A stretch of DNA of 64,000 bases. It comes from Psammoneis japonica. Its lineage: Eukaryota. Below the pieces are notes generated by a model. That model searched no databases. It worked only from the letters and a program-made list of their open reading frames with translations, and had not been told where the DNA came from. Both the position numbers and the translations under genes were made by a program. Shown piece by piece: positions 1 through 64,000 of this stretch. The DNA is taken from the NCBI GenBank assembly GCA_008632985.1, contig QPGO01000213.1, forward strand, positions 1-64,000. Direction: 5' to 3'. How positions within the stretch are numbered: position 1 is the first letter of the stretch; every line of letters begins with the position of its first letter.

Positions 1-1040
1 AAGCAAACTCGTCAGCACGTTTGCCATGTTTGTTTGGACTGCTCGCTGGCCCACTTTCTGATTGGCTGCTTGCTGCCCCCCCCTTCTTGCTGGTCTTGTT
101 GCTGTCTCCAAACAATGCCAAATCTGGAAAGATGTTGGTTTTGCTGCTTGGCGCTGCCACAATTGGCAACATTTTGCCCAGCTGTGGGGGCTTGTGTCTC
201 TGCAAGGGGCTGCGGCAGTTTTCGGAGCCCTCCTGCTGCAACAGTCTTGGCAGTTCAAGCATCGTACATGGCACATCTTGGCACATCCATCAATTGTCTC
301 TTGGAACCAAACATGGTGCACCATCCAGTTTTATGTTTTGCTGTGGATGGTTGTCTTTGTGTTTGTGTGCTTGCCATTGTGTTGGCAACAACCAGCTGGG
401 GTGCAGCTCATGTTCAGCACACGTCATGTCAGCCAGAAAAGAAACAAGGATCTTGGCAACAGCAAGGGAGGTTCCATTCAATGCGCTGAAATTGAAATGA
501 AGTCAAACAAGCAATGTGTTGTGACAGTCAATGCCAGGGAAGAATGGGATGCTTGGAGTGATGATGGCTTGTGCCTTGCGACCTTCTTGTGAAACCTGGT
601 GGCGAGAGTCAAGAAAAGTGTGAGGACACCAGCGGTGGTTGCATTCTTGGGTGAGTTGTGCTTTGGATGCTTCTCGCTGGCCTTTAACATTGCCATCAAT
701 GATCCATTTGGCTGGAGTGATGGCAGTCCACCAAGTGTCGCACAAGCAAAAATGCTTTGCTCAGCGCTGGGAGCTTTTGGGTTGCAAGAACGACTGAAGA
801 ACAACTGTCTCACCACCTGGTTCAGAAACATCTTGTTGCTTGCTTTTTGCAACATCTCCATGCAGAACAGAAGAAGCTGCTTCCTCAGCACGCAGTGCAC
901 AAGATGCTGCATCCTTGTCAGATGCACTGTTGTTGTTCATCTTGCCCACTTACTTGGATGCACTCCTGCAGAAATGACAAGCTCGCGCAACGCTCAACGC
1001 GAAGAAAGAACCAAGAGAAAGAGCGGAGGAGAGGAGGGGG
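1..1040. other. TpA-depleted, degenerate repeat-like domain (runs off the left window edge)
   Basis: Only 4 TA dinucleotides counted by eye in 1-1020. Overlapping Cys/His-rich, nearly Tyr-free ORFs on both strands. Normal TA content resumes by about 1045-1100. Confidence 0.85.
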
Positions 1041-1397
1041 AAAAAAATATCAAACTGCTGTTGTAGATTTCACGGAGGAAATTACATAATGATGACGTCA
1101 ATAGTGGGAGGGATCCCCCCTCATCTCCGCTTGTCGTTGCTCACCTTTTGTACCGGTACGGTAGGTATCCGTTGTCATTTTTGTCATTTGCAACAAACGA
1201 TTGTTGTCAGATAGCAGTGCTTCATGTTCTGACTCTGCTTGACAATCGTACTGTATAGTGTATTTGAATCACATCTGCCTTTCATCTGCTGTAAATCGAG
1301 TGATCTAGCTGTTTTCTTTGTGGAAAAGCAGCAACTACAAGCACATAAGAACGTCACTGCAATTTTCAATTTTCACAGCGAAGCAACAGAAGCAAAA

Positions 1398-2354
1398 ATG
1401 ACATCGTCGACAACACCGTCATTGTGTGGATCCTTTTTATCCTCCAAACGTTCGCTCGTCGCCTTTACATGGACTATTACTACGGTATTGTCATTGTTAG
1501 CGTTCATCATGGCACTCGTCATGACGTTGCAAATCAATTCACACTATCGCTATTTGGAGAGTCTGTATGCTCAAGAAAATAATAATAACAATCAAGACGA
1601 CAACGAAGAAGAGGAACACGAATCCCAAGACGAACGAAATAATAACGATCCCTACGCGTTGTTGGCATCGGCATCGAGTCGCAGCATGGCATTTGTCGGA
1701 CTGTACACCATGATTCTAGCCATGGGCCTGTCTCTGTATGGATCGACGGCCATTGTTGGATTTACATCGCTACGAGGGGATTACATCGCTCCGTGCTTTT
1801 CCAGTGACAATTCGAGTATGCGTGTCGGGATGTTTGGTGGAGCCATTGTTATTTTTGCAAATTTACTGCTACTCTGTGCCGTGATTTTTGGGGAATTTCG
1901 AGTGAGTAAGCACAAAAGAATACTGTGTGCAAGCTTTTGTTGTTGTTGCTACTGTCTGTGGAAATGAGACGCGTCGCCACACAACTACTGCCGATATGCA
2001 GTAGCTCTTGCTATTTATATGCATAGACTTTCATTCAATGTTGCTTCATACTCAACATTTCGTTTTGCTTTTCTTTTGTAGGTGGAAGACTTTGTGGATC
2101 AACGAGAAAAGGAAGAGATGGAACCCTATGCCGTGGAACGAATATCCAGCGTATTGGCCATTACGTGTATGTTTTTGAGTGTGCTATACACGATATTTGC
2201 CGTCTTGCTCTTTTTATGCTCTGAAAAATCGGAGGAACCAAAAAAAGTGGATACGGACCACGAGTCGTCCCATCACACCAAGCCGTTGGTGACGGTTGGT
2301 CCTCGTGATCCAAACGTGTCTTCGGGATTTCTTACCATGGAGACAACGACGTAG
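1398..2354 (+). CDS. Multi-pass membrane protein of unknown function, 2 exons (1398-1901, 2082-2354)
   Basis: ATG at 1398; a GTGAGT...TTGTAG intron at 1902-2081 joins the ORFs in frame (GEFR|VEDF); four hydrophobic segments. Confidence 0.8.
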
Positions 2355-2816
2355 TCCGCGTTTAGACCGAATCTAGAGTCGTAAAGCATCTACTCGGTGC
2401 ATTGTTATTTATTAGGGATCTTCTTTTGCATTGGGCCTTTTTCATTGAATTGACACTTTTAGCCATATGTTGACTCTTGTTTAAAGCACTACCTTCCTGC
2501 AAAGACTACTCTAGAGTAGCTAGTAGAGCTAAGAGTACGTAGGGCCCTACCTCTACTAGCTCTAGGCCGCTACTCTCTCTATGAGACCGGCAAACTCTTA
2601 CTTGCTAGCTGGGGCCGGGGGCGGGGTGGCTAGTTGCGGATGGATGGACGGACGGATTGTTCCGACAATGAAGTCTGTCAGTTATCCGTTGCATCTTTGC
2701 GCTACACACACACACACCCCACACCCCACACACGCACGCACACGACACAGCGCACAGCGCAGCACACAACATTTCTCATGAAAAAATAGCCAACGACAAC
2801 AACCTATGTTTGCACC

Positions 2817-5555
2817 ATGTCTTCCAAACGCAACCGTAGTAGTAGCACAGGATCAGCCCCCAAGAAACGACTAAAAGCAAAAGTTGGAAAACGAGCTACC
2901 ACCAAGAACGAGACGGACACGGATTTCAAGGCTGTTTCGGTACAGGTTTCACATCAACGAATTTCTGTAGAACAATCCTTGCAAGAATTGCTACCCAAAG
3001 CAAGTCATCCCTCGGCCGTGGTACGCAAATCATGTCTACAGACCATGTTGCAACAGAATTTGTTACAAGAAAATTCCGTTTCATCGCTGTGGATACCCGT
3101 CGTGACCAAGTGTGCCAGTGTCGATGAGGATGAGAGTGTGAGACGGGTGGGATTTCAAATTTTGCAACAAGACTGTCTCGAGATATCGCCACATCATTTA
3201 TCCATTATTCTGGCCTATGTGTCATCCGCCATGGTTCATCTCAATGTGGATATTCGATTTCACGGATGCAAACTATTGACGCTCTTTTGTACTAACAACA
3301 ACCATGTTTTGCGGGATCAGCAGTGCGTCTTTTTACCGCTCTTTCCGAGACTGCTAAGGGATGCCTCGAGTGTGACCAAGAGCGATTACAACAAGACCAA
3401 TAAATATGGTGAAAAATCCAAGAAGAAAAAGAGCACATTGGAAGATCGGTTATCGATTGTGTTGGAGGCGCTCGTGGCGTTTCTAAAAGCATCGTTTCCA
3501 AAACAAAAAGCTTTGGCAGAGATGAGAGAGTCATCTCCAATCGAATTTCGTACCGCTTCGTCCGACGGTGTATTTGTGGCTCCTTCACGTGCAGTTTCTA
3601 CAAAAGAGACACCAATCCAGAGCATGAGTGACTTTTGCAACATGTTGCAGCAACAATCTGTGGAAAAGAAGAATCGAGACTTGCCTTTTGCAACCGACTT
3701 CGTGTCGATCCTGGAACGACTCTGTGACGTGTTGATTGAGTTACAACAACAATCGAACACTTCTTCTCCATCACAACTATTGCTCGTACTGGAATCGGTT
3801 CGCATTCTGTGGAAACAAATCGTAACCTTGGAAAAGTTGTCAGGACGTTTGTTGAAGCTCTTGTTGGAACTCTATAATCCCATTCACGAGGGTAATTCTG
3901 CAAGCGTGGCAATATTACAAGTCAATACGTTGTTGGTTTGTCTCTTGGTGGAACTTGGGCGTGATCAAAATAGCAACAAGGATTGGATGCATCCCGTTGT
4001 TTCGTTTTGTACTAGTACTACACAGAATTCGAGTAGTTTCGAGGCTATTGAAACCTTGTTGGGAGATTGGAACCCAAACGACAACGAGAACGACGACAAC
4101 GACGACACTACGAGTAGTAGTGCCATGTGTCACAAGGTGTTTCAATCCGTGTGTGATTTGTACTTTTCTCATGACCAAGAAACAACGGTGGATCCATTGT
4201 CTTCCCGCAAAGCCGTAAAACTCGTGCTGGGTATAATCACTCGATACAACGATTCGAATGACAATGTAAATGAAAAGTCTCGGAAGCGATTCATTGCCTT
4301 GACGAGAAATGTCATTATAGGTTTACCAAAGTATATCGCAACATGGGACACATCCTATTTGGACGATTCCACTGTGGTATGGAAGTTCTTGTTGGATACG
4401 ATACGAAAGCACGACTTGACCGAAAAGGAGAAGAGTACAATCATGACGAAGGATTTGATGCAAATCTTGTCGACGGATACTTCTCGCTGTCTTTTTAAGG
4501 GTACGAAAAAGAAGCAACCAATTTTATTTGTACGGTATCCTGAGCATATCCAGCGTATAGTGGTGGCATTCCTCGGGACGCTAATTAAGTCTCATCACGA
4601 GGGCATCGCAGACACTATTGTACGGGGACTGGCCAAGTCGTGTCAACCACAAGCTACTACGCTGAGTCCTATGATTTGCGATTATGTGTTTGACGTGATG
4701 CACACGGTCCGACGATGTGTGTCTATGCAAACGTATTTGGAATTCGTCATGGACAGTGTGACTATCAAGGGAACGAAAAAAGATGACAATCCAGACGAAT
4801 GTATCTCGTGCCAAGCAATCATGAAACACGACGAGTCATTCAAGCGTGCATGCCGTGCCCTTGTTGAATGTGGGAGTGCCTCCAAGGTTTTGATGGCTCT
4901 TGATGAAGTCTTGTTGAGCTGGATTAGCAATACGGAATCCTCGTGTCTCGACTCGATTCGAACCAAGAGAGCGGCAATCCTAGTGTTTGCGAGCCTTTCT
5001 CTACACCTCAACAGAGACGACTCGTCTGTGTTTCAAGTGCTGCCACATCTCTATGATCCCACAATAATTGGCGTTTGTGACTTGCTTTCGAATTTCATGT
5101 TTGCTAGTGAAAATGCCAGCAATAGCGATAGTCAGTTTGGCGCTCTGATTCGGCCCATCATGGTGAGAAAATGGCAGTCTCCTGAAATCGCATGCATGCT
5201 ACTGTTTGTCGCATTTGCCGTTCTCATGTACATTCCCTCGTTCTCATAGGTCTTGATCAACTGCGAGCCTCGTTTACTATCGGCCATCTTTCAAGAAGCT
5301 GCCAATAGAATTGTTGGCTATGAGAAACATACGGACGAAGCAGAGGCATTCTCGTCCGATACGCTTCTCTTGCGAGCATTGATTAAACTGATTCCGTCAC
5401 CAGGGATTGTCAGTGTGGTTCGACAAGAGTCGGAGCAACTGAAAAGAAATTGTCAAACGATTGAGTCCCACATTGCAAACAGTGGATCATCTCGGAACGA
5501 TCACCTCGGCGGGAACCTCCGGACAAGACTCGATGCGATTGTTGGATCTTCCTAG
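2817..5555 (+). CDS. IPI1: Pre-rRNA processing Rix1-complex protein, Ipi1/TEX10-like, 2 exons (2817-5162, 5250-5555)
   Basis: N-terminal KKRLKAKVGK...TDTDFKAVSV and ILAYVSSAMVHLNVDIR motifs resemble Ipi1_N; GTGAGA...CATAG intron is in frame. Confidence 0.7.
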
Positions 5556-6313
5556 TACACGTAATGGCACCTAACGAATGCAAAGTGTTGCGTCTTTGAC
5601 TGTGACTATGGCTCAAGCAAGCAATAAATAGCCAGAGCACCAAATCGCAATGATTTGTGTGTCTACCATACTCCTCTTTCGCACTCTTTTGGCGCTGGAG
5701 GTGCAGTACGTTTGCTAGGAATGCGAACAATACACTACTACTTCTCCGTTCGATGCATCAACTCATACACGTATGTGCTTAACGCACACGACTTTGGTAG
5801 GTAAAGACAAAGTCGTTCCTACACAAGTCTCTAGTTGCCGAAAAAATGGATTTCGTTTTGACATCTCATTAATAAACAAGAGTGGAGTTTCGATGGTAAC
5901 GACATATCGCTTTGCGTTGTCCTCCATGCCAATGACTGGCACACTGCCAGTTTCCTCTTCCATGGAGATTCTAAAATATAAATGTTGGAACAACAGGTGC
6001 AGTCTAGCACGTCTGGATTTATAATATCGCAGATCTATCTATAGAATTTAGCGCCGTCTATCTTGACGTCCATCGCCTGTTTCCCGTGTTCTCCGGCAAC
6101 TACACCGCTTGTCGTTGCGTCAATATCAAATCCCGCTTACGATTATAAACCGGTTCGCGATGTAACATGGGTACCATACTCGTAGGTCCTCGACGATTCA
6201 TTCGAGCTCCACCGCGGTGGCCCTCATGTAGCTTCCAGGCTAGCTCTAGAGTTGACCTTACAAACAAGAAGAAACTATATACTGTACATGTATTCATTAA
6301 CTCCCCAACAATC

Positions 6314-9300
6314 CTACTCGTCGCGGAGATCATCCACGGCATCGTCAACAGGAGCTCCAGCTAATCCAGTTCGCAAACCGATCCTCACCCCTTCACCATA
6401 TTCGGCAACATTTTCAACAAACTTCTTTTTTCTCGCATCTTCCTTTTCTTGTGCCTTCTTCTTTGCAAATGCCGCAATTGAGTCCGTGATTCGCTTATCA
6501 TTAAAGACGCGATACTTCATCATCCACGGCATGAGAGCAACGACAAAGAGCTGCCTCCAACACGAGCCAGCCTCAGTGCAAAACTTCTTCCCGTGCTTAA
6601 GCTTCATCATGTACATGGTGCCCAAACGATCAATATACGGATGCCGGTGAGCATCATGCCCTAACAAGTCTTTCTCGAAATTGAAAGGCACGTAATCGAA
6701 ACCGTACCCCACCAAGTTGACCTCTTCATCAAGAAACCTAGCGTCGATCCTGCCAACCCAAAACGCCGCTGCTAGAATGAATTGCGTGAATCGCCCAATC
6801 AAGACACCACCACCCAAGCCTATTTGCGAGGACAAAAAGAGGCAAATGCTCAGTTAATCGTAATCACCAGATTCAAGATGAGCGGTCGGTACTTACCAAT
6901 GTGCCAGCATTCCAGAGCAAGGAGAGTCACGTTTGCTGCACAGGGTCGAGTCCGATAGTAAGCCGCATAGAATTTCTTTCGACAAACCATTGTCATTGCC
7001 ATTTTGAGTACAATTGTAATCGTCAGACCAATCCCCCACGCAACCAATAGAATCATAAAGTCCCGCGTGAACTCCCAAGCGAATAGAAAGACTACCAGAC
7101 CTACCAAGGCAAAGAAGATTACACTACTTCCAATCATTGCGTACACCGCGTCTAAAAAAGAGTAAAAGAGAGAAAAGTTAGAGCGGGTCGCAACAGAGAG
7201 CGCACGCTCCAAAACATGATCAAGAGGTACTCACTGCCAATGTTCAGATAAACCGTGTCGGCATTCTTCCGGTAGGTGTTGAACAGCTTCGACGTCAATG
7301 ACGGCTTTACCCCGCTGCGGTACTGCAAAGTCGTTCCCGTTGCACTAGATTTCATAAATTGGGCAGAGAAGCGAAAAGAAACATGAGTATGTCATAATGA
7401 TACAGATGGCAACTATCAATTCAACCCGAGCAACTCATTACCTTGGCAGATAAATGAGCATGATGCACACCATCACAGCGATCAGAACAGCTGTCGCCGG
7501 GTAGAACGCCGCATAGACGACTTCCCTTGTTGGGACGATTTCGTACACCCAGTCTGGCAAATCCTCGTACTCTTCCAGTGACTTAGTTGCATCTTCTGCA
7601 GCGTTAGCGACTGCCTCGGTAAAAGTAAATGCGGCGTAGGTAAAGGCAATCGCCAAAATGATTTGCGCTGCTTGAATGATGTAGATACGTGAATTGATCC
7701 ATACACCTTCAGTGTCGAAAAGTTCGGCGCTTAGGATTCGTTTCCATGTCCAAATCAGACCACCGCAATTCTCGAACCTCTCGCCCCGCAGAACAAAATT
7801 CAACATGGTCTCATCTGTCGCCGAGCCACCCTTAAGATTGGTAATGATACTTTCTGATGGATTCTTTTCGCCGATCACAGGATGCAAAGCGTGCGCATTC
7901 TTCATCATTGCGTTTAGTTTTCGAGTGCAAGCCATCTTGGTGCGGCGACAGCCGCGCAAATTCGAACTTGCAAAGAAACCCTTGAACGTGTCACTTGAAC
8001 TCTTACGAATTCGCCTTTTTCCAACCAGGGACTTGATGAATTGAATAATGAGGGCAAACAAGACGGCATTTCCAAGAGCAAAAGTAAGATTCTGGTAATT
8101 ATCGTAATTGCGATCATTCACCGTTGACTCAGGATTGTTATACGGTTCTTCCGAGTTGTTTCGGTAGTAGATCACCGTCACGTACGGCACGAATGTGAAG
8201 ACTGCTCCACAGAAAAATGCAAACATCACTACCTTGGGACTGGCAATAACTGGGGTGTTACCAAAACTCAGAGGAATCATGATGATGAGGCCTGAGATAG
8301 TTAGACAGCAAGCAATATAGATCCAGGAAACGACAGTTTGGCCCAGTTTGCAGCCAAATCCATCGCCACAATCCGCGCGTATTCCCTCGATCTGTTGGTA
8401 TAGGGTGGTGTATATAAGAGCCGTGCAAACAAAGAAGGCCCAAATAAGGGCCGCCATGGCGGCAGAACCATGACAGTCCACAGCAAAATCGATACTTGGC
8501 ATCATCATTGGATACTTGGCTATGTAGCGATCCTCTTCTTCGGGATTAATATCACCTTTCTCGGCAGCTGAAGCATCTTTTGTCAGAGACGCAGAGGTGG
8601 CGGCTTCTTTCTCTGCAAGTTGCTCAGCCTCCACCATTTCCTTCTCTTGAAAACTGTCGAATTTCCACACATCAAAGTGTGGCGTTGTGAGTTTGTCTTC
8701 GGTTCCGACCTCCCATTCAGCCAAGTCGGACGTGAGCGCCGATACGAATGCCTCTTCATCCATAAGAGCTCCTTCTCCACCAGCAGCCTCGACCATTTCT
8801 GCAATTAACTTTGTATCACGCGCTCGTTCGTGCTCGCCCCCGGCTTCCAGGAGCCTTTCCACAAAATCAGCAGAAACAGTGGGTGTAGCACCTGTGCTAT
8901 CACTATGATTCGACTCCTCCGTATCCGGCTGATCTTTGAGTGTCTGAAGCATTATGGCCAAGACATCTTGGATGATACTCTCGGGTTTTGGTCTCAGAGA
9001 CTCTTGTTCCTCTTTCTTTCGCTTAGCCTTTAATACCCTGCGTTCAGCTTTTCGCTTTCTGTACATGGCGAAAGGATTCCAAGAGGAGGAAGAGAGCTCC
9101 TGTACCTCTTGAGCATCTTCTTCGTCTTGCTCATGACTGCTTCCGTTGACACCGTCTCGAAACTCTTTTCCGGCACGTGCAAGTGTAGGAATAAGAATAA
9201 TGGAGAGAAGCTGCACTAGATCCAGATACTCTTCAGGCAAATCGTCGGGATTCTCCACGTCTTCGTTCGGGTCTTCTGTCTCTTCCTCCTCCTCCTCTTC

Positions 9301-9735
9301 TGCTAATTCAGCGGCAAACTGTTCTTCCTTGGCTTGCTGAATAATTCTCTCGCTCTCAGCCTTGAGCAGTCGCTTCTTTACAGCCCCAACTCCCTTCCCA
9401 ACGCCTTTACCTGCGCCTTTTAGGAATCTGAGCCGATCCCTTGCTTCATCCGTCTGTTCTCCTTCTAAATCGACTTGATCTTCCTCATACATCTCTTCCA
9501 GAATGCGATTAATAACGTCTTCACCAATCACTCCACCACCCAAGCTCCGGACAATTCCCAGAGCGTGCTTGTGAGGCACCTTGAGAGCAAAACGGCTGCG
9601 CAAGTAGCGTGCCACATCGATGCTGCTCACGGTTGCGTTCTCCCGACAAATAGGCAGGCATGTCTGATGCAAGGCCGACACATACTCAAGCTCCTTGACA
9701 TCGGCAGCTGCACCGACGGGGCGGCGAAACGGCAT
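6314..9735 (-). CDS. Large multi-exon, multi-pass membrane protein of unknown function
   Basis: 765-aa first ORF followed by in-line hydrophobic ORFs (7152-7355, 6850-7212, 6314-6835) separated by short GT-AG introns; normal composition. Confidence 0.75.
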
Positions 9736-9815
9736 GGTGACGGACTACTCTCTGTTGCGGTTATTTGATACGATGGGTACATATTTTATTATGTTGGATG
9801 ACATCCAAACCATTT

Positions 9816-9998
9816 CAGCCAGCTGCTGGCCGAAGAATCTTGTGTAGAAGTCGTACTGAAAGAGTCTGTCAATCAGTGCGTTCGGGCCAGATTCAGTGAA
9901 CGCTGGACAGACTCAATGTTTTGCTCTTACGTAAAAACTGCATTGGCAAAGAAAAGACTTGCTGATGACAAGCAGACTTTCTTTAGCCAGAAGCTGGC
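9816..9998. mobile_element. MITE-like element, TA-retaining copy of the family at 40221-40427
   Basis: Colinear similarity (cagccagctgctgg..gaagaatcttgtgt..gaaagagtctgtcaatc..gctggacagactc) to 40233-40415; partial inverted ends. Confidence 0.65.
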
Positions 9999-10949
9999 GT
10001 CTCCCAAAATCCAGATGAGAACTGTGGGCTGGGCAAAAAAGAAAGAAGGACCTTGTGAGTCTGTCCGTGAAGGGTGTGCTGGGTGCGCAACGAAAGATTT
10101 GGTTTCCCGCGCTTTTTTCGTAACCTCGCCCGCCCTGCGAGCGTGCGGAGCAACTCTATCTGGCGGGGATTTTGGGGGGGTTAGTGACTCCAAGAGAGGG
10201 GGGGAGGGGAGAGGAGAAAGAAGGAGGAGGAGGAGAGAAAGGAAGGAGAGAGGAAGGGGTTGCGAGGGCAGCGAGCTTGATCTAAAAGGCAGAAGTGGTT
10301 TGAAGAGCCATCGTCAATTCTTTCTCCCGTTTCACCACCCGATGTGTCAGATCTCCGGGTGCTCCCATGTTGAAGTAATTTGGTGTGGTGACACAGATCG
10401 AGACATTGTAGTGTTGAAGTATCTCTAGTATGAATTTTACGTAGAAATCTACGCAATTCAGGAGTTTCCCTCCGACACCACACAAAAAATCGACCATGAG
10501 AGCTGCAAGAGCCGGTAGTCGAAATTGTCGCCGTCACTTGTGATACTGTTGTGACAACAAAGCACGCATTAAAACTCTCTCTGATGAATGAATATACGAA
10601 AAGAGATGTATGAAAAACGTGAAAAATGGATAAGAAATGCTTGGTACTTTTTCCATTTTTTGAACTCGTCTCTCACCGCTCTTGCGTTGCAATTTCTGTT
10701 CGTTCTTGACAGATTGAAGAGCCCTCCTTTAAGCATTGATCATTCATGGCGTCTCTCATGCTGATGCTTTGTATTGTTGCCTTTTTGGCTTCAGCCGAGT
10801 GTTCACCCTTCGTTGACGAGGCTTTAGAAGTTGTTGGAGTGGTGGCTTTTCAGGGTTCATTGGAATTGCTGAGTGCGGCGGTACCACAAGCGCTGTTGAC
10901 CGGGATATGATGGAATGGATGTCACATGTTGGTTGTGGGTGTGGTTTGT

Positions 10950-11255
10950 TTTGGCTGGTAATCTACAATCTACCACTTTTGGAAAAGTCCGTGTATAAGC
11001 GGCAGACGAGGTTGCCCTCGTCTTTAAATAACACGGGCTACTGCCGAGGTTGCTGACTGCAGCAGCGCCTCGGTAATTTTTTTTCTGCAATAATGTTCAT
11101 GTGGCCCCACCTCTGAACATTGAGACGGCCAACGAGAGCCAAGGGGTTGCCCCCCGGTGAGGCGTTGACTGGTGCTTCCAAGGACGGGAGTGCCTTCAAC
11201 CGCCGCAGACCCGAATCTCCGTTGCGATAGGGTTCACCTGCCCTTGAAAGGTGGT
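10950..11255 (-). ncRNA. Candidate structured RNA or ssDNA element (cluster of hairpins, two GCAA tetraloops)
   Basis: Minus-strand AGACGAGG-GCAA-CCUCGUCU (11004-11023) and GGGG-GCAA-CCCC (11143-11154), plus several other stems; family not recognised. Confidence 0.35.
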
Positions 11256-11485
11256 ATTTGAGTGTGGTATTGTGATGAAGTATGTGGAGGACACAACAAC
11301 CAATAGTTATAGAAGTGTGGTAGATAAGAAATAAAATAGTGAATTCGTAACTCATGGAAACTCAGCTCTGTTTCGAAAACACTACTGTGCGTCTCTAGGC
11401 TAGATCGCTTCTACGAGTAGTAGCTATCTCACGAGAATGTCAACAAAAGTAGTAATACATAAAGTATGCCTAGTAATGATAACAT

Positions 11486-14400
11486 CTACCTCCTTGACTG
11501 CTGTCTCTTTGGGCAATCCTTAGAATGCGCTGGTCGACCTCTTGGTCGGCACCCCGTCACACTGTAGCTTTGCTGCAGCTTGTATTGTAGGAAGACAGGA
11601 CAACAGTATGGATCAATGTCTTGCTTCCTCTGATCCCGTATCAGATCATTAAGATTTGAAAGAGCCGGTTGCACTTGATATGGAACAGATGGGAGGGATG
11701 CGCTCATGCTCGATGCAATGGCAACTTGTTGTGACAGGGCGCTTCTCACGGCTTGCAACATGTTGAACTGCTCCTCGACTCGAACGTGAGCCGCGTTAAG
11801 TAATGGTGTGTCATTCACACACATAGATTCAACCCCCACCTGAGGAGCCGCCACAATTTCCACAAAACCACTAGCCGGTCGAACGCTTGCCACTGCTGTA
11901 GTTTCTCCATCGTTGCCGTTTCCAACAACTGATCTTGTTGTTCGCTTGTATGGATTTGTCACTGGCTTTGTCCCACAGATATTGCACATACATCGATCCG
12001 TCTCCGGGTGTGGAGTAATTGTTTCATTTCTAGCATTCTGCTCCCGCAGGTACTTGGACAGAAAACGCTCGCCGGTGTCCGCCTCGAGTTCCCTTACATC
12101 TGGATAGGGTGCTTTCTTCCCCTTCTTTGTTGCTAGCTTGTTGATTTCGATTAGATTGAGCACGTTCCGATGAGTAACCACACCCCGAAAATCGTATGGA
12201 ATCTTTGCTCGAGTCTCTGGATTCATTCGTTCAACGCGTTCCTTTTCTTCAATTGTAGCGTTGTAGAGAACCAAACCTTCCAGAGTGATCAAATCCATCA
12301 ATGAATCTCGCATCCCACAGTTCCCATAATGAGCCAGCGAATCATGAGCCTTTTCCAACTTTGACTCCGGCCCGAGTAATGTCCGCCACTTCACCAGCTT
12401 CGCTCTTGAACGGAGCGATGGAGCCACTGGCCAGTACTGCTCTGACTTTGGCACTGGAACGTCCAATCCCTTGGATGTTTCTCTTCCATTTGCCACGGCA
12501 TCCTTTGTATCACTTGTAAAGAGTGTCAAACCACTGTTTGGATCAAGACGTCCCCAGCGGGTCGCGATCCATCAGAAGCCGTACACTTATATCGGGCGTG
12601 CCAATCGTCAAGCAAGCTGATTCTCTTTTCCAGCGGATGCCTCCAAATGCGCATGTATTCTGAGTAGTGCTTCCACCTGGAAGAATGGATGATCTCATCT
12701 ATTTCTGCATCCGTGTGCTTTTTGCCATTGAGAGTTCCATCCTTGAGGGCTTGTATTACTGCTTGGCGGTCCGACCACTCGGTGTATGAAACTGTAGCTC
12801 GAAGGTCCCGAACTGCTTGATGATAGTCGACGTGGTCTTTTCGAAGTGTCTGTACAATACGGTGCATCCAGTGAAAGAGACCCAAACGGCATACTATGTA
12901 ACCTCCAAATAACACCTTCCATAACGATGACTTATTCGGCCAAGTGTCGCTGTAATGGATTTTTGGACGCACGTTCTTTCGCCTCGCGAACTGCTCGGCT
13001 GCGTGAGCAAAATCTTTTGCTTCCAACGTCGGTGTCAGACAAGCAACTCCAACCTGTCCCTTTTCGTTGCACATAGTAAATAGTCCTGCCGCCGCTCCAC
13101 CACCTTTCTTTGTATAATTCTTGAGAATTTGAAAGTGTGGTCAGAAGCCACGCTCATTGATGCTCCCACCATCTGGATCAATCTTGTACATCTGGAGTAT
13201 GATGACGTATCAAGAGCTGTCAATTCCGATGCGCCAGATTCATCATAAAGATCAAGAATCGCAGAACCTGATGGACTGTAGCTGCCAATCCACTCGTAGA
13301 AAGATATCCAGTCACCTGATTCATCGTTGGCTCGTTGATAATACTCTTTCTGGAGATCCTCGAAATAGGCAGCTCGCATCTGGTGTAGCGTGTGAGAAAA
13401 CTTATCGCCGTTTGCGTACGTGACAAGAAAGGATTCAAATAGCCTTGTGGTTTCCCTTGTAAGGTGCCATTTGTTGGTTGCGCTGGCATACTTTGGCTCA
13501 GTTGGATACGATGATTGAAGGCTTTTTGGTAACTTGTGTAGCAGTCGACCGTCGTTGCCCTTGCATCGCGTCTTGCATTTGTTGCACTCATACCACATTG
13601 ACACTGCCACATGAGTCTTACCGCTGATGCAATATATTGGCGTCGCCCCACCGTATCGAGTAAAGTCCATACGGTCATGAATCATCTCCCCGTCACACTC
13701 TCCGTCAATACAGGAAATGTAGATGTTAGGACAATTCAGCTCCCAACAAACGATGTATATTATCATACCCTGCAGCTGGTGGTAGTAATAATCAGGCGGT
13801 GAAGTGCAGTCATCCTTGGGAACTTGAAACGATATTGTACCAGGCGGAAAGGTACCATCCTTGACCTCCAGAATCTCTTTGAGCTTAGTGCTTTTTGCTG
13901 TAGCAACAGGATACGTGTTGCTGCCCTGATCAAATCTGGGCTTGACAGAATCCAACAGATAACTGATAAGAGCACTCACTGCAGCCGGGCACTTTGTCTT
14001 CTCCTCCGAGTTCTCATACTTTTTCACTCGTGCTCGAATCTCTTTTTTCAACGTCTCAACCGAGAATTTTGTATTCCTTGCGGCATCAAAAAGATTCGGG
14101 TTGCTTGCGACGGTAGAACTGGACGCTCCCAGATTCACGGGCTTGCAAAAGTTTGAATCACCGGGAGGAGGCAATGGAGCTCGACTGTTTGATTCTTTAA
14201 TTTCAAAATGGTCTTCCATGGTAGAAACTCCTTTCTGTGGGGCGGCTGGGATCGTATTGTTCTTTTCATGGAGCTCTTTTTCCCGTCGCTCTGCATCTTT
14301 CGTAGCCGCGGTGACATTGATTTGCATGTATCGTTTCGAAAACTTGCACGTGGGATCGTGACCATGATGGTATGTAGGCCCATTCTCACACCTCTTGCAT

Positions 14401-14678
14401 TTCTTTGTTCCGTCGTCTACTCTTGGCACCTTGCGCCCACTTAAATCGCTCTGTTGCGTGCGCTTCTTACGTGTCTGCGCTTGACTTTTGCTCGTTTTAA
14501 TGGAGCCTTTGCGCTTCTGGGATTGAATGCCCATGTTGATAAAGAAAGGATGCAGCTGCTGCTGTGTAGCCACTTTTAGTGGAGCTGATTCTTCTTCAAC
14601 GTCGGTCATCATCGAAGCACCAGTAGAGATTGTACTTTTCTCTCTCGTGGGTTTTTTTTGTGAGAGAATTTTTCTCAT
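11486..14678 (-). mobile_element. Zisupton/KDZ-superfamily (DUF6729-like) DDE transposase, split by two 1-nt frameshifts
   Basis: Motif order Cys cluster-YECNKC-LLHKLP-YP, SDHTFK, MCNEKGQV, HYSDTWP, CRLGLFHWMHR, SKLEKAH parallels Zisupton motifs as I recall them (DSTKK, NEHGQV, YVDRDCC, RLDIWHFMRR, LESFH). Confidence 0.7.
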
Positions 14679-15197
14679 CGCGACAGAAGTCTGTGTTGTT
14701 GTGTTTTTCCGTGGCGCGAAAAGAAGATGATTTCGGTCTCCGCATCATTTTGATTCTTGTGTCTGATTTTGGAGAGTTGTCTCAGCCTCCTCGTCTATAA
14801 ATGATTGCGTCAGATTTTCCGAAAAAATGTTAATTAATTAGTCGGAAAGTCCTCGACTTTCCGAGGGCCCCCTATAAGTAGAAATCCCAAATGCTGAATT
14901 CTGATTGGCTCTCGTAGCGCCATTCCTAATCCTCCCTCGGGATCGGGCCCCGCCCGTGTGACGCCAAGACCCCAACCTCATGCCGATGCCATGCCGCAGC
15001 CCTCTGCAAGCAACCAGCAACTGCTCTTATGCAGCTTTATCTTCAGCACCTCCTTTTGGATGAGCCCTTGCTTGATGAGTCGCAATGCTCCCACTTCCTC
15101 ACGAATCGGCAACAGACACCATGCCCATAAACAATCAGTGAGTCTTTTCCTATGATCAAGTCCTTCATATTCAATAGACACCCGATCAAAAACCGTT

Positions 15198-15864
15198 GTG
15201 CAGGCACCGGCTTCGATTCTCGCCTTTCTCTTTGACGATTTGGTCAATCAGGTGCAGCCGGGCGACCGTATTGAAATCACCGGGGTGCTGCGTGCCCAGC
15301 CACGACGGGTAAACCCCAAGATTAGCAAGGTCAATTCGGTATACAAGACATACGTCGACGTGATTCATTTCAGGCGTGTTCATGCCAACGACGAGACGCG
15401 CAGTGGTGGCCTAGCGTCTCGCTTCACTCCAGAACGTATTGAAGAGCTCACAAAGTTATCGCAGGAACCGGACATTTACAACCTCTTGACCCAATCCCTC
15501 GCAGCCTGGATTACGTCATGCGTGGTATTCTTTGCATGCTCTTTGGTGGCAACCATGTACGTGTCAAGCAAAACCAAGGCCAAGTCAGCGACAGCGACGA
15601 TGATGAACCGGAAGACGACGACCAAGATCAACATGACGCTCTAGACAAGCGTGGCGACATTAATATCTTGCTCTGTGGTGACCCGTGACCCCGGAACCTC
15701 CAAGTCGCAGTTGCTTGGCTTTGTTCATAAGATTTCGCCTCGCGGGATTTATACGTCAGGTAAAGGATCCTCCGCCGTGGGTTTGACGGCTTCTGTCGTG
15801 CGTGATGTCGAGACGAGGGATTTAGTCTTGGAGAGCGGTGCTCTTGTTCTCAGTGACTTAGGCG

Positions 15865-15895
<31 letters not shown>

Positions 15896-16880
15896 GGATT
15901 CAACACGTTCGGTACTTCATGAAGCCATGGAACAACAGACCGTCCGCATCGCCAAGGCGGGTATTATTGCCACGCTACACGCGAGGACTTCTATTTTGGC
16001 GTCGGCAAACCCTACCTCGTCCAGGTACAATCCCAACCAGTCTGTGGTGGATAACATCCAACTACCGCCAACGCTACTGTCTAGGTTTGATTTGATTTAC
16101 TTGGTCTTGGATTCTCCCAACGTGGAACACGACCGGCGTTTGGCTCAGCATCTTGTAGGATTGTACTACGAAACTCCTTCGGTCGTGCGGCCACCGCTCA
16201 AGCAAGAATTGTTGAGGGACTATATCGAGTACGCCAAGGACCATATTCATCCTTACTTGAGTGACGAAGCAACCAAGGACTTGCTGACGGCTTATTTACA
16301 GATGCGAAGCATGCATGGGTGGAGGTGGCTCGCGTACTATTTCAGCCACCCCTCATCAATTGGAATCCATGATTCGTCTCTCGGAAGCATTGGCAAAGAT
16401 GCGCTTCTCCGCAACCATCACGAGAGAGGACGCTCAGGAAGCTATTCGCTTGATTCAAGTAGCCACGCAAAAGCCGCAGAGACCGACACTCGGACGGGTA
16501 GGATTGATATGGACATGATTGCCATGGGCAAGTCGAGTTTGGATCGTCAGGAGCAGGAGAACATGTCGATCCACATCATGGAGCTCTTGTCTCATGTGAG
16601 TAACGACTGTTGAGACAAGTACCTGTGTATCCTTTTCATTCAGTTTTCTCGTTTGCTCATTTTTATTCTTCCTATGTCATACTGAATTATGCTTGAAAGA
16701 GGCAAGGAACTCGTATGGCTGTGCGGGACGTGGTGCAGCAGTTTGAAGAAATTAGCAATGCAGGAGACGAATTGCAGCACCATGACGGGGTAGTAAACAC
16801 TCTTAGGAGCCTGGAGGCGGACGGGTTGGTGCAATTTAATGAACGTGCTCAGACGGGTTTTTTTCGTTTTGGGGTGTTTT
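15198..16880 (+). pseudogene. MCM4: 5'-truncated MCM4 helicase pseudogene
   Basis: OB fold (VQPGDRIEITG), Walker A DPGTSKSQLL, YTSGKGSSAVGLTA, IDEFDKM, LLSRFDLIY. Frameshifts near 15505, 15680 (gtgaccc duplicated) and 16315; ATPRQLE appears as ATPHQLE; no N-terminus. Confidence 0.88.
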
Positions 16881-17370
16881 GAAACGATGCGTGTTTGATG
16901 CTTGATTCCGTCCGGTGCTGGCGACTGTGTTCGCTATTTGCAGCATGCGGTACCGTACGCAGTAGTTGGATTGCTGTAATGTTTTAGGTAGTAGTTTCAC
17001 TGAGAGCTGTTCACTACTAGTAGAACCTACGACGAGTAATCCTCAGACATATTGTACGATAAAGTACCATCCGTGTGGGAAACTAGCCAGTAAAACTCTT
17101 AGGAGCCTGGAGGCGGATGGGCTGGTGCAATTTATTGGACGTGCTCAGACGGTCTTTGTCGGCTTTGGGGTGTTTTGAAACGATGCGCGTTTGATGCTTG
17201 ATTCCGTCCGGTGCTGGCGACTGTGTTCGCTATTTGCAGCATGCGGTACCGTACGCAGTACTTTTATTGCTGTAATGGGTATTAGTTTCACTGAGAGCTG
17301 TTCACTAGCAGAACCCACGACGAGTAATCCTCAGACATATTGTCCGACAAAGTACCATCCCTGTGGGAAA
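16792..17370 (+). repeat. About 295-bp tandem duplication covering the MCM4 3' end and downstream sequence
   Basis: actcttaggagcctggaggcgga...aaagtaccatcc..tgtgggaaa occurs at about 16799-17081 and again at about 17095-17370. Confidence 0.9.
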
Positions 17371-17570
17371 ATAGGCAGTTTACAAAAATATGCCGTGCCA
17401 CAAGGATTACCGCCGGGTGGAACGTTTCCCGTGCCATACTAGCAAAACGATGGGCATCAGCAAAGCTACCGGTAGGAGCTGTATGCTGCAATATTTCTAT
17501 AGTTTCAGTAGCTACTTCGTTACATCGCCGAATGCACAAATAATGCGTCTTCAAGACAAACGAATGAATC

Positions 17571-18744
17571 TCAAAGCTCGGAAAATAATTTCTTCCATTT
17601 CTTATCTTTCAAAACGGCATTGGTATCAACAGACGCCAGTTTCCCGGCGTTTGTATACTCGTGAAATCCAGACTCAAGAATGTGCTTCGAATTGGTACTA
17701 GTAGGCGCCATCACCGACTCGACCTTTATGGAATGCTGAAGCAAATCGTTGGCTTGCCGGTTCGAAAACTGTTCGAGCAGAAAGTCCACAAGCTTATCGA
17801 GGTCCAGTTCCGACGCATATTTCTGCATGGCGCTCCTAACGTCTGCCCTAGATGCACTTTGCTGCTTTACCAGCCCTTGTTTAAAGGCGGCAACAGCAAT
17901 CATGTCAAATCGCAAATACTTGGATGACGACGGATTGCTTTGAAGAGCAAGATAGCCATCGTATAAGTGGCGACATACCAGGGGAGCTTGAGGTATCTCT
18001 TGACAATAGAACCGCTGCAACAATGGACCATCCGAATGGAAATTAAAGACCGGCACTTTTTGGTTGGGGAAGCGCTCTTGCCAACGTGTGTGAATCGCAA
18101 TGGGTTCATAGAAAGGGCGTCGTTCCTCCCATTTTTCTACGAATTGAGAAAAGGATGGATTCACCTTACCGCCCTCGCTCGGCCGCGTCTTGTACGCCCA
18201 CATTTCCGGGACTATTGACTTGATAATACCGACTCGACATAGTTTCGTAGTGCCGCCTTTAGGTAAAGACGATCTGTACCCTCCACCTCTCTAGGAGAGG
18301 AATCAAGTACTTGAACAGACGTTTGTCTTCCATGTTGCTGTTGAACGATGAAAAGTTTTCCTCCGAGACAAAAACCGTATGATTTTGCCCGTGATGGTAG
18401 TCAAGCAGCTCCCCGAATTCTTCCCAAGCAGCCTTGCATTCTTTTTGGCCTCCGTTACGACAGTACCTGACCAAGGCGTGCGTGCAGTACCCTCCTTCCG
18501 CGTGAGAGCTGCCGATGTAGTAGACATTGTCCTCTTGGAGCATCGTCCGATACCGAATAGCAAATTCTTGAATCGTCGTTGTACCGGTTTTAGCGGTTCC
18601 AATATGAAGAATAAAGAGAGGTTTTTCGCCATCGGCCATCGGCTGTCTTTTCTTTGGGACCGTCACTTTGAATAGCTTGGAATTGTTGGGCGACATCAAA
18701 TGCGACCCCCACCTGGAACACGACAAGAGCGATGCACAGACCAA
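17571..18744 (-). pseudogene. Diatom P-loop/sulfotransferase-like protein, disrupted
   Basis: LHIGTAKTGTTTIQ motif and FVSEENFS; in-frame TAA at 18259-18261 where Tyr would fit (FT*RRHYE), then a frameshift near 18205. Confidence 0.6.
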
Positions 18745-19290
18745 TCAATAAAATAACATGGTAGCACGTAATGGGAGATTGCGGAGCGATCATAGTGTCG
18801 TAATGTATTGAAAGAAGTTGGAAGAGCAACAACGTCAATGGCGCTATCGACCAGCATAGTGATGATGATTGATCCATTGATCATTGATCATTGATCCCAC
18901 AAAGAGCCGTTGCGTCACATTCGAAATTGAGTACTGTGTATGTACGTGGATCTTCACGTACGTACGACTTGCGTTTGAATTTCAAACTTCTTTATTTTGC
19001 TACACGGCAATTAATCCCAAGAATTCAAATTGATGAATGATGCGTATTCAATGCCTAAGATATCCAATACATTTTATCATGATATTAAAATGTTTTTGAC
19101 GTTAAAAATTGGGTGAGAGCAATCCTATAAATTAAAACTTGAATATATTATATTAAACGCACCAATGACCGACTCAACAAAGCAACAACGATGAGCAACA
19201 AACAAGTCCTCAAGAGTTTGCACCAACGCCGACGGAACCACAGCCGCCATCAACCTTGCCATACAGTATCCTGTACAATCGTGTGCCACC

Positions 19291-20454
19291 ATGAATAATC
19301 AGAATCAATCCAATAACAACAACGCCGCTGGAGCGCCTCCGCAACAACCCAATCCGTTCATGACACCACCCCGCCGCTCGAATGCAATTGCGATGGGCAC
19401 GCCGGGTTCGGCCATGTCGAATTACCAGGCTCGCGTGATGATAAATCAACAAGCGGTCGATGGTTTGAATCAGTTGGCAGGCCAACTTTGCCAAACATTA
19501 GAAGTCGTCAGCACCACCCTCGCACCCGACGTCCGTGAACCCGAGTAAGCACCAAAATATCTCATATTTTCTTCTTTTTGCATCGTTCCTTGCCTTGCAT
19601 CTAACTCATTTTGTGTTTTGTACCGTGTTTGGTGAAGATGGGGACACGTTCCGGATGTCGACGGGGTGCCGAACGATGTTGTTGTGCCGGTCGGCGGTGG
19701 CCAGAGCACCAGTGGTGCTCGAGCTCTGCTACTACCGCCCTCTGCTTCAGGCACTCCCAATGGTGTGGCGCCTGGTCATAGCGCCGGACCTTCTTCGACG
19801 CCTTCTGGTGGGTCTGCCACGAGTGGGGGCTCTGTTGTGGCGCCTCCTGTACCTTCCAGGAGTGCGCCTTCTGGCGGATCGTCGTCCACGCCTGCCACGC
19901 GTGGGGTGCCTGTTGTGGCGCCTCCTGCACCTTCCACGTCTGCCACCATTGGGGGGGCTGCTGTTGTGGCGCCTCCTGCACCTTCCAGGAGTGCGCCTTC
20001 AGGCGGATCGTCGTCCACGTCTGCCACGCGTGAGGCCCCTGTTGTGGCGCCTCCTGCACCTTCCACGTCTGCCACCATTGGGGGGGCTGCTGTTGTGGCG
20101 CCTCCTGCACCTTCCAGGAGTGCGCCTTCAGGCGGATCGTCGTCCACGTCTGCCACGCGTGAGGCCCCTGTTGTGGCGCCTCCTGCACCTTCCACGTCTG
20201 CCACCATTGGGGGGGCTGCTGTTGTGGCGCCTCCTGCACCTTCCACGGCACGTTCTGGCGGAGCGCGCAGGGGCCCTACCATTGTTTTTGGTTCCCCCGA
20301 CAACAGATCCCTGCCCCCCTTCAATTTCCGTTCGCCCAACAACGGTGTCGCGCTGCCGCCCGTTTACACGACGCCTTCTGGTCAGACCACAAACTCCAGT
20401 GGCATGACCCCCGAATCCACTTCACCGATGGATTATTCTCCCACCTATCCCTAG
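19291..20454 (+). CDS. Low-complexity Ser/Thr/Pro/Ala-rich protein with internal 43-aa repeats (probable intron from about 19545)
   Basis: ORF 19291-19548 ends at a GTAAGC donor; ORF 19666-20454 carries the repeats. The exact acceptor is uncertain. Confidence 0.5.
19833..20246 (+). repeat. 129-bp coding tandem repeat (VVAPPAPSTSATIGGAAVVAPPAPSRSAPSGGSSSTSATREAP)
   Basis: Unit starts at 19912, 20041 and 20170. Confidence 0.92.
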
Positions 20455-20737
20455 AGAGGAATCGAGCACGGCTCCTACTCTTTCTCTGTCGGCTGTACTA
20501 CGGTGCTATACAACATTGGGGACATGTAGGCATTGTTGGGTGCAATGTGCAATTTTTTGTGTCGGTATTTTTGCAATAGCTGCGACACTACTACAGAACC
20601 ATGAGAATAGACCCATTAGGGGTTTTGTGAAAAAGCTGATGACGAATCATCACTGCTCAAGCGTGCCAGTTTTTGCAATAGCTGCGACACTGTAGAACAA
20701 TAAGAATAGACCTATAGAGGTTTTGTGAAAAAAGCTA

Positions 20738-21011
20738 CCGTGATTATCATAGAAAATCTGTGCCACAGATTTTGGTTCAAAATTAGTACAGATTTTCAAG
20801 GATTCCGGAGAAATAGATACAGATCCTCAAAAAGTATAGATTTGCACTGATTCTGCCAAAACTGGATTTGGGTTTTCTCAGATTTGAAGAACCCCTCCCC
20901 TGCTGGGGTACAGATCCCAGATTTCCGTTCAGAACAGGCACAGATTTTCTGAAGCCCTGAAAAATAGGTACAGATTCTGATTTTGGCACAGATTTTCTAT
21001 GACAATCACGG
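20738..21011. mobile_element. MITE with 28-bp TIRs and a TA target duplication (Tc1/mariner-type)
   Basis: Left end TA|ccgtgattatcatagaaaatctgtgcca (20738-20765); right end tggcacagattttctatgacaatcacgg|CA (20984-21011); many internal ACAGAT motifs. Confidence 0.85.
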
Positions 21012-24000
21012 CACCACCAAGGAGCTCGTGCAGGGAGGTGACGACACTGCGCTGCCCGCATTTGCTGCAGGCCTGCAATCGTGCTGCTCAGACGGGAGAT
21101 GGAAGTGCCTCTTTCTTTAGTTTCTTCATCATGGGCCGAAAACATGTCACACTCCTTGGCCCCTGTCAGCCATGTGGTTTCCATTTCAGCGAGAAGGCTT
21201 TCTTCAATCATTCCATTCCCTCTCATGTGCCTGATGAAATCTCCAAGGAGATCAATGGAGCAGATGCTTGCGACCCTTCCAATCTCGGTGAAGTGGGAAT
21301 TGGTCTTTTGAAGTTCTACAAGACACTTTGCGCCTGTCATGAGCCGAAACAGAGAATGGAAAACCTCCTGTCTCCACGGTGCTTCTGGCGACAAACTTCA
21401 ACCTTCGAATCGCCCAGAACTCAGCAAACCGAGTGTTCAGCCTTGTGCTGACAACGACACGTTCGCCGTTTCCCGACAACCTCACTCCTTCCATGTGCCA
21501 ATGCCAACTTGTGCTAAATTCAAAAGAACATGAAACAGCCACCTTGCCTTTGTCGCTTTTGCCAATGCCAGCTGCAGTTGGAGCATCAAGAGCAATCTTC
21601 TTAAACCCCCTGATCAGATCTGCACCCCCCTTGTTCTCATTCTTTGAATTGTCCAGCAAACAAATTGCAAATTTGAGGTGAGCAAGCTCATCCAGGGGAG
21701 TGCCTCAGGGAGCACACTGAAAGCCTGTGTCCCTTCTCCAAACTTCCCTTGTGATGACAGCTCTCCCATGGCTGGAACTGGAATTTCCAGCAGAACAGTG
21801 CCAGGTGTGACTGTCTGTGCTGGTGGTGCAGGACTTGTGGGCCTCAACCTTGATCAAGATCACCACGTGCAATTGGCAGGAGGAGATTTGAAATCTTCAG
21901 AATTTTGGCAGGCAACAGCTGGTGCTCCCTGTTCTTCTGTTGTCACAAGAATGCTTTCCTCACAACATGATGAAATCTTGTTGCCAGCTCTGAGAATTGT
22001 TTGAACTTCTTTGCCAATGGTGGCATCAAGTTGCTTGAGGTCGTTGCTTGCTGGCACTTCCCAGCAAGCAACAAATCACGGGTCGGCTGCATGCAATGTC
22101 ATGCAAACCCTTTTCCAAATGGGTGGAATGTCAACCATGTTGTTTGTTTTTGGCACACCATCCCATCCAAGTTGAAGTCCGATGAGCAGCTGCAAGTGTG
22201 CTCAAGCTCTGGTCTCACCCATCACAAGCAAGTGTTGCTGTCAACAGTTGGGTGCTGATTTGAACCTGCTCCAGCTTTGTCATTCAAACAGCTTGTTGGA
22301 AATGCTTTGTGTTTCCCATGCAAAAAGCAGCGAACATTGAATCAATTGGATTGCATGCTCTCAAAATCCGTGCATTTGTGCCCAGTGGACTCAGAGTCTG
22401 AGTCCACTCAGAGCCCAAAAACCTTTTCCTCTGAGCTTTCAACATGTTTGCAAGTTGTTTGCTGACAGACAAAGTGTCTGTGGCCTTCATTTCCAGCAAA
22501 CAGGCATCTTGGTCAACTAACGAGGCATGTGGGTGTTTGCAGACATTTGCACCATGACTCCCGCCACAACCATCATCTCTTTTTCTTGTTTTCTTTTGTC
22601 TTGCCGCTGGCTCAAATGGCAAAAAGAAAAAAGAACACAAGGATGCAGCATGACATCCTGGCTCATGCAGATTTGCACCTGTCCCGTTTGTCACTGTGAG
22701 CTGGAAACAAACGTCCAACTCTGAACGCGGTCACAAAGAATGTGCGCACCTCCATTGTAAGAAACCATTTGCTCAACATGAACTCAAACACACAAGCCCA
22801 AGGCTGTTCAAGCAATTGGTGCCACTGGACCTGGAGCCAACCCACATGGAACAATGAGGTTTTGTGGGGACACCAAGACAGGATGGATGACATTGGTGGA
22901 TCCCAAAAGTTCAATGTCTTTTGGTGCCGGAACCCAGCAAGTGCCCCTTGTCATTGACACACATCACGAGTGTCTTAGAGCTGAAACTCTTTGTGTTCAC
23001 AGTTCTTTTGCAGTGCTCATGCGGACATCATTGTGGAAGAATCGAACACCATTTTGCCATTGAAGGGTTCTGGGTGACTGCAATGAAGTCAATGAGAATC
23101 TCATGACAAGAGTGGCAGTGAATTGCCAAGAGGATTTCAGCTGTCAAGATTCCAAGATGCAAAAGGTCATGGAAACAGCAACAGAGTTGGATGACAACAA
23201 TGGTGCTTCTTCACAAGAACCCAGATCACAGTCATCAACTTGTGTGTTGGAAATCAATGAAGAGTTCTGCAAGCTGTTTGCTCACAGCCAAAGCACCAGC
23301 TGACACTGTCATGGAGTGGATGAGCAGCTGTCAGATTCAGAAAAAATCCTGTCAAAAAATTGTGCTTGCCGTTGGTTCCAACCAATGCAGCTGATCCAAG
23401 TTGGTGCCTTTGTCAGCCCAAGCTCATGAGATGAGTTCTTGTGATGCTCATTTTCCAGCTGGCTAGATTTGCACTCCTGTGGACATGACGCTTTGCAGCT
23501 GGGCAGTCTTTGCAGGAGCATTTGTTGACATGTCATCATTTGTGCAGAAAAAAGAGTGATTTGATTTGCCAAATCATTGTTGCTCATGGACCACCACAAG
23601 CTGTTGGTTGTGCAACAGTTTTTGCTTTCAAAGAAAAAGCTCCCTGTCAACATTTTTGTTGAAAAGAATCATGCCTCATGCCCTTGACTGAATCAATTCT
23701 CCATCAAAAGGAAGCAACAGTGTGAAAACAAACAGAAGACAATGTTCAAGACATTGAAGCTTTGGCATTCCAATGGAATGGCAGTTTGACAAGATTGGGG
23801 AAAGAGTGCAAGTGGGACAGATCACTCTTGAGAGAGAGTGGGTTGAAAAGTGTCAGCGGGAATTCTCAGCAAAGTTGTGCATTCCTGAATGAATCTCAGT
23901 CACTCGTGGATGTTTTTCAGAAGGAAGCAGCCAACCAAGTGCTTTTGAAACTTGGGCAGCAAGAGGAGCAATTCTTGATCGTGGAGTTCAATGATGATGC

Positions 24001-25275
24001 AACAAAACAAAGAATCACACACGGTCGCATTGTCAGCTTGCAAAAGAATGTCTCATTCTCTGGGACGGGTTCTAATCAAGAGCAAGAACAAAAGAGGATG
24101 AGCATCCAGATGAAATTGCCTTTAAATTGAAAGCTCACCTTGAAAAAGCAATGGATGCATGGTTTCGTCTCGGGTTGACAAACAAATTGTCGATCCACGG
24201 CCTTGGCGTGCACGGCAGTGACGACTTTGAATTTTGGAGTGGTCTTCACAAATGAAATGATGAAGAACTCATGGAGCAGGTGCATCATTGTGAGACAATG
24301 GATGCATTGTGCACTCAGGGATTTCACTCTCTCTCACTCTAAGCAGCTGAAATTCAACGCTTTCACATGTTCAGTGCAAGCAGCCAGAGTCACACGGAGG
24401 AGGTCAACGAAAGTTGAAAACGCAAGTTCAAAAGTGATCGAGCTGAAGTGGGTGCGGCAGCCCGAGTTGAAAGGGAAAAAGCTTGGAATCACATCTTTGA
24501 GGCCTGCAAAACAGGGAAACCAGTTCTTGAAGATCCCTTGGTGGTGCTGACCAAGGGAACCTCAGCATGGTCCACATCCAAGCAATGACAATCATTCGTG
24601 CATGAAAATTTAAGCAAACAACATGTGTGAGGAAGACGTGACCGCAATGACGTCATTGAACTGCACTGTCATTGCTCAAAATCAGTTCAAAGCTCACGAA
24701 TTCAAACTGCAACAATGGACAAGAACAGCGCGACTCTTTGACAGCCACATCGTTGACACAGAAAAAAAGAAATCTTTTGATGTCTTTCTTCAACTTGCCC
24801 CAACTTGTGTTTTCTTGTGCATCTCTCATTTCTTGACAATTGCTCACTTCTTTCCTTGGAACAAACACCACACATGAGACACTGGCATTGCTGTCTTGGA
24901 CAGGCCATTGTGTGGTCATTTGCCCTTGGAAGCCAGCACCGCAAACGGAATCATTCGTGGCACATCGTTCATGGTGTTGCGCAACGTTGCTTGCATTGTG
25001 CATTGAGTGCATGCATGTGCTCGTTCCTCGTTGAGAGCACAACGCACTGAAACAAACAAAGTTGAATCAGTGCGACGAAAATGCGTGCCATTCTATGCAC
25101 GTGGCCAACATGCCAAGAATCGGGATGCTGAATGCGCGAAATGCACGTGAGCTCGAAGGAGAATCCGACACCGCGCCGCAAGCCACAAGAGCAAGCAACA
25201 ACAATGCCAAAGCTTTGATCGACTGTCGCATTGTTGTTCGTTGTTTTCTTTGTCTTTGTCATTGTTGTCTTTGTC

Positions 25276-26938
25276 ATGGACGCGGCGCCTTTGTTGGACT
25301 TTGGCGGTGAAGGAGATGAGACTCCCGAACGAGAGTGCATGCAACGCTTGTTCCAAAGGATTGCGGTTCAAAACGAGCAGGAAATGGAGAAACTTGAAGA
25401 ACCATTGCGGTCGCTGGTGCGACTGGTGCATCAGGCAAGGACACATTTTCTTTCAGCTCTGCACTCCCCATGGATGGAGAATTGAAACCGAAAAAAAGAG
25501 AATCAACTCACGTGCGCTGATTGCCTTTTGCTCAAAGCAAAAATGGGTCGAGGCAAAGGAGTGCATCCTGTTGCACCCACAAGCAATGCATGAGATCACA
25601 ACTTTGTTTGCTGGCAGATCTGTCACTCACATGGCCTGCAGCAATTTGGCTGATGTTGAAGAATTCAATGAAGCAGCTCGTGTTCAAAAACTCAACCAAG
25701 ATGATAAAACGGAACGTCAAACATGTGACTTTGTGCAGTCATTGTTTGATGCAGCTTTCAGTTCCGACGATTTAGATTCACCCTCGAAACGGGCACTCGT
25801 ACAATCAATGTTGTTTTGTCGCGATTGCAAAGGATGCACGCTGCTGCAAAGCCGCGTCATCTACAACTTCTGGAGTGCGACTGATCCAGCGCCGCCAGCA
25901 AAGATTCTTCTGGAGTCGGCTGGAAATGCCTCTCCCACAACTCCGTGCGAATTGGTCACCGCTGCATGCGAGAGAGGCCGGACAGTGTTGCACATTGCAT
26001 CAGGGGGGGAGTTCCCGCACCAGATTTTTGAGCTTCTAATGGCTTGTTGCGGAGGCGCTCCGTCAGAGAACCCCACTTTAATTCTAGATGGAGATGGTCA
26101 ATCCATTCTAGACCTTGCGGTTGTCAATGCTCTGTCGGGAAGGCGTTGGAATGGGATGTTGGAACAAGGTTTCGGAGGACTTGTGCATCAAAATGATGAG
26201 GGTTTGTTTCCAATTGACAGAGTGGTTCAGGTTGCTCATCGTTTTGAGAGACCGGGAGAGCACATCTGTGAAATTGTTTTTCTCATGTTGCGAGCTCACT
26301 TTGGAAAAGTCGAAGCAGCATCTGAAGACTGGTTTCCACTTCATGCTCTGGCGCAGGCACCCTTTTGTTGCCCGTGCGTGTCAAAGTTTCTCCTTGAAAC
26401 ATGCAACTGGAGCAACCAGCTTTCAACCTTGGATTGTCAAGGCATGTTGCCACTTCACAAGGCGGCTGCACAACCCATGCCAGAGTTGCTGCTGAGAGCC
26501 AACCAAACTCCACTGACCTCAAAGGAAGTGAGTGCCTTGCAGGCACTGTCAGCTCAAAAAGCACTTGAAGAGCTTCGGTGTCACCCAAAGGAGCCAATCC
26601 CGTCGTTGAGTGGCATGGAAATGACGGAAGGTGAAAACAATGTGATTCTTTTGTTGCTGAATGCTGGCCCTGATGCTGCGGCTGCACCAGCAATGGTTGG
26701 CAGTCGGCTGGCACTTCACTGTGCCATCGAATCGGGTCACGCATGGGAAGCAGTGCGACAGTTGTAGAAGACTGCTCCAGATTCAGTGATTGCTCCTGAT
26801 CCTAAAACAGGACTGTTTCCATTCATGCTGGCTGCGCCAGCTCCCGAAAATCCTTCTTCTGGCTTCGAGAGGAAGTCCAACAGTGGACTGGATGCGACAC
26901 TCGATTGGTTTGCATTGCCCAAGCACATTTCTCCCCAA
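25276..26938 (+). pseudogene. Ankyrin-repeat protein (diatom type), hypermutated
   Basis: GRTVLHIA, FPLHALA, MLPLHKAA, LALHCAIESG, DPKTGLFPFMLAA. Intron 25435-25537 has a GCAAGG donor and joins in frame; TAG stop at 26765-26767; one Tyr in 508 aa. Confidence 0.75.
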
Positions 26939-27328
26939 GACGCGTTCCAGGTCTAGGTGGGACCTCGCACTACTGCACTGTGACATCGACAGTTTTTTGA
27001 ATCACGTCGTATGTCGCGCACGTAGATTTCTACGTGATTTTTTCGATATTTTGTGTCATTTTACGGTACACTTATTGAGCGATCTGTCCAACAACTTTTG
27101 ACATTTTTTGTTACAGCGCGATTCTATAATGTCTTAAGAATCGCGTAGGGCAGGCGCATTTGCAGAAACGTCGAGTGGCAAGAGGCATAATTGCACCACA
27201 AACTTGGCAGTTCATTTGATGTTGAAGACAAACAAATCCATTAATTAAATTCTAGCACTGCGGAGCTCGCACGTAGAATTCTACGGGCCCAATGTCACAC
27301 GGAGTCCCACCTAGGACTGGAACCCGTC
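26939..27328. mobile_element. 390-bp MITE with imperfect 25-bp TIRs and a CCAA target duplication
   Basis: gacgcgttccaggtctaggtgggac (26939-26963) pairs with gtcccacctaggactggaacccgtc (27304-27328); CCAA at 26935-26938 and 27329-27332; interior is TA-rich. Confidence 0.8.
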
Positions 27329-27759
27329 CCAAGCCGGTTTGGCAACTGAGAAGGCCACAGGTGCTTGTCATGTCGGTGCCACAGTTTTTGTGTCCAAGCA
27401 GTGTTCCTCGGTGTTGCAATTCATCGTCGTCATGTGAAAACGTTTGGCCGGTGTCTCACATGACATTGACATGCACGGAAGCCGCAGGTGGCATGTGACA
27501 CTTTCTAGTCAGCACAATCTATTTTTGCCGCCCTCTCGTCCCATCGGTTTGTCAAGCTCTGGACTGCCGCAGTCAGTGGCATCTAGTTTCGACGCCCTCT
27601 CGGTTTAGCAAGCTCTGAACCACTGTGAAGCTTTGGCAAAGAGGGACGTGTTGGAGCCAGTTGAAAGAAAAGAGGAGCACTTGAGAAAGCAAGGAGTTGA
27701 GAAAATGTGCCTGAAGCAGTCGCAACACTGCGACAGTCACAGGCATCACACTACAGTCA

Positions 27760-30188
27760 GCAGCATCCAGTTTCGACGCCCACTTGTGCTCTTGGTTTAG
27801 CAAGCTGTGAAACTTGAACTGTCACTTTGTCATTAAAAACAGTTTGAGCATGACGCCCGCAAAACTTCTTGTCATCATCTGGCAGCAATTCCCACTCCTT
27901 TTGTCCCTTGTCTGCATTGCAGCAGGGGTGTTTCAAGACAAGTCGGTTGCCACAGAGAAAAAATCCTTGATCTCGAAACGCAGTTGACTCACAATGCTCC
28001 TCGTCTCCAGCCAAAGGCTCGCCCCGTGCCCATGCAAAATGGCTTCGTAACTGAGATGAAAGCGTCCCGTCTTTGGTTTCATCGTGTCTCTTGGAGTTCC
28101 TGTCAAACTGGAAGGACGACTCAAAGAACAAATGTTCTTGCTAGTTTGGAGAAGCTGTGGGTGTCAGCACACTGTTGTGGTGGACAAAAGTTTCCAAATT
28201 TTGAGAACAAGACGAGTGCAGTGGCGCCAGTGAAGAAAGCAAAGCCCTGTCATCAACGGCTGTCCTCATGTTCTTGACAGTGGGGATGAACGCAGAAACA
28301 AATGTCGAGACTTGTCAGTCTCGGCATCAAAGTCCTTTTGGGGATCAGCCTTTGATTTCATGTGGTTCGAGGGACGACTTGCCCGGACATGGAAACAGGG
28401 CTTACGTTCTGTTGTCCTGCCATCGTTGCCGTGCCTAGAGAGGCAAACTTTTATGGTGCATCGAGGCTCGTTCAGCAAAACAGCCATTGCAACTTTTTTG
28501 AATTCAATCATGTCTGGTTGTCAAAGCTTTGTCCAGATGCAAAGAAATGTTCAATGTTGTGACTGTTGAACCGCTGTGGGACGGAAAGGATGGTGCTCCT
28601 GTCGAAGAAGAACCGCCCTTGTCAGAAATCATGGCATGGGACAACAATGAAGGCGAGTTGCAGTTGCAATGTTGTTGTGTGGTCACGCTGCTGGCAGAGG
28701 CCTTCATGCAAGTTGATGGATTTGAGGTGCTTCTTGCATGAAAATTGCTTTTGTGTGGACTCGAATCCCTTGTTCATTCCGCTTCTTCTCTTGACAAGGA
28801 AGCAGTCTCAGCATTCTGACTCGACGTTGCCATGTCTGCAGCAAGATCCGAGTCAGTGTCGTGCCACGAGCCCATGTGCTCATCTTCATCCCCGTCCTTT
28901 CTGCCAGGACACCAACGGCCATCTCGTGAATGCTTGTCAAGGCGACGGCATCGCCTCCTGCGTTTTTTGCCCTTCGAGTTGACCCGCCCACACTCTCATC
29001 TAATTCGTTTCATCCCAGGTGTTCGCCATCCTCGTCATTCGTGCTCCTCCATTTCCTTCCACTGGCCATTCTATTGAATTCTTCTGAGTCTTCTCTCCTG
29101 CGTTGCACACTTAACTCTGAATTCTCACTCTCGTCAGATTCGCTTCCTCCCAGATGTGCGTTGTCCTTGCAATTCGAGCGGCTCTTCTGTTCTGTAAAAC
29201 ACCATCCTCTCCATCGCCATCGATTTTGGCGACAGCATCCTGCTCAATTGCAATCTCATCGCCATTTCCTTCAATTTCCTCCTCGGTCATTTCATCCTCC
29301 TTTACGACCTCAGACTGCTCGTCATTCTCCAAAACAACGCATTCAATGGGATGTGTTGCCTCGATGCCTGCGGATGCCAGAAATTTCTTTGCAGAAACCA
29401 CCGTGCCACAGAGATCAACAAAGACAGACAATGCACACACGTGCAGGCATTGCCACCCCACATGCTCGATGGACTTCTGTTGCCCACAACAACTCGTTTC
29501 CATTCTTATCTAGAGAGTAGAGTCGCCGGCACAATCAACGCAGACAGCTGCTCGATGCGACGACCGGAATCCCCGGTGCACAAGGCGCAGTTCCACACAA
29601 CACCCATTCGTCTGATGGAGTGTATTTCGTCTGTCAGAAGCCTTTCTATCACTCCCTCCACTTCCTCTCGAAAGGATAAAATGGCGGCGCCGTTCAATGA
29701 GAAACCCTGGATGGTGGATTTGTTCTCGTCTCCGGACCCACTCGCTTGCGAATCCACAAAGAAATCAACAATGGGTCCCTTGACATCTTCCCCATTGGAA
29801 TGTGACTGGCGTCAACACTCCTGACAAGTTCCATTCGATCACGTGCCCTAGAAAGTTCAACACTTGCACGCTGCGCATGCATTTGCGGATTTGCAACATC
29901 AGAACACTTCCAACAGAACACACGAGACCGAGGAATGTTGCGTCCCTTTCGGCTCACTGAAAGGTTTGAGAATCACCAATCATTGTCAATGTCGTGCTCC
30001 TTGCATTTTGCGGGTCCAATCGCATCCAGAACTAACTCCTTCTCGTTCATCTGCCAAACCTTCTTCGGCTTCTTCCGGCAGCAACAAATTGTTGGAATTG
30101 GAGCGCCAGAAGCGGTTTTGGTGGTGGACGACACATCAGGGCGCTGCTGCTGCTGCGTTCCGTCATGATGTGATATTGTGTACGGCAT
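27760..30188 (-). pseudogene. Degenerate long coding sequence of unknown family
   Basis: Chain of minus-strand ORF fragments starting MPYTISHHD at 30188, with an acidic tract and scattered stops and frameshifts. Confidence 0.35.
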
Positions 30189-30650
30189 TGTCGAGATTAT
30201 CTCCAGTATAACAAGCACAGTGCTTTGTAGCGGTGTCGATTGCAGCGACGATGGCTGCTGCCGGCATCATCATGGCGCGAGCGCAGAAAATTCGAAAGAA
30301 TGAGTCGTCATGCAGTCGTATCAATCGAACATACCCAGAGGAAAATGAATACCCTCATTCACGGAGAGAAATATGAACGGGGGGTTCGCAAATTTCATTC
30401 GAACCTTCAATTACTGAAATGTAAATTAAAAGAAAACGGCATGCTGTTTTCATTTTCTGCGATGATATGACAGCACAAAGACGACAGCCGCTTCATCATA
30501 GTAATCGTATGTACCACCTCTTCTCTTTGTTACCGTGGAAGGCAGCGCCCTCTTACAACCCTCTTTAGCTAGACGACAACAAATCACAGTATTGGAAATC
30601 CTGTGGATACTCGACATTTTCTCTCGAAACCAAACGCATACTCCATAATC

Positions 30651-32135
30651 ATGAGCACTGCTGACGACGATGATGGAGTGGAAATGTTTTTATCTCAGGG
30701 ATCCTACAAGCCCGTTATTTTGCCATCGACATCGTATCGAAGCAAGCACGAATCCGAATCCAAACGCCGTTGGAAATTATTAAAAAATGTGGCTCGGTTA
30801 ACGACGCGCCGATCGTCTCTTACCCCAGCCGAACAAGATTTGTTGCAGGCTCTTTCCGACAAGAAACAGAGCTCCGCAGTAACGTTTTCGGCTACACAAG
30901 AAAAGCAAGATGATTCTACCAAGACACGAAAAACCAATCATCGTCAATCGTTGCGTCAGTCCATTCTACGGAAAAGCCATGCCTTGAATCGACAGGAAGC
31001 AGATTTCTTACAGAGTCTCGTATTGGCGGAAAATGTACCCGAGGAACAGTTGGAAAAGGTTCAGCACGTACTAAGCAGCGATCCATTGTACGACGACGAT
31101 GAAAGCAGTGCCGAATTTGTCAAGCAACCTACAACAGTCCAGTCTTTTTCTCGACCCAAATTGAATCAAGAGGGACCATCCTTTCGAAAGGAAGTATGGC
31201 TCGAGTATACACCCAAACCGCCACCATCCTCCGCGCGTTCTCTCCGAGAAGAACAAGACGAACAACCACAGCAACAACAAGAAGAACGGACACCCAGCTT
31301 GCTTGACAAGCTCTTTGGAATAAAGCAACAAGAAGATCCAAAACAAGCACTACAAGACAAAGATTCAAAAGAAAAGGAAGAGAGTATGATTCCAACTGTC
31401 ATTTTGGCGACGCACGTGCACGACACGGATTGCTACCCACACGTCCTGTCACCACCCATGATGGATGCACTCCGTCCGTATTTGCCTTTTTGTATTCAAC
31501 AAGATAATTATTGGCTCAAGTACTCTTTATTACGAGACGGCGCTTCGATGAGATGTCTGCTATCGCACATTCGCGGTTCGGCACGAACCATTCTCGCCAT
31601 TGAAACCTTGGATGGGAATGTCTTTGGTTCCTTTACAAGCAGTCCATGGCGTCCTCAGGGTCGCAATTATTATGGTAGTGGTGAAGCGTTTTGTTGGAAA
31701 CTTGGTCAAAATCGATTCACGCCGTGTGATACTCCTCAAGATCAAATTGAATTGGAATCCAATCTAGACGTGTATCCGTGGACTGGACAGAATCGTAACG
31801 TCCAATCGTTGGAAACCATGGATTCCCATTTGGTATTGGGTGGTGGTGTAGTGGACAAGGATATCTTGGTGACGGATCATCATGACAATGTCGACAAGAA
31901 GGACGACGACGGTTCCGCGCTTGTCCTTGATCCAACCTTGGAACGGGGCACGACACAAGCCAGTATTACGTTTGGCAATCCTCCGCTTATTACCACCGAC
32001 AATAATACTACTGTCTTTGAGATTGCCAATATCGAAGTATGGACCATGACACCGGTCCAACACGTTTCTCAAGCCATGCAATTGGAAATGGGACGACAAT
32101 TCATTTTTGATCATGGTAATTTTGTTGAACAATAA
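30651..32135 (+). CDS. TLDc-domain protein (OXR1/NCOA7-like)
   Basis: WLKYSLLRDGASM, GNVFGSFTSSPW, YYGSGEAFCW, FEIANIEVW. Confidence 0.9.
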   Translation: MSTADDDDGVEMFLSQGSYKPVILPSTSYRSKHESESKRRWKLLKNVARLTTRRSSLTPAEQDLLQALSDKKQSSAVTFSATQEKQDDSTKTRKTNHRQSLRQSILRKSHALNRQEADFLQSLVLAENVPEEQLEKVQHVLSSDPLYDDDESSAEFVKQPTTVQSFSRPKLNQEGPSFRKEVWLEYTPKPPPSSARSLREEQDEQPQQQQEERTPSLLDKLFGIKQQEDPKQALQDKDSKEKEESMIPTVILATHVHDTDCYPHVLSPPMMDALRPYLPFCIQQDNYWLKYSLLRDGASMRCLLSHIRGSARTILAIETLDGNVFGSFTSSPWRPQGRNYYGSGEAFCWKLGQNRFTPCDTPQDQIELESNLDVYPWTGQNRNVQSLETMDSHLVLGGGVVDKDILVTDHHDNVDKKDDDGSALVLDPTLERGTTQASITFGNPPLITTDNNTTVFEIANIEVWTMTPVQHVSQAMQLEMGRQFIFDHGNFVEQ

Positions 32136-32637
32136 AGAATAGCGCTTGGTGTCGATGCAGTCTTGATGAAAGAGCGCAGTTTGTACATTCTTTTAGTCTT
32201 TAAGGCCTGCATATACTTGTCGTAAAACATAATACTGTAATGAATCTGGTATGTACCGTTTACTTGAAACTCACCGACGTGTTACTGCTACTACTCAGCC
32301 CTACCGGTAGCTACGGCTGTAGTAGAGAGGACGTAATGCATTGAGGTTAGCCTAATTATTTGATCAAGGTGATGCTTGCCTTGCTGCAGTACATTGGTTT
32401 TTGGTAGTCGGCCTTATCATTGCTCTCCAGAGGATGCGGGCAGCACTGTTTATCTTTTAATATAGGGCCCTATTCTTTAAGAGACGAATGCACACAGTAA
32501 ATCTATAACCGGCAGAGCGATAGGCAGATGTACAGTTTCTAGTGTTTTAGATAAACAAGGTTTGCTCCCATGCTTTCTTAGTGTTCCCCAAGCCGCACTT
32601 TGCAAAGCTTTACAGACGGAGGTCCTCCTTGTAGCAG

Positions 32638-33736
32638 TTATTCCTCTTGTAGCATCTCGTTACGAATGCGCTTTTCAATGAGTGGCTTGTGCCTCCGGTT
32701 CCGTTGTTTTTTCAAGCGCTCGTAGGTATTTCTGAATTCCTTTCGCTTGGCCTCCTTGGCTTCCTCCGACTCGCAGGCTGCGAGTTCTTCCTCCGTAGGC
32801 CGATACGGAGGGAGGGGATGTAGAGCTACAAGCTCGGCCTTGACTCGCTTTTCAAAGGGGGTTTTCGTGGATTTTTTATCTCGATGCCTCTGCTGCCGTT
32901 CTGCATTGGTCAGTGGGCGCGCATTGCGTTGGCGAGCCGCTTGTTCAGTGTCGTCCGAGGCCTTCTTCTCCTTGCTGATTTGGAGACGCCCGCTGGCAAC
33001 ACAAGCAACAATGTTGTGAGTGCATCCAAAGAAAATAGAATTTGGAAACTTGTCACAATACTTACAGCTCCGCATCAAGGTCAGCCAGTTCCCTTTTGAA
33101 ATCTACAATCTTCATCTCTAGAACTTCAACCTCCTTGGCAAGTCGTTCCTTCTTGAGGTTTAAAAAGGCAATCTTGGCATCGGTGCCGTCGGAGGCTGCA
33201 CTCTCCGGGGTACCATCATCCTTAGTAGCAGCTTCGGTAGCAGCCTTGGGCGCCGGCGTGACGTCCATGGCGGGACAGCGCGCCATGTTGGCGTCACGAG
33301 CATCCTTCCAGCGGCCCTTGTTCTGCGACAGCCACAACGCAAACTTCGTTCGCTGTTGCTGGCTCGGAAATTTCTCCTCGAGCTTAGGAATCTTCACATA
33401 CAAATTCGACGCTCGGTAGCCACTCACGAAGATTTCGTCCAACTCTCCACGCTTGGCGGGATTCATCACTAACTCGCGCCACAAGTGCTTGTCCCGAGCA
33501 TCCTTCCATTGGGGCTTGTTGTTCGAAAGCCATTCCCCCACCTTCGCTTCCTGGCCCGGAAATTCATCCTCGAGCTGAGGAATCATCGCATACAACGTCG
33601 ACGCTTGGAAGCCATTCTCGAAGATTTCGTCCAACTCTCCACGCTTGGCGGGCTTGACGACGAGCTCTTCCAAAGTGGGGTGGCTATAGCCACGGTGGCT
33701 AGATAAGATCCTGGTTTCGTTGGACGAAGTACTCAT
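32638..33736 (-). CDS. Uncharacterised 2-exon protein with a duplicated PAKRGELDEIF domain, coiled coil and basic C-terminus (exons 33736-33066, 32992-32638)
   Basis: ATG at 33736; a GTAAGT...GCCAG intron joins AEL|GRLQ in frame; paralogs at 53966-55097 and about 39500-40200. Confidence 0.7.
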
Positions 33737-34237
33737 CTTGAAGGTAGATACAATGATCGTAGGAACCGAAAGCAACAACAACAGCAACTACGCCGCTAGC
33801 TAGCTAGTCTACAACGCAATAATGACAGCGTCACCGTTTTGGAGTTTTCGATCGTTCCATCTCCCGAGCGCCGGCCTCGGCGACGTTATTTTTGAACAGA
33901 AGTTCGAAGATGTAAATGGATTAAGTATACTTATATAGAAATCCAACTGGCCGGCTTATGAACGTATACAAAAATATATTGATTTTCAATCATTTCTAAG
34001 TCCTGTATAATAATATTATCTATAGATACTCACTTATTTCAATTATGATTATGGCCCATAAAGCTTCTACGAATAAATCAAGTATGTAGAAAAGCTATGT
34101 ACATTACACGCAAGGCACGACTATCAACGGAAAAACAAATATTTTTTTAGCACGAATCAACGTCGTGTGTACCGTAGACTACGGCGTGCAAGGAGCCTGT
34201 GCGCGACGCGCCGCCCCATGCATCTCATGCATTCACC
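33737..34237. promoter_or_regulatory. Conserved divergent intergenic region, copy 1
   Basis: Shares blocks with 55098-55560 (ttccatctcccgagcgccggcctcggcgacgttatttttgaaca; tatagaaatccaactggccggc; ggcacgactatcaacggaaaaa); lies between head-to-head genes. Confidence 0.6.
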
Positions 34238-36298
34238 ATGTCCATGTTGTCACTTTTGGAAGTGCTGCGACGACGGAAAATGACGACGACACCCGGCGCT
34301 GTGCCTCCTCAGATCCTATCTGCGTTGGAGGAGCTTCGTACACCCTCGAGCTGCTCAAATTCAGCAGAAGCGGCATGCGAGCTTTTCGAATTCTGCAATG
34401 AGCGGAAGGACAAAATTCCTCAGTCGCTCACCCAAGCCGGATTTCTTGAGACAATCATTGGTGCAATGGATCACGATGGGCAAAGCAAATCCTTTTACGT
34501 GTGTGTCATTCTTGTGATCCAAACTTTCATGAAGTCAAACGAAGACAACACAGAAGAATTCTTTGAAAAGGGCGGTCTCAAAAGAACAGTGTTTCTGATG
34601 GATGCATTTGTCACGGACGAAATCATTCAGACGGCGGGAGTTCAATGCCTCTGTTACCTTATGTTCAGAATCAGTGAGAAGTTCGCGGTTGAAATGGGGA
34701 CAAGAATCATGGAATGTGTTGTCAGAGCGATGGAAATTCACAAAGACTCAGCCTCGATCGCTGATTTTGGCATTGCAGGTCTAGTGAAGGCATCGGACTT
34801 GCTGCAACATGCGTTTCGTAATGATTTGATGCTTCGGTGCAAAACATGTCTCGAGCATTTGCTCCCAAACCATCTGCCTGATGTTGAGGGATGTGAGGAG
34901 AACTGTTCGCACTTGCTTGAGGAGTTTGACAAAATGCTCTTTCTCCGTCGTTAGCCAGAGAAACTGAGCAATTCATCTCTCAGTGCGTCGGAGGCCACGC
35001 AGCTCTTTCATGCTGTCGCATTGTTTGTTGCCAAGCCAGGCATGTCAGGAGCACTAGTCGGCGGCGGATTTTTCAAAATGGCCATTGCTTCATTGAATGA
35101 CGGTGGGCGGACCCGAGAGGTCTGTGAACAGCTTTGTGTGATGCTCACTGTGTTCATGGGCCTCGACGACAAAGGCAAGGGTTGCACGGAACAAATCCTT
35201 CGCATTGGCGGCCTCGAAAGCGCTCTTTGTATCGTCAACAGTTTCCCAAAAGATGAAAGGTGTCAGAGATCGGTGCTGGAGCTTTACCGCTTTTTCTGCG
35301 TGAATGGCACAGATGCAAAGAACGGGGCGGACATTGCGAACACGGTGCTCGAAAGCGCAATCAACATCATGAGCAACCATGAAGACTCGGCGCTTGTCTT
35401 CAGGCTATCTTGCCAGGCGGTTTTTGAGGCATTGCTTGTTCTTGACTTCTCTGTCAATGACGACGCGCTCTTTGACCAATGCATCAACTGCGTTTCCACT
35501 GGGGTTGCGAAGCATTGGAATGACAATGAATCTGTCGGAGTCGGTCGATGTGTGCTGGAAGGTTTGATTGGAGTGGACGCTTCAAACGAGGTGTTGGCAA
35601 AGCACTCTATGTCACATTTCACTTCCCAACTAGAGGAACTTCGTCATCCATCTCGCAATTCCGTGAAGGCGCTCGCGGCCGCACGGGAGCTTTGCTCCGC
35701 AATCGGCGCGGAAAAATTCCCCCTGTCCCTTGTCGATTCTGATTTTTTGGATGTAATCACCCATGCAATGAATCACCTCGGCCAGTCCAAAAGTTTCTAT
35801 TTTCCTTTGTTGATGATCCTTGTAAATCTCATTCATCTGGAAGACGCAACTGAGAAAATCGTTGAGATGGGAGGCGTCGCAAGATTGCTTGGTTTTATGA
35901 AATCCTTTGTGAACGAAGAGACATGGCAGTTGAATGCTCTTTACGTCATCCAACATTTTGCTTCTGAGAAGGGCGGTGCCTTTGCTGCTGCCATTGTCAA
36001 GAACGTCACAGAGGCAATGCGAGCCCACAAGGACTCGACAAAAATCTACTCCGCGGGTTGTAAGGCACTTGAGCAATCGTTGGAATCGATTGGATGGTGT
36101 GTTGAAGATGAAAAATTGCTCAAGAGAGTTGTGGACTGCGTTTGGTGTGGCATTGCAAATCATCCCTACGACGACGACTTGCAGTTGCGAGGTCGTAAGC
36201 TGCTGCACGTGTTGGTTGGAGATGAGGCTGCCAAAGAAATGATTTCATGTTCTGAGCATCGTCATTGTGCCGATGCTCACTGCAGTGCCGCTGCTTGA
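34238..36298 (+). pseudogene. Armadillo/HEAT-like helical repeat protein with three long repeats and one in-frame TAG
   Basis: Repeated LEELR.PS...GQSKSFY...GG units; ORFs 34199-34954 and 35021-36298 are in the same frame, separated only by TAG at 34952-34954. Confidence 0.65.
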
Positions 36299-37219
36299 GA
36301 GGTGCAGTTGTGAATTCTGAGAATTCTTTCGGATTTTGAAGTGGATTTGTAGTTTTTTGTCCTTGACCAAGACAAGTTACGGCGCCCAACTGTCCCTTCT
36401 TGATCTCTTGTCCATTGCCGGCACAGGAAAACAAGGATCAAGATGGTCGTGCATCCACAGCAGAGAAACGCGTAGAAATCATGCCAGAAAAAAATCCCAA
36501 CAATTTTCGTTTCTTTTCTCTTTGTTTGTCATGATCAAATGAGTGCATTTCTCATTGCAATTGACGGTGCACTTTGATGCAAAGTTCAGCATCCTGGTTT
36601 GAGGACTTCACAATTGGGAACACAAACAGGCACGGATGCGGAAAGCAGCAATTCGCTTGAGCATGCGAACTGCTGCAAGAAAGTTTTCTGTCTTGACAAG
36701 TCTTGAAGAGAGAATTCGAGGCCTGCAGTGCTGCTCTGGAGCAGCAGCAGCTCTCAAACAAAATGTGCACTGTGCAGTTATGATGGTCACATGCACCGTG
36801 TGGCAGCAACAACCTCATTTGTTGTTGCTGTTGTTCTGTTCGACTCCCGAGGGCTGATTGTGTGGTGCAACTCCGAGACACTCGGAGATCGAAAGGTTGA
36901 GGTGTCCACACTGCACGGCACTGCAAGATCTTGATTCTGCAGCCATTTTTTCAGGGGACGATGTGTCCTTTGCATCAACCTTTGGTCTTGGAGGCATGCA
37001 ATGCCCATTTGTGTGTGTGTGNAATGCCCATTTTTGTGTGTGGGGGGCGTGTGTGCCAACCTCCTTTGGGCACACATGAACACTGGGCAGCTGTGCCAAT
37101 GACAAAGATGTCAAGGTTTCAGAGAAGAGACTTCAAACCCGCTTGTCTAAATTGTGGCACACTTTGCCTTGAAGAGGCAGGTGGAAGGGTTTTCTGCTGC
37201 TGCCACCCACAAAAAACAT

Positions 37220-37620
37220 GTGTGTGCTGCACAGATTGCTGCTGCGAAGCACACCAGATGGGGTCATTTGTTGGCTGTTGACCAGCACACCCAGTGCCAC
37301 CACAGGGCTCACAAGGACATGCCAGAATGTTGGCCAAGCCAGTGGCTGAGAAAAAGAAGGTTTCTGAGCTTCTGAAAGGCATCTCTGAACCCAGATTGGA
37401 AACCAGGAAGAGTGTGGTGGATGGAAACCACACCAAGCTTGTGGGCTTTGAGGCTTGCAAGCAGCACGTCAAAGCTCTGGTCAAGAGTGCCAAGAGCCAG
37501 CACAGGAGGGCCAAAACTTGCACAACTGCCTGTGTTGGCCAACATGAGAGCAACTGACATAGAAAGCAAGGTGGCAAGAAAGGTGCAAAGAAGGAAACAC
37601 CTGGGATTGGGGCAGGCTGC
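37220..37620 (+). mobile_element. Ty1/copia (CoDi-type) gag remnant
   Basis: EKKKVSELLKGISEPRLETRKSVVDGNHTKLVGFEACKQHVKALV resembles the CoDi gag pattern KKV..FL.GI.D..L...K..V...KL..FE.CQQY (Tyr appears as His). Confidence 0.55.
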
Positions 37621-38549
37621 TGATGAGCAATGAGGCCGGCTCTGTCTGCTCTGCGGCTCCAGTGCATGCATGCGAGACCCCCTCATTTTTTTGGAATGCT
37701 CTGCATGGCAGAGTCTTGCACAAAACACACTTGCAGATCTAACAATGATCAATTGCACAGCATCAACAAAGAAGCCAGCACCTGCACCACCCAACAGATG
37801 TTGTCAAACTCATTGTAGAAGCATGCCAAGGTGCACTGGAATGGAGAGAATCGGCAATCAGTTCACTCCATTTCATCCAACGCTGAACCATCCCCAGTGC
37901 AAAATCATCACTTTTTTGGTTGGTGCTGACATGCTTCATTGATTGTCATCATGCACTTGGCTTTGTTGCACCTTGCAAGCCTTGGTGTGGAAATGTGTGT
38001 GTCTTGAGTGGTTGTCTTGTGGTTTTTGTCGTAAAATGGTTCTGTGATTTGTGAGAATTGACTTGCCAGACATGTGCTCACTTAGAGATGGGACTCTTTC
38101 TTGTCATGATGCAGGTTCTCAGCTCACACAATGCCAACAATGATGGTCAATGCTGCAGTGGATGCAGCAGAACCATCTTTGCTCTCACATTGCCTGCTTG
38201 TTTTCTCATGCTTGTGTGCTGCTTGATGACAGAGCCTTGACTGCCTCAAGAAGCCCCAAACCAAGCAAGATTGAATGTGGCAACAAATGCAAGGAGGAGC
38301 TGTCTGTGCAGACCTGGCCAATTTGTTCTTTCCAGGGGGGGGGGGAGGAGATTGTGCCAGTCCCGATGAGAATCACAACCAGCTCAGTGAAGTGGGGTCA
38401 TTCAAGCAGTTGTCAGATCAGAGCTCTTGTCTTCCCTCTGTCTAAAACACAGAGGTGAGAATCTTGTTGTTGTTTTGGTGCACAGGGTGCACCACATTTT
38501 CATTTTCCCTGTTGTGCTGACACAACACATTGTGTGTCTTCAAGGTCCA

Positions 38550-39250
38550 CTTTAAACTGTTGCAACCCGGAGAATCGCCCAAACTGGTGCCCTGCCAGTG
38601 GTGAATTTGATTGCTGCAAAGTTTCCTGCAACAAAAGCACTGTCTGAATTGAGCATTGATGATGGAATGGACGGGCACCGGTTCTTGCATGTCCTGTGGC
38701 AACAATGATCCACACTGCACCCAAACTGCAGGCTTGGTCCCAAATGTGGGAATTGCAGATTGGGCATGAGAAAGTTTGTGAAATGCAGCCATCATCGAGA
38801 AAAAGGCAAAACCTGGAGGCTCATTGCTGTCAATGGCACAAGAGAGGGTGAGCTCATTTGGGAGCACGGGTGAAGTCATTGACCAAGAAACAAGAAAGAA
38901 ATGCCTTGGAACATGGGCTGGATCATCCAAACAACCCCCATTGCTGCATGATGCATCTTGACACCAGACGGCACATTGATGCCATAAAATCCTGCAGGAA
39001 CATGGCTCCTGGCAAATTTCTGTGATGCAACCACCATTTTGATGCAAAGGATGTTTTCAATGTCAAGGCACCTTGTCGGGAAGAGAGTGGGAGGAAAACA
39101 GGAACAAGAAGTTGCAAGAGTGCACTTTGAGCATGACAAGAAATTTCTGTTGGACCTTGGCAAAGACAAAGCATGCAGACATTGGTGCATGTTTCCGATC
39201 TTGTGCCAGGCACTGCCAAAGACAAGACCATTGCGAGTGGACTGCAAGAT
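38550..39250 (-). mobile_element. Ty1/copia RT-RNase H remnant
   Basis: Fragmentary KIGNMH (DIGNAY-like), LLPQDMQEP (LPPNMPEP-like) and NSDSAFVAGN...FTTG (DSDFAG...STTG-like). Confidence 0.4.
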
Positions 39251-39499
39251 TGCAGTCAAGAGTTTGCAGTGAAAAGAAGGCTCTTCTTGTGGTGCATTGT
39301 CATTTTTGGGCTGACTTTGAGTGCCAATTAACAGCAAGAGCAGTGCCAAAGCACCTTGCTGTCTCTGCTTTGGCAAATTACAAAAACAGAAGAAGTGCAA
39401 GTGCTGCACATTTTCACTTTCCTGAATGTTGTGTGCTGCATTTCTCAAACACACGTTGTGTTTCCTGAATGTTGCACATTGCATTTCCTTTTCCCAAAG

Positions 39500-40200
39500 C
39501 ACATTGCGGTTGAGTGGAATCTTTTCAAAACAATGGCAAAGGGAGACTGGCTTTCCAGCATTGGGAGCCAGTCATGCCAATGGTGGGAGTCTCTGCAGCC
39601 ATCTTAATTTGAAGAAGCCTGCTGGCAACAGCGGCAGCAGAAAGAGAAAACAGAAGCAACATTGTGAGCACAATGAAAGGCAATGGACTGTGGCTGCTGG
39701 CACAACACTTGCATCTTTTCTGCAAGAGCCTCCATTTCCAGGAGCTCTGCATGCAATGCTTTGGAATCAAAGATGATCTTTTCCTGGGAAGCAATGGCAT
39801 CGCTGATGATTGCTGCCCTCTTCTTCTCCAACTCAGCTTTCATGACAAGGCACTTCCTTTTGACCTTTGATGCAGCAATCTTGGTGTCCCTGTCCATGTC
39901 ATTGGAGGCCAAAGCTGCCAGCATTTGGTGCTCCCAGCAGTGCTTCATGTTCACAAGCCAGTGCCACAAGACCTGCTGCTGGTCCGGCAGAAATTCATCC
40001 TGGAGCTCTGCTTGAGATTCCTCCAAGTCAACGATGGTCTTGCTGATGATGGCTGCCTTCTTCTCAAACAACTCTGACTTTTTGATGCATTGTGTCCTTT
40101 CAAACTTCAATGGGGCAATCTTCTTTTCAACTGTCAACAAGAAATTCTTGGCATCCATGTCATGGAAGGGGGCGAGGTTGCCGGACAAAGTGTGAACACT
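39500..40200 (-). pseudogene. Hypermutated partial paralog of the 53966-55097 gene family
   Basis: Intron, second exon and downstream flank align with 53745-54360 (gctggcaacag..gagaaaacagaa..ttgtgagcacaa..caatggactgtgg..gctggca); donor GTAAGT appears as GCAAGT. Confidence 0.7.
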
Positions 40201-40220
40201 CATGGTGCACAGCACCGTGT

Positions 40221-40427
40221 TGGGGAAAGTCTCCAGCCAGCTGCTGGCTGAAGAATCTTGTGTGGAATTTGTGCTGAAAGAGTCTGTCAATCTGCGTGTC
40301 AGGGGATTTTGGTGAATGCTGGACAGACTCGTCATCTTTTGTGCACACAACGATTCTGCTGGCAAAAGCCCCAAACGCACCAATGACCAGATTTTTTCAG
40401 CCAGCAGCTGGCTGGAGACTTCCCCCA
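40221..40427. mobile_element. MITE with about 32-bp TIRs, hypermutated copy
   Basis: tggggaaagtctccagccagctgctggctgaa pairs with ttcagccagcagctggctggagacttccccca; flanked by gtgt on both sides. Confidence 0.75.
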
Positions 40428-40451
40428 GTGTGACAACTCCTGCAGTGATTG

Positions 40452-41700
40452 CACCCCTGTGGCAGGGGAGAATGTGGTGATGTCACAATCATGTGGCAGT
40501 TTTGTGTCTCATTCATTGTGTTTTTACACAAATGATGTTCTCACATTCATTTGTGCATTTGTGCACAAATGCCAACAGCAACAGGAAACATCCTGAACCA
40601 CATTCTCCCCCAAAACTCTGACCACCAAAATCTGCAGGTGCTGTTGACACTGGTGTTGTCTTTTGCCAACAATGCCCACAATGAAGTGCCAACAACTCAC
40701 ACTTCTTTCTTTCTCACCCTGCTGCCTCCCAAAGATGCTGTCACAATGCAAACACTGCACCTGCATTTCAGTCCACTGGCATGCCCGATGCTGTTCCTTC
40801 TGCCCTTGCTGTCACAGGTGCTGTTGATGCTGTCATTGTTTTTCCTTTTTGGAAGGAGGACAATGGATGATGGTGGACCAGGAAACTGTCACCATGGCAT
40901 GCTGATGGACAAGTGTTGGTGTCATTGCCCTGCTGATGGACAAGTGTTGGTTTTGTTGCTGACATGCTTTCTGTGTTTGTTCATGGTTTTCCAGTTTTGG
41001 TTCAAGACATCTTCTGAAGAACTTGCATCCCGTTGGGCAAAGACACAGCAATCAACTTTTCAGGCATCAACACCTGTGTTGCACAAGTGTTCAGTGGGCT
41101 CTTTGCCTCCCTTTTGCTGGCCTGCAACATCAGTGGACATGAACAGCGCCTCTTTGTTGGCTCTTGAGTTTGGATTGATCTTTAGAATGTGTGCAGACTT
41201 GTGGTGCAGCTCTCTGTAAATTAGAAACCTGATGACATTCAGACAGCAGGCACTCTTTTGCAGTTTTTTAGTTGGAGAGGTCAGCAAATTGGCATTTGTT
41301 TGCAGGCAACTTGGCAAGGTTTCAAGTGGTGCATGTGACTTGGACACCGCACTCCATTTGCCAGGACTGAGTCATTGTCTGCAATTCCGTAAGATGCCAC
41401 TCTTGCTGTTTGAATTCTGCACACAACATGCAATGTGCTTTTTTGTAAGTTGCCAAAATGGAGGCAGGCTGCAATGTGCTTTTGGTGAATGCTCACTGTG
41501 TTTGTCACTGTTAGACCTTCTGAGCTGGAACCACATTGACAGCCATGCTGCCACTTTGCATGCACTGGCACCTTCTCCACCTGTGCTCCATTGGCCAGGG
41601 CCTCCTTCATGTTGATGCGGCTCATCTTGATGCCTGTTGTTGGCTCTGATTGGCTCCGCTGGGCTCTGGGTGAGTGTCAATCACCTCCAGACAGAGGTGC
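40452..41700 (+). repeat. Repeat-family copy starting cacccctgtggcaggggag; inverted copy of about 48200-49250
   Basis: The first about 180 bp match 47494-47670; 40630-41700 matches the reverse complement of 48200-49250. Confidence 0.75.
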
Positions 41701-43109
41701 AACAACATTTCAAAAATGAAAACGACTTGTCGTGCAAAAAGTTTGAAAATTTTCAGCTGTTGCCATTCATCTGGCCATCACATGTGCACTTTGACCTTGC
41801 AGCCTCTCACTCTCTCGTCCTCTTGTCCTCTTCCTTTTCTTCACAAACTTGGAGAGCCACCTGTGTGACCAGACATGTGAAAAAAATGAGGCAGGGCGTG
41901 CCGGAGAGGATGATGGATGAAGAAAGTCAAAGATGTGCCTCCGGTGGGCAGGAATTCAGAATTTCCAAGGTGCTGGAAATTTGAAAAGGTGCTGATTTTC
42001 TTTTCAAGTGCTGATTTTGAAAGGCACAAGTGCAGACAATCATTTGACGGCATGGCATCTGGCATCTGGCATCATGACAGATTTTCCTGATGCGAACACT
42101 CTCGCCATGACCTGCAAACATCACCAACCACTGGAGAGGACCCACCACCCATTGGCTGCAGCAGTCACCTGGTTCCTGCTGTCTTGCTCTGTTGGCATTT
42201 CAACCAGACACCTGACAAGCAAACAAATGCCATTCATTGCACTGATTGACCAAGCAACCACTGTCCACAAAATGGCGGCCCACAGAGCACCTTGCTCTTG
42301 CAGCTCTAGAACCTGTTGATTGCCGCATCAACCAGCGGGTGCGGCTCACAGTCTAGAACCCGTTGATTGCCACAACAACCAGTGACCCACAGAGCATGAC
42401 CTGACTGTCACTGCTCCAGAGAATGTTTTGATTGCCACACGAACCTTTCCACCACTTGTTGCTCCCAGCAATTCTCAGCTGTCATTGTTCTTGCAGTGGC
42501 ACTTGGTCACTTTGTCAGAGCTTTTGAGCTGCAACCCTTGACTTCTTCCTGGAGAGGGGCAGCATCACTCACAGGTGGCACAACAGCACGACTGCAGTTC
42601 ATTGATTTTTGTGATGAGCACCATGTTTGCCCCCCATGGTGGATGCTCATGCAATTGCTGGTGGGTTCACAGTGCACTCACACACCACACATGTTTCTGC
42701 ATTTTGGCACATGTGATTGGCGGCAGATTGCGACACATCCATGCACTGCAGCTCTGCTTGAAATGGACATTTTGCATTCATGGTGCAGCAATTTTCAGGA
42801 TGATCTTTGCGCATGCAATGCAAAGGGCGGACAGAGCAATTGATGGTTGTTTTCATGGCTCTCTGCTCCAGAGCTGGAGAGCCTGCTCTCTCTCTGCCGC
42901 AGAGCTGCCACTCTCTGCCAGAAGACACTGTGATTGCATGCAAAACATGCCAGGACAGATGTTGCAATTTGTCACATGCATCCAGACACATGGCGCATTT
43001 TGACAATGGCACATTGATGTCGCATGTTGATGCATTTTGACAAGAGCTGTTCTTTTGCCAACCGAACTCATTTCAATTGCCAACCCTGCTCATTTTGATT
43101 GCCAAAAAT

Positions 43110-43625
43110 TGGCAATTGAAATGAGCAGCATTTGAGCTTGTTTGAGCACATTTGAGCATGTGTGAGCAATTTGAGCACATTTGAGCAAGGACATTTCAGC
43201 GCACAATCCAAATGGTGATGAACTGTGAAACCTTCCGTGTCCCACTGTTGGAAAGATCGTGCACACCAGCAGTTGCATGTCCTCCTGTGAAAGTCCTGCC
43301 AGAAATTGAAAACCTTGCACAACAGCCAATGGATGGTTGCCCATGCAATGTCTGCCCCTGCAGCTCTTTGCGTGCTGCGCTCCAGGGCGATCAACAAGAT
43401 GCGCTTGGCCTCAGCACTGTGCGTGCCCATTTCTCTTCTTCTTCATTTGGCGCTGTTGTGTCTGTTGGTCAAGGAGAATTCAAATGAGCAGCATCTGAGA
43501 ACAATGATTCAAATGAGAAGCATTTGAGCACAATGACTCAAATGAGCAGCATTTGAGCAAATGAGCAGCATTTGAGCCTTTTTGAGCACATTTGAGCACA
43601 AATGGCAATGATTTGAGCACAACTG
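43110..43625. repeat. Two clusters of 10-12-bp TTTGAGCACA/AAATGAGCAGCA repeats (possible transposon subterminal repeats)
   Basis: Visible at about 43115-43200 and 43480-43620, upstream of the pogo-like transposase. Confidence 0.65.
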
Positions 43626-44039
43626 GTGATGACATCAGCAAATTGGTGATGAGAAATAAATGCAAATTTTTGCATTTGAACAAATGTTCATGCTGCAGAA
43701 TCCAACGCAATTTGACGCAGAGCCAAGAAATCCAGACCTGTGAAACTTCAAATGCTCCATTTTGACACCCTTTTGACACTCGCAAATGAAAGATCTGATT
43801 GCGCTGGCCAGGAAAAAAATTTGCCCGACTCCAAAATTCCATGTCGTTGTCATTTATGCACCTCAAAAAATGTTTCCTTGTGACTGTTGATGGGATTGAT
43901 GTTGCACATTGAGGCAATTTTTTGTCACACGCAGAAACAATGCTGACACATGCGCAGGACACCACCAAGATTTGGCACCTCATTTCTTTTTCTAAGATCA
44001 ACCATGGCACCACCTTTGAAGCCTCCAAAAATGCAAAAA

Positions 44040-45560
44040 GATGCAAAGAAGGCCAAGCTTTCTTTTGCAACTGACTTCTTCTAAAAAAACATCGTGGTCA
44101 TCCAAAGAAGAAAAAAGTGGCACTCGCAAAGGATGCTGCAAGCAGCACTGCCAGAATCAACAAGGCACTTTCTGTGCCCAAGACAACAAAGAACTGGGCT
44201 GCCAAGAATGCTGCAGCAGCTGAGAACAATGAAGACAAGAAGCGCAAGGCATCAACAGATGGCAGCAAGAGTGATGGGTTCATTGCAGCAAAGAAACCAA
44301 GGATGAGTTGGTCCAAGGAGCCTCATCTGTCAATCATGATGGGCATGGCTTGGCAAGAAGGACCCAGCTTTGTGACAGCAATGGAGAATCTCATTCAACA
44401 GAAGCATTTGCCAGTGTCATTGGAGTGCCAATCATCACCTTCAGAAAGTGCATCAATGGCGACCCTGCAAAATGACATCAGATTGGCAACAGCCTTGGAA
44501 GAAAGCCAATTGTCAATGTGACATCCCAAGAGGTGATTGCGCAATCAATTGCCAAGCTTGAAAGAGCCAATTGTGGACTTTCAAAAACAGAATTTGTTGA
44601 TCTGGTTGAGCAAGTGTGCCCAGATTTAAAAAGCCACAACAGTGCAGCCAACCACTTCTGAAGGACGGTGCAGCCAAATCATGCAGAAACCATCAAGAAG
44701 AAAGAGCAAAAGGCTCAGGCAACAACAACCAAATGAAGTGCAGCCACAATGGATGGTCGATGTTGGTGGTTTGTGGAGGTTGAGAATGCTTCAAACTTTC
44801 TCAGGAGCAGGAACGTTGGTCGCTGTGGGGTGACAGGCAAGCTTTTTGGCAAGGTTGTTCAGCATTTTGTTCAGGTGGGTTACGAGTCTTGCTGCATTGT
44901 GTCAGATGGCACCGTCTGTGTTGTCTGTTCTCTTGGTAAAAAGAAACATGAGAAAATCTTGCACAACTCTTGTGTGTCAATGTTGGTTTGTCACACGGGT
45001 TCTGCCCCTGGATGCCAGGCCCCCCCTGTTTTTCTTCTTGCTGGTTTGAGGAGGCATGCAGGGTCATGCACCGATGTGCATCTTAGAAAGCTGGGTGCTG
45101 CCAAAGGTTCCACAATCATCATGACCCTGGCTGCTTTCATGACAGAAGAAGCACGGGCAAAACAACTCCCACTGCAGCGTTGGGTTGCAGAAATGCTCAT
45201 CCAAGGAAAGCAGCAGCCAACAACCTGCAGTGGCAGACACTGGAGACACTTGATGGGTTTGGTCCGCACTTCTCTTCATTGGAAGCCATGGAATGCCATT
45301 GGAACAACAATGTCATGTTGTTGAAAGAAGAAGGTGATGCATCGCATCATGCCAATCAATCACATGATCAACTGGAGGCAGCCAGTGACAAAGATCTCAA
45401 GCGTGACAGGCTTGGGTCATGTCAAAGCACTTGGATGATGAGTCTGTTGCAGCACTGGCATGACAGAAGACAAATGTCACATCCATCAGGCCATGGCTGT
45501 GATGACAGCTGCAGCAACAACAAAGACAAAAGTTTGCAAGCCCAAGGCTCCTGCAGCATG
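44040..45560 (+). mobile_element. pogo/Tigger-type (DDE_1) transposase pseudogene, hypermutated
   Basis: KKKHEK, PVFLLAG, GSTIIMT..AFMTEEA, LDGFGPH, LLKEEGDASHHANQSHD (Tyr appears as His in the NQxYD-type motif). Confidence 0.7.
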
Positions 45561-45926
45561 TGACTGTTGCACACATGTTTGCAATCATGTGTTGTTTGTG
45601 TGTCAATCGTGCCACAGTCGTGGATGCATGCAAAGGACAGAATGATCACACAGAGTTGATCGGATGTCGAAAATTGCAAACACAATCAATTGACGATGTT
45701 GACATCTTGCGTGTCAACAGCAATTGCACCCGGACAATCTGTTGTCATGAACATTTTCTCCGAAAGGCCTTTTGTCTGCAGAAGCAGTGCAGAAGCTTCA
45801 GGCCATTGAGAACTCGTTCGGAGAAACCAAAAATCACAGAGCAAAATTTAATCTTGCAATTTTCACTTTTCACACTTGATTCTGCTTTCATTTGCACTTG
45901 TTCTTCGAGCACAGTGCACTCCCAAG

Positions 45927-46810
45927 ATGGGGGGAGTTTTCTCTGTCGGTGCTTCTGAAATGGTGGCTTCAACTGGCGGGAAACCCAAGGCTGACTGGTC
46001 CGGGCTGGACCCGTCTGCTGCCCCCAATCTGACGTCTCTGAATCAGTGTTGCTCTCACCATGTCTCTTCTGCTCAGAAGAGGTTTGCAAAGAAGGGAGAT
46101 CTCGCAACTTTTGAGAAAAATGTCTTGAAACATCTCAAGGACTGTGGATTGGACACAGCGACTTGCCTGCGGGACCCCAAGGACTCAACTGCAATGATGT
46201 CCTTCATTGAAGGACATCCTCGTTGCTCCAAATTGAGTGTCACTTGCCTTGTTGCACCTCAACTTGCCAAGCATGATTCCTGCAACACCTCCAATTGCAG
46301 GGGCACTGCTGAGTTTCTCAAGAACTTCATGTTGGAGACTGGTCCTGCAGACCCTCCAGTTGGATCTGGAGACAGAAGAAATGGATTGCTTCCTGAAGGT
46401 TTGGGTCACTCTCATTTTGATTCTACAGAGCACATCTGTCAAATGCTTCAAGCAGGTCAAGAAGCAGCAGGAGAATCTCAAGCCCTCTCAGTTTGCCCTT
46501 CCTTTCTGAGCTCTGCTGTCTAAGTTCAAGACTGCCACTCAAGAGTTGGATGTTGTGGGTCAGCATGACAACAAGTTGACACTTGCCTTGGTCAACTCAT
46601 GCTTGGGGGCTGCCTGTGTCATGGAGAGAACAAACAGCAGTTCAAGCACACTCTTCAAGCAATGAAGGAGGACTTCATTAAGGCACTGGTTGAGACAGCT
46701 CACAAGAAGTCCAAGACAGATGCAAAGCAACACCTTGCATCCAAGAACCTTGCCTGCTCCCAATGCGCTTTGGATTTTGAAGCAGATTTGCAGCTTTTCA
46801 TCCTTGAGTG
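45927..46810 (+). mobile_element. Ty1/copia CoDi-type gag remnant, hypermutated
   Basis: TGGKPKADWSGL, HLKDCGLDTATCLRDP, GQHDNKLTL; positions expected to be Tyr read as Cys or His. Confidence 0.7.
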
Positions 46811-47493
46811 AGACAAATTGCAGCTCCCAACTGTCCCTTCTTGATGTCTCCTTCTCCATTCTAGGATGACAAGGATTGAGATGGCTCTGCATCCATCCAA
46901 GGAGATGCATGTTGTGCTGTGCCAGCTTGCAGCCAAACAATGAGTCTTGGTGGCCCCGCGTCAGTGCCCACAAAATTGCCCCTTTGTGGGGATGGCCACG
47001 CACCAATCTCCATTGGGTGCACACAAACATTGGGCAGCTGAGCCAATGACAAACATGCCAAGGATTCAGAGGGGGATTCAAATCCACTTGCATCTCCTTT
47101 CTAGATTGCAGCACATTTTCTGTGCAAAACTCCACTTGGTTTTGACTCCTTTGGCTTTGGCTTTCTGAGCACAAATTTTGAGTGCAGCTGTGTGCATCCA
47201 GAAGGATTTTGCAGACAGCTGAAGGTTGTGTTTTGTTGCTCTGTGCTTTTCACCCTCTTTCTCATTCCAGGTTTTCTTGCAACAGCAGCAGTGGGAACAG
47301 AAAACAGAGGCAAGGTTTTGTGAGCAGCAATGAAGACTGTGGCTGCTGGTGGCACAACACTCACACCGTCTTTGCATGCTGAGAGTTGCTTTCATGCTGG
47401 GCCTGCGCCATTTGGCGCATGTAGAATCTCGTGTAGAAATCACGTGCGCCACTGTGGCGCAAAATTTGTCACGCCCTGAACTCCTGCCTGTTC

Positions 47494-49616
47494 CACCCCT
47501 GTGGCAGGGGAGAATGTGGTGATGTCATTGTTGCGTGGCAGTTTGTGTCTTGTTCATTGTGTTTTCACACAAATGTGCTTGCATTCATTTGTGTGTTTTC
47601 ACACAAATGCTGACAGCAGCAGGAAAAATCCTGAACCACATTCTCCCCTAAAACTCTAACCACCAAAAACCAAGGGCACGGAAGCGCACTTTTTGAAGAC
47701 AGCGCACACACCAAAACATCACGCGTTTCGACAACTTGACCATGACGACCTCCCGTTCTTCATCCCCCACACCACCTGATGCACACCCACCTGCCGTTCC
47801 TGACACGGCAGTCTCTCCTGCATTGGCTGGTGCCGTCAAACCCGCTGTTGTAACCCAAACACAGCACATTTGCGATCCTGAAGTTTGGGCCCATTTTCAT
47901 TGGATCCAAAATTGACCGTGGCTGCCATTGCCGCCATTTGTCATTGAGTGCTGCAATCAAGCACAATGCAACAACAAGGCGAAACAACCCCACTCGTGCT
48001 GCGACTGCCATGGATGCAAGCAGGCCTGGTGGTGGCAGAGCAAGGCAATTTTGCCAGGATCAACAAAGGCATGGGATCAACAAGCACCAATGCACTGGTC
48101 GATGCTCCTTGTGTGGGCGTGGGCATGGCAGAGGACCATCTATGATGGGAGGCATGGTGACAACTTTTCTCAGGATGATTGTTCCCAAGCAGAACCTCCT
48201 CCATCTGGAGGTGATTGAGACTCACCCAGAGCCCAGTGGAACCAATTGGAGCCAACAACAGGTGTCAAGATGAACCGCAGCAACATGCAAAGGAGGACGC
48301 AGCTGATGGAACACGGGCAGAGAAGGTGCCAGCATGCAAAGTGGCAGCACAGCTGTCGACATGGCACTGGTTTTGAAGGTCTGACAGTGACAAACACAGT
48401 GAGCATTTGCCAAAAGCACGTTGCTGCCTGCCTCCATTTTAGCTGCTTACAAAAAAGCATGTTGTGCATCACATGTAGAATTCAAATGGCGAGAGTGGCC
48501 TCTCATGGAATTGCACACAATGACCCAGTCCTGGAAAGCAGAGCAGTGTCCAAGTCACATGCACCACTTGAAACCTTGCCAAGTCACCTGCAAACAAATG
48601 CCAATTCGCCAACCTCTCCAACTTGAAACTAAAAAACTGTGAAAGCATGCCTGCCATCTGGTTGTCATCAGGTTTCTAACACACAGAGAGCCACACAATG
48701 TGTCTGTACATTCTAAAGATTAGACTGCACTCGAGAGCCAACCAAGAGGCACTGTTCATGTCCATTGATGTGTTGTCCATCAGCAGGCCGTGGTTGTGTG
48801 GGTTTCCTGGTCCGCCGTCATCCATTGTGCTCCTTCCAAAGCAAAAACAATGACAGCATCAACAGCACCTGCGGCAGCAAGGGTGCGATTGACAGTGTCG
48901 GGCATGCCGGGGGCCAAAACGCAGGTGCGGCATTGGGATTCGTGACAGTGTCTGTGGGAGGCAGTGGGGCGAGAATGAAAGAAGTGTGAGTTGCAAGCAC
49001 TTCATTGTGGATGTTGTTGGCAAAAGACAATGACAGTGTCAACAGCACCTGTGGCAGCAAGGGCAGGAGCAACAGTGTTGGGCATGCCAGGGGGCCAAAA
49101 CGCAGGTGCGGTGTTTAAATTCGTGACAGTGTCTGTGGAGGTGGTGGGGCGAGAATGAAAGAAGTGTGAGTTGTTGGCATTTCATTGTGGACGTTGTTGG
49201 CAAAAGACAATGACAGCATCAACAGTGCCTGCGGCAGCAAGGGCAGGAATGACAGTGCTGGGCATGCCAGGGGCCCGAAACGCAGGCATGGCTTTGGAAT
49301 TCGTGACATTGTCTGTGGGAGGCGGTGGAGTGTGCAAACAACAGTGTGAGTTTGTGGCATCTCATTTTGCATGTGTCACACCCACGAGAACCGGAACAAT
49401 GACATCACCTGTTGTGTCAGTGTTGTTGGCAATGGCATCAGCAGGATCGGTGTCCTGGGAAGGCGATGGGGAAGAACCACGAGGCATCATCATGGTCAAG
49501 TCATCAAAATGCGTGTTTTTTGTGCGGAGAAAAGAGCTGCCAGAAGTGCGCTTCCGTACCCTCGGTTTTTGGTGGCGTGGTTTGAACACACACACAGCTC
49601 CCCTGCCACAGGGGTG
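47494..49616. mobile_element. Segment bounded by inverted cacccctgtggcaggggag termini (long-TIR element, or two copies facing each other)
   Basis: 47494-47512 matches the reverse complement of 49598-49616; extended inverted homology between 47660-47760 and 49470-49575. Confidence 0.65.
48842..49370 (+). repeat. About 180-bp tandem repeat, roughly 3 units
   Basis: caaaa(g)acaatgacag..caacag..cctg.ggcagcaaggg starts at 48842, 49021 and 49201. Confidence 0.9.
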
Positions 49617-49839
49617 CTCCCACTTGACTTCCGTGTCAAGCAATGTTGGTTGCTTGGCTGGATCCTGCAACAAGAACTCCGAGACACCCTTTTCCTTGGC
49701 GATTCGTCGAGGAAACATGAGAGTCATCTTTGCCTTTGTCAACACCATCAGCAAAATTTGCCATTCTGTCATCATGCCGGACTGGGGCAGTGGCTGCTTC
49801 AAATGTCTTGAAACAAAGGAATTGGTTGACAACTTTTGA

Positions 49840-52669
49840 GTGGGAAACCGACCAACACGAGAGCTCAGGCAACTGGTCATCAAATGTGGAGGTGCCACTT
49901 CCTGTGAAAGAAAACGCATGCTTTCTGCCCTTGCGATTCTTGGTGCAAGGTTTGAGGCAAACGATCATGTCGGCAAGGTCATTGATGCATGGGCACAGCC
50001 CATTCATTTGGAGAAACAGGCTGAGATGAAGCTTTGGCAGGAGGAACCAAAATTTGTGGCAAAATGTCTGAGCCTTGAATCGATGCAGAGTCAGTTTAAA
50101 GGGGTCTTTTCTCCTTGGTGGGATGCGACGCTATCTTCGTTTGACATCAAACAATGCTTGTCAGAGAGGTCAAATCATGAAAGTTGTGTTTTTGTTGAAT
50201 TGCTTGACATGGCCGTCGGCTCAGGATGCTTTGATGCTGCCATGTGGCTTCTGATGCATTGGAAGGCTCCGTCATCAAAGTCACCTGACATGTGGTGTCA
50301 CTGTAAAATCATGGAAACCGCACTGACCGGTTGGATCCACGATGACATGTTTGCCGTCGATGAGGAGACTCCTCCTCTCTACATGCATGGGGCAAAAGAC
50401 GTCATTGAAGAAACCATGGGGTCCGACTGTAATCCAGCCCACGAAAGGTCGAGAATCAACGAATTTTTTTGGGGTGTGGACTTGGGCGAAGGCGATCGAT
50501 TCGACCTTCACTCGGTTTGGAGAGAAATTCACAAGAAGGCCCCTGCGCATGAGGCCAATGAAGACAGCGAAATTTGGTTCGGTGTTCCACCCAAGATCTT
50601 CACCGCAATCAAAATGGCGTGTACATTGCCGCCGAGTGATTTCGAAGAATCCGGGCAAGCGAAGCTTTTGGACTGTTTTCTGGAAACTGTTTACGACGAA
50701 GACTCCAAATTCCTCTCGGCAGACCTCCCGAGCTTGGCAAAGTTCGTTGTGCTGGACCATCTCCACTTCTTTCAATTCCTCACAAAGCAAAGAAGTAGCA
50801 CAGATGAGACCGTCACTCAAAGCTCATTTCTTGACCTTGACATGCCACTTCTTTGCCCAGTCACCCATGTTTGTGGTTCGGATGAAGCTGACGACGCGGC
50901 CATGACGGACGATGAGGATGTCGAAAATCCATGCTCGATTTGTTTGGAAGCCATGGCCAACCCATTCAAGCTCAGATGCGGGCATTGTTTTCATCACAGA
51001 TGTTTTTTTTGCCATGCTTTCCCTGAGCTGCGAGACGGAGCTGCTGCATCAAGCTCGACAGATGGTGCAAATGAAGTGACCCACGAAGTCCTCTCGACAT
51101 TGCCGAATCTCTCATTTACCCTCGCTAAAGCGAACTGTCCTCATTGTCGCCAATCTGTCAAACCAAGCCTTCAAGAGGCATTTGCACTGAATTTGGCCGA
51201 TGGACTAATGAGGACAGACATGGAACGAAGAGAGCGCCCTTGTTCGCCTCACCTCGATCTTGCAAAGTTTCGAACTGGAATCACAGTTGGCGAATCGCTC
51301 TTAGCCTTCGCGGCATGCAGCGGTGCCATCAGCATCTTTCAGTGGCTCGTTTTGGATTCCGGAGTGAAACCTAATGACGTCTACGCTGGCGATGTCAATG
51401 TCATGCATTTCGCCGTAGCTCACAAGCAGGTCCTTATCCCCACTCCCAGCGCGAACCATGCAGTGGTTCGCCGCGCGAACTCACGAATGCGCGCGATTCC
51501 TGCCCCGAACCATCAAGTGGTTCGCGGCAAGCCAAAAACGAACCGATAGACGATGGGTAAAAGTGTAAAAGATAATGAGATATCTACAATAACATTACAT
51601 CAGTCGATACAGCAACGTCTGTTTGACAATAAGTATGCTTTATTTTAGTGGTTTACTATGTTCTTAAACTTCTCCGTACTGCTACCGTCTTGTTCATCGT
51701 GAGCCTCATTTTTCTGGTTCAATTTTGCATTCGACCCTCTGGTACAAATTACCACGTATATTTCTACGCTCGTCCTCCCGAACCACCTCATGGTTCACCA
51801 ATTCTACGGGGCTCCCGGTACTTATCTACGCAGCGAACCGCCCAATGGTTCGATATTTTTTTCTGGTACTGCCCTACGGTTGTTTCTACGGGGTGAGAAA
51901 ATCACCGCCAACGACCATGACGGTGATTTGACGGCGACCGAGCTCCACACACGAGTGGCGGCTGACAACATAATGCATTGATAACAATGGCTTTTTGCCT
52001 CTGTTAAAAGGTTGTATCTGTGTAGGTACTACTTTATTGTGTCAGTTGCGAGTTTTACGCTACGCAAGTTGCGAACCACTGAGTGGTTCCATTTTTTGCC
52101 CGAGTGGGGTTATCATACGTTGGCTGTGCCTTAACGGCTATTCATCCATGCTTTATGGTAGATTGCAAAGGAGTGCGTTCGATACTTTTGAGCCTTCCTT
52201 GAACTCTGGCACTTCGATGCATGATATTGATCTCAACCTTGATGACAAAAATGTCGCCAAGCGACTGCTATTTTGGAAACGAAAGTTTGGGCTCGCTTCA
52301 CTTCGAAGTGATAACGAAAGTTATGAGTACCGGTACGAAGAGCACGAGCTGGAGCTTCTCCACGAGTTGCCAAGTGACGAAGAAACTCATATTCTGGGTC
52401 TTCAGCGAGTGTCTGAGGACCAGAGTCCGATGCATTATCTACTGATGAATTCCTTGACACACTTTGAAGGACCTATGAGTGATTTACTTTTCAAGCTTTT
52501 ATGGTCTCTTGGTGTATCTGCCATGCCAGCCAACTGGTACCAGCTTGTACTTTCTTTGAGCGTGGACCCAACCATTCGTTCGAATGCCAAGGCGTTCTTG
52601 TCAAAAAGAAGTATTGACCCCTCCTCTGTGTATAACCTATGGGCAACTTCCCAATATTCTGCAAGATGA
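49840..52669 (+). pseudogene. RING-finger plus ankyrin-like protein interrupted by a piggyBac-like insert; 5' part hypermutated
   Basis: CSICLEAM...LRCGHCFHHRC...CPHCR. Removing 51438-52109 plus one TTAT restores HFAVAHKQVL-IIRWLCLNGY in frame. The start codon is uncertain. Confidence 0.75.
51438..52109. mobile_element. Non-autonomous piggyBac-like element (672 bp) with a TTAT target duplication
   Basis: TTAT|CCCCACTC...GAGTGGGG|TTAT; five internal GAACC-N7-GGTTC palindromes. Confidence 0.85.
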
Positions 52670-53965
52670 GGCACGCTGGGCTCTCAGGGTTTTCGAGACT
52701 AGCTTGGAGCCGGTGAACTCAGAAAGTCCCTGTACTCGAGAGAAAAAGAATTTCCAGCATAGCGACGTTTACGTCGCTTATTCACAAATCAGTTTCCGGT
52801 TCGGCTGGCAGGAAAGAGTAGAGAAACAGCCACGATAGACTTGGAGTCTTACGTGTAGCATAGTAGACCTAGATATGAAATAGGCTCACTTTACTTTCCA
52901 TGAAAATGTCGCTCTACATCACGATGCTTCTCTAGAATGCTTTGTCAACCTCAAAAACATAGTAATAATATACACTTGAAATCCATCGACGTGCTACTGC
53001 TAGTCCCCAGCAGATCCCAGATATGAGACATGCCGACACAGATGCTTGCACCGGTGTTGAATTCCTCCTGCTCCTGGCAAAAGCAAATCGGGAACGACTG
53101 TCACATGCAAACGAGTAGTCCGCCGAACTTTGAAAGGGGAGAGCTCTTATGTTGTACCAGATAGGAGCAGACGGAACGACGAGACTGTTTCAGTATCCAA
53201 TCAACGAGAACTAGAAGAGAAGGCACGGGAAGTACAGTCGGACTGTCGCAACAACACTGCTGCGAGAAAAGCTGGGAGAACTATGGAATTTGCAACATGA
53301 TCTTGCTAGGTCCGGGACGGGCTTTGGCCTTTGGGCACCACACAAAGTTCTTGCCGAAGCCGACCCCTCGCCAGTCGCAGCAGCAATCGACGTATGTTTC
53401 CAAGAATAAGAAGCGAAATCACGGAGACGGAGGGCTGTCGTATTGAATTGGCCGATTCTAAACCTGTTGTACATAGCTATCGACTATCGATTTGCTCAAT
53501 GTACGCACAATAGAACGTGTCTGACACAACAGTCAGAGCCCGCTAGAGTATTAACGTATTCCCTTTCCTCTTATCGTACTTCGAACATGTGGTACTAGTT
53601 TTAGATTCTAAACGTGTGGTGCACAATTCTTACCGGTATGCAAAGTGGCAGCACAGCTATCGATTTGGTACTCGTTTAGAAGGACTAGAGTAACGAAAAA
53701 CATAGTGAGCATTACCAAAAGCACGTTGCTACGCTACCTACGCTACCTGTCTCTATTTTAGCAAATTACAAAAATAGTATAAGTACAAGTGCCGCACATT
53801 TTGACATTCCCGAATATTGCATGTCGTATTTCCTGAATAATGCATGTCGTATTTTCCAAATACTTCGTCTTGCATTCTCGAAGGTTTCTCGTTGCATTCC
53901 CCGAACATTGCACGTTGCATTTCCCTTTCCCAAACACATTGAAAACGAGTCGTATCGATTCAAAA

Positions 53966-55097
53966 TCAAGGCAAAGGGAGTCCGGCCTTCTTGCGCCGGG
54001 AACGAGTCATACGGGCCGGAGTCTCTGCAGCCTTCTTGCGCGGGGTCTCGAACGCAGTATCACCTGCAATAGTGGCCTCCTTCTTGGGGGTGGCATTGGT
54101 GCTGGGCTCTGGGGTAGTAGCGCCATTCGCCACGTTTTCCTTGGCCATGGCGTCACCGCTGTCCTTCTTGCTCCAGCTCATACGACGAGGCCACCAAGAG
54201 CCGCCATTGGCAGTTCCGTCCTCCTTCTTTTTCGCCTTCTTATCTTTTTTGAGTTGAAGTAGCCCGCTGGCAACAGAGAAAACAGAATCAACGTTGTGAG
54301 CACAACAAAGGACAATGGACTGTGGATGCTGGCATGACACTTACATCTCGTGAGTGAGAGCCGCCTCTTCAAATTCTGCCTCTGCATCTTCTATCTGAGC
54401 CTCTATGAAATCGTTCTCTGCGGCCTTGCGATCCCTAACGAGGTCGATGTGCGTTTCGGTCCCCTTATCGGCTACTTAGATAGCGGCAGACGCATTGGCG
54501 AGGTGCTGCTGCTCCTTTAGCTCACACTCTTTGCGCAGCTCTTTGGCTTCCTTCGCAGCTTGCATGGAAAGTTGACCAAACTCTCGCGCTAAATCATTGT
54601 TGGCCGTGAGCTCTGTTTGACCGTCAAGGTGACGAATTTTCGCGTTGACACTTTTCTGGTGCAGGAGGCCATGCTTCTTCTTACGCGCGGAAGCCTGCTT
54701 GACCATCTTTTCCTTTTCGAGCTTCAACTTCGCAAGCTTGGTATCGGTATCGTCGGAGGCTGCACTCTCCGGGGTACCATCAGCACCATGGTTGGTGGCA
54801 GCTATGGCGGCCGCCTTGGGCCCCGGCGTGACGACCTTGGCGGGAAGAGAAGGCATGCACTTGTCACGCGTTTTCTTCCAGCGGCCCTTGTTCTTGGATA
54901 GCCATCTTCCCACCGTCGCTTCCTCGCCCGGAAATTCCTCATCGAGCTCACGAATCATCGCATACAACGTCGCCGCTTGGAAGTTATTCTCAAAGATGCA
55001 ATCCAACTCGCCACGAGTGGCGGGATTAATGATTAATCACTAACCTGCGCATCGTAGGATTCTTAGAGTACCGGTAGTTACTGGATGAAGTACTCAT
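53966..55097 (-). pseudogene. Paralog of the 32638-33736 gene (frameshift and premature stop)
   Basis: MSTSS start, PATRGELDCIFENNFQAATLY, DGTPESAASD; 7-bp duplication attaatc at about 55026-55039; TAA at 54476-54478; intron 54344-54267 has the same GCCAG|CGGG junction. Confidence 0.75.
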
Positions 55098-55667
55098 CTT
55101 GGAGATAGATACAGTGATCGTAGTCGTAGGAACTGAAAGAAACAGCAACAGCAACAACGCCGCTAGCTAGTCTACAACGCAACAATGACAGCGTCATCGA
55201 GGACCGACGCGTTTTCGATCCTTCCATCTCCCGAGCGCCGGCCTCGGCGACGTTATTTTTGAACAAAGGTATTAAAAGATGTTAATGGATTAAGTATAAT
55301 TATATAGAAATCCAACTGGCCGGCAAATCCTATATATAAATACGTTAAGGTTCTATATAGATTTTGAATCATTTTTAACCTTCATGGCATTAGGATCGAA
55401 AAATATTACTTCTATTGATTCTGATGTTTTTAATTATGAATATTTATGTAACCGTCAACTAAGAAATCACGTAGGTAGAAAAGCTACAAAGTTACACGCA
55501 ACGATCGAGAACGGCACGACTATCAACGGAAAAAACAAATATTTTTTCAGCACGAACATCATCATCTGCTCTGCTTTCAGGAATTTGAACGACAAGAAAC
55601 AACAACACACAGTCGACTGCTTGCTTGTTGCCCCAATCTGGTGCTGTTGTTTGTTAGCTCCTCAAAC
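55098..55667. promoter_or_regulatory. Conserved divergent intergenic region, copy 2
   Basis: Homologous to 33737-34165. Confidence 0.6.
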
Positions 55668-57377
55668 ATGGCTCATTTGCGTACCGGCCGTCCCGATGCT
55701 CCCTCTTTTGAGAAATATCAAATAATAAAGGATGATACGAGTAAATGGGATTTGGTTTTGCGTCGTCCAGATGGCAGAGAAGCGTTTCTTGAAGCCTTCA
55801 AGAACGAGCGTTGTTTCAGAGACATTGTGATTGCCCTCAGAGACAACCCTCAGAGCCAAGTGCAGGAAACTACGAGAGTGCTCTATGGCATGGTGGACAT
55901 TGTCCACAGCGATACGACCCCCAAAACAATTGACGAGATCGACGTGCGCGGATTTCTCGACCATGAAAAACGGCTTGACGACGAGGCCGTGAGAGCTCTG
56001 TCGAGACTTCTGGAGCAGTGCAAAGTACCCGGTTTGGCTTGTGGTGCCGCCATGAATCCCGGTGGTGCTATGTTGCTGGATCGAGCACTGAGAAACAACC
56101 AATGGTTGGTGTCGGCTTCAGTGAGCGATGGATTGCTCGGGGGTGGAATGGGCAGCAACCGCAGCTTGCAGGAGCTGCTCGTATTTGCTCAAACTCATGT
56201 CGAGGGATACAATGAAGAGCGCAAGATAAAATTCTTCAATGGACTCAAGGTCAACAATTCGCTGCGAGAATTGACAATTCAGTTTCATTCTTGTGGCCCA
56301 GATGCTGCAGATGCATTGGGTGATGCGATTGCTGAGAATGGAACGCTCAGAAGCCTCCACCTTGAACATGAAGAAGGCGGTTTTCTTCAAGACCGAATCT
56401 TGAGTCAGGTGGGAAGAGGGCTTCGATACAACACGTCGTTGCAGTACCTCGCGGTTCGATATTATCCCTTCCACAGGGAAGGGTTTGAGACATTTGCGAC
56501 GGCCTTTCGGGAAAATCGAACTGTGGAGACATTGGTGATTCAATCTTTGGAACAAGTTGGGCCTGTGGGCGCAACTCACTTGAGATCAATTCTGCTGGCC
56601 AGCAGGTCTATCAAGGAACTTACTCTTGCTCTTGATTCATGGAGCACTGAGCTTGATCGTGCGATTGCCGAGGGACTTACCGGTAACGCGGTTCTTGAAG
56701 AGCTGTGTCTGAATCTCGCCGTGGATCCTCATCGCTTTCGTTTCGATGATCTTGAGCTCATAACGACAGCTCTTGAACTTCACAACAGGACTCTTAAGTC
56801 TTTTATTATTGAAGAGACCCGCGATTGCACGATGGGGTTGGAAGCGGCGAATCGCTTCAAGGCGATGCTTGTGGCAAACGATGCAATCGAGGAATTCACG
56901 GTGCATTGCGAGCTTTCGGAAGAGAGTGCCCATGTGATTTTCGAAGCATTAGCTGACAATTCGACATTGAAAATCCTGAGGCTTGGGTGCAGTAAAAATT
57001 TCGATTCTGTTGACAATGCCGAAGAAGTCAAGACGTTGTTGAGTGAGGGTCGAAATCGGTCCCTTTGCAAAGCGGGGCTTTGGCTTCCAGCCGAGAAGAC
57101 GAACCTGCATAACGAAATTGTTTATCTCTGCAAAAGGAACGAGGTTGGATATTGGGATTGGTTGAAGGATGTCAAAAATTGGTCGTCTACAAAGGCGCTA
57201 GAGGAGATTGTGAATCTCGAGCTGACGAGTTTGGATGAAACTCGTCTGCTTTTCGATTTTATTCGAGCCACGCCGACGGTTTGCAACAAACCGAGGACAT
57301 TCGCTGTCAGGAGTGGATGCCCTTTTCGGAGGCTCTACTGCTATGAATGCACCAAAGAGGGCACGGGGGATGAATAA
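55668..57377 (+). CDS. RNI-like leucine-rich repeat protein
   Basis: Repeated N.SL.EL.I / N.TL.SL.L units (LKVNNSLRELTI, IAENGTLRSLHL, LRYNTSLQYLAV, LADNSTLKILRL). Confidence 0.8.
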   Translation: MAHLRTGRPDAPSFEKYQIIKDDTSKWDLVLRRPDGREAFLEAFKNERCFRDIVIALRDNPQSQVQETTRVLYGMVDIVHSDTTPKTIDEIDVRGFLDHEKRLDDEAVRALSRLLEQCKVPGLACGAAMNPGGAMLLDRALRNNQWLVSASVSDGLLGGGMGSNRSLQELLVFAQTHVEGYNEERKIKFFNGLKVNNSLRELTIQFHSCGPDAADALGDAIAENGTLRSLHLEHEEGGFLQDRILSQVGRGLRYNTSLQYLAVRYYPFHREGFETFATAFRENRTVETLVIQSLEQVGPVGATHLRSILLASRSIKELTLALDSWSTELDRAIAEGLTGNAVLEELCLNLAVDPHRFRFDDLELITTALELHNRTLKSFIIEETRDCTMGLEAANRFKAMLVANDAIEEFTVHCELSEESAHVIFEALADNSTLKILRLGCSKNFDSVDNAEEVKTLLSEGRNRSLCKAGLWLPAEKTNLHNEIVYLCKRNEVGYWDWLKDVKNWSSTKALEEIVNLELTSLDETRLLFDFIRATPTVCNKPRTFAVRSGCPFRRLYCYECTKEGTGDE

Positions 57378-58060
57378 CTCTCAAAAGACTCTGTCGAGGG
57401 GTTAATCGGTATATTGTGCAGTATGAAACTCTCTTTTGTCTGAGAGATTGTAGCAAGCAACTGGGAATATACCGTATTGGGTGCTGTTATACAGGTTCAA
57501 ATCTGTAGCAACACCTTATTAGCATCTTGAAGTATATAAACGCATTGTTTGATCTCAACACACGGTGCTTTATTGTTGAGTCCCTATTAAGATCGAACCG
57601 TATGCCCATTGTAGGTGTCAATGGTAAACAACGACACAGTAGGACCGAAAACACCCGTCCGCCTCGTTCGTCTTCTTGGACTCAGCAACTTACACGATGG
57701 ACGATGAACAAATCGACGTCGAAGGAAAACGAATGCTGCTCTCCTCACATGGTACTCGGAACAGTACGTGAGTTCCTAATTCGAGGACTATGGGAAGTAT
57801 ATGAGATATATCCATCGACGTTTCACCTACGCCCTGCAAGAATGACTAGAAACAAACATTTCGGATGTTAGCTGTACTGGATATTCTCACCCTATCCCCT
57901 CTTTTCCAAAATTGGTTCGACAACCAATACTGCATTTAGCCTATAATCTCAGAGCTTGTTGCTTAGCTCTCCCTATAGAGCGGTATCCGGTTTCCAATGT
58001 CAAATGCACAAATTATTGGGACTGCACTACACGCAGCTCGATTACAATTTATCATTACTA

Positions 58061-60532
58061 CTACCCCATTTGGCAATCATTGGTTCGACAGGTGCATTGC
58101 ATAATACAGCTCACCAGGACGGTTTTGAGATTGTACCGTGTTGCAAGCTCACAGAGTGGAAAAATACCCGTAAAGCGAGTGTGAAGCAAATCCAAATATC
58201 GTAAACGCCTTAGCGCATTCAGTTCTGTAGGAATGGCTCCAATCAGTTCCGTAGCTCCCAAGGACAAGTCGACTGTGAGACAAACATCGTAAGGAAATGT
58301 GTAAGAGCTTCTCGTATTCTTGGAGTTCGGTAGTGACTTCCTTCATATTTATACTCACCCAGAGATGATGCGAGCCCCAATTCCCTTGGAATCGTGGATG
58401 TTAGAGCATTGAAATTGAGAATCAGCGATTCTATTTATCGACAAAAGTACAATGGTGAGTACTGGAAGAGTGAAGCTAGTAATTGCACACAAAACGCCTC
58501 ATGGTCATACCTAGATTTGTCATTTGCCCAACTTGAGTTGGAATGCTCCCCCAAAACTCATTGCTTGCCAAGGAAATTGACACTTCAAGACAAAGGGCAA
58601 GGTACTCCAGTGAGAAACAAAAACGGAGAGACTTGCCGCTTACACGGAGTACTCGTAGGACTTACACGCATGCGTCAAATTTGTCAAGACGTGCTCCAGG
58701 TTGCCTTCCAGATCGTTGGACGACACGTCCAGAATGTCGAGATTGCTAAGCGATTCGATTGGAAGCCGTGAAATCAAATTGTTGTGACTTAAGTCTAAGG
58801 ATGCTGTAATAACATGTCAAACGGGGAGTTTGACGTCATTAGTGAAGATCGTTGACATGATGATTGGTTCTTATCAACACCTACAAAGCTTACCTAGCTG
58901 CGAAAGCTGTGACATGGAAGGCGAAATGGGTCCCTCCAGTTCACAAGCACGCATGGAGAGCATCTCTTTTCATTCAAGGCGAGAACAAGAGGGAATGAAC
59001 GTAAGCGCAAGGTGCCATGCGATAAATTAGAGCAGCTATTTTCACTCACCTAGTGACGTTAGCTCGTATATCACAGATGGTATGGTGCCTGAAATAGTAT
59101 TCTCATTGAGGTTCAAAGCAACTGGAATATAAAAAAGAGGAGGTAGGGGCATCAGCACAAGCCATCCAACGATAATACTGGGACGAACGAGTCATTTACC
59201 TAGCTGGTTGAAACTGCGAAGCTTCATGGGAATGTCAGTAATGGAATTGCGTGGCAGATTCATAGAATGCATCATCGACAATTCATGCAGTTCTTCAGGA
59301 AGAGCTCCACTAATCCGATTTCCGTTGTTTCCAGTGTCGAGTTGAATAACTTCTCCCATGGAGTTGCAAGAGACAAACCTCCATTCGCATTCACCGATAT
59401 CAGGACTCAACCAGTAGCGATCATTAATCCACATTGAGTCTCCTCCAGTGGCATAATAGAAAACAGCCATGACATAGCGTTGGACGAGCTTCTTTACATC
59501 GTCGCCCAGTCCGTATTGAGCTGCCCAACCAATTCGTGAAAGCTTGTCTGTGTTCACTAACCAATAAAGTGCCTTCTTTTGAGGGGACTCATCTGTGTCT
59601 ATCAAGCCAGGATCGGACACTTGTTCCGCCATCTTTAGGAACACCGCTTCTCGTACTTTGATGTCATCAACAATCGCAGACCCGCCGCCGCCGGCAGCCC
59701 GTCCTGTATCATCTGTCTCGCCGTAATCCTGAGACGAGGACTCCTCTGTTGACATCGTCTTCGACGATGACCCCGTTGACAGTGTCACAGCAACAGTAAT
59801 CATAATGACGAATACCAACACAATGCTAGCAATGCCAGCTATGGCACGTCTCTTGTCCCACCACTTTGAATCGTCCGTACAGAGCTCATCCGTAAACTCA
59901 TCATCCAAAGTGCTACCATATGAATCGTAAGTCTCTACAACGGCTTCAGGTTCTACGTGGTGTGTGTCTTGGAACGAAGACCTAAATCTATCGTTGCTTG
60001 TGAGCGCGGCCTTGTCAAGCGGGGTCTCTTCTTCGGTAGCTGACACCAGTACAGCCCCTGGAGCAATCGCATCTGGAGAGTAGCCCAATGCGTCATTACT
60101 GGGCCCAACATCATCAACGAATTCTTGTGGGTCCTGAGCTCCACATGAGTTCGTGCTTGAGCCGTCATATTTGTGCAGCTTGTCGCGGTAGAACCTGAAT
60201 TGCTTGTACCTGCTGGTGCTATTGGAGGTGGCTTGACCGCCAACAGAAGTCTGCTTATTTACGAGCAGATCCGATCCTGAAGGTCGAGGGTCATGCGATA
60301 GACTAGTTTCTGCTTCATGTTTGTAAAGCTTGGCTCGATATCTCCCGACTTTTGATTGACTTTTTGCTTGATTTTGCATCGCCGGCGGGGATCGAGAAGG
60401 TGCCATGGATGGATAGTGACACAAAGTTTCCGACGAGCGCTTGGAATGCTCCTGATTTTTTATGGGAGCATTGTAACTCTCAGGTTCTTGTACAGTGGGT
60501 AATGATGCCAAGTCACTGATACCACGGTCCAT
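58061..60532 (-). CDS. Multi-exon LRR receptor-like membrane protein (diatom type)
   Basis: Transmembrane segment, SPQKKALYWL, LVQRYVMAVFYYATGG, WLS..ECEW.FVSC, then plant-type LRRs (ISGALPEEL, LIGAIPTEL) in short exons; internal exon boundaries not resolved. Confidence 0.8.
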
Positions 60533-61217
60533 CTTTCTTTTTCAATTCGAGATCAATTCTTTACCTTCAGTTGCACAGTGCAGCATGGTGGGCACCTGGT
60601 GAGTGCCGGACTCACGATGTGAGTGAAAGCTTTTACAATAGCCCCAGCATCGAAATGACCTTGGAAATGACTGTCCATTTTAAATAATTTATTCGGTTAC
60701 ATATCTTATTTTTATTCAAAGTCATCAGGAATTTGAAAAAATGGAGTCATTAGAAAGATTTCGCAGTTTGAAGTTGGCGTCCGGCCACCCACACACCTCG
60801 TCGAATTCGTCCTCGTTTTAGCCCTATGAATAGGGCCCTAGACTACATGCTCTCGGGATATTTTCGATTTTCTAGAGTCACGACTGCCGTCCAGTGAGAG
60901 GTGAGCCACAAGAAGTTTCGCTGCAATAGAAGTGCGTGATAATACAAGAGTACTACTAGTACATACAGTCGCGGCACGACATCAGAGGAAGCCCTATCCT
61001 CATAAATCGCACTCGGCTCCAATCTAGCTTTTTAACTCTAGAACGAATTGAAGACAGTCGAAGTAGGTTCCTAATTACGGTACCTCAACTCGAGAAGCTT
61101 ATCAGTGCTTTGTTGTTGTAGCAGAGTGCTCTCCATGAAACGACCACGTTCGGAGCAGGAATTAATGTTTGTTTAACGACGCGCGCGTCTCACTTTTCCT
61201 ATTTCACGATTTCGCGC

Positions 61218-62669
61218 TTAATTCTGCTTCTTGTCCTTTTCAACCGGAACATCACAACAGGAGCAATCCTCTTGTTGATTCTTGCTCACTCTGGCGCGAC
61301 ATGTGCTAGCAAACCCAACCACAAGCAGCAAGCTTGCAATCCACGGACTGGCGGTGACATACCAGCTTGGCATGGAGAGTCCCATGGCACCATCATTATT
61401 GGCAGCCTCCTTTTCCACCAACATGTCTACACCGGTGGCATCCACAAGATATGACAATACAAGCGCCGCTCCAACCAGCGCAACAGCAACTCGCAAGACT
61501 GCTCGCTTATCGTTTTGCTTTGACGCTTGCATCAACAAAATCAGACTGGGCAAGTTTGTGGCGGGTGCGGATAGTAAAAAGCTAAAGGCAAGACCCGCGG
61601 ATCCTCCGGCTTGTTGAATGCCAGCCGCAAGCGTGACTGTGGTGTGTTCGCACAGCTGCAGCGGCAAGGCCGACAAGAGCACGACCATTCTCACAAGAAA
61701 CGGACCAATGATTGTGTTCATGGTATCGCCCAGTATGTTTTCGTACACGTTCGAAAGCGACGGTAAATGGTGAACGACAGCCGTGCTAAAGGCAAGTCCA
61801 ATAAATACCATTGGGAAGATCTCCCAAGCAGTTTCGACAAGCGTCGAAAGAGCTTTGGAATGGCTCCAGATGGACTGCCTGTGTCAGCATGCCTTTTTGC
61901 TTTTGTATCCTGATATCCTCCTGTATGACTTGTAGTAGACTTGGTTGTGGTTTTTTTATTCCCCAGAGCCATACCGACAGCTACCGCCAACACGACAGCC
62001 CCTCCCAGCCGTGCAAGTGCCGCCATGGGTCCCAAAAGGCCCCACGTTATGGCGGCACTGTCCAATCCGGCAGACTGCGAGGCTGTCAAGAAGGCAAGTG
62101 CCGAAGCAAGTGGTACGCCATTGGCCACAAACCCAGCTGCAATTGGTAGAGCTCCACACGAACACAGTGGTGTGGCGAGACCCACAAGCGCCGCCTTGGT
62201 TAGTGATCCAGACAGTGATTTCGCAACGAGTCGAGCGGCAATTGCAACACTTCCAATACCGCCGTCAAGAGAACTCCCAAAATTACCCATGGAACCGCTT
62301 GCATAAGTTCCGATAATAGCTTGTTCCAGTAGTTGATCGGAGGCACATAATTGGGATTACGAATTGTCCGGGGTTGCCACTTGTATTCTGGGTTTTCAAT
62401 ATGCCTGGTTGCCACTCGCCATCGTCTTCTTCATCCCAGTCAGACGGCATGACAGAGTCTGGATCAGGAATCCATCGCAATTGTCCCAAGCACTCGTCGG
62501 GCGGCTGCAAGTCGGTTGGATCGACAATAAATTCTTCTTGTGGAGCAGCAGCAGCAGCAGCAGCAAGTTTGTGTTTGCAGCAGGATTCATGAGCAGACGC
62601 AAAGCAAAACGATAACAGCACCGCTGCAATCATAAGAAGGTGGTAAATGCGAAACTGTGGCTTTCTCAT
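61218..62669 (-). CDS. ArsP/DUF318-like permease with a signal peptide and an N-terminal calreticulin-type P-domain repeat; three apparent 1-nt frameshifts
   Basis: WIPDPDSVMPSDWDEEDDGEWQP..IENPEYKW..I.NPNY; TPLCSCGALP and PLQLCEH...FLLSAPATNL permease motifs. Confidence 0.7.
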
Positions 62670-62759
62670 TGTGCAAACAAACAATGCCTTCACACAGTAA
62701 CACGCAGGCTGATGACTGTTTGCTCTACGAGTTCGTACGTAATGAGTTTCTGCGTTTGC

Positions 62760-64000
62760 TATAGTTTGCTGTGAATAATCGCGCTCTCGCGCTGCGAGCT
62801 CTGGAGCAACTGGAGCGCAAATTCCCTCCGGGTGCTCTGAGTGCTGAAAGCAGGCAAAATGAGGTGATGACGACTTCATCGCGAATCACGACCAATCTTG
62901 TCATTGTGACATCATTTGCCGAGTGCGACCCCCCTTCCAGAGCACAAACCCACCCCAAAAGCTGTGCTTCACTCAGCCAAGTTTCTTGGCTGAGGCTCCT
63001 GTTGCTCAGGTTTTTGTTCACTGTGGTGCCTGGCCGATTGGCCAGAGAACCTTTGAGGTGGTGTGGGTCTCTCACTTCAGACAGCGGGTCTCCTGGCAGC
63101 AACAGCTGCTCTCAGTTTTGACCAGCCCTGCTCTCATGGCTTCAAGCCATGGCTTGAGATTTGAGTCACTCAAAAACAGCTCCAACTTTTTTGGCTCTGC
63201 ACACATTCAGCGAAGGAGAAGCAGGCCCAAGGGTTCTTGACACCCTCACCTTGTTGACTTTGCCCTCATCAAGTTGCGAGCCAATGTGTTGGCTGCTTCC
63301 TCTGTTGTCAGGTCCAGACTCATGCACCACCCCCTCATCACACCTGCTCCCATGGGAGACAGGAAATCTCACAGTCTTCTGTGCATGTTGAAGCTTGCAT
63401 GTCTCTCTGGCTCTGCTCATCTTCCAAAGTGAAGTGGCTGCCAGCCACTGTGCTGCTTGAGCTCCTTGTGAGTGTCGTGCTTCTGTGCTGCATTGTCAGC
63501 TTACATGCCTTGCCAGTCTTTGCACTGTGCCAGCAGCAGGCACAAAGAAAACAAAACAGAGGCTCAAAATCTTGTGCTCGTGGCACATGTTCTCTCTCAC
63601 CGCACAAGTGTTTCACAGAAAAAGCCTGCAGTCTTTGTGAGGGTTGCTCCTCTGACTCAACTTCCCCAGGAAGACAACACAGGCTCTCATCAGCAGACTC
63701 TCCTGTTGTCTTACAAAAAATCTCCTCTGGCCTGTCCTCTTTCTGCAAATGCCGCACTGAAGTGCTGAGTGCCTTTTTGGCATCTTGAGTTTCTTGTGCA
63801 GCAAGGTCTGGCCCAGAGCACGCCCCACAACAAAGGCTTTGCACAAGCTCTCTCAATCCTTGCTCATCAGCATGCTCCAAGAAAGCAGATGCAGCAGAAA
63901 GCTCTGCAGCTGTTGCAGGCAACAAGGATGTGTGTGCACCACAGGCAAAATGGCAAAAGGGTTGTTGTTGCCAGTCTTTGCAAATGACTGGCTGCTGAGT
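62760..64000. other. TpA-depleted degenerate domain (runs off the right window edge)
   Basis: TA is nearly absent after about 62780; overlapping Cys/His-rich ORFs. Confidence 0.85.

Follow-up and report, generated by a model that had tools for sequence, protein, structure and literature searches.

Does a process that removes TpA from a genomic domain stop at the edge of that domain, or does it reach into DNA lying across the border? The 64-kb stretch of DNA analysed here (the window) raises this question: a short MITE lies at the border of a TA-poor domain, and its two ends are no longer the same. A preprint by Mettrop et al. (bioRxiv 2026, 10.64898/2026.01.13.699255) describes, for Bigelowiella natans, 124 clusters in which foreign DNA, integrated viral sequences included, has undergone TpA-to-TpG/CpA hypermutation. 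According to the same text, de novo mutations in mutation-accumulation lines of B. natans were almost exclusively TpA to TpG or CpA, and a DNA adenine deaminase was proposed as the enzyme.

A short inverted-repeat element with unequal ends

The MITE-like element is 274 bp long (20738–21011, + strand), within the length of less than about 800 bp expected of a MITE, has a G+C content of 40%, contains internal ACAGATTT-type sub-repeats and is without credible coding capacity. Only one ORF crosses it (20783–21397, minus strand); this ORF reads through from the domain, where stops are scarce, and gave no Pfam match. Its 28-nt terminal inverted repeats (TIRs; left arm 20738–20765, + strand; right arm 20984–21011, − strand) are complementary at 27 of 28 positions; the first-pass annotation had recognized the inverted repeat and had made its arms too short. 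The 15-nt end motif was found at only two places in the window, one in each arm (0.04 expected by chance), and the chance expectation for the TIRs was 0. The element folds back on itself with −51.3 kcal/mol (z −7.8 against shuffles). A second copy in the 64-kb window was detected neither by blastn with a word size of 9 nor with a TA-degenerate 27-nt arm pattern, which matched only the two arms with up to 3 mismatches allowed, and the exact arm patterns gave 0 matches in metagenome contigs, viral contigs and prokaryote genomes. The adjoining segment 20434–20737 was considered as a second, nested TIR element and rejected because no inverted repeat bounds it.

At the left end, an intact target-site copy TA (20736–20737) is followed by CCGTGATTATCATAG, the canonical form of the arm with its GATTATC. 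The right end reads CTATGACAATCACGG followed by CA (21012–21013), which in reverse complement is TG followed by CCGTGATTGTCATAG. These are the end sequences that had been noted before, and the two differences between them are where they had been placed, on the side facing the domain. One is in the right arm at 21003–21004 (+ strand), where CA is found instead of the TA predicted by arm symmetry; the other is in the right target-site copy itself at 21012–21013 (+ strand), which is CA instead of TA. In both cases the T of a + strand TpA has been replaced by C (positions 21003 and 21012), which is TA to TG when the end is read inward. The locus without the element would read ...AAAAAGC-TA-CCACCAAGG....

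The element shares with Stowaway-like, Tc1/mariner-derived MITEs its short length, non-coding and A+T-rich sequence, TIRs, fold-back, multiple copies and TA at the flank. Its arms are presumably unlike the plant Stowaway terminal motif, and the TA duplication is the one feature that points to the putative superfamily assignment (Tc1/mariner, Stowaway-like).

The border of the TA-poor domain

To the right of the MITE, the domain 21000–26948 keeps TA at 1.9% of its TA+TG+CA sites, compared with 23% in normal DNA. Calculated per kb, TA rho stays near 0.6 as far as 21000 and is 0.01–0.13 across 21001–27000. In the windows of 21001–26000, TA rho was 0.01–0.08 and TG and CA rho were 1.43–1.87, and the windows of 37001–50000 were similar. 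The preprint defines a TpA-hypermutated domain as a run of 3 or more adjacent 1-kb windows with TpA rho ≤0.43 and CpA+TpG rho ≥1.52, and 21001–26000 falls within this definition. The domains in the window are CpG-poor as well; beside the MITE, CpG starts to be lost only at about 21600, farther to the right than the TA step. No strand bias of TG versus CA was seen in the domain beside the MITE.

The transition is abrupt. TA dinucleotides are dense through 20998 and afterwards occur only at 21118, 21317, 21515 and 21602; a two-state segmentation of TA versus TG/CA sites switches between 20998 and 21000, and the TA share falls from normal to about 2% at 20999–21003, within the last ten bases of the MITE. 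A TA-poor domain adjoining the right end had been proposed from the letters alone, and the rho step, the sparse TA and the segmentation all bear this out. There are about ten such borders in the 64-kb window according to the segmentation. On the other side of the MITE, the left flank (20455–20737) is single-copy DNA of normal TA content (rho 0.9, depth 48), in which TA remains frequent all the way to the insertion site (20693–20736). It lies downstream of a tandem-repeat ORF that ends at 20454; the repeats of this ORF at 19857–20429 are rich in Pro, Ser and Ala. This latter segment was also classified as TA-poor, and we considered it as a leftward extension of the domain; it was rejected, being 65% G+C and a 126-bp tandem-repeat ORF whose unit is without TA, and the 300 nt between this ORF and the MITE have a TA rho of 0.9.

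A TIR-bounded, TA-normal island is present at 26939–27328 in the same domain. Because the TA at both ends of this island is intact, spill-over from the domain into adjoining inserted DNA is not automatic.

Other copies of the element

Other copies were read from public contigs of the same organism, from three sequencing runs (X1, X2 and X3) placed on the window. The word length of Logan contigs is 31. X2 contributed one additional contig and X3 none, and their missing cover was not taken as absence. X1 may be the source sample of the window assembly, and its contigs, which reproduce both junctions with 0 other letters (records 1 and 8), are thus no independent confirmation of the junction bases. 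The contig difference table omits 30 nt at the ends of placed pieces and is therefore blind at 20738–20767 and 20982–21011; it has 5 further unlisted rows, none of them C-to-T judging by the change-type counts.

The summed contig depth was 48 in the left flank, 560–2640 inside the MITE and 58 in the right flank, changing within 20733–21017. Because the contigs are 10–50 times deeper on the element than on its flanks, the MITE is multi-copy, and its earlier reading as a MITE is upheld. Fifty-nine X1 contigs were placed on the MITE region, 15 of them at least 99% alike, and loose contig ends cluster at 20736 and 20738, as expected for many genomic copies with sharp common ends.

The contig ends also tell which bases are shared. 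Four contigs with unrelated flanks start fitting at 20736, and therefore the left TA is common to those copies. The left contig of this locus ends at 20765, its last 31-mer consisting of one flank base, the TA and the arm; TA plus left arm is therefore a 30-mer shared with other copies. The right contig of this locus begins at 20973, whereas the mirror position would be 20984, and its first 31-mer ends exactly at 21003, so that the contig graph must branch at 21003. From there the contig continues unbroken into the flank at the single-copy depth of 58. Because the contig breaks at this base and then stays single-copy, 21003 carries a C unique to this locus, in an arm that is otherwise canonical. 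At the right end of another copy, an X2 contig has TA after the arm (loose end behind 21008). TG is found before the left arm in three contigs, and a diverged copy (record 7), whose placement extends to 21013, may have CA at its flank as this locus does. Taken over the family, the putative target-site copies are TA and CA at this locus, TA at four other left junctions and one right junction, and TG in three left contigs, as would be expected if TpA mutation had worn away a TA duplication.

Two further changes in this copy were found in the contig difference table: CA at 20939–20940 (+ strand), where 72% of family depth has TA, and CA at 20857–20858 (+ strand), where 89% has TA. They lie 73 and 155 nt inside the element, in its right half, and none was seen in the left half. 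The C at 20939, common to ~28% of family depth, may mark a subfamily. Record 5, a contig whose depth corresponds to about 4 copies, has 1 other letter in 113 nt, and 20857 is probably this single difference. This copy detectably differs from its closest relatives only at 20857, 20939, 21003 and 21012, each time by a T-to-C change at a + strand TpA. Of 17 inferred TpA sites, the 4 that were lost all belong to the 8 farthest to the right (hypergeometric P = 0.029, one-sided), a right-hand bias counted over 4 events only. Because of the two internal changes in the right half and none in the left, the edge is steep with a short penumbra and not a clean cut. The prediction that the asymmetric ends place the domain edge within tens of bases holds for the steep step at 20998–21003, and falls short for the penumbra, which extends ~155 nt to 20939 and 20857.

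Losses of TpA are not confined to this copy. At many, indeed most, sites where the window has TA, TG or CA makes up 7–45% of the summed depth of the family, and paired same-strand TpA changes are also present within single contigs of other copies.

Direction of change and possible explanations

The direction of change was read from repeats. Six alignments paired repeat copies in TA-normal DNA of the window with copies in TA-poor DNA. Of 23 TA in the normal copies, 16 corresponded to TG or CA and 1 to TA in their poor counterparts, and in 0 cases did a TA in a poor copy face TG or CA in the normal one. The direction is therefore TpA to TpG/CpA, and the MITE ends agree with it. That the mutation could be polarised as TA to TG from the ends had been proposed in the first-pass annotation; the private C at 21003, the repeat pairs and the preprint data support this. 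The change at 21012 arose in place and not in a source copy, because this base is host DNA outside the element, and for the same reason the process acts on genomic DNA in place.

As for what the domain contains, the 21 stop-to-stop ORFs of 20783–30168 gave one ankyrin match above the Pfam cut-off and one sub-threshold match, and no viral or transposon domain was found among them by Pfam. The ankyrin ORF had no relatives at E ≤0.001. Of two host ORFs in the window, one, an MCM4 exon, was at most 68% identical to any match in a search of longer proteins only, and the other, of 810 aa, has only two distant matches; no protein near-identical to either was found in a 5.8-billion-protein collection, where the MCM4 search again covered longer proteins only.

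The domain resembles the B. natans clusters in its kb-scale depletion of TpA with enrichment of CpA+TpG and in the direction TA to TG/CA. It differs from those clusters of foreign DNA in that Pfam recognized neither a viral nor a transposon domain among the 21 ORFs, that the domains in the window are also CpG-poor, and that a border is fixed to a few bases by a transposon. The preprint's main text makes no mention of MITE, border, boundary, edge or CpG; a full-text literature search for TpA hypermutation beyond it returned only papers on fungal RIP and on dinucleotides of viruses, and a search for B. natans with MITE or transposable elements gave nothing relevant. Fungal RIP likewise hypermutates particular DNA segments in place, through transitions at one dinucleotide, and it too is rather well delimited, with a little leakage into adjacent sequence. 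However, RIP depends on duplication and the sexual cycle and turns CpA to TpA by C-to-T changes, enriching TpA in repeats, whereas in the window the direction is the opposite, with TpA depleted and CpA enriched. ADAR-type A-to-I hyperediting shares the T(U)pA context, with U preferred 5' of the edited A, and the A-to-G change on one strand; all four changes in the MITE are on the same strand. Unlike ADAR, which acts on double-stranded RNA, the change here is fixed in genomic DNA in place, because a host base (21012) has been altered and the MITE is itself a DNA transposon.

We favour, with a probability of roughly 55%, in-place TpA hypermutation of a domain whose edge falls inside this MITE, the MITE being present while the process ran. 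A TA-targeting MITE, Stowaway-like in habit, would have inserted at a TA at the left limit of a kb-scale domain, and, with the MITE already there, a transition process specific for TpA and yielding TpG or CpA would have altered the domain in place. In the MITE region it would have changed the TpA of the right target-site copy (21012) and the penultimate TpA of the right arm (21003) and, at lower density, the two TpA sites 73 and 155 nt inside, without affecting the left half or the target-site copy and flank on that side. Its footprint would thus end within the MITE, saturating to ~21003, sporadic back to ~20857 and absent beyond. However, the MITE family may be a target anywhere, the loss of 4 of 17 sites not being above the family level, and adjacency to the domain is not the sole possible cause because other copies carry TA to TG/CA and three contigs are TG-flanked. 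If hypermutation targets the family itself as repeated or foreign DNA, adjacency to the domain would be coincidental; the TG/CA share of family depth and the TG before the left arm would be accounted for, and the preprint (10.64898/2026.01.13.699255) finds transposon domains enriched among TpA-depleted coding sequences. We regard this as unlikely, though far from negligible: the four changes are all in the rightmost 8 of 17 sites, the other changed copies may themselves sit in or beside TA-poor domains, and a chance co-location is unlikely because the MITE lies within a few bases of a border and there are only about ten borders per 64 kb.

The timing could be reversed: the domain would have been hypermutated first and the MITE would have landed at its junction later, the step reflecting only an age difference and residual activity reaching ~155 nt past the old edge. 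Later insertions do occur, as another small TIR element within the domain has an entirely normal TA content, and the MITE lost 4 of 17 TpA compared with more than 90% lost in the domain. This seems improbable to us, as the left flank, which formerly would have abutted the domain, keeps the dense TA that a 155-nt reach would erode; moreover, in-place TpA mutation after insertion is still needed, and only the timing differs from hypermutation with the MITE already in place. TIRs of MITE families are often imperfect, and the asymmetry might simply have been inherited from a source or subfamily that already had ...GATTGTC... in one arm, the true ends and target not being TA/TA. The placement of record 7 through 21013 and the three TG-flanked contigs would suit this, yet the contig of this locus leaves the family exactly at 21003 and is single-copy from there, TA plus left arm is common to other copies, the X2 contig has TA after the right arm, and counting TA/CA as part of the element leaves no target-site duplication; we consider such inheritance very improbable. 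Ordinary background substitutions or an assembly error are hardly credible. The ends do differ at two bases only, but four identical changes in the same dinucleotide with no other change type detected would have to be coincidental, and the public contigs reproduce both junctions with 0 other letters, although this run may be the source sample.

With ends identical at insertion, the MITE serves as an internal control that gives the ancestral TpA state on both sides of the border without an outgroup, and it suggests that the process continued after insertion. The conversion footprint falls from more than 90% to 0% over ~150 nt, with a steep step inside 5 nt. We are doubtful whether this amounts to a base-pair-sharp limit at the boundary of targeted DNA with a strand-coherent overshoot of ~150 nt, in an organism other than the published B. 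natans strain. If it does, the same-strand pattern would point to processive single-strand adenine deamination running outward from the domain, and, if the organism differs from that strain, the system would be more widespread than one preprint shows. A family-wide analysis would map what aims the process, be it segment identity, chromatin or the repeat itself, and whether its changes form single-strand runs.

Structure of the element, its family and the difference between its ends

The element at the domain border is a MITE-like foldback sequence of 274 bp (20738-21011, 40% G+C) that ends in a left (20738-20765) and a right (20984-21011) terminal inverted repeat of 28 nt each. The two arms are complementary at 27 of 28 positions, and the sole mismatch is an A at 20746 opposite a C at 21003: the left arm has TA at this site and the right arm has CA where TA is expected. 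The element is also flanked by TA on the left (20736-37) and CA on the right (21012-13), and the arm difference (21003) and the flank difference (21012) are each T-to-C at TpA on the plus strand, which the first-pass annotation had given for the reverse complement. When folded as single-stranded DNA, the element gave -51.3 kcal/mol (z = -7.8 against 200 shuffles). A tandem duplication of ~102 bp (20568-20634 and 20670-20732; 85% identity, with an exact 22-mer) abuts the element on the left in single-copy DNA, and one contig carried a copy-number or joint variant at this duplication (20568-20732).

No second copy of the element was found within the 64-kb window by window-wide comparison of sequence and arm pattern. 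The 15-nt end motif had no further match there (0.04 expected from shuffles), and a TA-degenerate 27-nt pattern with at most 3 mismatches detected the two arms and nothing more over the whole window. The public DNA run X1 contains 0.81 of the sampled words from 20300-21500, and we placed its contigs on 20600-21150 at a likeness of at least 80%. The summed contig depth was 48 in the left flank, 560-2640 over 20733-21017 and 58 in the right flank, and the 59 placed contigs had likenesses of 99% or more (15), 95-99% (6), 90-95% (24) and below 90% (14). Their loose ends grouped at 20736 (n = 4) and 20738 (n = 3). The flanks of the four contigs loose at 20736 agreed only to 0.53, and these contigs therefore represent separate loci, all four sharing the left-flank TA. 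The element is a member of a family with common, sharp ends; taken together with its size, its terminal inverted repeats and its lack of coding capacity, these ends identify it as a MITE. A contig of a second run, X2, representing another copy, reads GGG-TA after 21008, and thus has TA at the position of the window's CA.

Logan contigs are assembled from words of 31 letters, and the listing of differences omits any that lie less than 31 nt from an end of a placed piece (the values 47 and 49 of one contig, record 7, are distances to 20903); other copies are comparable inside the element at ~20768-20981, and the arms lie outside that listing. The contig breaks are informative about the arms. The left contig of the element's own locus (record 1) has no other letters and ends at 20765, so that its last word is the 28-nt arm preceded by TA and a single flank base, meaning that the 30-mer of TA plus left arm is common to other copies. 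The right own-locus contig (record 8) also has no other letters, starts at 20973, where mirror symmetry predicts 20984, and continues without a break into the right flank at single-copy depth. Its first word thus ends exactly at 21003, which locates a graph branch at 21003. From this assembly behaviour we infer that the canonical arm with C at 21003 is present in no other copy of the run. The contig breaks agree with the arm symmetry, which points to the right end as the changed one. The first-pass annotation had proposed that the two ends differ and that only the right one is mutated; the asymmetry is borne out, and arm symmetry and contig breaks both favor the right end, with two further changes inside the right half that had escaped notice.

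TA-poor domains and direction of change

TA rho per kb was 0.43-0.88 in 1001-21000, 0.01-0.13 in 21001-27000 and 0.01-0.16 in 36001-51000, and TG and CA reached 1.4-2.0 in the TA-poor domains. Two-state segmentation of the window by TA versus TG/CA sites gave TA-poor segments at 4-947, 21000-26948, 27318-30171, 34187-51113 and from 62793 to the window end, where TA makes up 0.8-4.7% of the sites versus 23-29% elsewhere. The switch at the element lies between TA at 20998 and CA at 21003, and the borders at 30172 and 34183 are equally abrupt. CpG is depleted as well, with a CG rho of mostly 0.14-0.6 in 21001-30000, 35001-50500, 1-1000 and 63001-64000. At the element border it stayed at 0.5-0.75 through 21012-21600 before falling to 0.04 in 21601-22000; the onset of CpG loss is further into the domain than that of TpA loss.

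The segmentation also scored 19857-20429 as poor. This is a 65% G+C, Pro/Ser/Ala-rich ORF of 126-bp tandem repeats that ends at 20454, and we rejected it as part of a TA-poor domain because the repeat unit itself lacks TA. The tandem repeat (19812-20265) holds ~3.6 copies of the unit at 90-94% identity, and long ORFs on both of its strands are a side effect of composition. The 300 nt between this ORF and the element have a TA rho of 0.9 and single-copy depth, showing that the element's left side is ordinary DNA.

The TA-normal 4-kb segment at 30172-34183 contains a TLDc-domain ORF (30603-32135) and a repeat (33146-34156) with a second copy at 54710-55556. A RING-finger ORF of 569 aa (49840-51549, plus strand) spans the border at ~51115, which means either that a gene contains the border or that the loss of stop codons created a spurious ORF. 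The only N of the window, at 37022, is within the large TA-poor domain. A TA-normal island (26954-27312, 28% TA sites) is embedded in the TA-poor domain that adjoins the MITE. The arms of a 25-nt inverted repeat (26939-26963 and 27304-27328, 88% complementary) enclose it; each inner end retains its TA, and each outer side reads CCAA. This is probably a further small terminal-inverted-repeat element (26939-27328), inserted after hypermutation.

The direction of change was read from six alignments of repeat copies, one member of each pair lying in TA-normal and the other in TA-poor DNA (for example, 53638-54348 with 39359-39716, 48334-48425 and 41471-41561). Among 23 TA sites of the normal copies, 16 corresponded to TG or CA in the poor partner, 1 was kept and 6 had changed otherwise, and among 28 CG sites 17 had become TG or CA and 4 were kept; one normal segment enters against two poor copies, and the sites are partly non-independent. 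The sole TA in a poor copy aligns with a TA in the normal copy. The direction assumed at first, TA to TG/CA, is upheld, with no reverse case.

Changes inside the element and their timing

Two more TpA losses were found inside the element. The window copy has CA at 20857, where the family has T at 486.9 of 546.2 depth (89%), and at 20939, where T accounts for 1087.9 of 1504.7 (72%); C makes up ~28% of the family depth at 20939, and this change may be non-private. One letter, most simply that at 20857, separates the window from record 5 (20776-20888), a contig with a depth of about four copies. All detectable differences of the window copy from its nearest relatives (20857, 20939, 21003 and 21012) are thus T-to-C at TpA on the plus strand, and TpA is kept at 13 sites (20736, 20745, 20750, 20784, 20787, 20814, 20818, 20835, 20837, 20909, 20965, 20969 and 20998). 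The four losses, a small number for polarity statistics, all fall within the rightmost 8 of 17 sites (hypergeometric P = 0.029): 2/2 in the last 10 nt, 2/6 in 20857-20998 and 0/9 further left. The first-pass reading holds in direction and kind, but the edge carries a penumbra ~155 nt long. In other copies, neighboring TpA hits within a single contig share a strand, with T-to-C at 20965 and 20969 in one contig and A-to-G at both 20966 and 20970 in two. Together with the four T-to-C changes of the window copy, this very small sample hints at single-strand runs.

Alternatively, the MITE family itself may be the target of TpA mutation. In its other copies, the majority of TpA sites show a change to TG or CA (7-45% of depth), TG precedes the left arm in the three contigs fitting from 20738, and the CA flank of the window copy is perhaps common to record 7, which is placed through 21013. 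The island at 26954-27312 keeps TA at both ends, so spill-over into adjoining inserted DNA is not automatic; presumably, the island element arrived after the process had stopped at its site. Position 21012 is host DNA outside the element, and its change was therefore neither inherited from a source copy nor made on an element transcript, but arose in the chromosome after insertion. The left flank has dense TA right up to the insertion site (20693-20736), though it adjoined the domain before insertion, which argues that the element was present before or early in the process and that the process extends only a short way past the domain. In the mechanism we favor, the TpA process would have run after insertion, converting the right end and spreading a short distance into the element.

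Relation to TpA hypermutation in Bigelowiella natans

Mutation-accumulation lines of B. natans yielded 302 nuclear point mutations, 231 of them within two integrated viral regions; almost all of the 231 were A-to-G or T-to-C, these all on TpA, and the authors suggested a DNA adenine deaminase (Mettrop et al., bioRxiv 2026, 10.64898/2026.01.13.699255). The same genome has 124 clusters of TpA-depleted, CpA- and TpG-enriched 1-kb windows (10.64898/2026.01.13.699255), and the domains described here qualify under the preprint's composition criterion. From 211 mutations, 6169 TpA and 3132 generations, with a background rate of 3.5e-10 per site (10.64898/2026.01.13.699255), our arithmetic gives, as an illustration only, ~1e-5 per TpA per generation. 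At those rates a domain could be stripped of TpA in 1e5-1e6 generations while a 274-bp element acquired no ordinary substitution, which matches the window copy, whose differences from its relatives are at TpA only.

The MCM, Ipi1, TLDc, ankyrin and RING ORFs indicate that the window is eukaryotic. Among the longer proteins of a 5.8-billion-protein collection, the MCM4 exon (15651-16613) had its best identity, 68%, with an unnamed metagenome protein, and its named matches, mostly diatoms, had 62-65%; the Ipi1-like ORF of 810 aa (2817-5249) had two distant relatives only. The collection held no identical or near-identical protein for either, suggesting that the organism appears poorly represented there or that gene models differ.

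TpA hypermutation as such is already known from one preprint (10.64898/2026.01.13.699255), and the words MITE, border, boundary, edge and CpG do not appear in its main text. Added here are a base-level border, a relative date and the CpG co-depletion, and possibly a second organism with TpA hypermutation.

What the first reader, a model, noticed from the sequence alone, without database searches (positions are those of the whole stretch)
21012..30170. Sequence context of surviving TA sites suggests an enzyme motif
Residual TAs in this domain are mostly YTAR (TTAA, CTAA, TTAG, CTAG) or TCTAY/RTAGA. In paired copies YTAY usually becomes YTGY and ATAG becomes ACAG, so the edited A is preferentially followed by a pyrimidine (TAC/TAT). 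Exceptions exist (GTAA>GTGA, GTAG>GTGG, TTAG>TTGG). A TAY preference is reminiscent of TadA's UAC substrate (inference only).
Basis: partly seen in the sequence, partly recalled or inferred. Interest (0 to 1): 0.7.

Follow-up and report, generated by a model that had tools for sequence, protein, structure and literature searches.

The report
Fingerprint of a diatom TA mutator
In silenced blocks of a diatom genome an unknown process turns nearly every TA into TG or CA, and the neighbouring letters it prefers give a fingerprint for finding what may be a natural DNA adenine-editing enzyme.

Summary
Confirmed and extended. In the TA-poor parts of 21012-30170, 28 of 48 surviving TAs are YTAR, against 242 of 1571 outside. 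Three data sets from the same genome (intact/edited gene pairs, 76 insertions of a 390-bp MITE, 198 kb of TA-poor DNA) show A>G on either strand at 5'-T[A]Y. A following pyrimidine raises the rate about threefold, and T at -3 protects. A weak second activity hits A[A]Y. Editing happens in place after insertion, is one-way (donor copies are spared), shows no strand-coordinated runs, outpaces CpG decay and still differs between near-identical copies. It works like the TpA hypermutation described in Bigelowiella natans (2026 preprint), here in a diatom and with a wider context. 'TadA-like' is half met: the 3' pyrimidine fits, but the second-best 5' base is A (as in ADAR or Pol eta), not C. Best guess: DNA adenine deamination (0.55); rivals are Y-family polymerase error (0.25) and adenine modification (0.15). 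New lead: a second, stand-alone ADAR-fold deaminase conserved in diatoms; no link to the mutations is shown. The scan already noted this process, and TAY, on other pieces of this genome.

The parts
20999..26953 (.). TA-poor domain 1 (decayed repeats and gene copies; CpG also depleted)
   Evidence: 23 TA, 3.9/kb; CG 28/kb against 55/kb in the long normal flank
27313..30173 (.). TA-poor domain 2
   Evidence: 25 TA, 8.7/kb
26939..27328 (+). Young 390-bp non-autonomous element with terminal inverted repeats (MITE), barely edited; 4-bp target duplication CCAA at 26935-26938 and 27329-27332
   Evidence: Copies 95-98% alike, 1456 candidates; alignment; 4-bp duplication in 52 of 59 full-ended copies
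25151..26767 (+). Edited ankyrin-repeat gene copy; frame still open (538 aa) but with 1 Tyr, 29 Cys and 20 His
   Evidence: Pfam Ank_2; intact paralogues L073 and L004
28263..30033 (.). Edited duplicate of a gene-rich locus: 3' part of an SF1 helicase gene (AAA_11/AAA_12, minus strand) and part of a thioredoxin/PDI-like gene
   Evidence: 83-84% identity to unedited L072, which holds 46 and 27 TA/kb
21101..21528 (-). Edited fragments of an unannotated ~600-aa gene family
   Evidence: 86% identity to intact L010/L017; no Pfam family
20736..21013 (.). Second MITE at the left border; more TA changes at its domain-side end
   Evidence: 2 of 9 TA columns changed on the left, 6 of 10 on the right, one on each side shared with related copies; suggestive only
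22132..22133 (.). CA in the window, TG in a near-identical copy: one ancestral TA edited on opposite strands
22519..22519 (+). TA in the window, TG in the near-identical copy and in run X1
25800..25800 (+). TA in the window, CA in the near-identical copy

Best explanation
SHOWN (about 0.95): a locus-confined mutator turns A into G in 5'-T[A] on either DNA strand, so TA becomes TG or CA. The strands act as independent targets. A 3' pyrimidine is preferred about threefold, a pyrimidine (mainly T) at -3 protects, and A[A]Y is a much weaker second target. A TA survives best when both its adenines are followed by a purine, that is in YTAR. Editing acts on chromosomal DNA after insertion, a little at a time, and depends on where the sequence lies rather than on having a homologous partner. 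INFERRED (0.55): the chemistry is deamination of dA to inosine by a zinc deaminase brought to silenced, CpG-methylated blocks, and replication fixes it as G. Within that 0.55 I put about 0.25 on an ADAT2/TadA-fold enzyme, 0.2 on an ADAR-fold enzyme (a diatom-conserved stand-alone paralogue is the new lead) and 0.1 on another deaminase. A defence role is inferred from the targets, not shown.
For: Purity: at the 26 TA sites of 76 MITE insertions, 636 of 1976 became TG or CA, 1 became CG and 17 changed otherwise. In the 34 most edited copies 663 of 986 TA are edited against 139 of 952 CpG, while transversions elsewhere stay at 0.2-0.7% per site. +1 rates relative to A: G 1.3, C 2.7, T 3.3 (597 of 657 sites in 102 alignments, p=1e-15); C or T at -3 about 0.6 (p=3.5e-4). 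A four-rate additive two-strand model explains ten tetranucleotide retentions with R2 0.97. One-way: 128 TA>TG/CA from intact partner to window, 9 in reverse. After insertion: 24 of 32 copies with at most 2 edits sit in flanks with at most 10 TA/kb. Recent: 3 of 5 substitution events between the window and a near-identical copy fall on TA, with only 21 TA in 5388 bp. Same mutation type as in B. natans mutation-accumulation lines. The genome encodes ADAT2, a TadA-like protein, ADAT1 and a second ADAR-fold deaminase with invariant HAE, PCG and CSDK motifs.
Against: No enzyme is linked to the mutations by any test here. The deaminases found may all be tRNA or nucleotide enzymes; the Asn said to allow DNA editing in ADAT2 is, from my recall, usual in eukaryotic ADAT2. 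No deaminase context that I read about matches both the 5' order (T>>A>C,G) and the 3' Y. No strand-coordinated runs (overdispersion 1.12, p=0.28; neighbour covariance p=0.22; 38 copies), unlike a processive single-strand deaminase. T against C at +1 is unsettled: survival favours T, direct competition does not (30 C against 25 T; 123 against 79 in related copies). In the second family A beat C 34 to 22 (copies share ancestry), and GAY (34 of 1394) exceeded CAY (28 of 1705). AAY against CAY is not significant in the MITE alone (p=0.075). Methylation is inferred from CpG decay only.
Confidence: 0.55

Rival explanations
1. Error-prone repair synthesis: a Y-family polymerase (Pol iota or Pol eta) fills short gaps in methylated chromatin, for instance after G:T mismatch repair, and puts G opposite template T behind a primer-terminal T.
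For: The 5' order T>A is the WA motif of Pol eta (PMC8639439). Pol iota inserts dGMP opposite T 3 to 10 times more often than dAMP (PMC2194173). The genome has a Pol iota-like gene and two Pol eta-like genes. TA edits correlate with CpG decay across copies (rho 0.61).
Against: The spectrum is almost pure (636 transitions against 18 other changes). TA is hit far more than AA (67% of TA sites against 3% of AAY), a larger gap than I recall for Pol eta. No same-strand clustering. One copy carries 25 TA edits and no CpG decay, though faithful repair of G:T would leave no trace.
Confidence: 0.25
2. A TpA-specific adenine mark (6mA or another modification) is laid in silenced blocks and decays to or is misread as G, as 5mC drives CpG loss; the context is that of the writer.
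For: Symmetric dinucleotide, both strands, slow independent accumulation, and overlap with CpG decay all resemble methylation-driven decay. CG almost never arises from TA (1 of 1976).
Against: TA loss is several times faster than CpG loss, which would need an enzyme anyway. Eukaryotic 6mA is, from my recall, mostly ApT in genes. The weak AAY activity does not fit a strict palindromic mark. An MT-A70 search found nothing, but its control was blank too, so it tells nothing.
Confidence: 0.15
3. RNA editing of mobile-element transcripts followed by reverse transcription, or simple selection or composition bias, or a sequencing artefact.
For: ADAR-type enzymes favour a 5' U.
Against: Both strands are edited within single copies; a DNA-type element with target duplications and duplicated host genes are edited in place. 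Non-silent changes are accepted (Tyr>Cys, Leu>Ser). Separately assembled contigs of run X1 cover the domains with 11 listed differing places. Eight later duplicates of one insertion share one edit pattern.
Confidence: 0.05

Closest known systems
TpA hypermutation of integrated viral DNA in Bigelowiella natans (bioRxiv 10.64898/2026.01.13.699255)
   Same: A>G only after T, on both strands; regional; TpA-poor, CpA/TpG-rich clusters enriched in mobile DNA; enzyme unknown.
   Different: Here a diatom; the targets are MITEs, repeats and dead gene copies; erasure is nearly complete; CpG decays alongside; +1, -3 and AAY rules are resolved. The preprint's main text has no 'trinucleotide', 'context' or 'diatom', and it looked only for ADAT2-type candidates. 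Its supplements were not seen.
TadA and TadA-derived adenine base editors
   Same: A>G with 5' T best and YAY>YAR (PMC12528748, PMC8989541).
   Different: They edit CA readily and are weakest after A or G; here CA is barely touched and A is second. Natural TadA acts on tRNA. ABE3.1 does have a slight AA preference, so the fold is not excluded.
[quoted passage not shown]
   Same: 5' T best, then A: TAG 94%, AAG 81%, CAC 53%, AAT 43%, GAA 27%, GAC 19%.
   Different: 3' G is best for ADAR and among the worst here; the diatom ADAR-fold protein has no dsRNA-binding domain on record.
Fungal repeat-induced point mutation (RIP) (recalled; one paper seen as a search listing only)
   Same: Dinucleotide-directed mutation of repeats with sharp borders.
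   Different: Opposite chemistry (RIP creates TpA from CpA); here donor copies are spared and edits build up gradually without strand runs.
Pol eta WA>WG and Pol iota T:dG errors
   Same: A>G after T or A.
   Different: Clustered and less pure in the known cases; no whole-domain erasure known to me.

Membership tests
B. natans-type TpA hypermutation | Almost only A:T>G:C transitions at TpA, on both strands | tested here: met
   636 TG/CA against 18 other changes at TA sites; TG 72 of 128 against 63.8 expected
B. natans-type TpA hypermutation | Confined to regions of foreign or mobile DNA, genes spared | tested here: met
   Sharp domains; intact donors. Duplicated host genes inside the blocks are hit too.
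B. natans-type TpA hypermutation | Rate about 1000-fold above background per generation, on in some lines only | not testable with these tools
   Only relative, historical rates are available; 3 of 5 differences between near-identical copies are at TA
B. natans-type TpA hypermutation | Same enzyme or same extended context | not testable with these tools
   Enzyme unknown in both; the preprint's mutation table was not seen
TadA/ADAT2-type DNA deamination | 5' T best and 3' pyrimidine preferred | tested here: met
TadA/ADAT2-type DNA deamination | C as second-best 5' base (YA) | tested here: not met
   AAY 109 of 2963 against CAY 41 of 2451 pooled over two families, p=6e-6, the second family not independent; MITE alone p=0.075
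TadA/ADAT2-type DNA deamination | Candidate gene with HxE, PCxxC and Asn at the TadA D108 position | tested here: met
   ADAT2 at L143 read by eye across an intron; not specific, as this is the housekeeping tRNA enzyme
ADAR-type deamination | 5' order T>A>C>G | tested here: inconclusive
   T>>A holds in two families; C against G flips between them
ADAR-type deamination | 3' G preferred | tested here: not met
   G 1.3 against C 2.7 and T 3.3
ADAR-type deamination | ADAR-fold enzyme with intact zinc site beyond ADAT1 | tested here: met
   activity and substrate untested
RIP | C>T at CpA | tested here: not met
   CA is enriched 1.47-fold; CA>TA is not raised in the second family
RIP | Both duplicated copies mutated | tested here: not met
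   128 against 9; partners are only 73-86% alike, so this speaks to old duplicates
Pol eta/iota mutagenesis | WA motif | tested here: inconclusive
   Order T>A met, but the TA:AA gap is over twentyfold
Pol eta/iota mutagenesis | Same-strand clustering | tested here: not met
   p=0.28 and 0.22; many rounds over time could blur clusters

The most novel reading that the evidence does not exclude
A stand-alone ADAR-fold deaminase, kept beside ADAT1 across diatoms and in more distant unnamed eukaryotes, is a natural DNA adenine editor that is guided to silenced chromatin and erases TpA with a T[A]Y preference: an adenine counterpart of RIP and APOBEC in algae, and a ready-made duplex-DNA adenine editor.
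Probability: 0.15. Interest if true: 0.92.

Novelty: new variant of a known kind. Interest (0 to 1): 0.68.

Why it matters
Natural enzymes that mutate adenine in genomic DNA are almost unknown; adenine base editors had to be evolved from a tRNA enzyme. The only direct precedent I found is one 2026 preprint in a chlorarachniophyte, without an enzyme or an extended context. A second, distant lineage with near-complete TpA erasure suggests a wider genome-defence route in algae. The quantified fingerprint (T>>A at -1, Y>R at +1, T at -3 protective, no strand runs) makes candidates directly testable: express each one and compare spectra. It also warns that repeat ages, Tyr-poor open frames and dinucleotide statistics in such genomes are distorted.

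Tried and rejected
Strand-coordinated bursts: not found. Bias to the coding strand: none in the gene pairs (72 TG against 63.8 expected). A six-position model on the MITE alone gave large -3 and +2 effects but is overfitted with 52 contexts; I kept only what the pair set and hexamer retention also show. Within-window pairs were too few. MT-A70 search was blank with a blank control. No RNA holder was listed, so expression is untested. Run X1 is kept as contigs and may be the source sample, so it checks the assembly but gives no allele frequencies. Exact look-up of two window proteins found nothing. The Atlas gave only general A_deamin clusters, so the range of the second deaminase family beyond diatoms, and its presence in B. 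natans, stay open. The tree is the quick one, on 32 chosen rows, midpoint-rooted, without metazoan ADARs. Paper searches for a diatom report of TpA loss and for a described diatom ADAR-like family found none; most subscription journals are not in the library. Rows dropped: 8 of 84 MITE copies as later duplicates; subfamily-marking columns; 60 of 657 pair sites that were neither TA, TG nor CA. The MITE sample (84 of perhaps 1400 copies) was drawn by similarity and by one 15-base word, so its spread of edit counts is not the family's.
Full report
Setting. The window is eukaryotic gene-dense DNA. The best named eukaryotic-alga homologues of its MCM4 fragment are diatoms (Odontella, Thalassiosira, 63-64% identity), and the deaminase genes also match diatoms. 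TA falls from 43-58 per kb to 2-9 per kb in sharply bounded blocks, with TG and CA raised and CG lowered. The finding covers two such blocks, 20999-26953 and 27313-30173, with a TA-rich 390-bp insert between them.

Observation. In the TA-poor parts, 28 of 48 surviving TAs are YTAR against 242 of 1571 in normal DNA (p=3e-11), and 8 of the other 20 are TCTAY/RTAGA against 121 of 1329. Treating the two adenines of a TA as independent targets whose rate depends on the next base fits these ten values with four rates (A 0.44, G 0.89, C 1.86, T 3.16; R2 0.97). Normal DNA is only a proxy for the ancestral composition.

What is edited. The blocks hold decayed copies of ordinary genes whose intact partners lie elsewhere: an ankyrin gene, a helicase/thioredoxin segment and an unannotated gene. 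From intact partner to window there are 128 TA>TG/CA changes and 9 in reverse, with no strand bias (two of the seven alignments overlap). The ankyrin frame stays open for 538 codons because these changes create no new stop in a sense codon, yet it keeps one Tyr. Over 657 TA sites in 102 intact/edited alignments (MITE masked), the adenine followed by a pyrimidine wins 193 to 99 at mixed sites. Rates relative to A at +1 are G 1.3, C 2.7 and T 3.3; C or T at -3 lowers the rate to about 0.6; positions -4, +2 and +3 add nothing significant.

A natural time series. The insert at 26939-27328 is a high-copy MITE with terminal inverted repeats and a 4-bp target duplication (52 of 59 copies). Of 84 distinct copies, 76 are independent insertions, carrying from 0 to 25 edits at 26 TA sites: 365 CA, 271 TG, 1 CG and 17 other changes among 1976. 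Of 32 copies with at most two edits, 24 lie in flanks already stripped of TA, so editing follows insertion and acts on the chromosome. In the 34 most edited copies, 663 of 986 TA are changed against 139 of 952 CpG. Y wins at 13 of 14 mixed sites. Strand choice within a copy is no more clustered than chance (p=0.28 and 0.22). Some edits are inherited by subfamilies, which inflates a few sites.

A weak second target. Outside TA and CG, heavily edited copies show A>G at AAY in 36 of 1154 chances, AAR 2 of 1156, CAY 13 of 746, GAY 4 of 849. The AAY edits fall on 16 of 33 available sites and track TA edits (rho 0.59) more than transversions (rho 0.27). A second repeat family (26 related copies, not independent) repeats it: AAY 73 of 1809, AAR 14 of 1967, CAY 28 of 1705, GAY 34 of 1394. 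The full fingerprint is therefore T>>A>C,G at -1 and Y>R at +1.

Real and recent. A near-identical copy (C534, haplotype or young duplicate) differs inside the domain by five events: CA against TG at 22132-22133, TA against TG at 22519, TA against CA at 25800, one CpG and one other. Separately assembled contigs of run X1 carry the same TA-poor sequence, with 11 listed differing places in the finding; that run may be the source sample.

What is known. The B. natans preprint (parts 1-3 of 5 read; term search; supplements not seen) reports 230 of 231 mutations in two viral regions as A:T>G:C, all at TpA, and proposes ADAT2. I found it before consulting earlier notes. Passages read: PMC12528748 (TadA editors, YAY>YAR; ABE3.1 also slightly AA), PMC8989541 (preceding T best, A or G narrowest), PMC10354150 (amphioxus ADAT2 edits DNA at GAA and TCG), PMC5389660 (ADAR on hybrids), PMC5558901 (ADAT1 in protists), PMC8639439 (Pol eta WA), PMC2194173 and PMC3031609 (Pol iota). 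The diatom DNMT5 paper PMC9998398 was seen as a search listing only. RIP features and the usual 6mA context are recalled.

Candidates in the genome. The deaminase searches gave dCMP deaminases, RibD, a TadA-like protein with an N-terminal extension, ADAT2, a deaminase fused to a 2OG-Fe oxygenase and one more small deaminase (labels partly by eye). The A_deamin search gave two genes. One is ADAT1. The other belongs to a separate family with 322 hits, named members in Skeletonema, Thalassiosira, Seminavis, Fistulifera, Nitzschia, Pseudo-nitzschia and Attheya, and only PF02137 on record. Its zinc motifs are invariant in 60 aligned members, a model of one member has the ADAR fold (pLDDT 81, best matches Hydra ADAR and human ADAR1, E 5e-21), and a quick tree sets it and 14 unnamed distant relatives apart from diatom ADAT1. 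Pol iota-like and two Pol eta-like genes are present too. None of these is tied to the mutations.

Verdict. The process works like the B. natans TpA hypermutation and meets the two features of it that could be tested; it is not RIP. The TadA comparison fits the 3' side only. Deamination of dA is the most likely chemistry (0.55), with polymerase error (0.25) and an adenine mark (0.15) open. Earlier notes of this scan describe the same process and TAY on other pieces of this genome; in the excerpts I saw, none mentions the AAY activity, the test for strand runs or the ADAR-fold candidate.

Noticed in passing
G000:C79:344558-345390 (L200, L201): Second, stand-alone ADAR-fold deaminase gene beside ADAT1, conserved across diatoms with intact zinc motifs; no description found.
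   Followed up: partly
L142:313-1785 (G000:C79): Small deaminase fused to a DIOX_N/2OG-Fe(II) oxygenase in one 491-aa frame.
   Followed up: no
L198:1333-1791 (G000:C151): Decayed, TA-poor copy of a small deaminase gene resembling L142's deaminase part; apparently a victim of the same process.
   Followed up: no
window 26939-27328: MITE with 1456 candidate matches and contig depth about 1000-fold above its flanks; nearly all sampled copies lie in TA-poor flanks; 4-bp target duplication of variable sequence, superfamily not assigned.
   Followed up: yes
window 1-1047, 34181-51371, 62777-64000 (continuing about 6.5 kb beyond the window, L077): Further TA-poor domains; the 17-kb one has stronger CpG loss.
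   Followed up: partly
window 47486-49575 and 40435-41697: Two edited copies of a ~2-kb repeat family with internal 180-bp tandem repeats; at least 26 copies in the genome.
   Followed up: partly
window 19812-20265: 129-bp tandem repeat that is TA-poor but CG-rich (81/kb); probably a coding repeat, not an edited domain.
   Followed up: no
window 58701-59602 against L075:4983-5891: Reverse case: the window copy is intact (48 TA/kb) and the partner is edited (7 TA/kb) with equal CG density, so TA loss can come without CpG loss.
   Followed up: partly
L151, L161-L165, L167, L170: Eight copies of one heavily edited MITE insertion share flanks and edit pattern: a segment duplicated after editing, mostly on short contigs.
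   Followed up: no
MITE position 373 (window about 27312): A CCTAGG site in the right terminal repeat is edited fast on both strands (30 of 33 copies) although CTAG is normally slow; unexplained.
   Followed up: no

What the first reader, a model, noticed from the sequence alone, without database searches (positions are those of the whole stretch)
36400..51437. Repeat-associated TpA->TpG/CpA hypermutation: a candidate RIP-like A:T->G:C genome-defence system
Seen: four domains covering about 26 kb have lost most TA dinucleotides (4 in 1-1020), while host genes between them have normal TA. Recognisable content of the two large domains is copia, pogo and MITE remnants and disrupted genes. Known: fungal RIP and 5mC decay are C->T and enrich TpA or TpG; neither removes TpA. 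Inference: a regional mutator acts on the A of TpA (adenine deamination to hypoxanthine, as TadA/ADAT-family enzymes do on U-A in tRNA), or equivalently on the T of the other strand, in repetitive or heterochromatic DNA. I know of no described eukaryotic system like this, but I cannot confirm novelty without a literature search.
Basis: partly seen in the sequence, partly recalled or inferred. Interest (0 to 1): 0.95.

Follow-up and report, generated by a model that had tools for sequence, protein, structure and literature searches.

The report
TpA-erasing hypermutation domains in an alga
Four sharply bounded blocks of this eukaryotic chromosome piece have had almost every TA step rewritten to TG or CA, the footprint of a DNA mutator so far reported only once, in another alga.

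Summary
Four blocks (1-1000, 21000-30000, 34200-51300, 62800-64000) have TpA o/e 0.03-0.11 against 0.62-0.69 in the genes between them. Borders are 200 bp wide or less and GC is unchanged. The flagged interval holds 70 TA where 668 are expected.

Polarity and context could be tested inside the window. Repeat copies lying in TA-normal DNA keep TA and CG where the TA-poor copies have TG/CA, and never the reverse. TA-poor copies differ from each other by TG-versus-CA double changes (50 of 340, against 0 of 160 in controls). So the changes arose in place, after the copies split.

Two processes overlap. TpA->TpG/CpA covers the whole of each block. CpG->TpG/CpA affects only the cores.

The same TpA signature was seen live in mutation-accumulation lines of Bigelowiella natans (bioRxiv 10.64898/2026.01.13.699255). 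It is therefore not undescribed.

This window is probably not B. natans: no self-hit was found in the protein collection, the genes are intron-poor, and the best named relatives are diatoms. It is best read as a second, saturated instance.

The enzyme is untested; an adenine deaminase is the leading guess. The copia and pogo content could not be confirmed. One MITE-like insert is present and is unmutated.

The parts
1..1000 (.). TA-poor, CpG-poor block D1. It runs off the window start and has a sharp right border near 1000.
   Evidence: 4 TA, o/e 0.06; CpG o/e 0.34; TG 1.77, CA 1.83. TA per 200 bp steps from 1 to 9 at position 1000.
21000..25000 (.). Core of block D2: TA-poor and CpG-poor. No protein domain recognised.
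   Evidence: 1-kb windows have TA o/e 0.01-0.06 and CpG o/e 0.15-0.60. Left border lies at 20800-21000. No Pfam family at E<=0.1 other than chance-level hits.
25000..30000 (.). Periphery of block D2: TA-poor with near-normal CpG. It holds an ankyrin-repeat ORF (25151-26764, +) and other open frames.
   Evidence: TA o/e 0.08-0.38 and CpG o/e 0.54-0.95. Ank_2 hit at E 2.7e-9. Tyr is 0.2% of 538 aa, against 1.7-4.2% in control ORFs.
26939..27328 (.). MITE-like insert with 25-nt terminal inverted repeats. It is a TA-normal, CpG-rich island inside block D2, so it is unmutated and presumably young.
   Evidence: Inverted arms 26939-26963 and 27304-27328 are 88% complementary. There are 15 TA in 27000-27249, against 0-4 in the neighbouring 250-bp bins. 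Sequence read.
34200..36400 (+). Left periphery of block D3: TA-poor with normal CpG. It holds two tandem paralogous ARM-like ORFs (34178-34951 and 34955-36295).
   Evidence: TA per 200 bp drops from 25 to 2 at 34200 while CpG stays at 7-18. The two ORFs are 31% identical. 51 relatives at E<=1e-3 in the 1.84-billion library; the conserved C-terminus aligns. Tyr 0.8-1.1%.
36400..50300 (.). Core of block D3: TA-poor and CpG-poor. It is a mosaic of degenerate dispersed, inverted and tandem repeats without a recognisable protein domain.
   Evidence: 56 TA (o/e 0.06), CpG o/e 0.28, TG 1.78, CA 1.79, GC 0.483. Internal paralogues found. K-mer depth in run X1 is 2000-24000 in bins 40003-40669, 45339-46005 and 47340-50007, and 303 in 40670-41336, against about 60-90 elsewhere. 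No TE domain.
40435..41697 (.). Repeat arm. Its partner is 47479-49369: partly direct (40435-40630 ~ 47479-47668) and mostly inverted (40634-41697 ~ 49232-48198).
   Evidence: 81-84% nucleotide identity. These pairs supply most of the TG-versus-CA double mismatches.
48841..49328 (.). 180-nt tandem repeat (2.7 copies) inside the core. It is also present in inverted orientation at 40634-40912.
50300..51350 (+). Right periphery of block D3: TA-poor with normal CpG. It overlaps the conserved C-terminal half of a RING-finger gene (ORF 49840-51546).
   Evidence: TA is 0-4 per 200 bp up to 51399 and 10-15 from 51400 on; CpG is 8-15. One relative, P0121, is 50% identical over query residues 246-533 and carries RING Pfam domains.
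62800..64000 (.). TA-poor, CpG-poor block D4. It runs off the window end.
   Evidence: 2 TA (o/e 0.03), CpG o/e 0.21. Border lies at 62600-62800.
53638..54391 (.). TA-normal fragment of the same repeat families as 39355-39716, 41471-41561 and 48334-48425. It serves as the unmutated comparator.
   Evidence: 74-83% identity. Its TA and CG align with TG/CA in the TA-poor copies.
9816..9914 (.). TA-normal fragment homologous to 40234-40330. A second unmutated comparator.
   Evidence: 84% identity.

Best explanation
The four blocks are chromatin-scale domains in which nuclear DNA has been rewritten in place by a context-specific mutator. The mutator turns the T:A pairs of 5'-TpA-3' steps into C:G (TpA->TpG on one strand, TpA->CpA on the other). 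A second, ordinary process, CpG->TpG/CpA decay of the kind caused by 5-methylcytosine deamination, has acted only in the repeat-rich cores. The two opposite transitions cancel, so GC content is unchanged. This is the long-term footprint of the TpA hypermutation seen live in Bigelowiella natans, here in what is probably a different, diatom-like organism.

Shown here: direction of change, TpA and CpG specificity, sharp domain borders, independent mutation of copies after they split, equal use of both strands, spread over flanking gene-like ORFs without CpG loss, and support from read-derived contigs.

Inferred: the domains are silenced or heterochromatic DNA marked for defence (about 0.6). The chemistry is deamination of adenine to hypoxanthine, read as G, by a TadA/ADAT2-like deaminase that prefers a 5' T (about 0.4-0.45). 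The CpG loss is due to methylation (about 0.8).
For: Depletion and mass balance: in 27,354 bp of TA-poor DNA against 33,903 bp of normal DNA, TA falls from 44.9 to 5.1 per kb and CG from 55.5 to 26.1. TG+CA rises from 143.5 to 207.6 per kb (loss 69.2, gain 64.1), with base composition unchanged.

Polarity: in 6 alignments (about 635 nt) of a TA-poor copy with a TA-normal copy, TA of the normal copy faces TG 11 times, CA 5 times and TA once. CG faces TG 13 times, CA 4 times and CG 4 times. The reverse (TA or CG in the poor copy facing TG/CA) occurs 0 times.

Context: A->G per A is 16/48 after T, against 7/99, 7/91 and 4/70 after A, C and G. C->T per C is 17/57 before G, against 7/91, 3/46 and 3/74.

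In-place timing: in 8 non-overlapping pairs of TA-poor copies (1816 columns), TG faces CA 50 times against 290 same-type matches. In 5 pairs of TA-normal copies (1758 columns) the counts are 0 against 160 (Fisher P 2e-9). If about 31% of TG/CA are derived, as the composition suggests, about 105 of the 340 aligned sites should be derived (my arithmetic). Fifty mismatches imply about 100 independent conversions, so nearly all of them postdate the split.

Borders are 200 bp wide or less.

Both strands: TG:CA is 1578:1518 in the core. There is no run structure: lag-1 autocorrelation 0.001 (permutation SD 0.018), chi2/df 1.15 over 47 bins.

Decoupling: the peripheral parts keep CpG at about 0.9 of normal while TA is about 0.2 of normal.

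Coding effect: Tyr is 0-1.1% and Cys/His are raised in the ORFs of the blocks, against Tyr 1.7-4.2% in 7 control ORFs.

Reads: contigs built by Logan from run X1 (word depth about 47-67) match TA-poor stretches of 580-1868 nt with 0-1 differences. Among the 40 alternative letters listed (251 more not shown), those inside the TA-poor block mostly show CG or TA where the window has TG or CA.

Precedent: in B. natans, 230 of 231 de novo mutations in two viral regions were A->G or T->C, all at TpA. [quoted passage not shown] Their cluster criterion is met by 14 consecutive 1-kb windows at 36001-50000 and by 5 at 21001-26000.
Against: No mutation was observed happening; this is a footprint only. 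The polarised sample is small (about 635 nt, 24 TA), and the comparator copies are not true ancestors.

Run X1 may be the data the assembly was made from, its platform is not on record, and all three runs are one sample. An independent platform was therefore not tested.

Nothing in the window identifies an enzyme. TpA is palindromic, so A-directed and T-directed chemistry give the same footprint.

It also rests on the assumption that the blocks once had the tetranucleotide make-up of the flanks.

A foreign or repeat origin of the targets is only partly shown: no viral or transposon domain was found. Repeat fragments and a 4- to 14-fold repeated stretch (51342-52675) outside the blocks are unmutated. 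An unmutated MITE-like insert sits inside block D2, so the activity is old, episodic or size-dependent.

That the organism differs from B. natans is inferred, not proven.
Confidence: 0.75

Rival explanations
1. The same regional TpA->CpA/TpG process, but the attacked base is thymine. A TET/JBP-type dioxygenase oxidises T at TpA to 5-hydroxymethyl- or 5-formyluracil, which mispairs with G and fixes T->C.
For: TpA is its own complement, so every result here fits an attack on T as well as on A. The flank preference can equally be read as purine-T-A. From recall, not from a call: 5-formyluracil induces A:T->G:C transitions, and dinoflagellate 5-hydroxymethyluracil is enriched at TpA.
Against: There is no direct evidence for the modification or the enzyme in this organism. 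The only published discussion of the signature favours adenine deamination, also without proof.
Confidence: 0.15
2. RNA-level A-to-I hyperediting (ADAR/ADAT type, 5'-U preference) of retrotransposon transcripts, fixed in DNA by reverse transcription and reinsertion.
For: It gives A->G after U. ADAR-type enzymes favour a U upstream of the edited A, as quoted in the preprint's Discussion.
Against: It predicts a one-strand bias per element and restriction to retroelements. Observed TG:CA is 1578:1518 with no local strand runs. The blocks have sharp common borders that enclose tandem and inverted repeats and adjacent gene-like ORFs. Copies differ by independent TG-versus-CA choices at the same site. 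No reverse transcriptase domain was found.
Confidence: 0.03
3. The blocks are foreign or ancient DNA that was TA-poor from the start (a compositional island, for example a virus or a horizontally acquired segment), not DNA mutated in place.
For: The blocks are sharply bounded and most of their frames have no homologues. In B. natans the targeted regions are of viral origin.
Against: Members of the same repeat families outside the blocks keep TA and CG at the aligned sites. TA-poor copies carry different products (TG against CA) at the same site 50 times of 340, against 0 of 160 in controls. The loss of TA plus CG equals the gain of TG plus CA. No relative was found in the viral contig collection for 3 ORFs, though that method finds close relatives only.
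Confidence: 0.03
4. Sequencing, base-calling or polishing artefact: modified bases in heterochromatin are misread systematically.
For: Only one sample and one study hold the sequence, the platform is not on record, and the best holder may be the assembly's own data. A single N lies in the block at 37022.
Against: Independently built k-mer contigs at word depth about 47-67 reproduce TA-poor stretches of 580-1868 nt with 0-1 differences. An artefact would not create TG in one repeat copy and CA in another at the same site while sparing a MITE-like insert in the middle of a block. The borders coincide with ORF ends.
Confidence: 0.03
5. Cytosine methylation decay alone (CpG->TpG/CpA) explains the TG/CA excess, and TA is low for unrelated reasons.
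For: CpG o/e is 0.28 in the core, with a TG/CA excess.
Against: C->T cannot remove TpA. TA is lost where CpG is kept (periphery: CpG about 0.9 of normal, TA about 0.2). CpG loss (29.4 per kb) accounts for under half of the TG+CA gain (64.1 per kb).
Confidence: 0.01

Closest known systems
TpA hypermutation of integrated viral DNA in Bigelowiella natans (Mettrop et al., bioRxiv 10.64898/2026.01.13.699255; abstract, Results, Discussion and the dinucleotide Methods read; supplements closed)
   Same: TpA->TpG/CpA only, on both strands. It is confined to bounded regions of the nuclear genome. [quoted passage not shown] TpA-depleted CDS there are enriched for reverse transcriptase and DDE domains. 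The enzyme is unknown, with an ADAT2-like candidate proposed.
   Different: Here there is only a footprint, with no measured rate. Depletion is near saturation (o/e 0.06, against Rho 0.45 for their NCLDV region). CpG decay is superimposed in the cores; the preprint's main text does not mention CpG (0 occurrences). No viral or transposon protein is recognisable. The blocks extend over flanking gene-like ORFs. The organism is probably different: no self-hit in the protein collection, the best named MCM4 relatives are diatoms at 61-65%, and the ORFs are long and intron-poor. From recall, B. natans genes are intron-rich. A flank preference (TAT, TAC lost before TAG, TAA) is reported here; I saw none in the preprint's text.
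Repeat-induced point mutation (RIP) of Neurospora and other ascomycetes
   Same: Context-dependent transitions concentrated in repeat-rich, silenced DNA. Both strands are affected, coding capacity is destroyed, and flanking unique sequence is also hit.
   Different: The direction is opposite. RIP is C->T at CpA and creates TpA and AT-rich DNA. Here A:T->G:C at TpA destroys TpA and GC does not change. The RIP indices come out inverted: TpA/ApT is 0.09 and (CpA+TpG)/(ApC+GpT) is 1.90 from the counts (the usual RIP thresholds are recalled). Repeat fragments outside the blocks are spared, so homology-driven targeting is not evident.
5-methylcytosine deamination decay of CpG in methylated transposons
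   Same: It explains the CpG->TpG/CpA half of the pattern in the cores (CpG o/e 0.28, polarised).
   Different: It cannot remove TpA. TpA loss extends beyond the CpG-poor cores.
A-to-I deaminases of the TadA/ADAT2-3 and ADAR families
   Same: A->G outcome, with a U or T preferred 5' of the edited A (as quoted in the preprint).
   Different: Their natural substrates are RNA. Action on chromosomal DNA is claimed only for amphioxus ADAT2 (as cited in the preprint) and for engineered TadA (recalled). No such gene lies in this window.
APOBEC3-type hypermutation of retroelements
   Same: Deaminase-driven, context-dependent hypermutation used as defence.
   Different: That is C->U on minus-strand cDNA, giving strand-biased G->A. 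Here the change is A:T->G:C, strand-symmetric and regional.

Membership tests
TpA hypermutation as described in B. natans | [quoted passage not shown] | tested here: met
   The criterion was read. In one search the windows 36001-50000 (14 in a row) have TA o/e 0.01-0.16 and mean TG/CA o/e 1.57-1.98. Windows 21001-26000 (5 in a row) have 0.01-0.08 and 1.53-1.80. My TG/CA figure is the mean of the two o/e values, a close stand-in for their Rho.
TpA hypermutation as described in B. natans | Substitutions are A->G/T->C and fall on TpA | tested here: met
   Polarised paralogue comparison: 16 of 17 aligned TA became TG or CA, with 0 reverse cases. A->G is 16/48 after T against 0.06-0.08 in other contexts. 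The sample is small. A separate CpG->TpG/CpA component is also present, which the preprint's text does not report.
TpA hypermutation as described in B. natans | De novo mutation rate raised about 1000-fold in the region | not testable with these tools
   This needs mutation-accumulation lines or pedigrees. Only contigs of one sample were available.
TpA hypermutation as described in B. natans | Targets are of foreign origin (NCLDV, virophage, transposon) | tested here: inconclusive
   The cores hold repeats with tens to hundreds of copies by k-mer depth. No viral or transposon domain was found, and 3 ORFs have no relative in viral contigs. Heavy mutation may have erased the signal.
Fungal RIP | C->T at CpA, giving high TpA/ApT, low (CpA+TpG)/(ApC+GpT) and AT-rich DNA | tested here: not met
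   From the counts: TpA/ApT = 139/1546 = 0.09 and (CpA+TpG)/(ApC+GpT) = 5679/2992 = 1.90. GC is 0.48 inside and outside the blocks. This is the opposite of RIP.
5mC-driven CpG decay | CpG depletion with matching TpG/CpA gain in silenced repeats | tested here: met
   Core CpG o/e is 0.28. CG of the normal copies faces TG 13 times and CA 4 times. Methylation itself was not measured. This accounts for only part of the pattern.
ADAR-type RNA hyperediting fixed by retrotransposition | A->G bias on the sense strand of each retroelement | tested here: not met
   TG:CA is 1578:1518. Lag-1 autocorrelation is 0.001 and chi2/df is 1.15.

The most novel reading that the evidence does not exclude
A heterochromatin-directed DNA mutator that erases TpA, an A:T->G:C mirror image of fungal RIP, is not a curiosity of one chlorarachniophyte. 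It would be a genome-defence system shared across distant algal lineages (here a diatom-like organism). It would work side by side with cytosine methylation so that the two opposite transition biases leave GC content untouched. It would be carried out by a DNA-acting adenine deaminase, or a thymine-modifying enzyme, with a T-A-pyrimidine preference, recruited to chromatin domains rather than by repeat homology.
Probability: 0.35. Interest if true: 0.9.

Novelty: new member of a known kind. Interest (0 to 1): 0.72.

Why it matters
A natural system that makes A:T->G:C changes in chromosomal DNA at a defined dinucleotide has so far been reported once, in a 2026 preprint on one alga, and without an enzyme.

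A second case in a probably unrelated lineage would turn an oddity into a class of genome defence. This case is saturated, sharply bounded and has internal controls. It shows that the process acts in place on whole domains, independently of CpG decay, and spills onto neighbouring genes.

It also gives concrete handles for finding the enzyme: domain borders, a flank preference and an unmutated young insert as a clock.

A natural DNA adenine-editing or thymine-editing activity would interest work on mutation-rate evolution, on silencing of transposons and endogenous viruses in protists, and on base editing. It also matters for annotation, because such blocks lose TAA and TAG stops and Tyr codons and so produce long spurious ORFs.

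Tried and rejected
- Whole genome of the window: not held, so no genome-wide TpA scan, no family consensus and no search for deaminase genes.
- Cluster-member look-up to name the best MCM4 relatives: switched off. The lineage therefore rests on the names only.
- Earlier findings of this scan: none for this genome or for eukaryotic TpA loss. The phage cases listed there are a different matter.
- Pfam on ORFs of the TA-poor blocks (123 ORFs at E<=0.01; 107 of 215 at E<=0.5; 81 of 135 at E<=0.1; sets overlap): no transposon or viral domain, only chance-level hits.
- Relatives of three block ORFs in the viral contig collection: none. The method finds close relatives only.
- Relatives of the repeat ORF 48219-48623: none, near lengths only.
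- Tyr->Cys/His polarisation against outside homologues of the RING and ARM-like ORFs: too few conserved Tyr columns to count. One Tyr-to-His and several kept Tyr were seen by eye.
- Strand-coordinated clusters of TG or CA, as a processive single-strand deaminase acting in one event would leave: none. This rejects a single-burst model, not a deaminase.
- RNA evidence: no RNA holder listed. Run X2 covers only small parts and X3 covers nothing; no conclusion is drawn.
- tRNA genes and Rfam families: none in the window.
- Literature: 4 searches returned results and a fifth was rejected for syntax. They found the B. natans preprint and no other report of TpA-specific A:T->G:C hypermutation of genomic DNA. 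The one diatom paper that mentions hypermutation is unrelated.
- Biased gene conversion: considered and rejected, because GC is unchanged and the change is TpA-specific.

Full report
**1. Observation**

A 1-kb scan shows four blocks in which TpA is almost absent. These are 1-1000 (4 TA), about 21000-30000, about 34200-51300 and 62800-64000.

- In the blocks, TA o/e is 0.03-0.11. In the DNA between them it is 0.62-0.69.
- GC is the same inside and outside (0.48-0.52 against 0.47-0.48).
- The flagged interval 36400-51437 has 70 TA where 668 are expected at the flank rate (Poisson P 4e-193). Its CpG o/e is 0.34 and its TG and CA o/e are 1.74 and 1.75.
- The longest TA-free run is 1302 bp. In normal DNA the longest is 426 bp, inside a GC-rich tandem repeat, and the next is 199 bp.
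- Borders are abrupt. TA per 200 bp goes from 25 to 2 at 34200 and from 4 to 10-15 at about 51400, with similar steps at 1000, 21000 and 62800.
- The third block therefore begins about 2.2 kb left of the flagged start.

**2. Two superimposed signatures**

- In the cores (1-1000, 21000-25000, 36400-50300, 62800-64000) both TpA and CpG are depleted; CpG o/e is 0.28 in the largest core.
- In the peripheral parts (25000-26900, 27750-29900, 34200-36400, 50300-51300) TA is about 0.2 of normal but CpG is about 0.9 of normal.
- No clear CpG-poor, TA-normal block was seen, apart from about 400 bp at 20600-21000.
- Mass balance fits two conversions into the same products. Per kb, TA falls by 39.8, CG falls by 29.4, and TG+CA rises by 64.1, with base frequencies unchanged.

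**3. Polarity, context and timing**

The window contains its own controls. Fragments of the same repeat families lie both in TA-poor and in TA-normal DNA.

- *Polarity.* In 6 poor-versus-normal alignments (about 635 nt), TA of the normal copy faces TG 11 times, CA 5 times and TA once. CG faces TG 13 times, CA 4 times and CG 4 times. TA or CG in the poor copy never faces TG or CA.
- *Context.* Counting both strands, A->G is 16/48 after T, against 7/99, 7/91 and 4/70 after A, C and G. C->T is 17/57 before G, against 7/91, 3/46 and 3/74.
- *Timing.* In 8 non-overlapping alignments between two TA-poor copies (1816 columns), TG is aligned with CA 50 times against 290 same-type matches. This double change is expected only if each copy converted an ancestral TA or CG independently. 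In 5 alignments of TA-normal paralogues of similar divergence (1758 columns) it occurs 0 times against 160 (Fisher P 2e-9).
- Fifty mismatches imply about 100 independently converted sites. That is close to the roughly 105 derived sites expected (my arithmetic) if about 31% of TG/CA are derived, as one search suggests. So essentially all conversions postdate the split of the copies.
- The TA-poor state is therefore not ancestral.

**4. Strand use and flanks**

- TG:CA is 1578:1518 in the core.
- The order of TG and CA along the DNA is random: lag-1 autocorrelation 0.001 (permutation SD 0.018), and chi2/df 1.15 over 47 bins of 300 bp.
- This points to many small events on either strand, not one strand-coordinated burst.
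- Surviving TA are not a random sample. Relative to normal DNA, TAT is at 0.016, TAC at 0.05, TAG at 0.117 and TAA at 0.179 in the cores. The same order holds in the periphery: 0.083, 0.179, 0.302 and 0.278.
- ATAT is 0 of 101 expected-scale counts and ATAC is 2 against 241, while CTAA stays at 0.41.
- This suggests faster loss when TA is followed by a pyrimidine (equivalently, preceded by a purine). The inference assumes that the blocks once resembled the flanks.

**5. Content of the blocks**

- The cores are a mosaic of degenerate repeats. There is an inverted pair at 40634-41697 / 48198-49232 (81%), direct pairs linking 36328-40630 with 46769-47668, and a 180-nt tandem array at 48841-49328.
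- K-mer depth in run X1 shows parts with tens to hundreds of copies: 40003-40669, 45339-46005 and 47340-50007. Most of the block is at single-copy depth of about 60-90, at 90% likeness or more.
- No transposon or viral Pfam domain was found in any scan. A repeat ORF has no relatives.
- The periphery carries gene-like ORFs:
  - an ankyrin-repeat ORF;
  - two tandem ARM-like ORFs with 51 relatives in the 1.84-billion library and a well-aligned C-terminus;
  - a RING-finger gene whose C-terminal half is 50% identical to one outside protein.
- Their Tyr content is 0.2-1.1%, against 1.7-4.2% in 7 control ORFs, with Cys and His raised. That is what TAY->TGY/CAY predicts. So the mutator also reaches coding DNA next to, or enclosed in, the domains.
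- A 390-bp MITE-like insert with 25-nt inverted ends (26939-27328) is TA-normal and CpG-rich in the middle of block D2. It is either very young, or the activity is old, episodic or blind to short inserts.
- Repeat fragments at 53638-54391 and 9816-9914, and a 4- to 14-fold repeated stretch at 51342-52675, lie outside the blocks and are unmutated. Targeting is regional rather than by homology alone.

**6. Artefact check**

- One search found three runs of one sample and one study.
- Logan's contigs of X1 (word depth about 47-67) match TA-poor stretches exactly or nearly so:

| Length (nt) | Position | Differences |
|---|---|---|
| 1868 | 41617-43484 | 1 |
| 1663 | 45860-47522 | 0 |
| 984 | 44313-45296 | 0 |
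| 682 (664 nt laid) | 37042-37705 | 1 |
| 580 | 37977-38556 | 0 |
| 673 | 49588-50260 | 0 |
| 621 | 50242-50862 | 0 |

  (all)
- This excludes an assembler or polishing artefact. It does not exclude a platform effect, because the run may be the assembly's own data and its library is not on record.
- Among the 40 listed alternative letters (251 more not shown), those within 34000-50300 are mostly CG or TA in other copies or alleles where the window has TG or CA. Two are adjacent double changes, TG against CA.

**7. What is known**

Four literature searches returned results. They found one report of this signature: Mettrop et al., bioRxiv 2026. I read the abstract, Results, Discussion and the dinucleotide Methods; the supplements are closed.

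- In B. natans mutation-accumulation lines, 231 of 302 nuclear mutations fell in an integrated NCLDV region and a virophage region.
- 230 of those 231 were A->G or T->C, all at TpA, at about 6e-7 per site per generation. They appeared only in some lines.
- The authors also found 124 clusters of TpA-depleted, CpA+TpG-enriched 1-kb windows, and enrichment of reverse-transcriptase and DDE domains among TpA-depleted CDS.
- They proposed an ADAT2-like adenine deaminase, without proof.
- Their cluster criterion is met here by 14 and by 5 consecutive windows.
- Their main text does not mention CpG.

**8. Which organism**

- The MCM4 fragment (15645-16613) has no near-identical hit among proteins of 565-2000 aa. 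The best is 68%, and every named hit at 60% identity or more is a diatom (61-65%).
- The RING ORF has a single relative at 50% and no self-hit.
- The annotated B. natans proteome should have given identical hits. That it is in the collection is my assumption.
- The window also has several uninterrupted ORFs of 450-820 aa. From recall, that fits intron-poor diatom-like genomes and not intron-rich B. natans.
- I put about 0.85-0.9 on 'not B. natans'.

**9. Mechanism**

- *Shown:* an in-place, domain-restricted, strand-symmetric TpA->TpG/CpA process, plus CpG->TpG/CpA in the cores.
- *Inferred:* the domains are silenced chromatin. The CpG part is 5mC deamination. The TpA part is enzymatic: most likely deamination of adenine to hypoxanthine, which is read as G, by a deaminase with a 5'-T preference. 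Alternatively it is oxidation of thymine to a G-mispairing base.
- Sequence cannot separate the last two, because TpA is palindromic.
- RNA editing followed by retrotransposition, ancestral composition, artefact and methylation alone are each contradicted by specific results (see the rival explanations).

**10. Verdict**

The enzyme is untested. The novelty claim is overtaken by one 2026 preprint.
- The window most likely documents the same kind of system in a second lineage, at saturation, with features not described there: coupling to CpG decay in the cores only, spread over neighbouring genes, a flank preference, and an unmutated young insert.
- Interest 0.72. Novelty: new member of a known, very recently described kind.

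Noticed in passing
window 26939-27328: MITE-like element with 25-nt terminal inverted repeats (88% complementary) and an internal 18-19-nt inverted or direct motif. It is TA-normal and CpG-rich although it sits inside a TA-poor block, so it could date the last activity of the mutator.
   Followed up: partly
window 55479-57377 (+), especially 55800-57400: An LRR-type ORF of 632 aa has intermediate TA (3-6 per 200 bp; o/e 0.30 at 56001-57000) with normal CpG, in otherwise TA-normal DNA. This may be a weak or early exposure to the same process, or just codon usage.
   Followed up: no
window 34178-36295 (+): Two tandem paralogues (31% identical) of a family of small ARM-like proteins, about 250 aa long, whose relatives mostly end in a Cys-containing C-terminal motif of the C-S-C-A-A kind. 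51 relatives at E<=1e-3 in the 1.84-billion library. Function unknown.
   Followed up: partly
window 33065-34156 and 54479-55556: A pair of TA-normal paralogous segments (about 73% nucleotide, 48-66% protein identity), with an internal 190-nt duplication at 33293-33655. No Pfam family reaches its cut-off.
   Followed up: no
window 19812-20265: A 129-nt tandem repeat (3.3 copies, 94-97% alike) in GC-rich, TA-free but CpG-normal DNA. Open frames run on both strands. It is unrelated to the TA-poor blocks.
   Followed up: no
window 37022: A single N in the assembly, inside the TA-poor core.
   Followed up: no
window 15156-16613 (+): MCM4-like replication helicase gene (end of the OB domain, P-loop and lid). 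The N-terminal part was not located. The best named relatives are diatoms at 61-65% identity.
   Followed up: partly
window 61221-62885 (-): ArsP_1-type permease fragments in two adjoining frames, and a short calreticulin-like match, abut the left border of block D4.
   Followed up: no
window 51342-52675: A stretch at 4- to 14-fold k-mer depth in run X1 lies just outside block D3 and is TA- and CpG-normal. It is also the part best covered by the small run X2, whose library type is unknown.
   Followed up: no

Follow-up and report, generated by a model that had tools for sequence, protein, structure and literature searches.

In the 64,000-nucleotide window of the P. japonica genome (91.4 Mb in 597 contigs) analysed here, which corresponds to contig C215, positions 1–64000, the splice donor of a duplicated gene at 39.5–40.2 kb has been converted to GCAAGT within a domain depleted of the dinucleotide TA. 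The best explanation, to which we assign a probability of roughly 0.6, is that this donor loss represents predictable collateral damage, one lesion among many, rather than the product of a dedicated inactivation mechanism. Under this reading, a regional mutator would turn the A of TpA to G, on a single strand each time, in domains that are rich in repeats and probably methylated, and would sweep up the duplicated host genes inside them. The strand-wise A>G chemistry suggests adenine deamination or an equivalent lesion, and CG loss is the observation that points to CG methylation and domain silencing.

Copies of the gene and its intron

The gene copy and its intron-bearing relatives in the window comprise the following features.

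39525–40203, minus strand: TA-poor copy of an orphan coiled-coil gene, with an open 195-codon frame if spliced
39713–40203, minus strand: exon 1, 163 codons plus 2 nt, with an ATG-AG start common with the sister copy at C200:112–113k
39622–39712, minus strand: intron, 91 nt, phase 2, GC..AG, with a branch-like CTCAC and a CAG acceptor
39707–39712, minus strand: mutated donor GCAAGT, which is GTAAGT in 5/5 TA-normal copies
39525–39621, minus strand: exon 2, 31 more codons, then TGA
39340–39524, minus strand: 3' flank of the orphan gene, homologous to 53745–53960, containing most of the TA changes cited below
32638–33736, minus strand: intact TA-normal paralog, 341 aa, with intron 32993–33065 and a GTAAGT donor
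53966–55097, minus strand: TA-normal partner copy, broken, with intron 54267–54344 and a GTAAGT donor
47276–47364, minus strand: remnant of the same intron with donor GTGAGT, inside an internally deleted duplicate at ~46770–47670

The first-pass annotation had aligned 39340–39730 with 53745–54350, and the two stretches are indeed paralogs: 298 of 374 ungapped alignment columns are identical, the local alignment score of 270 lies far above those of 200 dinucleotide shuffles (mean 46.8, maximum 66), and BLAST of the 39-kb against the 54-kb copy returns three blocks with E values of 8e-15 to 3e-19. A stretch of about 210 bases in the 54-kb copy, at roughly 54040–54253, is without counterpart at 39.6 kb. 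All ten motifs that the annotation had quoted as TA>CA/TG pairs are present where it placed them, namely AAATAGT at 53772 and AAACAGA at 39384, AGTACAAG at 53782 and AGTGCAAG at 39394, GAATATT at 53812 and GAATGTT at 39424, GTCATAC at 54006 and GTCATGC at 39571, and CACTTAC at 54338 and CACTTGC at 39706, the last being the minus-strand donor change from GTAAGT to GCAAGT. The GAATATT pairing falls inside a short tandem duplication, where pairwise alignment sets 39424 against 53835; a multiple alignment with three TA-normal copies backs the original pairing of 53812 with 39424. At 39 kb, the 14 aligned TA steps of the 54-kb copy have become TG (6), CA (3), AA (3) and GA (1), with one kept.

A genome search found six copies of the intron, and local BLAST added two. 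The five TA-normal copies (33065 and 54344 in the window, C199:23230, C200:105246 and C200:129059) all start with GTAAGT, measure 73–78 nt, are phase 2 and run GTAAGT..CAG; each places an in-frame TAA at the junction when kept, and removal of the intron gives an open frame in 5/5. By these comparative criteria, the donor belongs to a genuine phase-2 intron. The three TA-poor copies have a 13-nt intron insertion in common and carry GCAAGT at 39712 and C200:112455 and GTGAGT at 47364; since both possible products occur at one donor site, TA must have been ancestral there. The first-pass annotation had also proposed comparing GC donors in TA-normal paralogs, where they are found in 0/5 copies against 2/3 TA-poor copies, the third being GTGAGT. 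The 39712 intron matches that of C200:112k at 85/91 bases, which makes the two close sisters, and their GCAAGT donors may derive from a single event. The 47.3-kb remnant was considered as the closest sister of the 39-kb copy and rejected, with 60/89 intron matches against the 85/91 for C200:112k; the stretch that contains it, ~46770–47670, is an internally deleted duplicate of 36.3–40.6 kb that retains four blocks in their original order within 0.9 kb.

Donors are thus changed in 3/3 TA-poor and 0/5 TA-normal copies, as expected of the TpA-mutator product that the annotation had proposed at 39712. Ordinary drift or chance alignment, with a donor T/C difference unrelated to any TA-specific process, would find room in the ~20% divergence of the copies and in the T/C differences that also separate TA-normal copies from one another, yet it does not account for this distribution, for the change of 13/14 aligned TA steps while CA, TG and GC are mostly kept, or for an alignment so far above the shuffles; this reading is largely refuted and is highly improbable.

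The orphan genes constitute a two-exon coiled-coil family; of the two outside homologs listed, one (P0127, E 1.3e-10) is convincing. Searches for the function of the gene gave no match, no usable Atlas match and one weak Pfam match under the cut-off, and dN/dS among the paralogs (0.61–0.94) is uninformative. The 54-kb copy is broken by a 7-nt duplication near 55024–55040 and by a TAA at 54476–54478, its donor being unharmed.

In the copy at 39.5–40.2 kb, the 588-base coding sequence retains 1 TA and 5 CG, and its product is weakly similar to that of the intact paralog C199:22.5k (26/100 residues, E 9e-5). The frame contains no stop and no frameshift, whereas the sister C200 copy has four frameshifting indels. 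The donor is therefore the sole hard lesion within the coding frame, which favours the first-pass annotation. Moreover, pN/pS against the sister is 0.56, below a neutral expectation of 0.69–0.73 by a difference that is not significant (p 0.09–0.20); together with the open frame, this value suggests that the gene may still have been functional at the time of the donor change, which weighs against the collateral-damage reading. A 5'-truncated copy was considered and dropped, as the ATG is common with the sister and the back half of the N-terminal domain is retained; the front half of that domain was not detected in the 39-kb copy.

The branch-like CTCAC and the CAG acceptor of the 39622–39712 intron contain no TA, and both are unaltered. 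At the donor, the context GAT/GCAAGT (the slash marking the exon–intron boundary) gives 6/9 matches to CAG/GTAAGT, with an exon end that lacks AG, and it is probably a weak donor that splices poorly. The TA>CA edit also erases the in-frame TAA at the junction, and because of this erasure a kept intron extends the frame to a TAA at 39604–39606, so that poor splicing would replace the 31 C-terminal residues with 36 encoded by the intron.

TA sites change to TG or CA on both strands, with a flank bias and without new stops

Across 253 normal/poor pairs, 949 TA sites yield 338 TG and 332 CA, with 89 kept; these pairs were picked by TA content, which biases the kept share and leaves the CA:TG split unbiased. 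The direction of change is from TA to TG or CA at 670 of the 860 changed sites, the remainder being compatible with 15% background divergence, and the near-equal numbers of TG and CA, like the occurrence of both products at one donor, indicate that both strands are edited. TpA loss is confined to clustered regions that form sharp multi-kb domains. None of 1976 sense-dicodon changes by TA>CA/TG creates a stop; a mutator of this type can never create a stop codon.

The product depends on the flanking bases. Specifically, 73 GTAA sites gave 46 GCAA and 9 GTGA, with 13 kept, and by distinct context the counts are 37 vs 8 (p 1.5e-5), or 35 vs 8 with MITE loci dropped. In the corresponding order, GTAG gives 62 vs 16, ATAA 56 vs 30 and ATAG 27 vs 13, and contexts with an equal 3' class on both strands yield near-even products. 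These flank-dependent counts fit preferential editing of an A that precedes a pyrimidine. In the paired copies, the antisense A (TTAC) of GTAA is edited ~5 times as often as the sense A, so that a GTAA donor usually becomes GC and less often GTG. Normal/normal control pairs lean the same way by distinct context (GCAA 29 vs 16 of 234) and the opposite way in raw counts (35 vs 75 of 514); an alignment-free regression returns a weaker GTAA bias (0.061 vs 0.032) and no GTAG bias. A bias at branch sites and acceptors (CTAA/TTAG) was rejected, an early CTAA>CCAA excess of 14 vs 4 having vanished in a larger sample (23 vs 28). The genome contains nine PF00383 matches, none of them linked to the TpA process.

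The exposure of splice signals was estimated from a donor census based on 141 kinase matches, of which 40 split, partial or stop-containing loci were taken and their splice solutions scored by an HMM of 20 kinases from the P. japonica genome. Hand-made calls were obtained for 28 loci, 11 gave none and 1 duplicate was dropped; the calls for L164 and L165 were second-ranked by <2 bits and preferred as canonical. The premise that GTA-type donors hold the target dinucleotide, drawn by the first-pass annotation, applies to most of the sample, with 21 GTA donors (13 of them GTAA), 10 GTG and 1 GC among 32, and TAG is present at 18 of 31 acceptors. Combining this census with the flank-bias counts from the normal/poor pairs, per-intron loss at 80–100% conversion is estimated at 0.38–0.48 for donor>GC, 0.15–0.19 for acceptor>TGG and 0.48–0.58 for either; by this estimate, a terminal signal would be lost in about half of the introns engulfed.

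The four readable TA-poor donors comprise two GC (39712 and C200:112455) and two GTG (47364 and 38455), which does not differ from the background of 37:8 (p 0.18). Counts in TA-poor DNA reveal neither a sparing of GTAAGT (3 seen, 4.6 expected) nor a surplus of GCAAGT (246 vs 247 expected); likewise, no GCAAG excess in such DNA emerged from 6-mer enrichment, motif-plus-branch or ab initio intron scans, all of which were underpowered. Intact gene copies contain 22–26 coding TA sites, at which 26–32 of 44–52 possible changes are missense, and the donor accounts for one TA; an additional 1–6 CG changes would make stops.

A probable native GC donor, CAG/GCAAGT, is found in TA-normal DNA (0.58) in the L159 kinase (C209:41400–41900, minus strand). 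The three best splice solutions all include its GC-AG intron, which restores the catalytic-loop motif; GC after CAG is thus probably acceptable to the spliceosome. In this gene, the 94-nt GC-AG intron is followed by a 15-nt micro-exon and then by a 112-nt second intron.

The native intron bears on the idea that the 39.5–40.2 kb gene survives with its GC donor in use, in which case the mutator would supply diatoms with working GC-AG introns. The 195-codon frame left open while the sister acquired four frameshifting indels, the pN/pS of 0.56 and the intact branch-like site and acceptor are what a live gene would show, but this pN/pS is indistinguishable from neutral, the exon ends in GAT instead of AG with its 6/9 matches, and the kinase precedent itself sits in TA-normal DNA (0.58). 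GC donors usually require a closer consensus, as described in PMC2490688 and 10.1101/479493, and a MITE lies within the 5' leader of the gene. Survival with a functional GC donor is quite unlikely on this balance.

Other lesions in the TA-poor domain

The domain that surrounds the gene, and the features discussed below, are as follows.

35001–51000: TA-poor domain, TA observed/expected 0.01–0.17 per kb, CG 0.14–0.51 in 37–50 kb
38230–39330, plus strand: broken partial copy of an NSD-like SET-domain gene, with an open-SET-frame copy on C59
38455–38544, plus strand: putative intron of the SET copy, donor GTAAGA changed to GTGAGA (the tolerated route)
38650–38652, plus strand: premature TGA in the SET copy, from CGA by CG decay; the C200 sister has the TGA too
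40221–40427: MITE of 207 bp, located 17 nt upstream of the ATG; its ends are terminal inverted repeats, and the target duplication is 4 bp
45434–46763: copia-like element remnant, whose relatives match zf-CCHC over the cut-off and RVT_2 under it

G+C remains flat near 0.47 in the window, the TA-poor domain included. Sharp TA-poor domains lie at 21–30, 35–51 and 63–70 kb (TA observed/expected 0.01–0.17), often with CG loss, and TA-poor 1-kb bins constitute 181 of 425 (~42%) in four small repeat-rich contigs that were picked for relatedness to the locus and do not form a random sample. Within a domain, the loss of CG is often strongest in certain parts. Near-normal CG is observed in the TA-poor blocks at C200:115–121k, at C199:12–16k and 49–55k, and at 25–26k of the window, which makes TA loss and CG loss separable.

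The SET copy at 38.2–39.3 kb is disrupted by stops, by frameshifts and by the loss of 96 nt from the SET core in common with its C200 sister, and the two TA-normal partial SET copies examined are broken as well; copies of both the orphan and the SET gene are thereby found broken in TA-normal form, without TA loss. The sister segments have 23 former TA sites that are now CA or TG in both, and the outcome differs at 8 of them although the 96-nt deletion is common, which argues that much of the editing postdates both the sister split and the decay of this neighbour. The SET-gene piece and the orphan-gene 3' end recur as a duplicated segment at C215:89.3–91.5k, C148:11.8–13.6k, C200:123–129k and C199:23–25k, the C215 and C148 copies being 99% identical.

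The domain includes a copia-like remnant and MITEs, but also host-gene duplicates, and many MITE copies are TA-normal. The 207-bp MITE belongs to a family with at least about 40 copies scored elsewhere; its ends read TGGGGGAAG..CTTCCCCCA, and the 4-bp target duplications are variable. Among the 28 copies fetched (L041–L068), 22 retain 5–8 TA and 6 retain 0–2, several of them at a TA-poor edge. The possibility that the TG..CA ends represent edited TA target sites was rejected, with 0/28 copies ending in TA and duplications of 4 bp. The copia-like remnant is interrupted by a 367-bp multi-copy repeat (45552–45919), and together with multi-copy repeats it occupies 43.7–46.8 kb. A copia-like relative (L146, C171:63284–67105) has TA of 0.05–0.48 per 500 bp and an 816-codon open frame, and this partly TA-depleted element may show editing in progress. 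Inverted repeats of ~1 kb at 40634–41697 and 48198–49232, 81% identical, flank an 8.6-kb stretch of the TA-poor domain and are possibly the ends of a large transposon.

None of the 65 ORFs of 36.4–50 kb has a Pfam match over the cut-off. A single-exon ARM-repeat gene at 34178–36298 spans the domain edge, with TA dropping from 0.46 to 0.12, and is broken in both copies, by an in-frame TAG in the window and by a frameshift in the C200 copy. Long open frames at 25151–26767 (ankyrin repeats) and 49840–51549 (RING finger) lie in TA-poor domains or on their margins; they could belong to live genes, or could have been held open by a stop-removing mutator. Outside the domain, similarity of an MCM4-like fragment at 15645–16613 stops after ~residue 225, perhaps through a frameshift or intron; its top identity among the named matches, 81%, is to the diatoms Epithemia and Mayamaea.

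Possible splice damage and comparison with known systems

RIP and APOBEC editing disable genes largely via new stop codons, and a stop-free TA>CA/TG mutator raises the question of how its targets are neutralised. The first-pass annotation had answered that intron-containing genes could be inactivated through splicing rather than through stop codons. This proposal is in keeping with the absence of stops among 1976 changes, the donor as sole hard lesion in the frame and the predominant conversion of GTAA to GCAA. Other observations speak against inactivation through splicing: GC donors can be spliced, two of the four TA-poor donors are GTG, a stop did arise in the domain by CG decay (the TGA at 38650), more than half of the coding TA changes are missense, and the 54-kb copy is broken with an intact donor.

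Pressed further, the proposal would make splice-signal destruction the main knock-out of intron-bearing genes by the mutator, and the cause of death of the 39.5–40.2 kb copy. Its strength lies in a process that creates no stops (0/1976) meeting donors of which 21/32 are GTA and acceptors of which 18/31 are TAG, with an expected terminal-signal loss of 0.48–0.58 per intron, and in a coding frame with no other hard lesion; human GT>GC changes, moreover, mostly abolish normal transcripts (10.1101/479493). Intron retention at 39622–39712 would, against this, lose the last 31 residues only, the 40203 ATG has a MITE 17 nt upstream, the GTG share of readable TA-poor donors is 2/4, and the neighbouring SET copy has suffered deletions and a CGA>TGA stop. 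What can be recognised as the core of the domain, furthermore, is a copia-like element and MITEs, which are not known to have introns. This reading is unlikely, and the same holds for its widest form, in which a stop-free defence mutator would turn about five of six edited GTAA donors to GC by strand bias, splice failure would be the main hard knock-out of intron-bearing genes, survivors would seed working GC-AG introns in diatoms, and the 39.5–40.2 kb gene would have been caught in the act.

In the preferred reading of collateral damage, donor loss would add a hard loss-of-function route to a stop-free mutator, while missense changes, stops from CG decay, indels and insertions also strike the genes of the domain, which are probably silenced before or alongside donor loss. 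Splice damage may be a route of gene silencing, with or without a selective role for splicing loss. For intron-bearing genes, the locus offers a testable answer: given the flank bias, most GTAA donors should go from GT to GC, with about half of engulfed introns damaged. It also offers a possible mutational origin for GC-AG introns. Because the in-frame stop of the donor is erased, gene predictors will take such copies as long single-exon ORFs.

RIP of fungi introduces C>T transitions in repeat-rich blocks, raises TpA, makes stop codons and reaches neighbouring genes; it is premeiotic, homology-triggered and RID-dependent. The present process resembles RIP in its dinucleotide-specific transitions in repeat-rich blocks that spill into adjacent genes, but it removes TpA, makes stops in 0/1976 changes and does not run in the direction of RIP.

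The 39622–39712 intron resembles U2-type GC-AG introns in its GC at +1/+2 followed by AAGT and in its GCAAGT..CCAG ends with CTCAC. Unlike working GC donors, which are described as matching the consensus more closely (PMC2490688), the 39712 donor lacks the exonic AG and has 6/9 matches. In human assays, 15–18% of GT>GC changes keep 1–84% of normal transcript, and do so more frequently where U1 pairs strongly (10.1101/479493). Mutation bias was judged insufficient for GT>GC accumulation in mammals (PMC2490688; 10.1101/479493), whereas here a targeted mutator would produce GT>GC. In Phaeodactylum, DNMT5 performs CG methylation of transposons (PMC9998398). Methylation of this type would account for the loss of CG in these domains and for their CGA>TGA stops, but not for TA loss, and some TA-poor blocks hold normal CG.

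The closest known system is the TpA>TpG/CpA hypermutation of Bigelowiella natans, which acts on both strands, leaves clustered TpA-poor and CpA/TpG-rich windows and is linked to transposon-like DNA (10.64898/2026.01.13.699255). According to that preprint, which cites RIP as an analogue, the ongoing rate is ~1000 times background and varies between lines, viral or other foreign DNA is targeted, and an adenosine deaminase is the proposed enzyme (10.64898/2026.01.13.699255). In the literature covered, outside subscription journals, searches for a TpA mutator in diatoms or for an effect on splicing listed only this preprint as relevant; the words "intron", "stop codon", "diatom" and "flank" do not occur in its main text, where "splic" occurs once, in Methods (10.64898/2026.01.13.699255). 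The two processes share A:T>G:C transitions at TpA that affect either strand, clustered windows poor in TpA and rich in CpA/TpG, and a link to transposon-like DNA. The process described here differs in its diatom host, in the duplicated host genes that are hit, in the frequent loss of CG and in a 3' flank bias that sets the edited strand; in Bigelowiella, the mutation rate was measured. The present analysis adds the stop-free character of the mutator and a strand bias that sends GTAA to GCAA (46) over GTGA (9), linking flank bias to GT>GC donors.

Follow-up and report, generated by a model that had tools for sequence, protein, structure and literature searches.

TpA-directed hypermutation probably reshaped repeat copies inside sharply bounded domains of a eukaryotic contig

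The window, by which we mean the whole 64,000-nucleotide stretch of DNA that was analysed, has a GC content of ~47% and carries open reading frames (ORFs) of MCM, Ipi1, TLDc, calreticulin and ArsP type, which mark it as eukaryotic. Six ORFs outside the domains described below run uninterrupted for 1.3-2.5 kb. Homologues were sought in a protein database that includes the MMETSP and EukProt sets; the best match of the Ipi1-like ORF has 25% identity and the best matches of the MCM4 ATPase exon have 61-68%. Among the MCM4 matches listed past the first six (46-53% identity), all that carry an organism name are diatoms, and a maximum-likelihood tree places the MCM4 query within diatom sequences, although on a branch of 1.09 against a median of 0.04, so that its exact placement is unsure. 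For the TLDc ORF, the closest cluster in the atlas is mainly Bacillariophyta, which we take as a lead only. Rfam and tRNA scans of the window gave no match.

TpA is scarce in the window as a whole (o/e 0.40), and the deficit is unevenly spread. It is concentrated in four sharply bounded domains, in which TpA o/e is 0.01-0.19 against ~0.65 outside and TG/CA o/e is 1.35-1.82 against 1.15 outside, where CpG o/e is 0.98. The domains and their parts are as follows:

1..1040, domain A, cut by the window start: poor in TpA and CpG (TA o/e 0.06, CG o/e 0.36)
21000..29850, domain B: TA dense until 20998 and dense again from 30174 (right edge 29850-30170)
21100..24000, part of domain B: TA o/e 0.04, CG o/e 0.26
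24000..29850, part of domain B: TA o/e 0.08-0.15, CpG near normal at 0.70-0.74
34180..51546, domain C
34320..36500, left flank of domain C: TA o/e 0.17, CG o/e 0.91
37030..48700, core of domain C: TA o/e 0.06, CG o/e 0.24
48700..51300, right flank of domain C: TA o/e 0.10, CG o/e 0.67
62777..64000, domain D, cut by the window end: TA o/e 0.03, CG o/e 0.27

Taken from TA positions, the edges resolve to ~100 bp (1040, 21000, 29850-30170, 34180, 51547 and 62776). The left edge of domain C is the start of the ORF at 34178-34951 and its right edge is the TAG stop of the ORF at 49840-51546, with TA-dense intergenic DNA adjoining on either side. A self-BLAST of the window found no terminal repeats (LTR or TIR) common to the domain edges. 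The longest stretch without TA measures 1303 bp (42354-43657) and would be expected with a chance of ~1e-26 at the outside TA frequency of 4.5%. When the cut-offs that the preprint on Bigelowiella natans by Mettrop et al. (bioRxiv 10.64898/2026.01.13.699255) uses for TpA-depleted clusters are applied, 21 of the 64 1-kb windows pass, and runs at 21001-26000 (five windows) and 36001-50000 (14 windows) qualify as clusters. The summed share of TA, CG, TG and CA stays at 22.8-24.3% across the sub-domains against 24.4% outside, a constancy to be expected if all changes were transitions within pyrimidine-purine steps. GC content is almost unchanged, since TA->TG/CA raises it and CG->TG/CA lowers it. 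Three parts of the domain C core (39756-41083, 45068-46395 and 47060-49715) are high-copy in the read set, with a summed contig depth of 1000-16000 against ~60 for single-copy pieces.

The sequencing data comprise three runs of one sample. Read-derived contigs placed on the window at 80% likeness amount to 2946 pieces with 1800 differences. As a check on the assembly, six read-derived contigs (621-1868 bp) inside the domains differ from the window at 0-1 sites, although contigs and assembly may share one sample.

One repeat family has members on both sides of a domain edge:

48325..48460, forward strand: inside copy, in the derived state, belonging to a longer repeat at 48198-48771
41440..41570, reverse strand: second inside copy, inverted, belonging to a repeat at 41127-41697
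53631..53770, forward strand: outside copy, which keeps ancestral TA and CG and begins a TA-normal element at 53638-54348

The element at 53638-54348 also matches inside pieces at 39359-39716. BLAST pairs 48334-48425 with 53638-53730 at 83% over 95 columns (E=1e-18), and the reverse strand of 41471-41561 with 53638-53729 at 79% (E=1e-12). Both inside copies form parts of a longer pair, 41127-41697 and 48771-48198, that aligns at 81% over 582 columns (E=3e-152). The sequence and this pairing confirm the first-pass annotation, which had put three copies at these places, the third inverted at ~41.5 kb. Its division of the copies into those inside and outside a domain also holds, with TpA o/e at 0.01-0.16 in the 1-kb windows of 36001-50000 against 0.80 at 53001-54000. 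The outside copy contains 16 TA, 7 CG, 6 TG and 10 CA; the corresponding counts are 2, 2, 15 and 18 at 48325-48460, and 2, 0, 21 and 13 at 41440-41570.

In a three-way alignment, three of the 16 outside TAs fall in an outside-only insertion, which leaves 13 that are alignable, two of them at gap-disturbed sites scored by eye. At these 13 the 48.3-kb copy has TG or CA ten times, TT once and TA twice, and the 41.5-kb copy has TG or CA nine times, TA twice and other dinucleotides twice, so that the earlier claim that most alignable TAs had become TG or CA inside stands for both copies. Among the individual changes that had been listed, tacc>tgcc, gtat>gcat, ctat>ctgt, gtac>gcac, gtaa>gtga, atag>acag and ctac>ctgc were recovered; ttac>ttgc was the exception, as a one-base difference in the length of a T run is involved there too. 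The CG>CA change reported between the copies is present, and the alignment contains two polarised CG->CA sites.

Several observations bear on the direction of these changes. The inside copies retain four TAs between them, and at each of these sites the outside copy has TA as well; no TA is peculiar to the inside. At alignment columns 120 and 194 the outside TA is matched by TA in one of the inside copies and by TG in its counterpart. At column 147, also TA outside, the two inside copies split between TG and CA. Across the outside-versus-inside alignments, TG or CA stands inside at 17 of 25 outside TAs, and TA stands inside at none of 97 outside TG/CA, counts that compare two inside copies with one outside copy and come from partly non-independent sites. 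Three sequences polarise only those sites at which the inside copies differ, and six or seven sites with the same product in both stay unpolarised.

The same pattern extends to repeats beyond this family. Nine non-redundant inside-inside pairs (1680 columns, 84% identity) contain TG:CA doubles at 46 of 374 aligned pyrimidine-purine steps, against the 4.4 that the per-site transition rate predicts; in five outside-outside pairs of equal identity (84%, 1475 columns) the count is two in 294 (Fisher p=3e-10). Transitions and transversions number 183 and 85 in the inside pairs against 91 and 142 in the outside pairs. Because TG and CA are two changes apart unless both derive from TA or from CG, these doubles indicate that copies mutated independently after separation, and together with column 147 they bear out the suggestion that differing TG and CA outcomes in the inside copies would reveal independent hits. 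Seven TG:CA doubles also occur in the outside-inside alignments, so the outside copy is an imperfect ancestor.

The polarised sites, the doubles and the 17/25 versus 0/97 counts agree with the first-pass reading of TA as ancestral and of TG/CA inside as derived. From these comparisons, the derived state is likely that of the 48.3-kb and 41.5-kb copies, and the 53.6-kb copy likely keeps the ancestral TA; the cause would be an in-place, DNA-level hypermutation of the domain, read from its end state. To judge by the six or seven shared-product sites, some mutation seems to have come before the inside copies were duplicated; hypermutation would have struck both before and after they split, with 6-7 shared changes and 5-6 independent ones.

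The two strands were affected alike. TG and CA products are mixed along the copies (20 doubles form 12 runs, with 11.0 expected in a runs test), no 500-bp bin shows a TG/CA strand skew beyond |z|=2, and strand-coordinated tracts of TG or CA were not found. The surviving TAs depend strongly on their neighbours: TA density inside relative to outside is 0.26-0.42 in YTAR, 0.06-0.22 in mixed and 0-0.06 in RTAY contexts (chi-square 94, p=4e-21), and this order is unchanged in the non-coding cores. By context, the relative densities are:

CTAA/TTAG, 0.42
TTAA, 0.30
CTAG, 0.26
GTAA/TTAC, 0.22
CTAC, ATAG, ATAA and GTAC, 0.06-0.08
ATAC, 0.01
ATAT, 0

In Y-TA-Y contexts of the CpG-normal parts, the gain of TG is 6.1 per kb and that of CA 3.8 per kb. 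If the outside composition is taken as that of the ancestor, the pattern fits a target A with a 3' pyrimidine (TAY).

CpG follows a different map. It is depleted (o/e 0.24-0.36) only in the repeat-rich cores at 1-1040, 21100-24000, 37030-48700 and 62780-64000. In domains B and C the flanks, where the supported ORFs lie, are TpA-poor with CpG near normal (o/e 0.67-0.91), so that the TpA process and CpG decay are separable, and CpG->TpG/CpA decay appears as a second, separate layer. The features embedded in domains B and C are:

25151..26767, forward strand: ankyrin-repeat ORF in domain B; Tyr 0.2%, Cys 5.4%; TAG stop
26939..27328 (390 bp): MITE-like insert inside domain B, with 25-nt terminal inverted repeats that are 88% complementary
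34178..36298, forward strand: two tandem paralogous ORFs in the left flank of domain C, in one frame with a single TAG between them
49840..51549, forward strand: RING-finger ORF in the right flank of domain C; Tyr 0.5%, Cys 4.0%, His 4.4%; TAG stop at the domain edge

TpA in the MITE-like insert is normal (o/e 0.71), and the insert presumably arrived after the hypermutation or escaped it. The tandem ORFs share 31% identity over 210 aa and have 0.8-1.1% Tyr. When the four supported inside ORFs (1812 codons) are compared with seven outside ORFs (3808 codons), Tyr codons number 11 (0.6%) against 113 (3.0%), Cys codons 82 (4.5%) against 77 (2.0%), His codons 69 (3.8%) against 89 (2.3%) and NTA codons 17 against 128. 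TA->CA/TG would turn Tyr codons into Cys or His codons. By the genetic code, TA->TG/CA creates no stop and removes TAA and TAG (to TGA, CAA, CAG or TGG), so frames remain open; the domains contain many long ORFs, and TGA makes up 87% of the stop triplets inside against 48% outside.

Three of the four supported inside ORFs keep a TAG stop (P=0.008 given 13% TAR among inside stops). Compared with one 50%-identical homologue (P0001), the RING ORF has His at one of four lost Tyr positions. In the family of the ORFs at 34178-36298 (33 of the 51 homologues of the ORF at 34955-36295, namely those of 150-330 aa), two conserved-Tyr columns are retained in three of four cells. The TAG stops and retained conserved Tyr hint that the embedded genes may have been under selection while mutating. 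Inside/outside paralogues yielded no useful comparison at the protein level. Pfam searches of 12+89 = 101 ORFs found no transposase, reverse transcriptase (RT), integrase or viral hallmark in the domains, and a metagenome scan with a two-block repeat pattern gave 0 matches.

In our proposed mechanism, a DNA hypermutation process would turn TpA into TpG when A->G occurs on the read strand, and into CpA when it occurs on the opposite one. Its action would be limited to blocks of 9-17 kb, whose edges are sharp at a scale of ~100 bp. Full-text literature searches matched a sole report of a TpA->TpG/CpA process, and for such a signature in diatoms or stramenopiles they found nothing. That report, from 2026, concerns mutation-accumulation lines of B. 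natans, a chlorarachniophyte alga (Rhizaria). Of 302 new mutations, 231 lay in two regions, one an integrated giant virus and one a virophage; changes of A->G or T->C made up 230 of these 231, and each of the 230 stood at TpA (Mettrop et al., bioRxiv 10.64898/2026.01.13.699255). Its main text describes 124 TpA-depleted, CpA+TpG-enriched clusters in the genome and proposes an ADAT2-like protein as a candidate agent (bioRxiv 10.64898/2026.01.13.699255). The machinery here may be of the same kind; as an analogy, our guess is that an ADAT2/TadA-type adenine deaminase acting on DNA is the most likely candidate. Such a deaminase could be recruited to silenced repeat or foreign chromatin and spread into neighbouring genes until the next gene boundary. 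No deaminase gene was found in the window.

Among the rival readings, the domains could be foreign or mobile DNA that was already TpA-poor on arrival through selection against TA, with TG/CA as the family consensus. Their repeats are high-copy and could have multiplied once TA-poor, and the ankyrin and RING ORFs inside them are of kinds common in giant viruses. The targets in B. natans, according to the main text of the preprint, are integrated viruses (bioRxiv 10.64898/2026.01.13.699255). Arrival composition is nevertheless unable to explain the 46 TG:CA doubles between inside copies or the sites at which one inside copy retains the TA of the outside copy, and viral-contig scans with three of the four supported inside ORFs, by a method that detects close relatives only, found no relative. 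We also know of no natural genome with a TpA o/e of 0.01-0.06, and consider this origin improbable. Still harder to credit is that the 53.6-kb copy is the derived one, its TAs created by RIP-like C->T change at CpA/TpG. The six or seven sites with the same TG or CA in both inside copies give no polarity from three sequences and would permit it; the polarised sites, however, are all TA->TG/CA, and both the near-absence of TA over 27 kb and the TG:CA doubles would be left without an explanation. RIP would have raised TpA around the outside copy, which instead stands at an ordinary level (0.80, with 0.65 as the background), and it is the inside (~0.05) that is abnormal, a poor fit to the case that the first-pass annotation had named as its own refutation.

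ADAR-like A-to-I hyper-editing of repeat transcripts, with its 5' U preference, followed by reverse transcription and reinsertion, would likewise give A->G changes, and the inverted copies at 41.5 and 48.3 kb could yield double-stranded RNA. A->G with a 5' T corresponds to the ADAR neighbour preference noted in the preprint (bioRxiv 10.64898/2026.01.13.699255). A retro-copy would record one strand, however, whereas TG and CA alternate here within single copies without strand runs; the depletion is continuous over 9-17 kb, single-copy ORFs included, with sharp edges, and the search for a reverse transcriptase domain was negative. ADAR prefers a 3' G, contrary to the protection by a 3' purine seen here. 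In B. natans the changes arise in place in a single-copy region (bioRxiv 10.64898/2026.01.13.699255). We regard an RNA route as very improbable. A further reading keeps the same in-place TpA hypermutation and replaces its chemistry: TET/JBP-type oxidation products of thymine, 5-hydroxymethyl- or 5-formyl-uracil, would mispair with G and give T->C. TpA is self-complementary, so T->C on one strand is indistinguishable from A->G on the other, and the RTA/TAY preference can be read either way. TpA-favouring thymine modification is known in dinoflagellates and in kinetoplastid telomeres. The published candidate for the agent, put forward for B. natans, is an adenine deaminase (bioRxiv 10.64898/2026.01.13.699255); the sequence itself offers nothing against thymine chemistry, which we hold to be unlikely. 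In-place TpA hypermutation, with adenine deamination as the favoured chemistry, is the reading that we carry forward.

If this reading is true, the process would be a functional mirror image of RIP, disabling genes by missense change (Tyr->Cys/His) and never by creating stops. If the signature holds in a second lineage, unrelated to the first, what was an oddity would become a class of genome defence, and comparative genomics would gain a lead, namely deaminase or modification genes that co-occur with TpA-poor domains. The window would add a TAY preference, two-strand equality, separability from CpG decay, edges at gene boundaries and open frames with Tyr erased. There is also a consequence for annotation: because most of the remaining stop triplets are TGA, such domains yield many long false ORFs, and Cys/His-rich, Tyr-poor proteins predicted from them are not reliable at face value.

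Fungal RIP resembles the process described here in that both are hypermutation by transitions at a particular dinucleotide, in limited regions, which affects repeats and extends to the single-copy genes next to them. RIP, however, is C->T at CpA, so that TpA rises, GC falls and stops are created, whereas here A:T->G:C change at TpA leaves GC about the same and makes no stops. A test of composition for RIP shows the opposite, with TA o/e at 0.04-0.17 and TG/CA o/e at 1.35-1.82, and a diverged repeat pair outside the domains (32960-34156 and 54234-55556, 70-74% identity across HSPs) is untouched, unlike the expectation under RIP. Cytosine methylation of transposable elements offers a partial likeness: CpG->TpG/CpA decay is its usual result in repeats, and CG->TG/CA is limited to the repeat cores here. 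It accounts for the CpG layer alone, of which methylation is here a presumed cause. TadA/ADAT2-type adenine deaminases and adenine base editors convert A to I (read as G) with a 5' T, and the natural tRNA target of TadA/ADAT2 is U33-A34-C35. A TadA-8e variant is described as editing preferentially in a YAC context (PMC13109818). The preference here differs in that TAT is at least equal to TAC, rather than C alone being favoured.

The closest system is that of B. natans, with which the window shares the TpA target, the TpG/CpA products, action on both strands, regional confinement and a clustered signature in 1-kb windows. It differs in degree, with o/e 0.01-0.1 and near saturation here against a Rho of 0.45 in the NCLDV region of B. 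natans, and in its apparent targets, which are integrated viruses there and here repeats with neighbouring ORFs that lack a recognisable viral gene (bioRxiv 10.64898/2026.01.13.699255). The lineages differ as well, since MCM4 here groups with diatoms, and the uninterrupted ORFs of 1.3-2.5 kb contrast with B. natans genes, which average 8.8 exons of 159 bp (PMC12730881, Table 1). A term search of the main text of the preprint found no CpG, wider context, tyrosine or paralogue comparison, although its supplements could hold sequence context (bioRxiv 10.64898/2026.01.13.699255). Beyond that main text, then, are the CpG co-depletion in cores, the TAY context, the loss of Tyr without new stops, the paired-copy polarity and the later, unmutated insert. 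The simplest reading of the window is a B. natans-type process near saturation, which would be the second case and probably belongs to the diatom lineage. We put forward, as a tentative proposal with close to an even chance of being right, that TpA-directed hypermutation also operates in a diatom-lineage stramenopile, where it would mark repeat-centred chromatin blocks and spread through adjacent host genes to the gene boundary with a TAY preference that points to a TadA/ADAT2-like deaminase, as part of a widespread eukaryotic genome defence.

Hypermutation, the proposed in-place change of TpA to TpG or CpA in the four TpA-poor blocks of the window (domains A-D), can be set against the TpA content of duplicated and coding sequence outside these blocks. 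A diverged duplicated segment (32960-34156 and 54234-55556; 70-74% identity across HSPs) has normal TpA in both copies, one of which adjoins the left edge of domain C, and thus duplication alone does not trigger hypermutation. Also outside the domains lies an LRR-like ORF (55479-57374), within which positions 56001-57000 have an intermediate TpA observed/expected ratio of 0.30 and normal CpG. This intermediate TpA may represent a weak or early instance of hypermutation.

The left flank of domain C carries a pair of paralogous ORFs (34178-36298; 31% identity over 210 aa) that share one frame and are separated solely by a single TAG. Proteins of this family, which are mostly 240-260 aa long and include 51 relatives at E<=1e-3, had no match in Pfam. 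Further into the domain, a single N at 37022 marks an assembly gap within the core, and a short element of very high copy number occupies 45633-45918, where the summed depth of the read-derived contigs reaches 16400, compared with ~60 for single-copy pieces, and contig ends are numerous at 45633-45695 and 45854-45918. Two tandem repeats, one of them in domain C, were also found:

20000-20245, perfect tandem repeat of 129 bp, 1.9 copies, within the ORF at 19502-20404
48841-49328, tandem repeat of 180 bp, 2.7 copies, 85% matches, within domain C

In the RING ORF, on the right flank of domain C, positions 50242-50862 are covered by two read-derived contigs of equal depth (~61), one identical to the window sequence and the other with 76 letter differences and 50 gap positions; the differing contig is either a second haplotype of this ORF or a diverged paralogue.

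In an MCM4-like gene (15150-16610), the Walker A motif is broken by a frameshifting tandem duplication of 7 bases near 15678-15691. Another frame change lies ~200 bp upstream of this duplication, and the branch of the gene in the MCM4 tree is ~25 times the median. An assembly error may account for these features, or the gene may be a pseudogene or a divergent paralogue.

Within domain B, a MITE-like element (26939-27328) has 25-nt terminal inverted repeats that are 88% complementary, with an additional, inner 19-nt inverted pair. Its TpA content is normal within this TpA-poor domain, and the element may serve as a time marker for when hypermutation ceased here.

Follow-up and report, generated by a model that had tools for sequence, protein, structure and literature searches.

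TpA loss reaching from a transposon block into an ankyrin/RING gene duplicate, and its end near a piggyBac-like MITE, in Psammoneis japonica

Introduction

Integrated viral DNA of Bigelowiella natans is subject to TpA hypermutation, which has been measured in mutation-accumulation lines at two viral inserts as an active rate raised about 1000-fold (Mettrop et al., bioRxiv 10.64898/2026.01.13.699255). In the portion of the preprint considered here, an ADAT2-like adenine deaminase is proposed as the enzyme, as a hypothesis, and the main text within that portion does not treat leakage or edges. Mutators linked to repeats can overrun their targets, as described for RIP in Leptosphaeria maculans, which overruns from repeats into single-copy neighbors (PMC3105345), and the transposon islands of diatoms have been reported to be CG-methylated by DNMT5 (PMC9998398).

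The DNA analyzed here is a stretch of 64000 nucleotides of Psammoneis japonica (contig QPGO01000213.1 of assembly GCA_008632985.1, positions 1 to 64000, forward strand), referred to as the window. An initial annotation, made from the sequence alone, described a single RING/ankyrin-like gene that is poor in TA before a piggyBac-like insert and normal after it, and suggested that a mutator spreads from a transposon block into the gene and stops near the insert. The spread, the fading and the nearby end of the damage are borne out below, whereas the insert is not favored as the stopper.

The signature in the window matches the TpA hypermutation of Bigelowiella, a recently described process. T>C and A>G changes are confined to TpA and affect both strands, and depleted DNA lies alongside normal DNA both in the blocks of the window and in 39 sampled stretches. 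According to the available portion of the preprint, the conversion of TpA to TpG or CpA on both strands and its regional confinement are common to the two systems, and the TpA-depleted clusters of Bigelowiella include transposon domains, as here. In contrast to the rate measured there, the record in P. japonica is a fossil one from another lineage, covers about half of the sampled DNA, and is accompanied by CpG decay and by a leak into a host gene copy. The targets described in that portion are viral, whereas here they consist of transposons together with a duplicated host gene, with no viral origin seen (in the upstream block, by Pfam only).

RIP, as far as the cited source was consulted, resembles this process in that a repeat-linked mutator overruns and recodes adjacent genes. 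However, RIP changes C to T at CpA and thereby creates TpA, whereas here TpA falls while CpA and TpG rise; RIP is also triggered by duplication and strikes both copies, whereas the second copy of the gene and the 3' half of the fragment are spared here, a comparison weakened by the copies being 81–87% alike. The DNMT5 islands, in the part of the account drawn on here, share the island pattern of CpG loss on transposons, some of which reaches into neighbors, but decay of 5mC yields CG to TG/CA and not TA to TG/CA, the change that runs ahead at this locus. In the literature searched, TpA-to-TG/CA hypermutation was found in the Bigelowiella preprint alone, with nothing on this process in diatoms, and the portions consulted held no account of how TpA hypermutation is aimed or stopped. 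A search by title listing returned no report of a MITE stopping or bounding a mutator.

The Gene Fragment and Its Intact Paralog

The locus (Table 1) holds a fragment of an ankyrin/RING gene whose only other full copy in the genome, an intact gene of 1504 codons on contig C136, runs in one continuous stretch without the insert. The fragment corresponds to paralog codons about 155–945, with ~155 codons missing at the start and ~560 at the end, and its two halves are collinear with the paralog at 80.5% (5') and 87.4% (3') identity in the alignment. A 1-bp frameshift lies near 52602 in the 3' part, and the open reading frames 49840–51549 and 51974–52669, on which the initial annotation was built, each extend partly into the insert. 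What had been taken for a single gene is one locus split by a real insertion, but it is a truncated, dead duplicate beginning at 49653 and not a whole gene.

Table 1. Coordinates of the features discussed, in positions of the window.
Feature	Position	Strand	Basis and remarks
TpA- and CpG-depleted repeat block	36400..49652 (start approximate)		dinucleotide counts, 1-kb windows
2.1-kb multi-copy non-autonomous element, ends CACCCC/GGGGTG	47494..49616		183 matches in own genome
5' part of truncated duplicate of the C136 ankyrin/RING gene	49653..51437	+	alignment; TpA-hypermutated with gradient; RING match PF13445
Nonsense codon TGA (CGA in paralog)	49837..49839	+	alignment
Edge of mutated domain	51330..51372		last TA-to-CA change 51330; TpA kept from 51372
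Left target-site duplication TTAT	51434..51437	+	insert junction versus C136 paralog
piggyBac-like MITE, 672 bp, 41 TA all kept	51438..52109		ends CCCCACTC/GAGTGGGG; absent from C136 paralog
Right target-site duplication TTAT	52110..52113	+	insert junction versus C136 paralog
3' part of duplicate	52110..52684	+	alignment; not mutated at TpA; homology stops at 52684

The possibility that the C136 copy is an allele was rejected; because its flanks are unrelated to those of the fragment across 90 kb of the contig, it is a paralog. Background divergence outside TA and CG is nearly the same in the two halves at silent sites (pS 0.193 in the 5' half versus 0.189 in the 3' half) and lower at replacement sites (pN 0.097 versus 0.068), and the gaps of the 5' half (nine-plus-five) sum to in-frame events. 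Because the halves have equal pS, with pN lower, and the reading frame is maintained across the gaps of the 5' half, the window copy is one old duplicate with halves of the same age, which was under selection for some time.

The intact paralog itself has been spared, although it ends within about 1 kb of a sharp depleted block near position 44000 of C136 (L033), where TA numbers 2 at 43001–44000 and 37 at 44001–45000. An internally deleted form of the gene, with codons ~330–420 joined to 1040–1400, occurs at no fewer than six loci (L082, L084, L085, L086, L088 and L091, on C49, C149, C3, C47 and C181); these are TA-depleted and CpG-rich, have 2.3–3.5 kb in common, and look like a piece of a gene transported within a mobile element.

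TpA Loss along the Fragment

The comparison with the insert-lacking paralog that the initial annotation had proposed shows that C136 keeps the TpA lost in the window. Only 12 of 53 paralog TpA sites are retained 5' of the insert, as against 14 of 16 on its 3' side (Fisher p=4.7e-6), and 32 of the 41 lost 5' sites now read TG (20) or CA (12). T>C or A>G changes have occurred at 34/104 TpA bases in the 5' part and at 2/32 in the 3' part, whereas the other T contexts (TC, TG, TT) show only 7–18 changes per ~260 bases. CpG retention is similar on both sides, 64/99 versus 17/24 (p=0.64), and the 5' part thus does keep most of its CpGs and some TAs, much as described earlier. The TA count per 200 bp is 0–4 at 49001–51400 and 7–15 at 51401–52800. 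The TpA changes are blind to coding, with a pS of 0.33 and a pN of 0.32; because silent and replacement sites were struck equally, these changes post-date the lapse of selection, and the gene copy was probably already dead or dying when mutated, so that this was no attack on a working gene.

The effect on the protein agrees with the tyrosine counts first noted, namely 3 Tyr in the 532 codons before the insert and 9 in the 185 codons after it, of which 2 belong to the frameshifted tail and 7 fall within 163 aligned codons. The paralog has 18 Tyr among the 575 codons aligned on the 5' side, of which the window copy keeps 3, while 7 have become Cys and 4 His; all 5 Tyr in the 159 aligned 3' codons are kept. 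The Tyr share of the paralog is 3.1% in both parts, and six distant homologues have 2.9–3.8% (5') and 2.5–3.8% (3'). The lost residues include some present in 6/6 homologues (paralog positions 342, 525, 636 and 679). An asymmetry inherent to the protein, which would have told against a mutator, is ruled out by the paralog and the six distant homologues, none of which is asymmetric. The asymmetry is real and mutational. The C136 partner is unmutated along its whole length, and therefore position, not shared sequence, aims the mutator.

Mapped along the gene, the loss forms a gradient followed by a step, in keeping with the fading edge suspected from the start. Retention of TpA in successive bins from 5' to 3' is 0/9, 2/16, 4/10, 0/4, 2/6 and 4/8, that is, from none in the first 350 bp to half in the last 190 bp of the 5' part, and past the insert it is 7/7 and 7/9. 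Within the 5' part, retention increases with distance (Spearman rho 0.37, p=0.006), a trend that weakens to p=0.07 once the last 100 bp are removed. According to a logistic model fitted to the sites of this part, 51% of TpA would be kept at the insertion site. The step lies before the insert: TG or CA is found at 6/10 sites in 51051–51330 versus 2/20 beyond (p=0.007), and TpA loss stops 65–105 bp short of the insert. Loss of CpG is also concentrated upstream, at 13/34 in the first 700 bp of the gene versus 14/89 farther on (p=0.013). TpA loss thus reaches ~1.7 kb from the block and CpG loss ~0.7 kb; the damage is a leak from the transposon block in which TpA loss outreaches CpG loss and ends stepwise near the insert. 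On the spared side of the fragment lies the remaining part of the pseudogene, and gene-like frames follow only ~1.9 kb away.

The Upstream Transposon Block

TA content in the window alternates blockwise between about 40–60 and 0–10 per kb, and one low block spans ~36.4–51.3 kb. The repeat block within it has 0–9 TA per kb and a CA+TG observed/expected ratio of 1.6–2.0 (1-kb windows starting at 36501–49001), and is the likely source of the leak. A Pfam search with 12 ORFs of this block gave no match. The 2.1-kb element that adjoins the fragment upstream, which we infer to be Mutator-like, has 14 TA in 2124 bp; other copies are bordered by ~9-bp target duplications (L160, L166, L169), and the element is TA-depleted in all 20 loci examined, with 6–88 TA across spans of 1.6–3.6 kb. 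Its flanks in the window do not match each other, which suggests that the 5' end of the gene was lost at or beside it.

Several copies of the 2.1-kb element (L164, L167 and L168) have lost TA between flanks that look TA-normal on either side; it can therefore seed mutation without spreading it. Elsewhere in the window, 53630–54350 and 54710–55556 are TA-normal with depleted relatives at 39359–39716, 41471–41561 and 48334–48425, the last sitting within the 2.1-kb element, and 54710–55556 is a 73% duplicate of 33146–34156. Three long host-like ORFs (25151–26767, 34955–36298 and 55479–57377; ankyrin, ARM-like and LRR-like) have 5–29 TA per kb with normal CpG, and probably represent further leaks into genes. 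About half of the 390 kb sampled over 39 contigs (L041–L079) is TA-depleted. The direction of change, TA to TG/CA after insertion, is set by pairs of target duplications (L006–L009, L016, L024, L153–L171) such as TTGA/TTAA and CTGG/CCAG, with L166 and L169 as examples of the 9-bp kind.

The Inserted Element and Its Family

The insert, correctly described as TA-rich (Table 1), has 8-bp inverted ends and five GAACC-N7-GGTTC palindromes starting at 51453, 51507, 51780, 51835 and 52073. Its ends are of the CCC...GGG type typical of piggyBac. The 4-bp target duplications match, or differ by TA-to-TG/CA, in 15 of the 17 two-ended copies of the family (L010 and L021 mismatch), and the targets are NTAN: TTAA in 2/17, the others being TTAT, CTAA, CTAG, TTAG, GTAT and ATAA. 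The name piggyBac-like is upheld by the 4-bp duplication, the inverted ends and the palindrome, but not by a strict TTAA target. According to the part of the literature consulted, piggyBac carries a 19-bp transposase-binding palindrome at bp 17–33 (PMC7351741). The terminal palindromes of the MITE lie at bp 16–32 of the left end, the corresponding place, and 21–37 bp from the right end, and the two share a duplication with a central TA; the piggyBac target is strictly TTAA, whereas the MITE family uses NTAN and the MITE contains no transposase. A search for an autonomous partner with a DDE_Tnp_1_7 transposase gave 16 PF13843 matches genome-wide, and none of the 15 loci examined had the MITE's ends or palindromes within 1.5 kb.

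The window MITE has no private change outside TA and CG in 487 sites, and older copies have lost up to 36/41 TA; its TA richness is therefore expected, and it appears to be TA-rich mainly because it is young. The copies with at least 55% TA loss (7/14) carry 2–9 private changes with a mean of 5.4, counted without L012, L013, L014, L020, L024, L026 and L027 (outside two tight subfamilies), and zero private changes has a Poisson probability of 0.004 when judged by this mean and of 0.14 when judged by the lowest count. Across copies, private changes rise with TA loss (rho 0.70, p=0.005, without the half copy L018). About 80% TA loss is found alongside 1–2% other changes, which is a relative measure only. 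Copies with at least 19% CpG loss have 6–9 private changes; because the CpG loss of the gene's 5' end matches theirs, the silencing of this end looks older than the insert.

Older copies have been invaded from the depleted side (~200 bp in L015, about half of L005) or wholly (L006–L009, L007, L013). When flanks are classed as depleted (18 TA per kb or fewer) or other (28 or more), exactly one 500-bp flank is depleted at 9/21 full-length copies, or 8/20 without the window copy; 6 partial copies (L018, L022/L023, L025, L028–L030) and 14 weaker matches were left out of the count. This exceeds the null, drawn from 39 hand-spread 10-kb stretches, which is 18% when a gap of 672 bp is allowed for (p=0.007, or p=0.017 if the window copy is omitted) and 8–10% for a point insertion (p=0.0005 without the window copy). 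With 1-kb flanks, counted without L026 (short flank), the excess is weaker, at 8/20 (p=0.04 including the window copy; p=0.11 when only loci in contact with a depleted domain are compared). A control MITE of 390 bp lies at edges at 2/30 loci (Fisher p=0.009 without the window copy) and forms a TA-rich island in depleted DNA at 25/30, these being best matches and so biased. Because this unrelated MITE is also TA-rich in depleted DNA, finding TA richness in a young insert does not indicate a barrier.

The 390-bp MITE (26939–27328 in the window; L107–L136) is a high-copy element with 1509 candidates, inverted ends of the GACGCG/GGGAC type and a 4-bp duplication of any sequence; its best-matching copies keep 19–29 TA, more diverged copies in random stretches have 3–11, and it seems to prefer silenced blocks. 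Another domain edge of the window is occupied by a 278-bp TIR element (20736–21013) with ~20 near-full copies, and 20730–21020 has a 100% copy on contig C534. Within the piggyBac-like family, L010 shows no private change; its duplications disagree, reading ATAG on the left and CCAG on the right, the adjoining 500 bp on the right contain no TA, and its junction reflects either a donor-derived overhang that was later mutated or a rearrangement. At L013, the MITE splits a 10-bp satellite whose left units are TA-less and whose right units mostly keep TA, with a target duplication that reads TTGT on the left and TTAT on the right.

Origin of the Edge

The reading we favor, with a probability of roughly 0.55, is that the leak mostly came before the MITE, which then landed at its edge. 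An old ankyrin/RING duplicate would have been functional for a time and then lost its 5' end beside the transposon block. A mutator guided by position, converting TpA to TpG/CpA in silenced repeat DNA, would have leaked ~1.7 kb into this copy, fading with distance, with a slower CpG decay reaching ~0.7 kb; guidance by silenced chromatin is suggested by the blockwise distribution and by the CpG decay that goes with it, and the enzyme would be an adenine deaminase, as proposed in the portion of the Bigelowiella preprint considered. The young MITE, which requires NTAN, would have inserted later, just past the edge of the leak, possibly because it favors open chromatin at block margins, and new copies would later be eaten from the depleted side. 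This order of events is a reconstruction, and several observations stand against it. An edge within ~100 bp of the insert needs either coincidence or edge preference, as just 10% of random TA sites are depleted on one side. A smooth gradient followed by late insertion predicts that 10 of the 16 3' TpA sites are kept where 14 are seen (P=0.027, with fit error ignored), and is mildly disfavored. L005 has lost 20/41 TA with just 1 private change, so the mutator can be fast enough to have acted after the insertion in the window. The target duplications of L007, L012 and L013 are mutated solely on the depleted side, and the damage at these loci therefore post-dates insertion and stopped in, at or just beyond the element. 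Finally, the MITE sequence in the assembly may in part be a consensus drawn from nearly identical copies: one contig shows 4 differences, and the identical twin of the element, L018, breaks off at a gap of NN.

The MITE may instead have been in place during the spread and acted as a barrier, with a protein bound to its palindromes (transposase or host factor) or open chromatin stalling the front until the element eroded. The family's excess at edges (8/20 against the 18% null, with 2/30 for the control) speaks for such a role, as do the position of 4 of the 6 youngest full-length copies at edges, the retention of 44/44 TA in L010 directly beside 500 bp with none, and the satellite at L013, which is TA-less on the left of the MITE alone. 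Nevertheless, a barrier is the less likely reading: copies within depleted domains lose 57–82% of their TA, change-points vary from the near end to past the far end with none at the palindromes, the edge excess shrinks with 1-kb flanks, and at least five edge loci (L007, L010, L012, L015, L020) have on their spared side a long Tyr-bearing ORF that could itself set the edge. The comparison also rests on a null of 39 hand-spread stretches and on a control family biased to TA-rich best matches that prefers depleted DNA. A tRNA/Rfam search for a possible insulator at the locus gave no match.

Pure decay with distance, in which the mutator fades ~1.7–2 kb from the block and the insert lies there by chance, fits the 51% retention expected at the insertion site, the presence of edges in most of the 39 sampled stretches, and the choice of this locus for its coincidence; it is less probable still, as it does not account for the step from 6/10 mutated sites just before 51340 to 2/20 after it and leaves the family-wide edge excess unexplained. 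The insert as a passive spacer present during mutation was rejected, since ~8/41 TA would be expected to be lost and none was (P ~1e-4, rough logistic fit). Misassembly, the joining of halves from different loci through a repeat, had been named as a refutation of the spread and is very improbable. No single contig of the public DNA run spans the whole element, and the assembly carries scaffold gaps beside repeats; however, the halves are collinear with one paralog, share their background pS and meet at a perfect 4-bp duplication, the sole other full genome copy is without the insert, and both junctions are bridged (the left with 0 differences, the right with 4 differences inside the element) with a depth of ~60 in both halves. 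The run is probably from the same sample and so not fully independent of the assembly. Its contigs, which drop rare variants, contained no empty-site allele, the sole joint that skips the insert having paralog letters.

Implications

The gene asymmetry alone adds little. New here are the paralog-controlled reach of the mutator and the family-level tie between one MITE and the edges of mutated domains. The unmutated paralog and the internal control half let the reach, the blindness to coding and the recoding of Tyr to Cys and His be read directly, and the MITE family offers about 20 edges as replicates, at which target duplications allow the damage to be dated, so that what sets an edge is testable. 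It is a tentative and rather unlikely proposal that MITEs of this piggyBac-type family serve as mobile and temporary boundaries of a DNA-editing defense domain. If it were true, a MITE that lands near a transposon block would for a while keep TpA editing from passing its near end and shield the DNA beyond, and transposon insertions would draw the map of where the genome gets rewritten.
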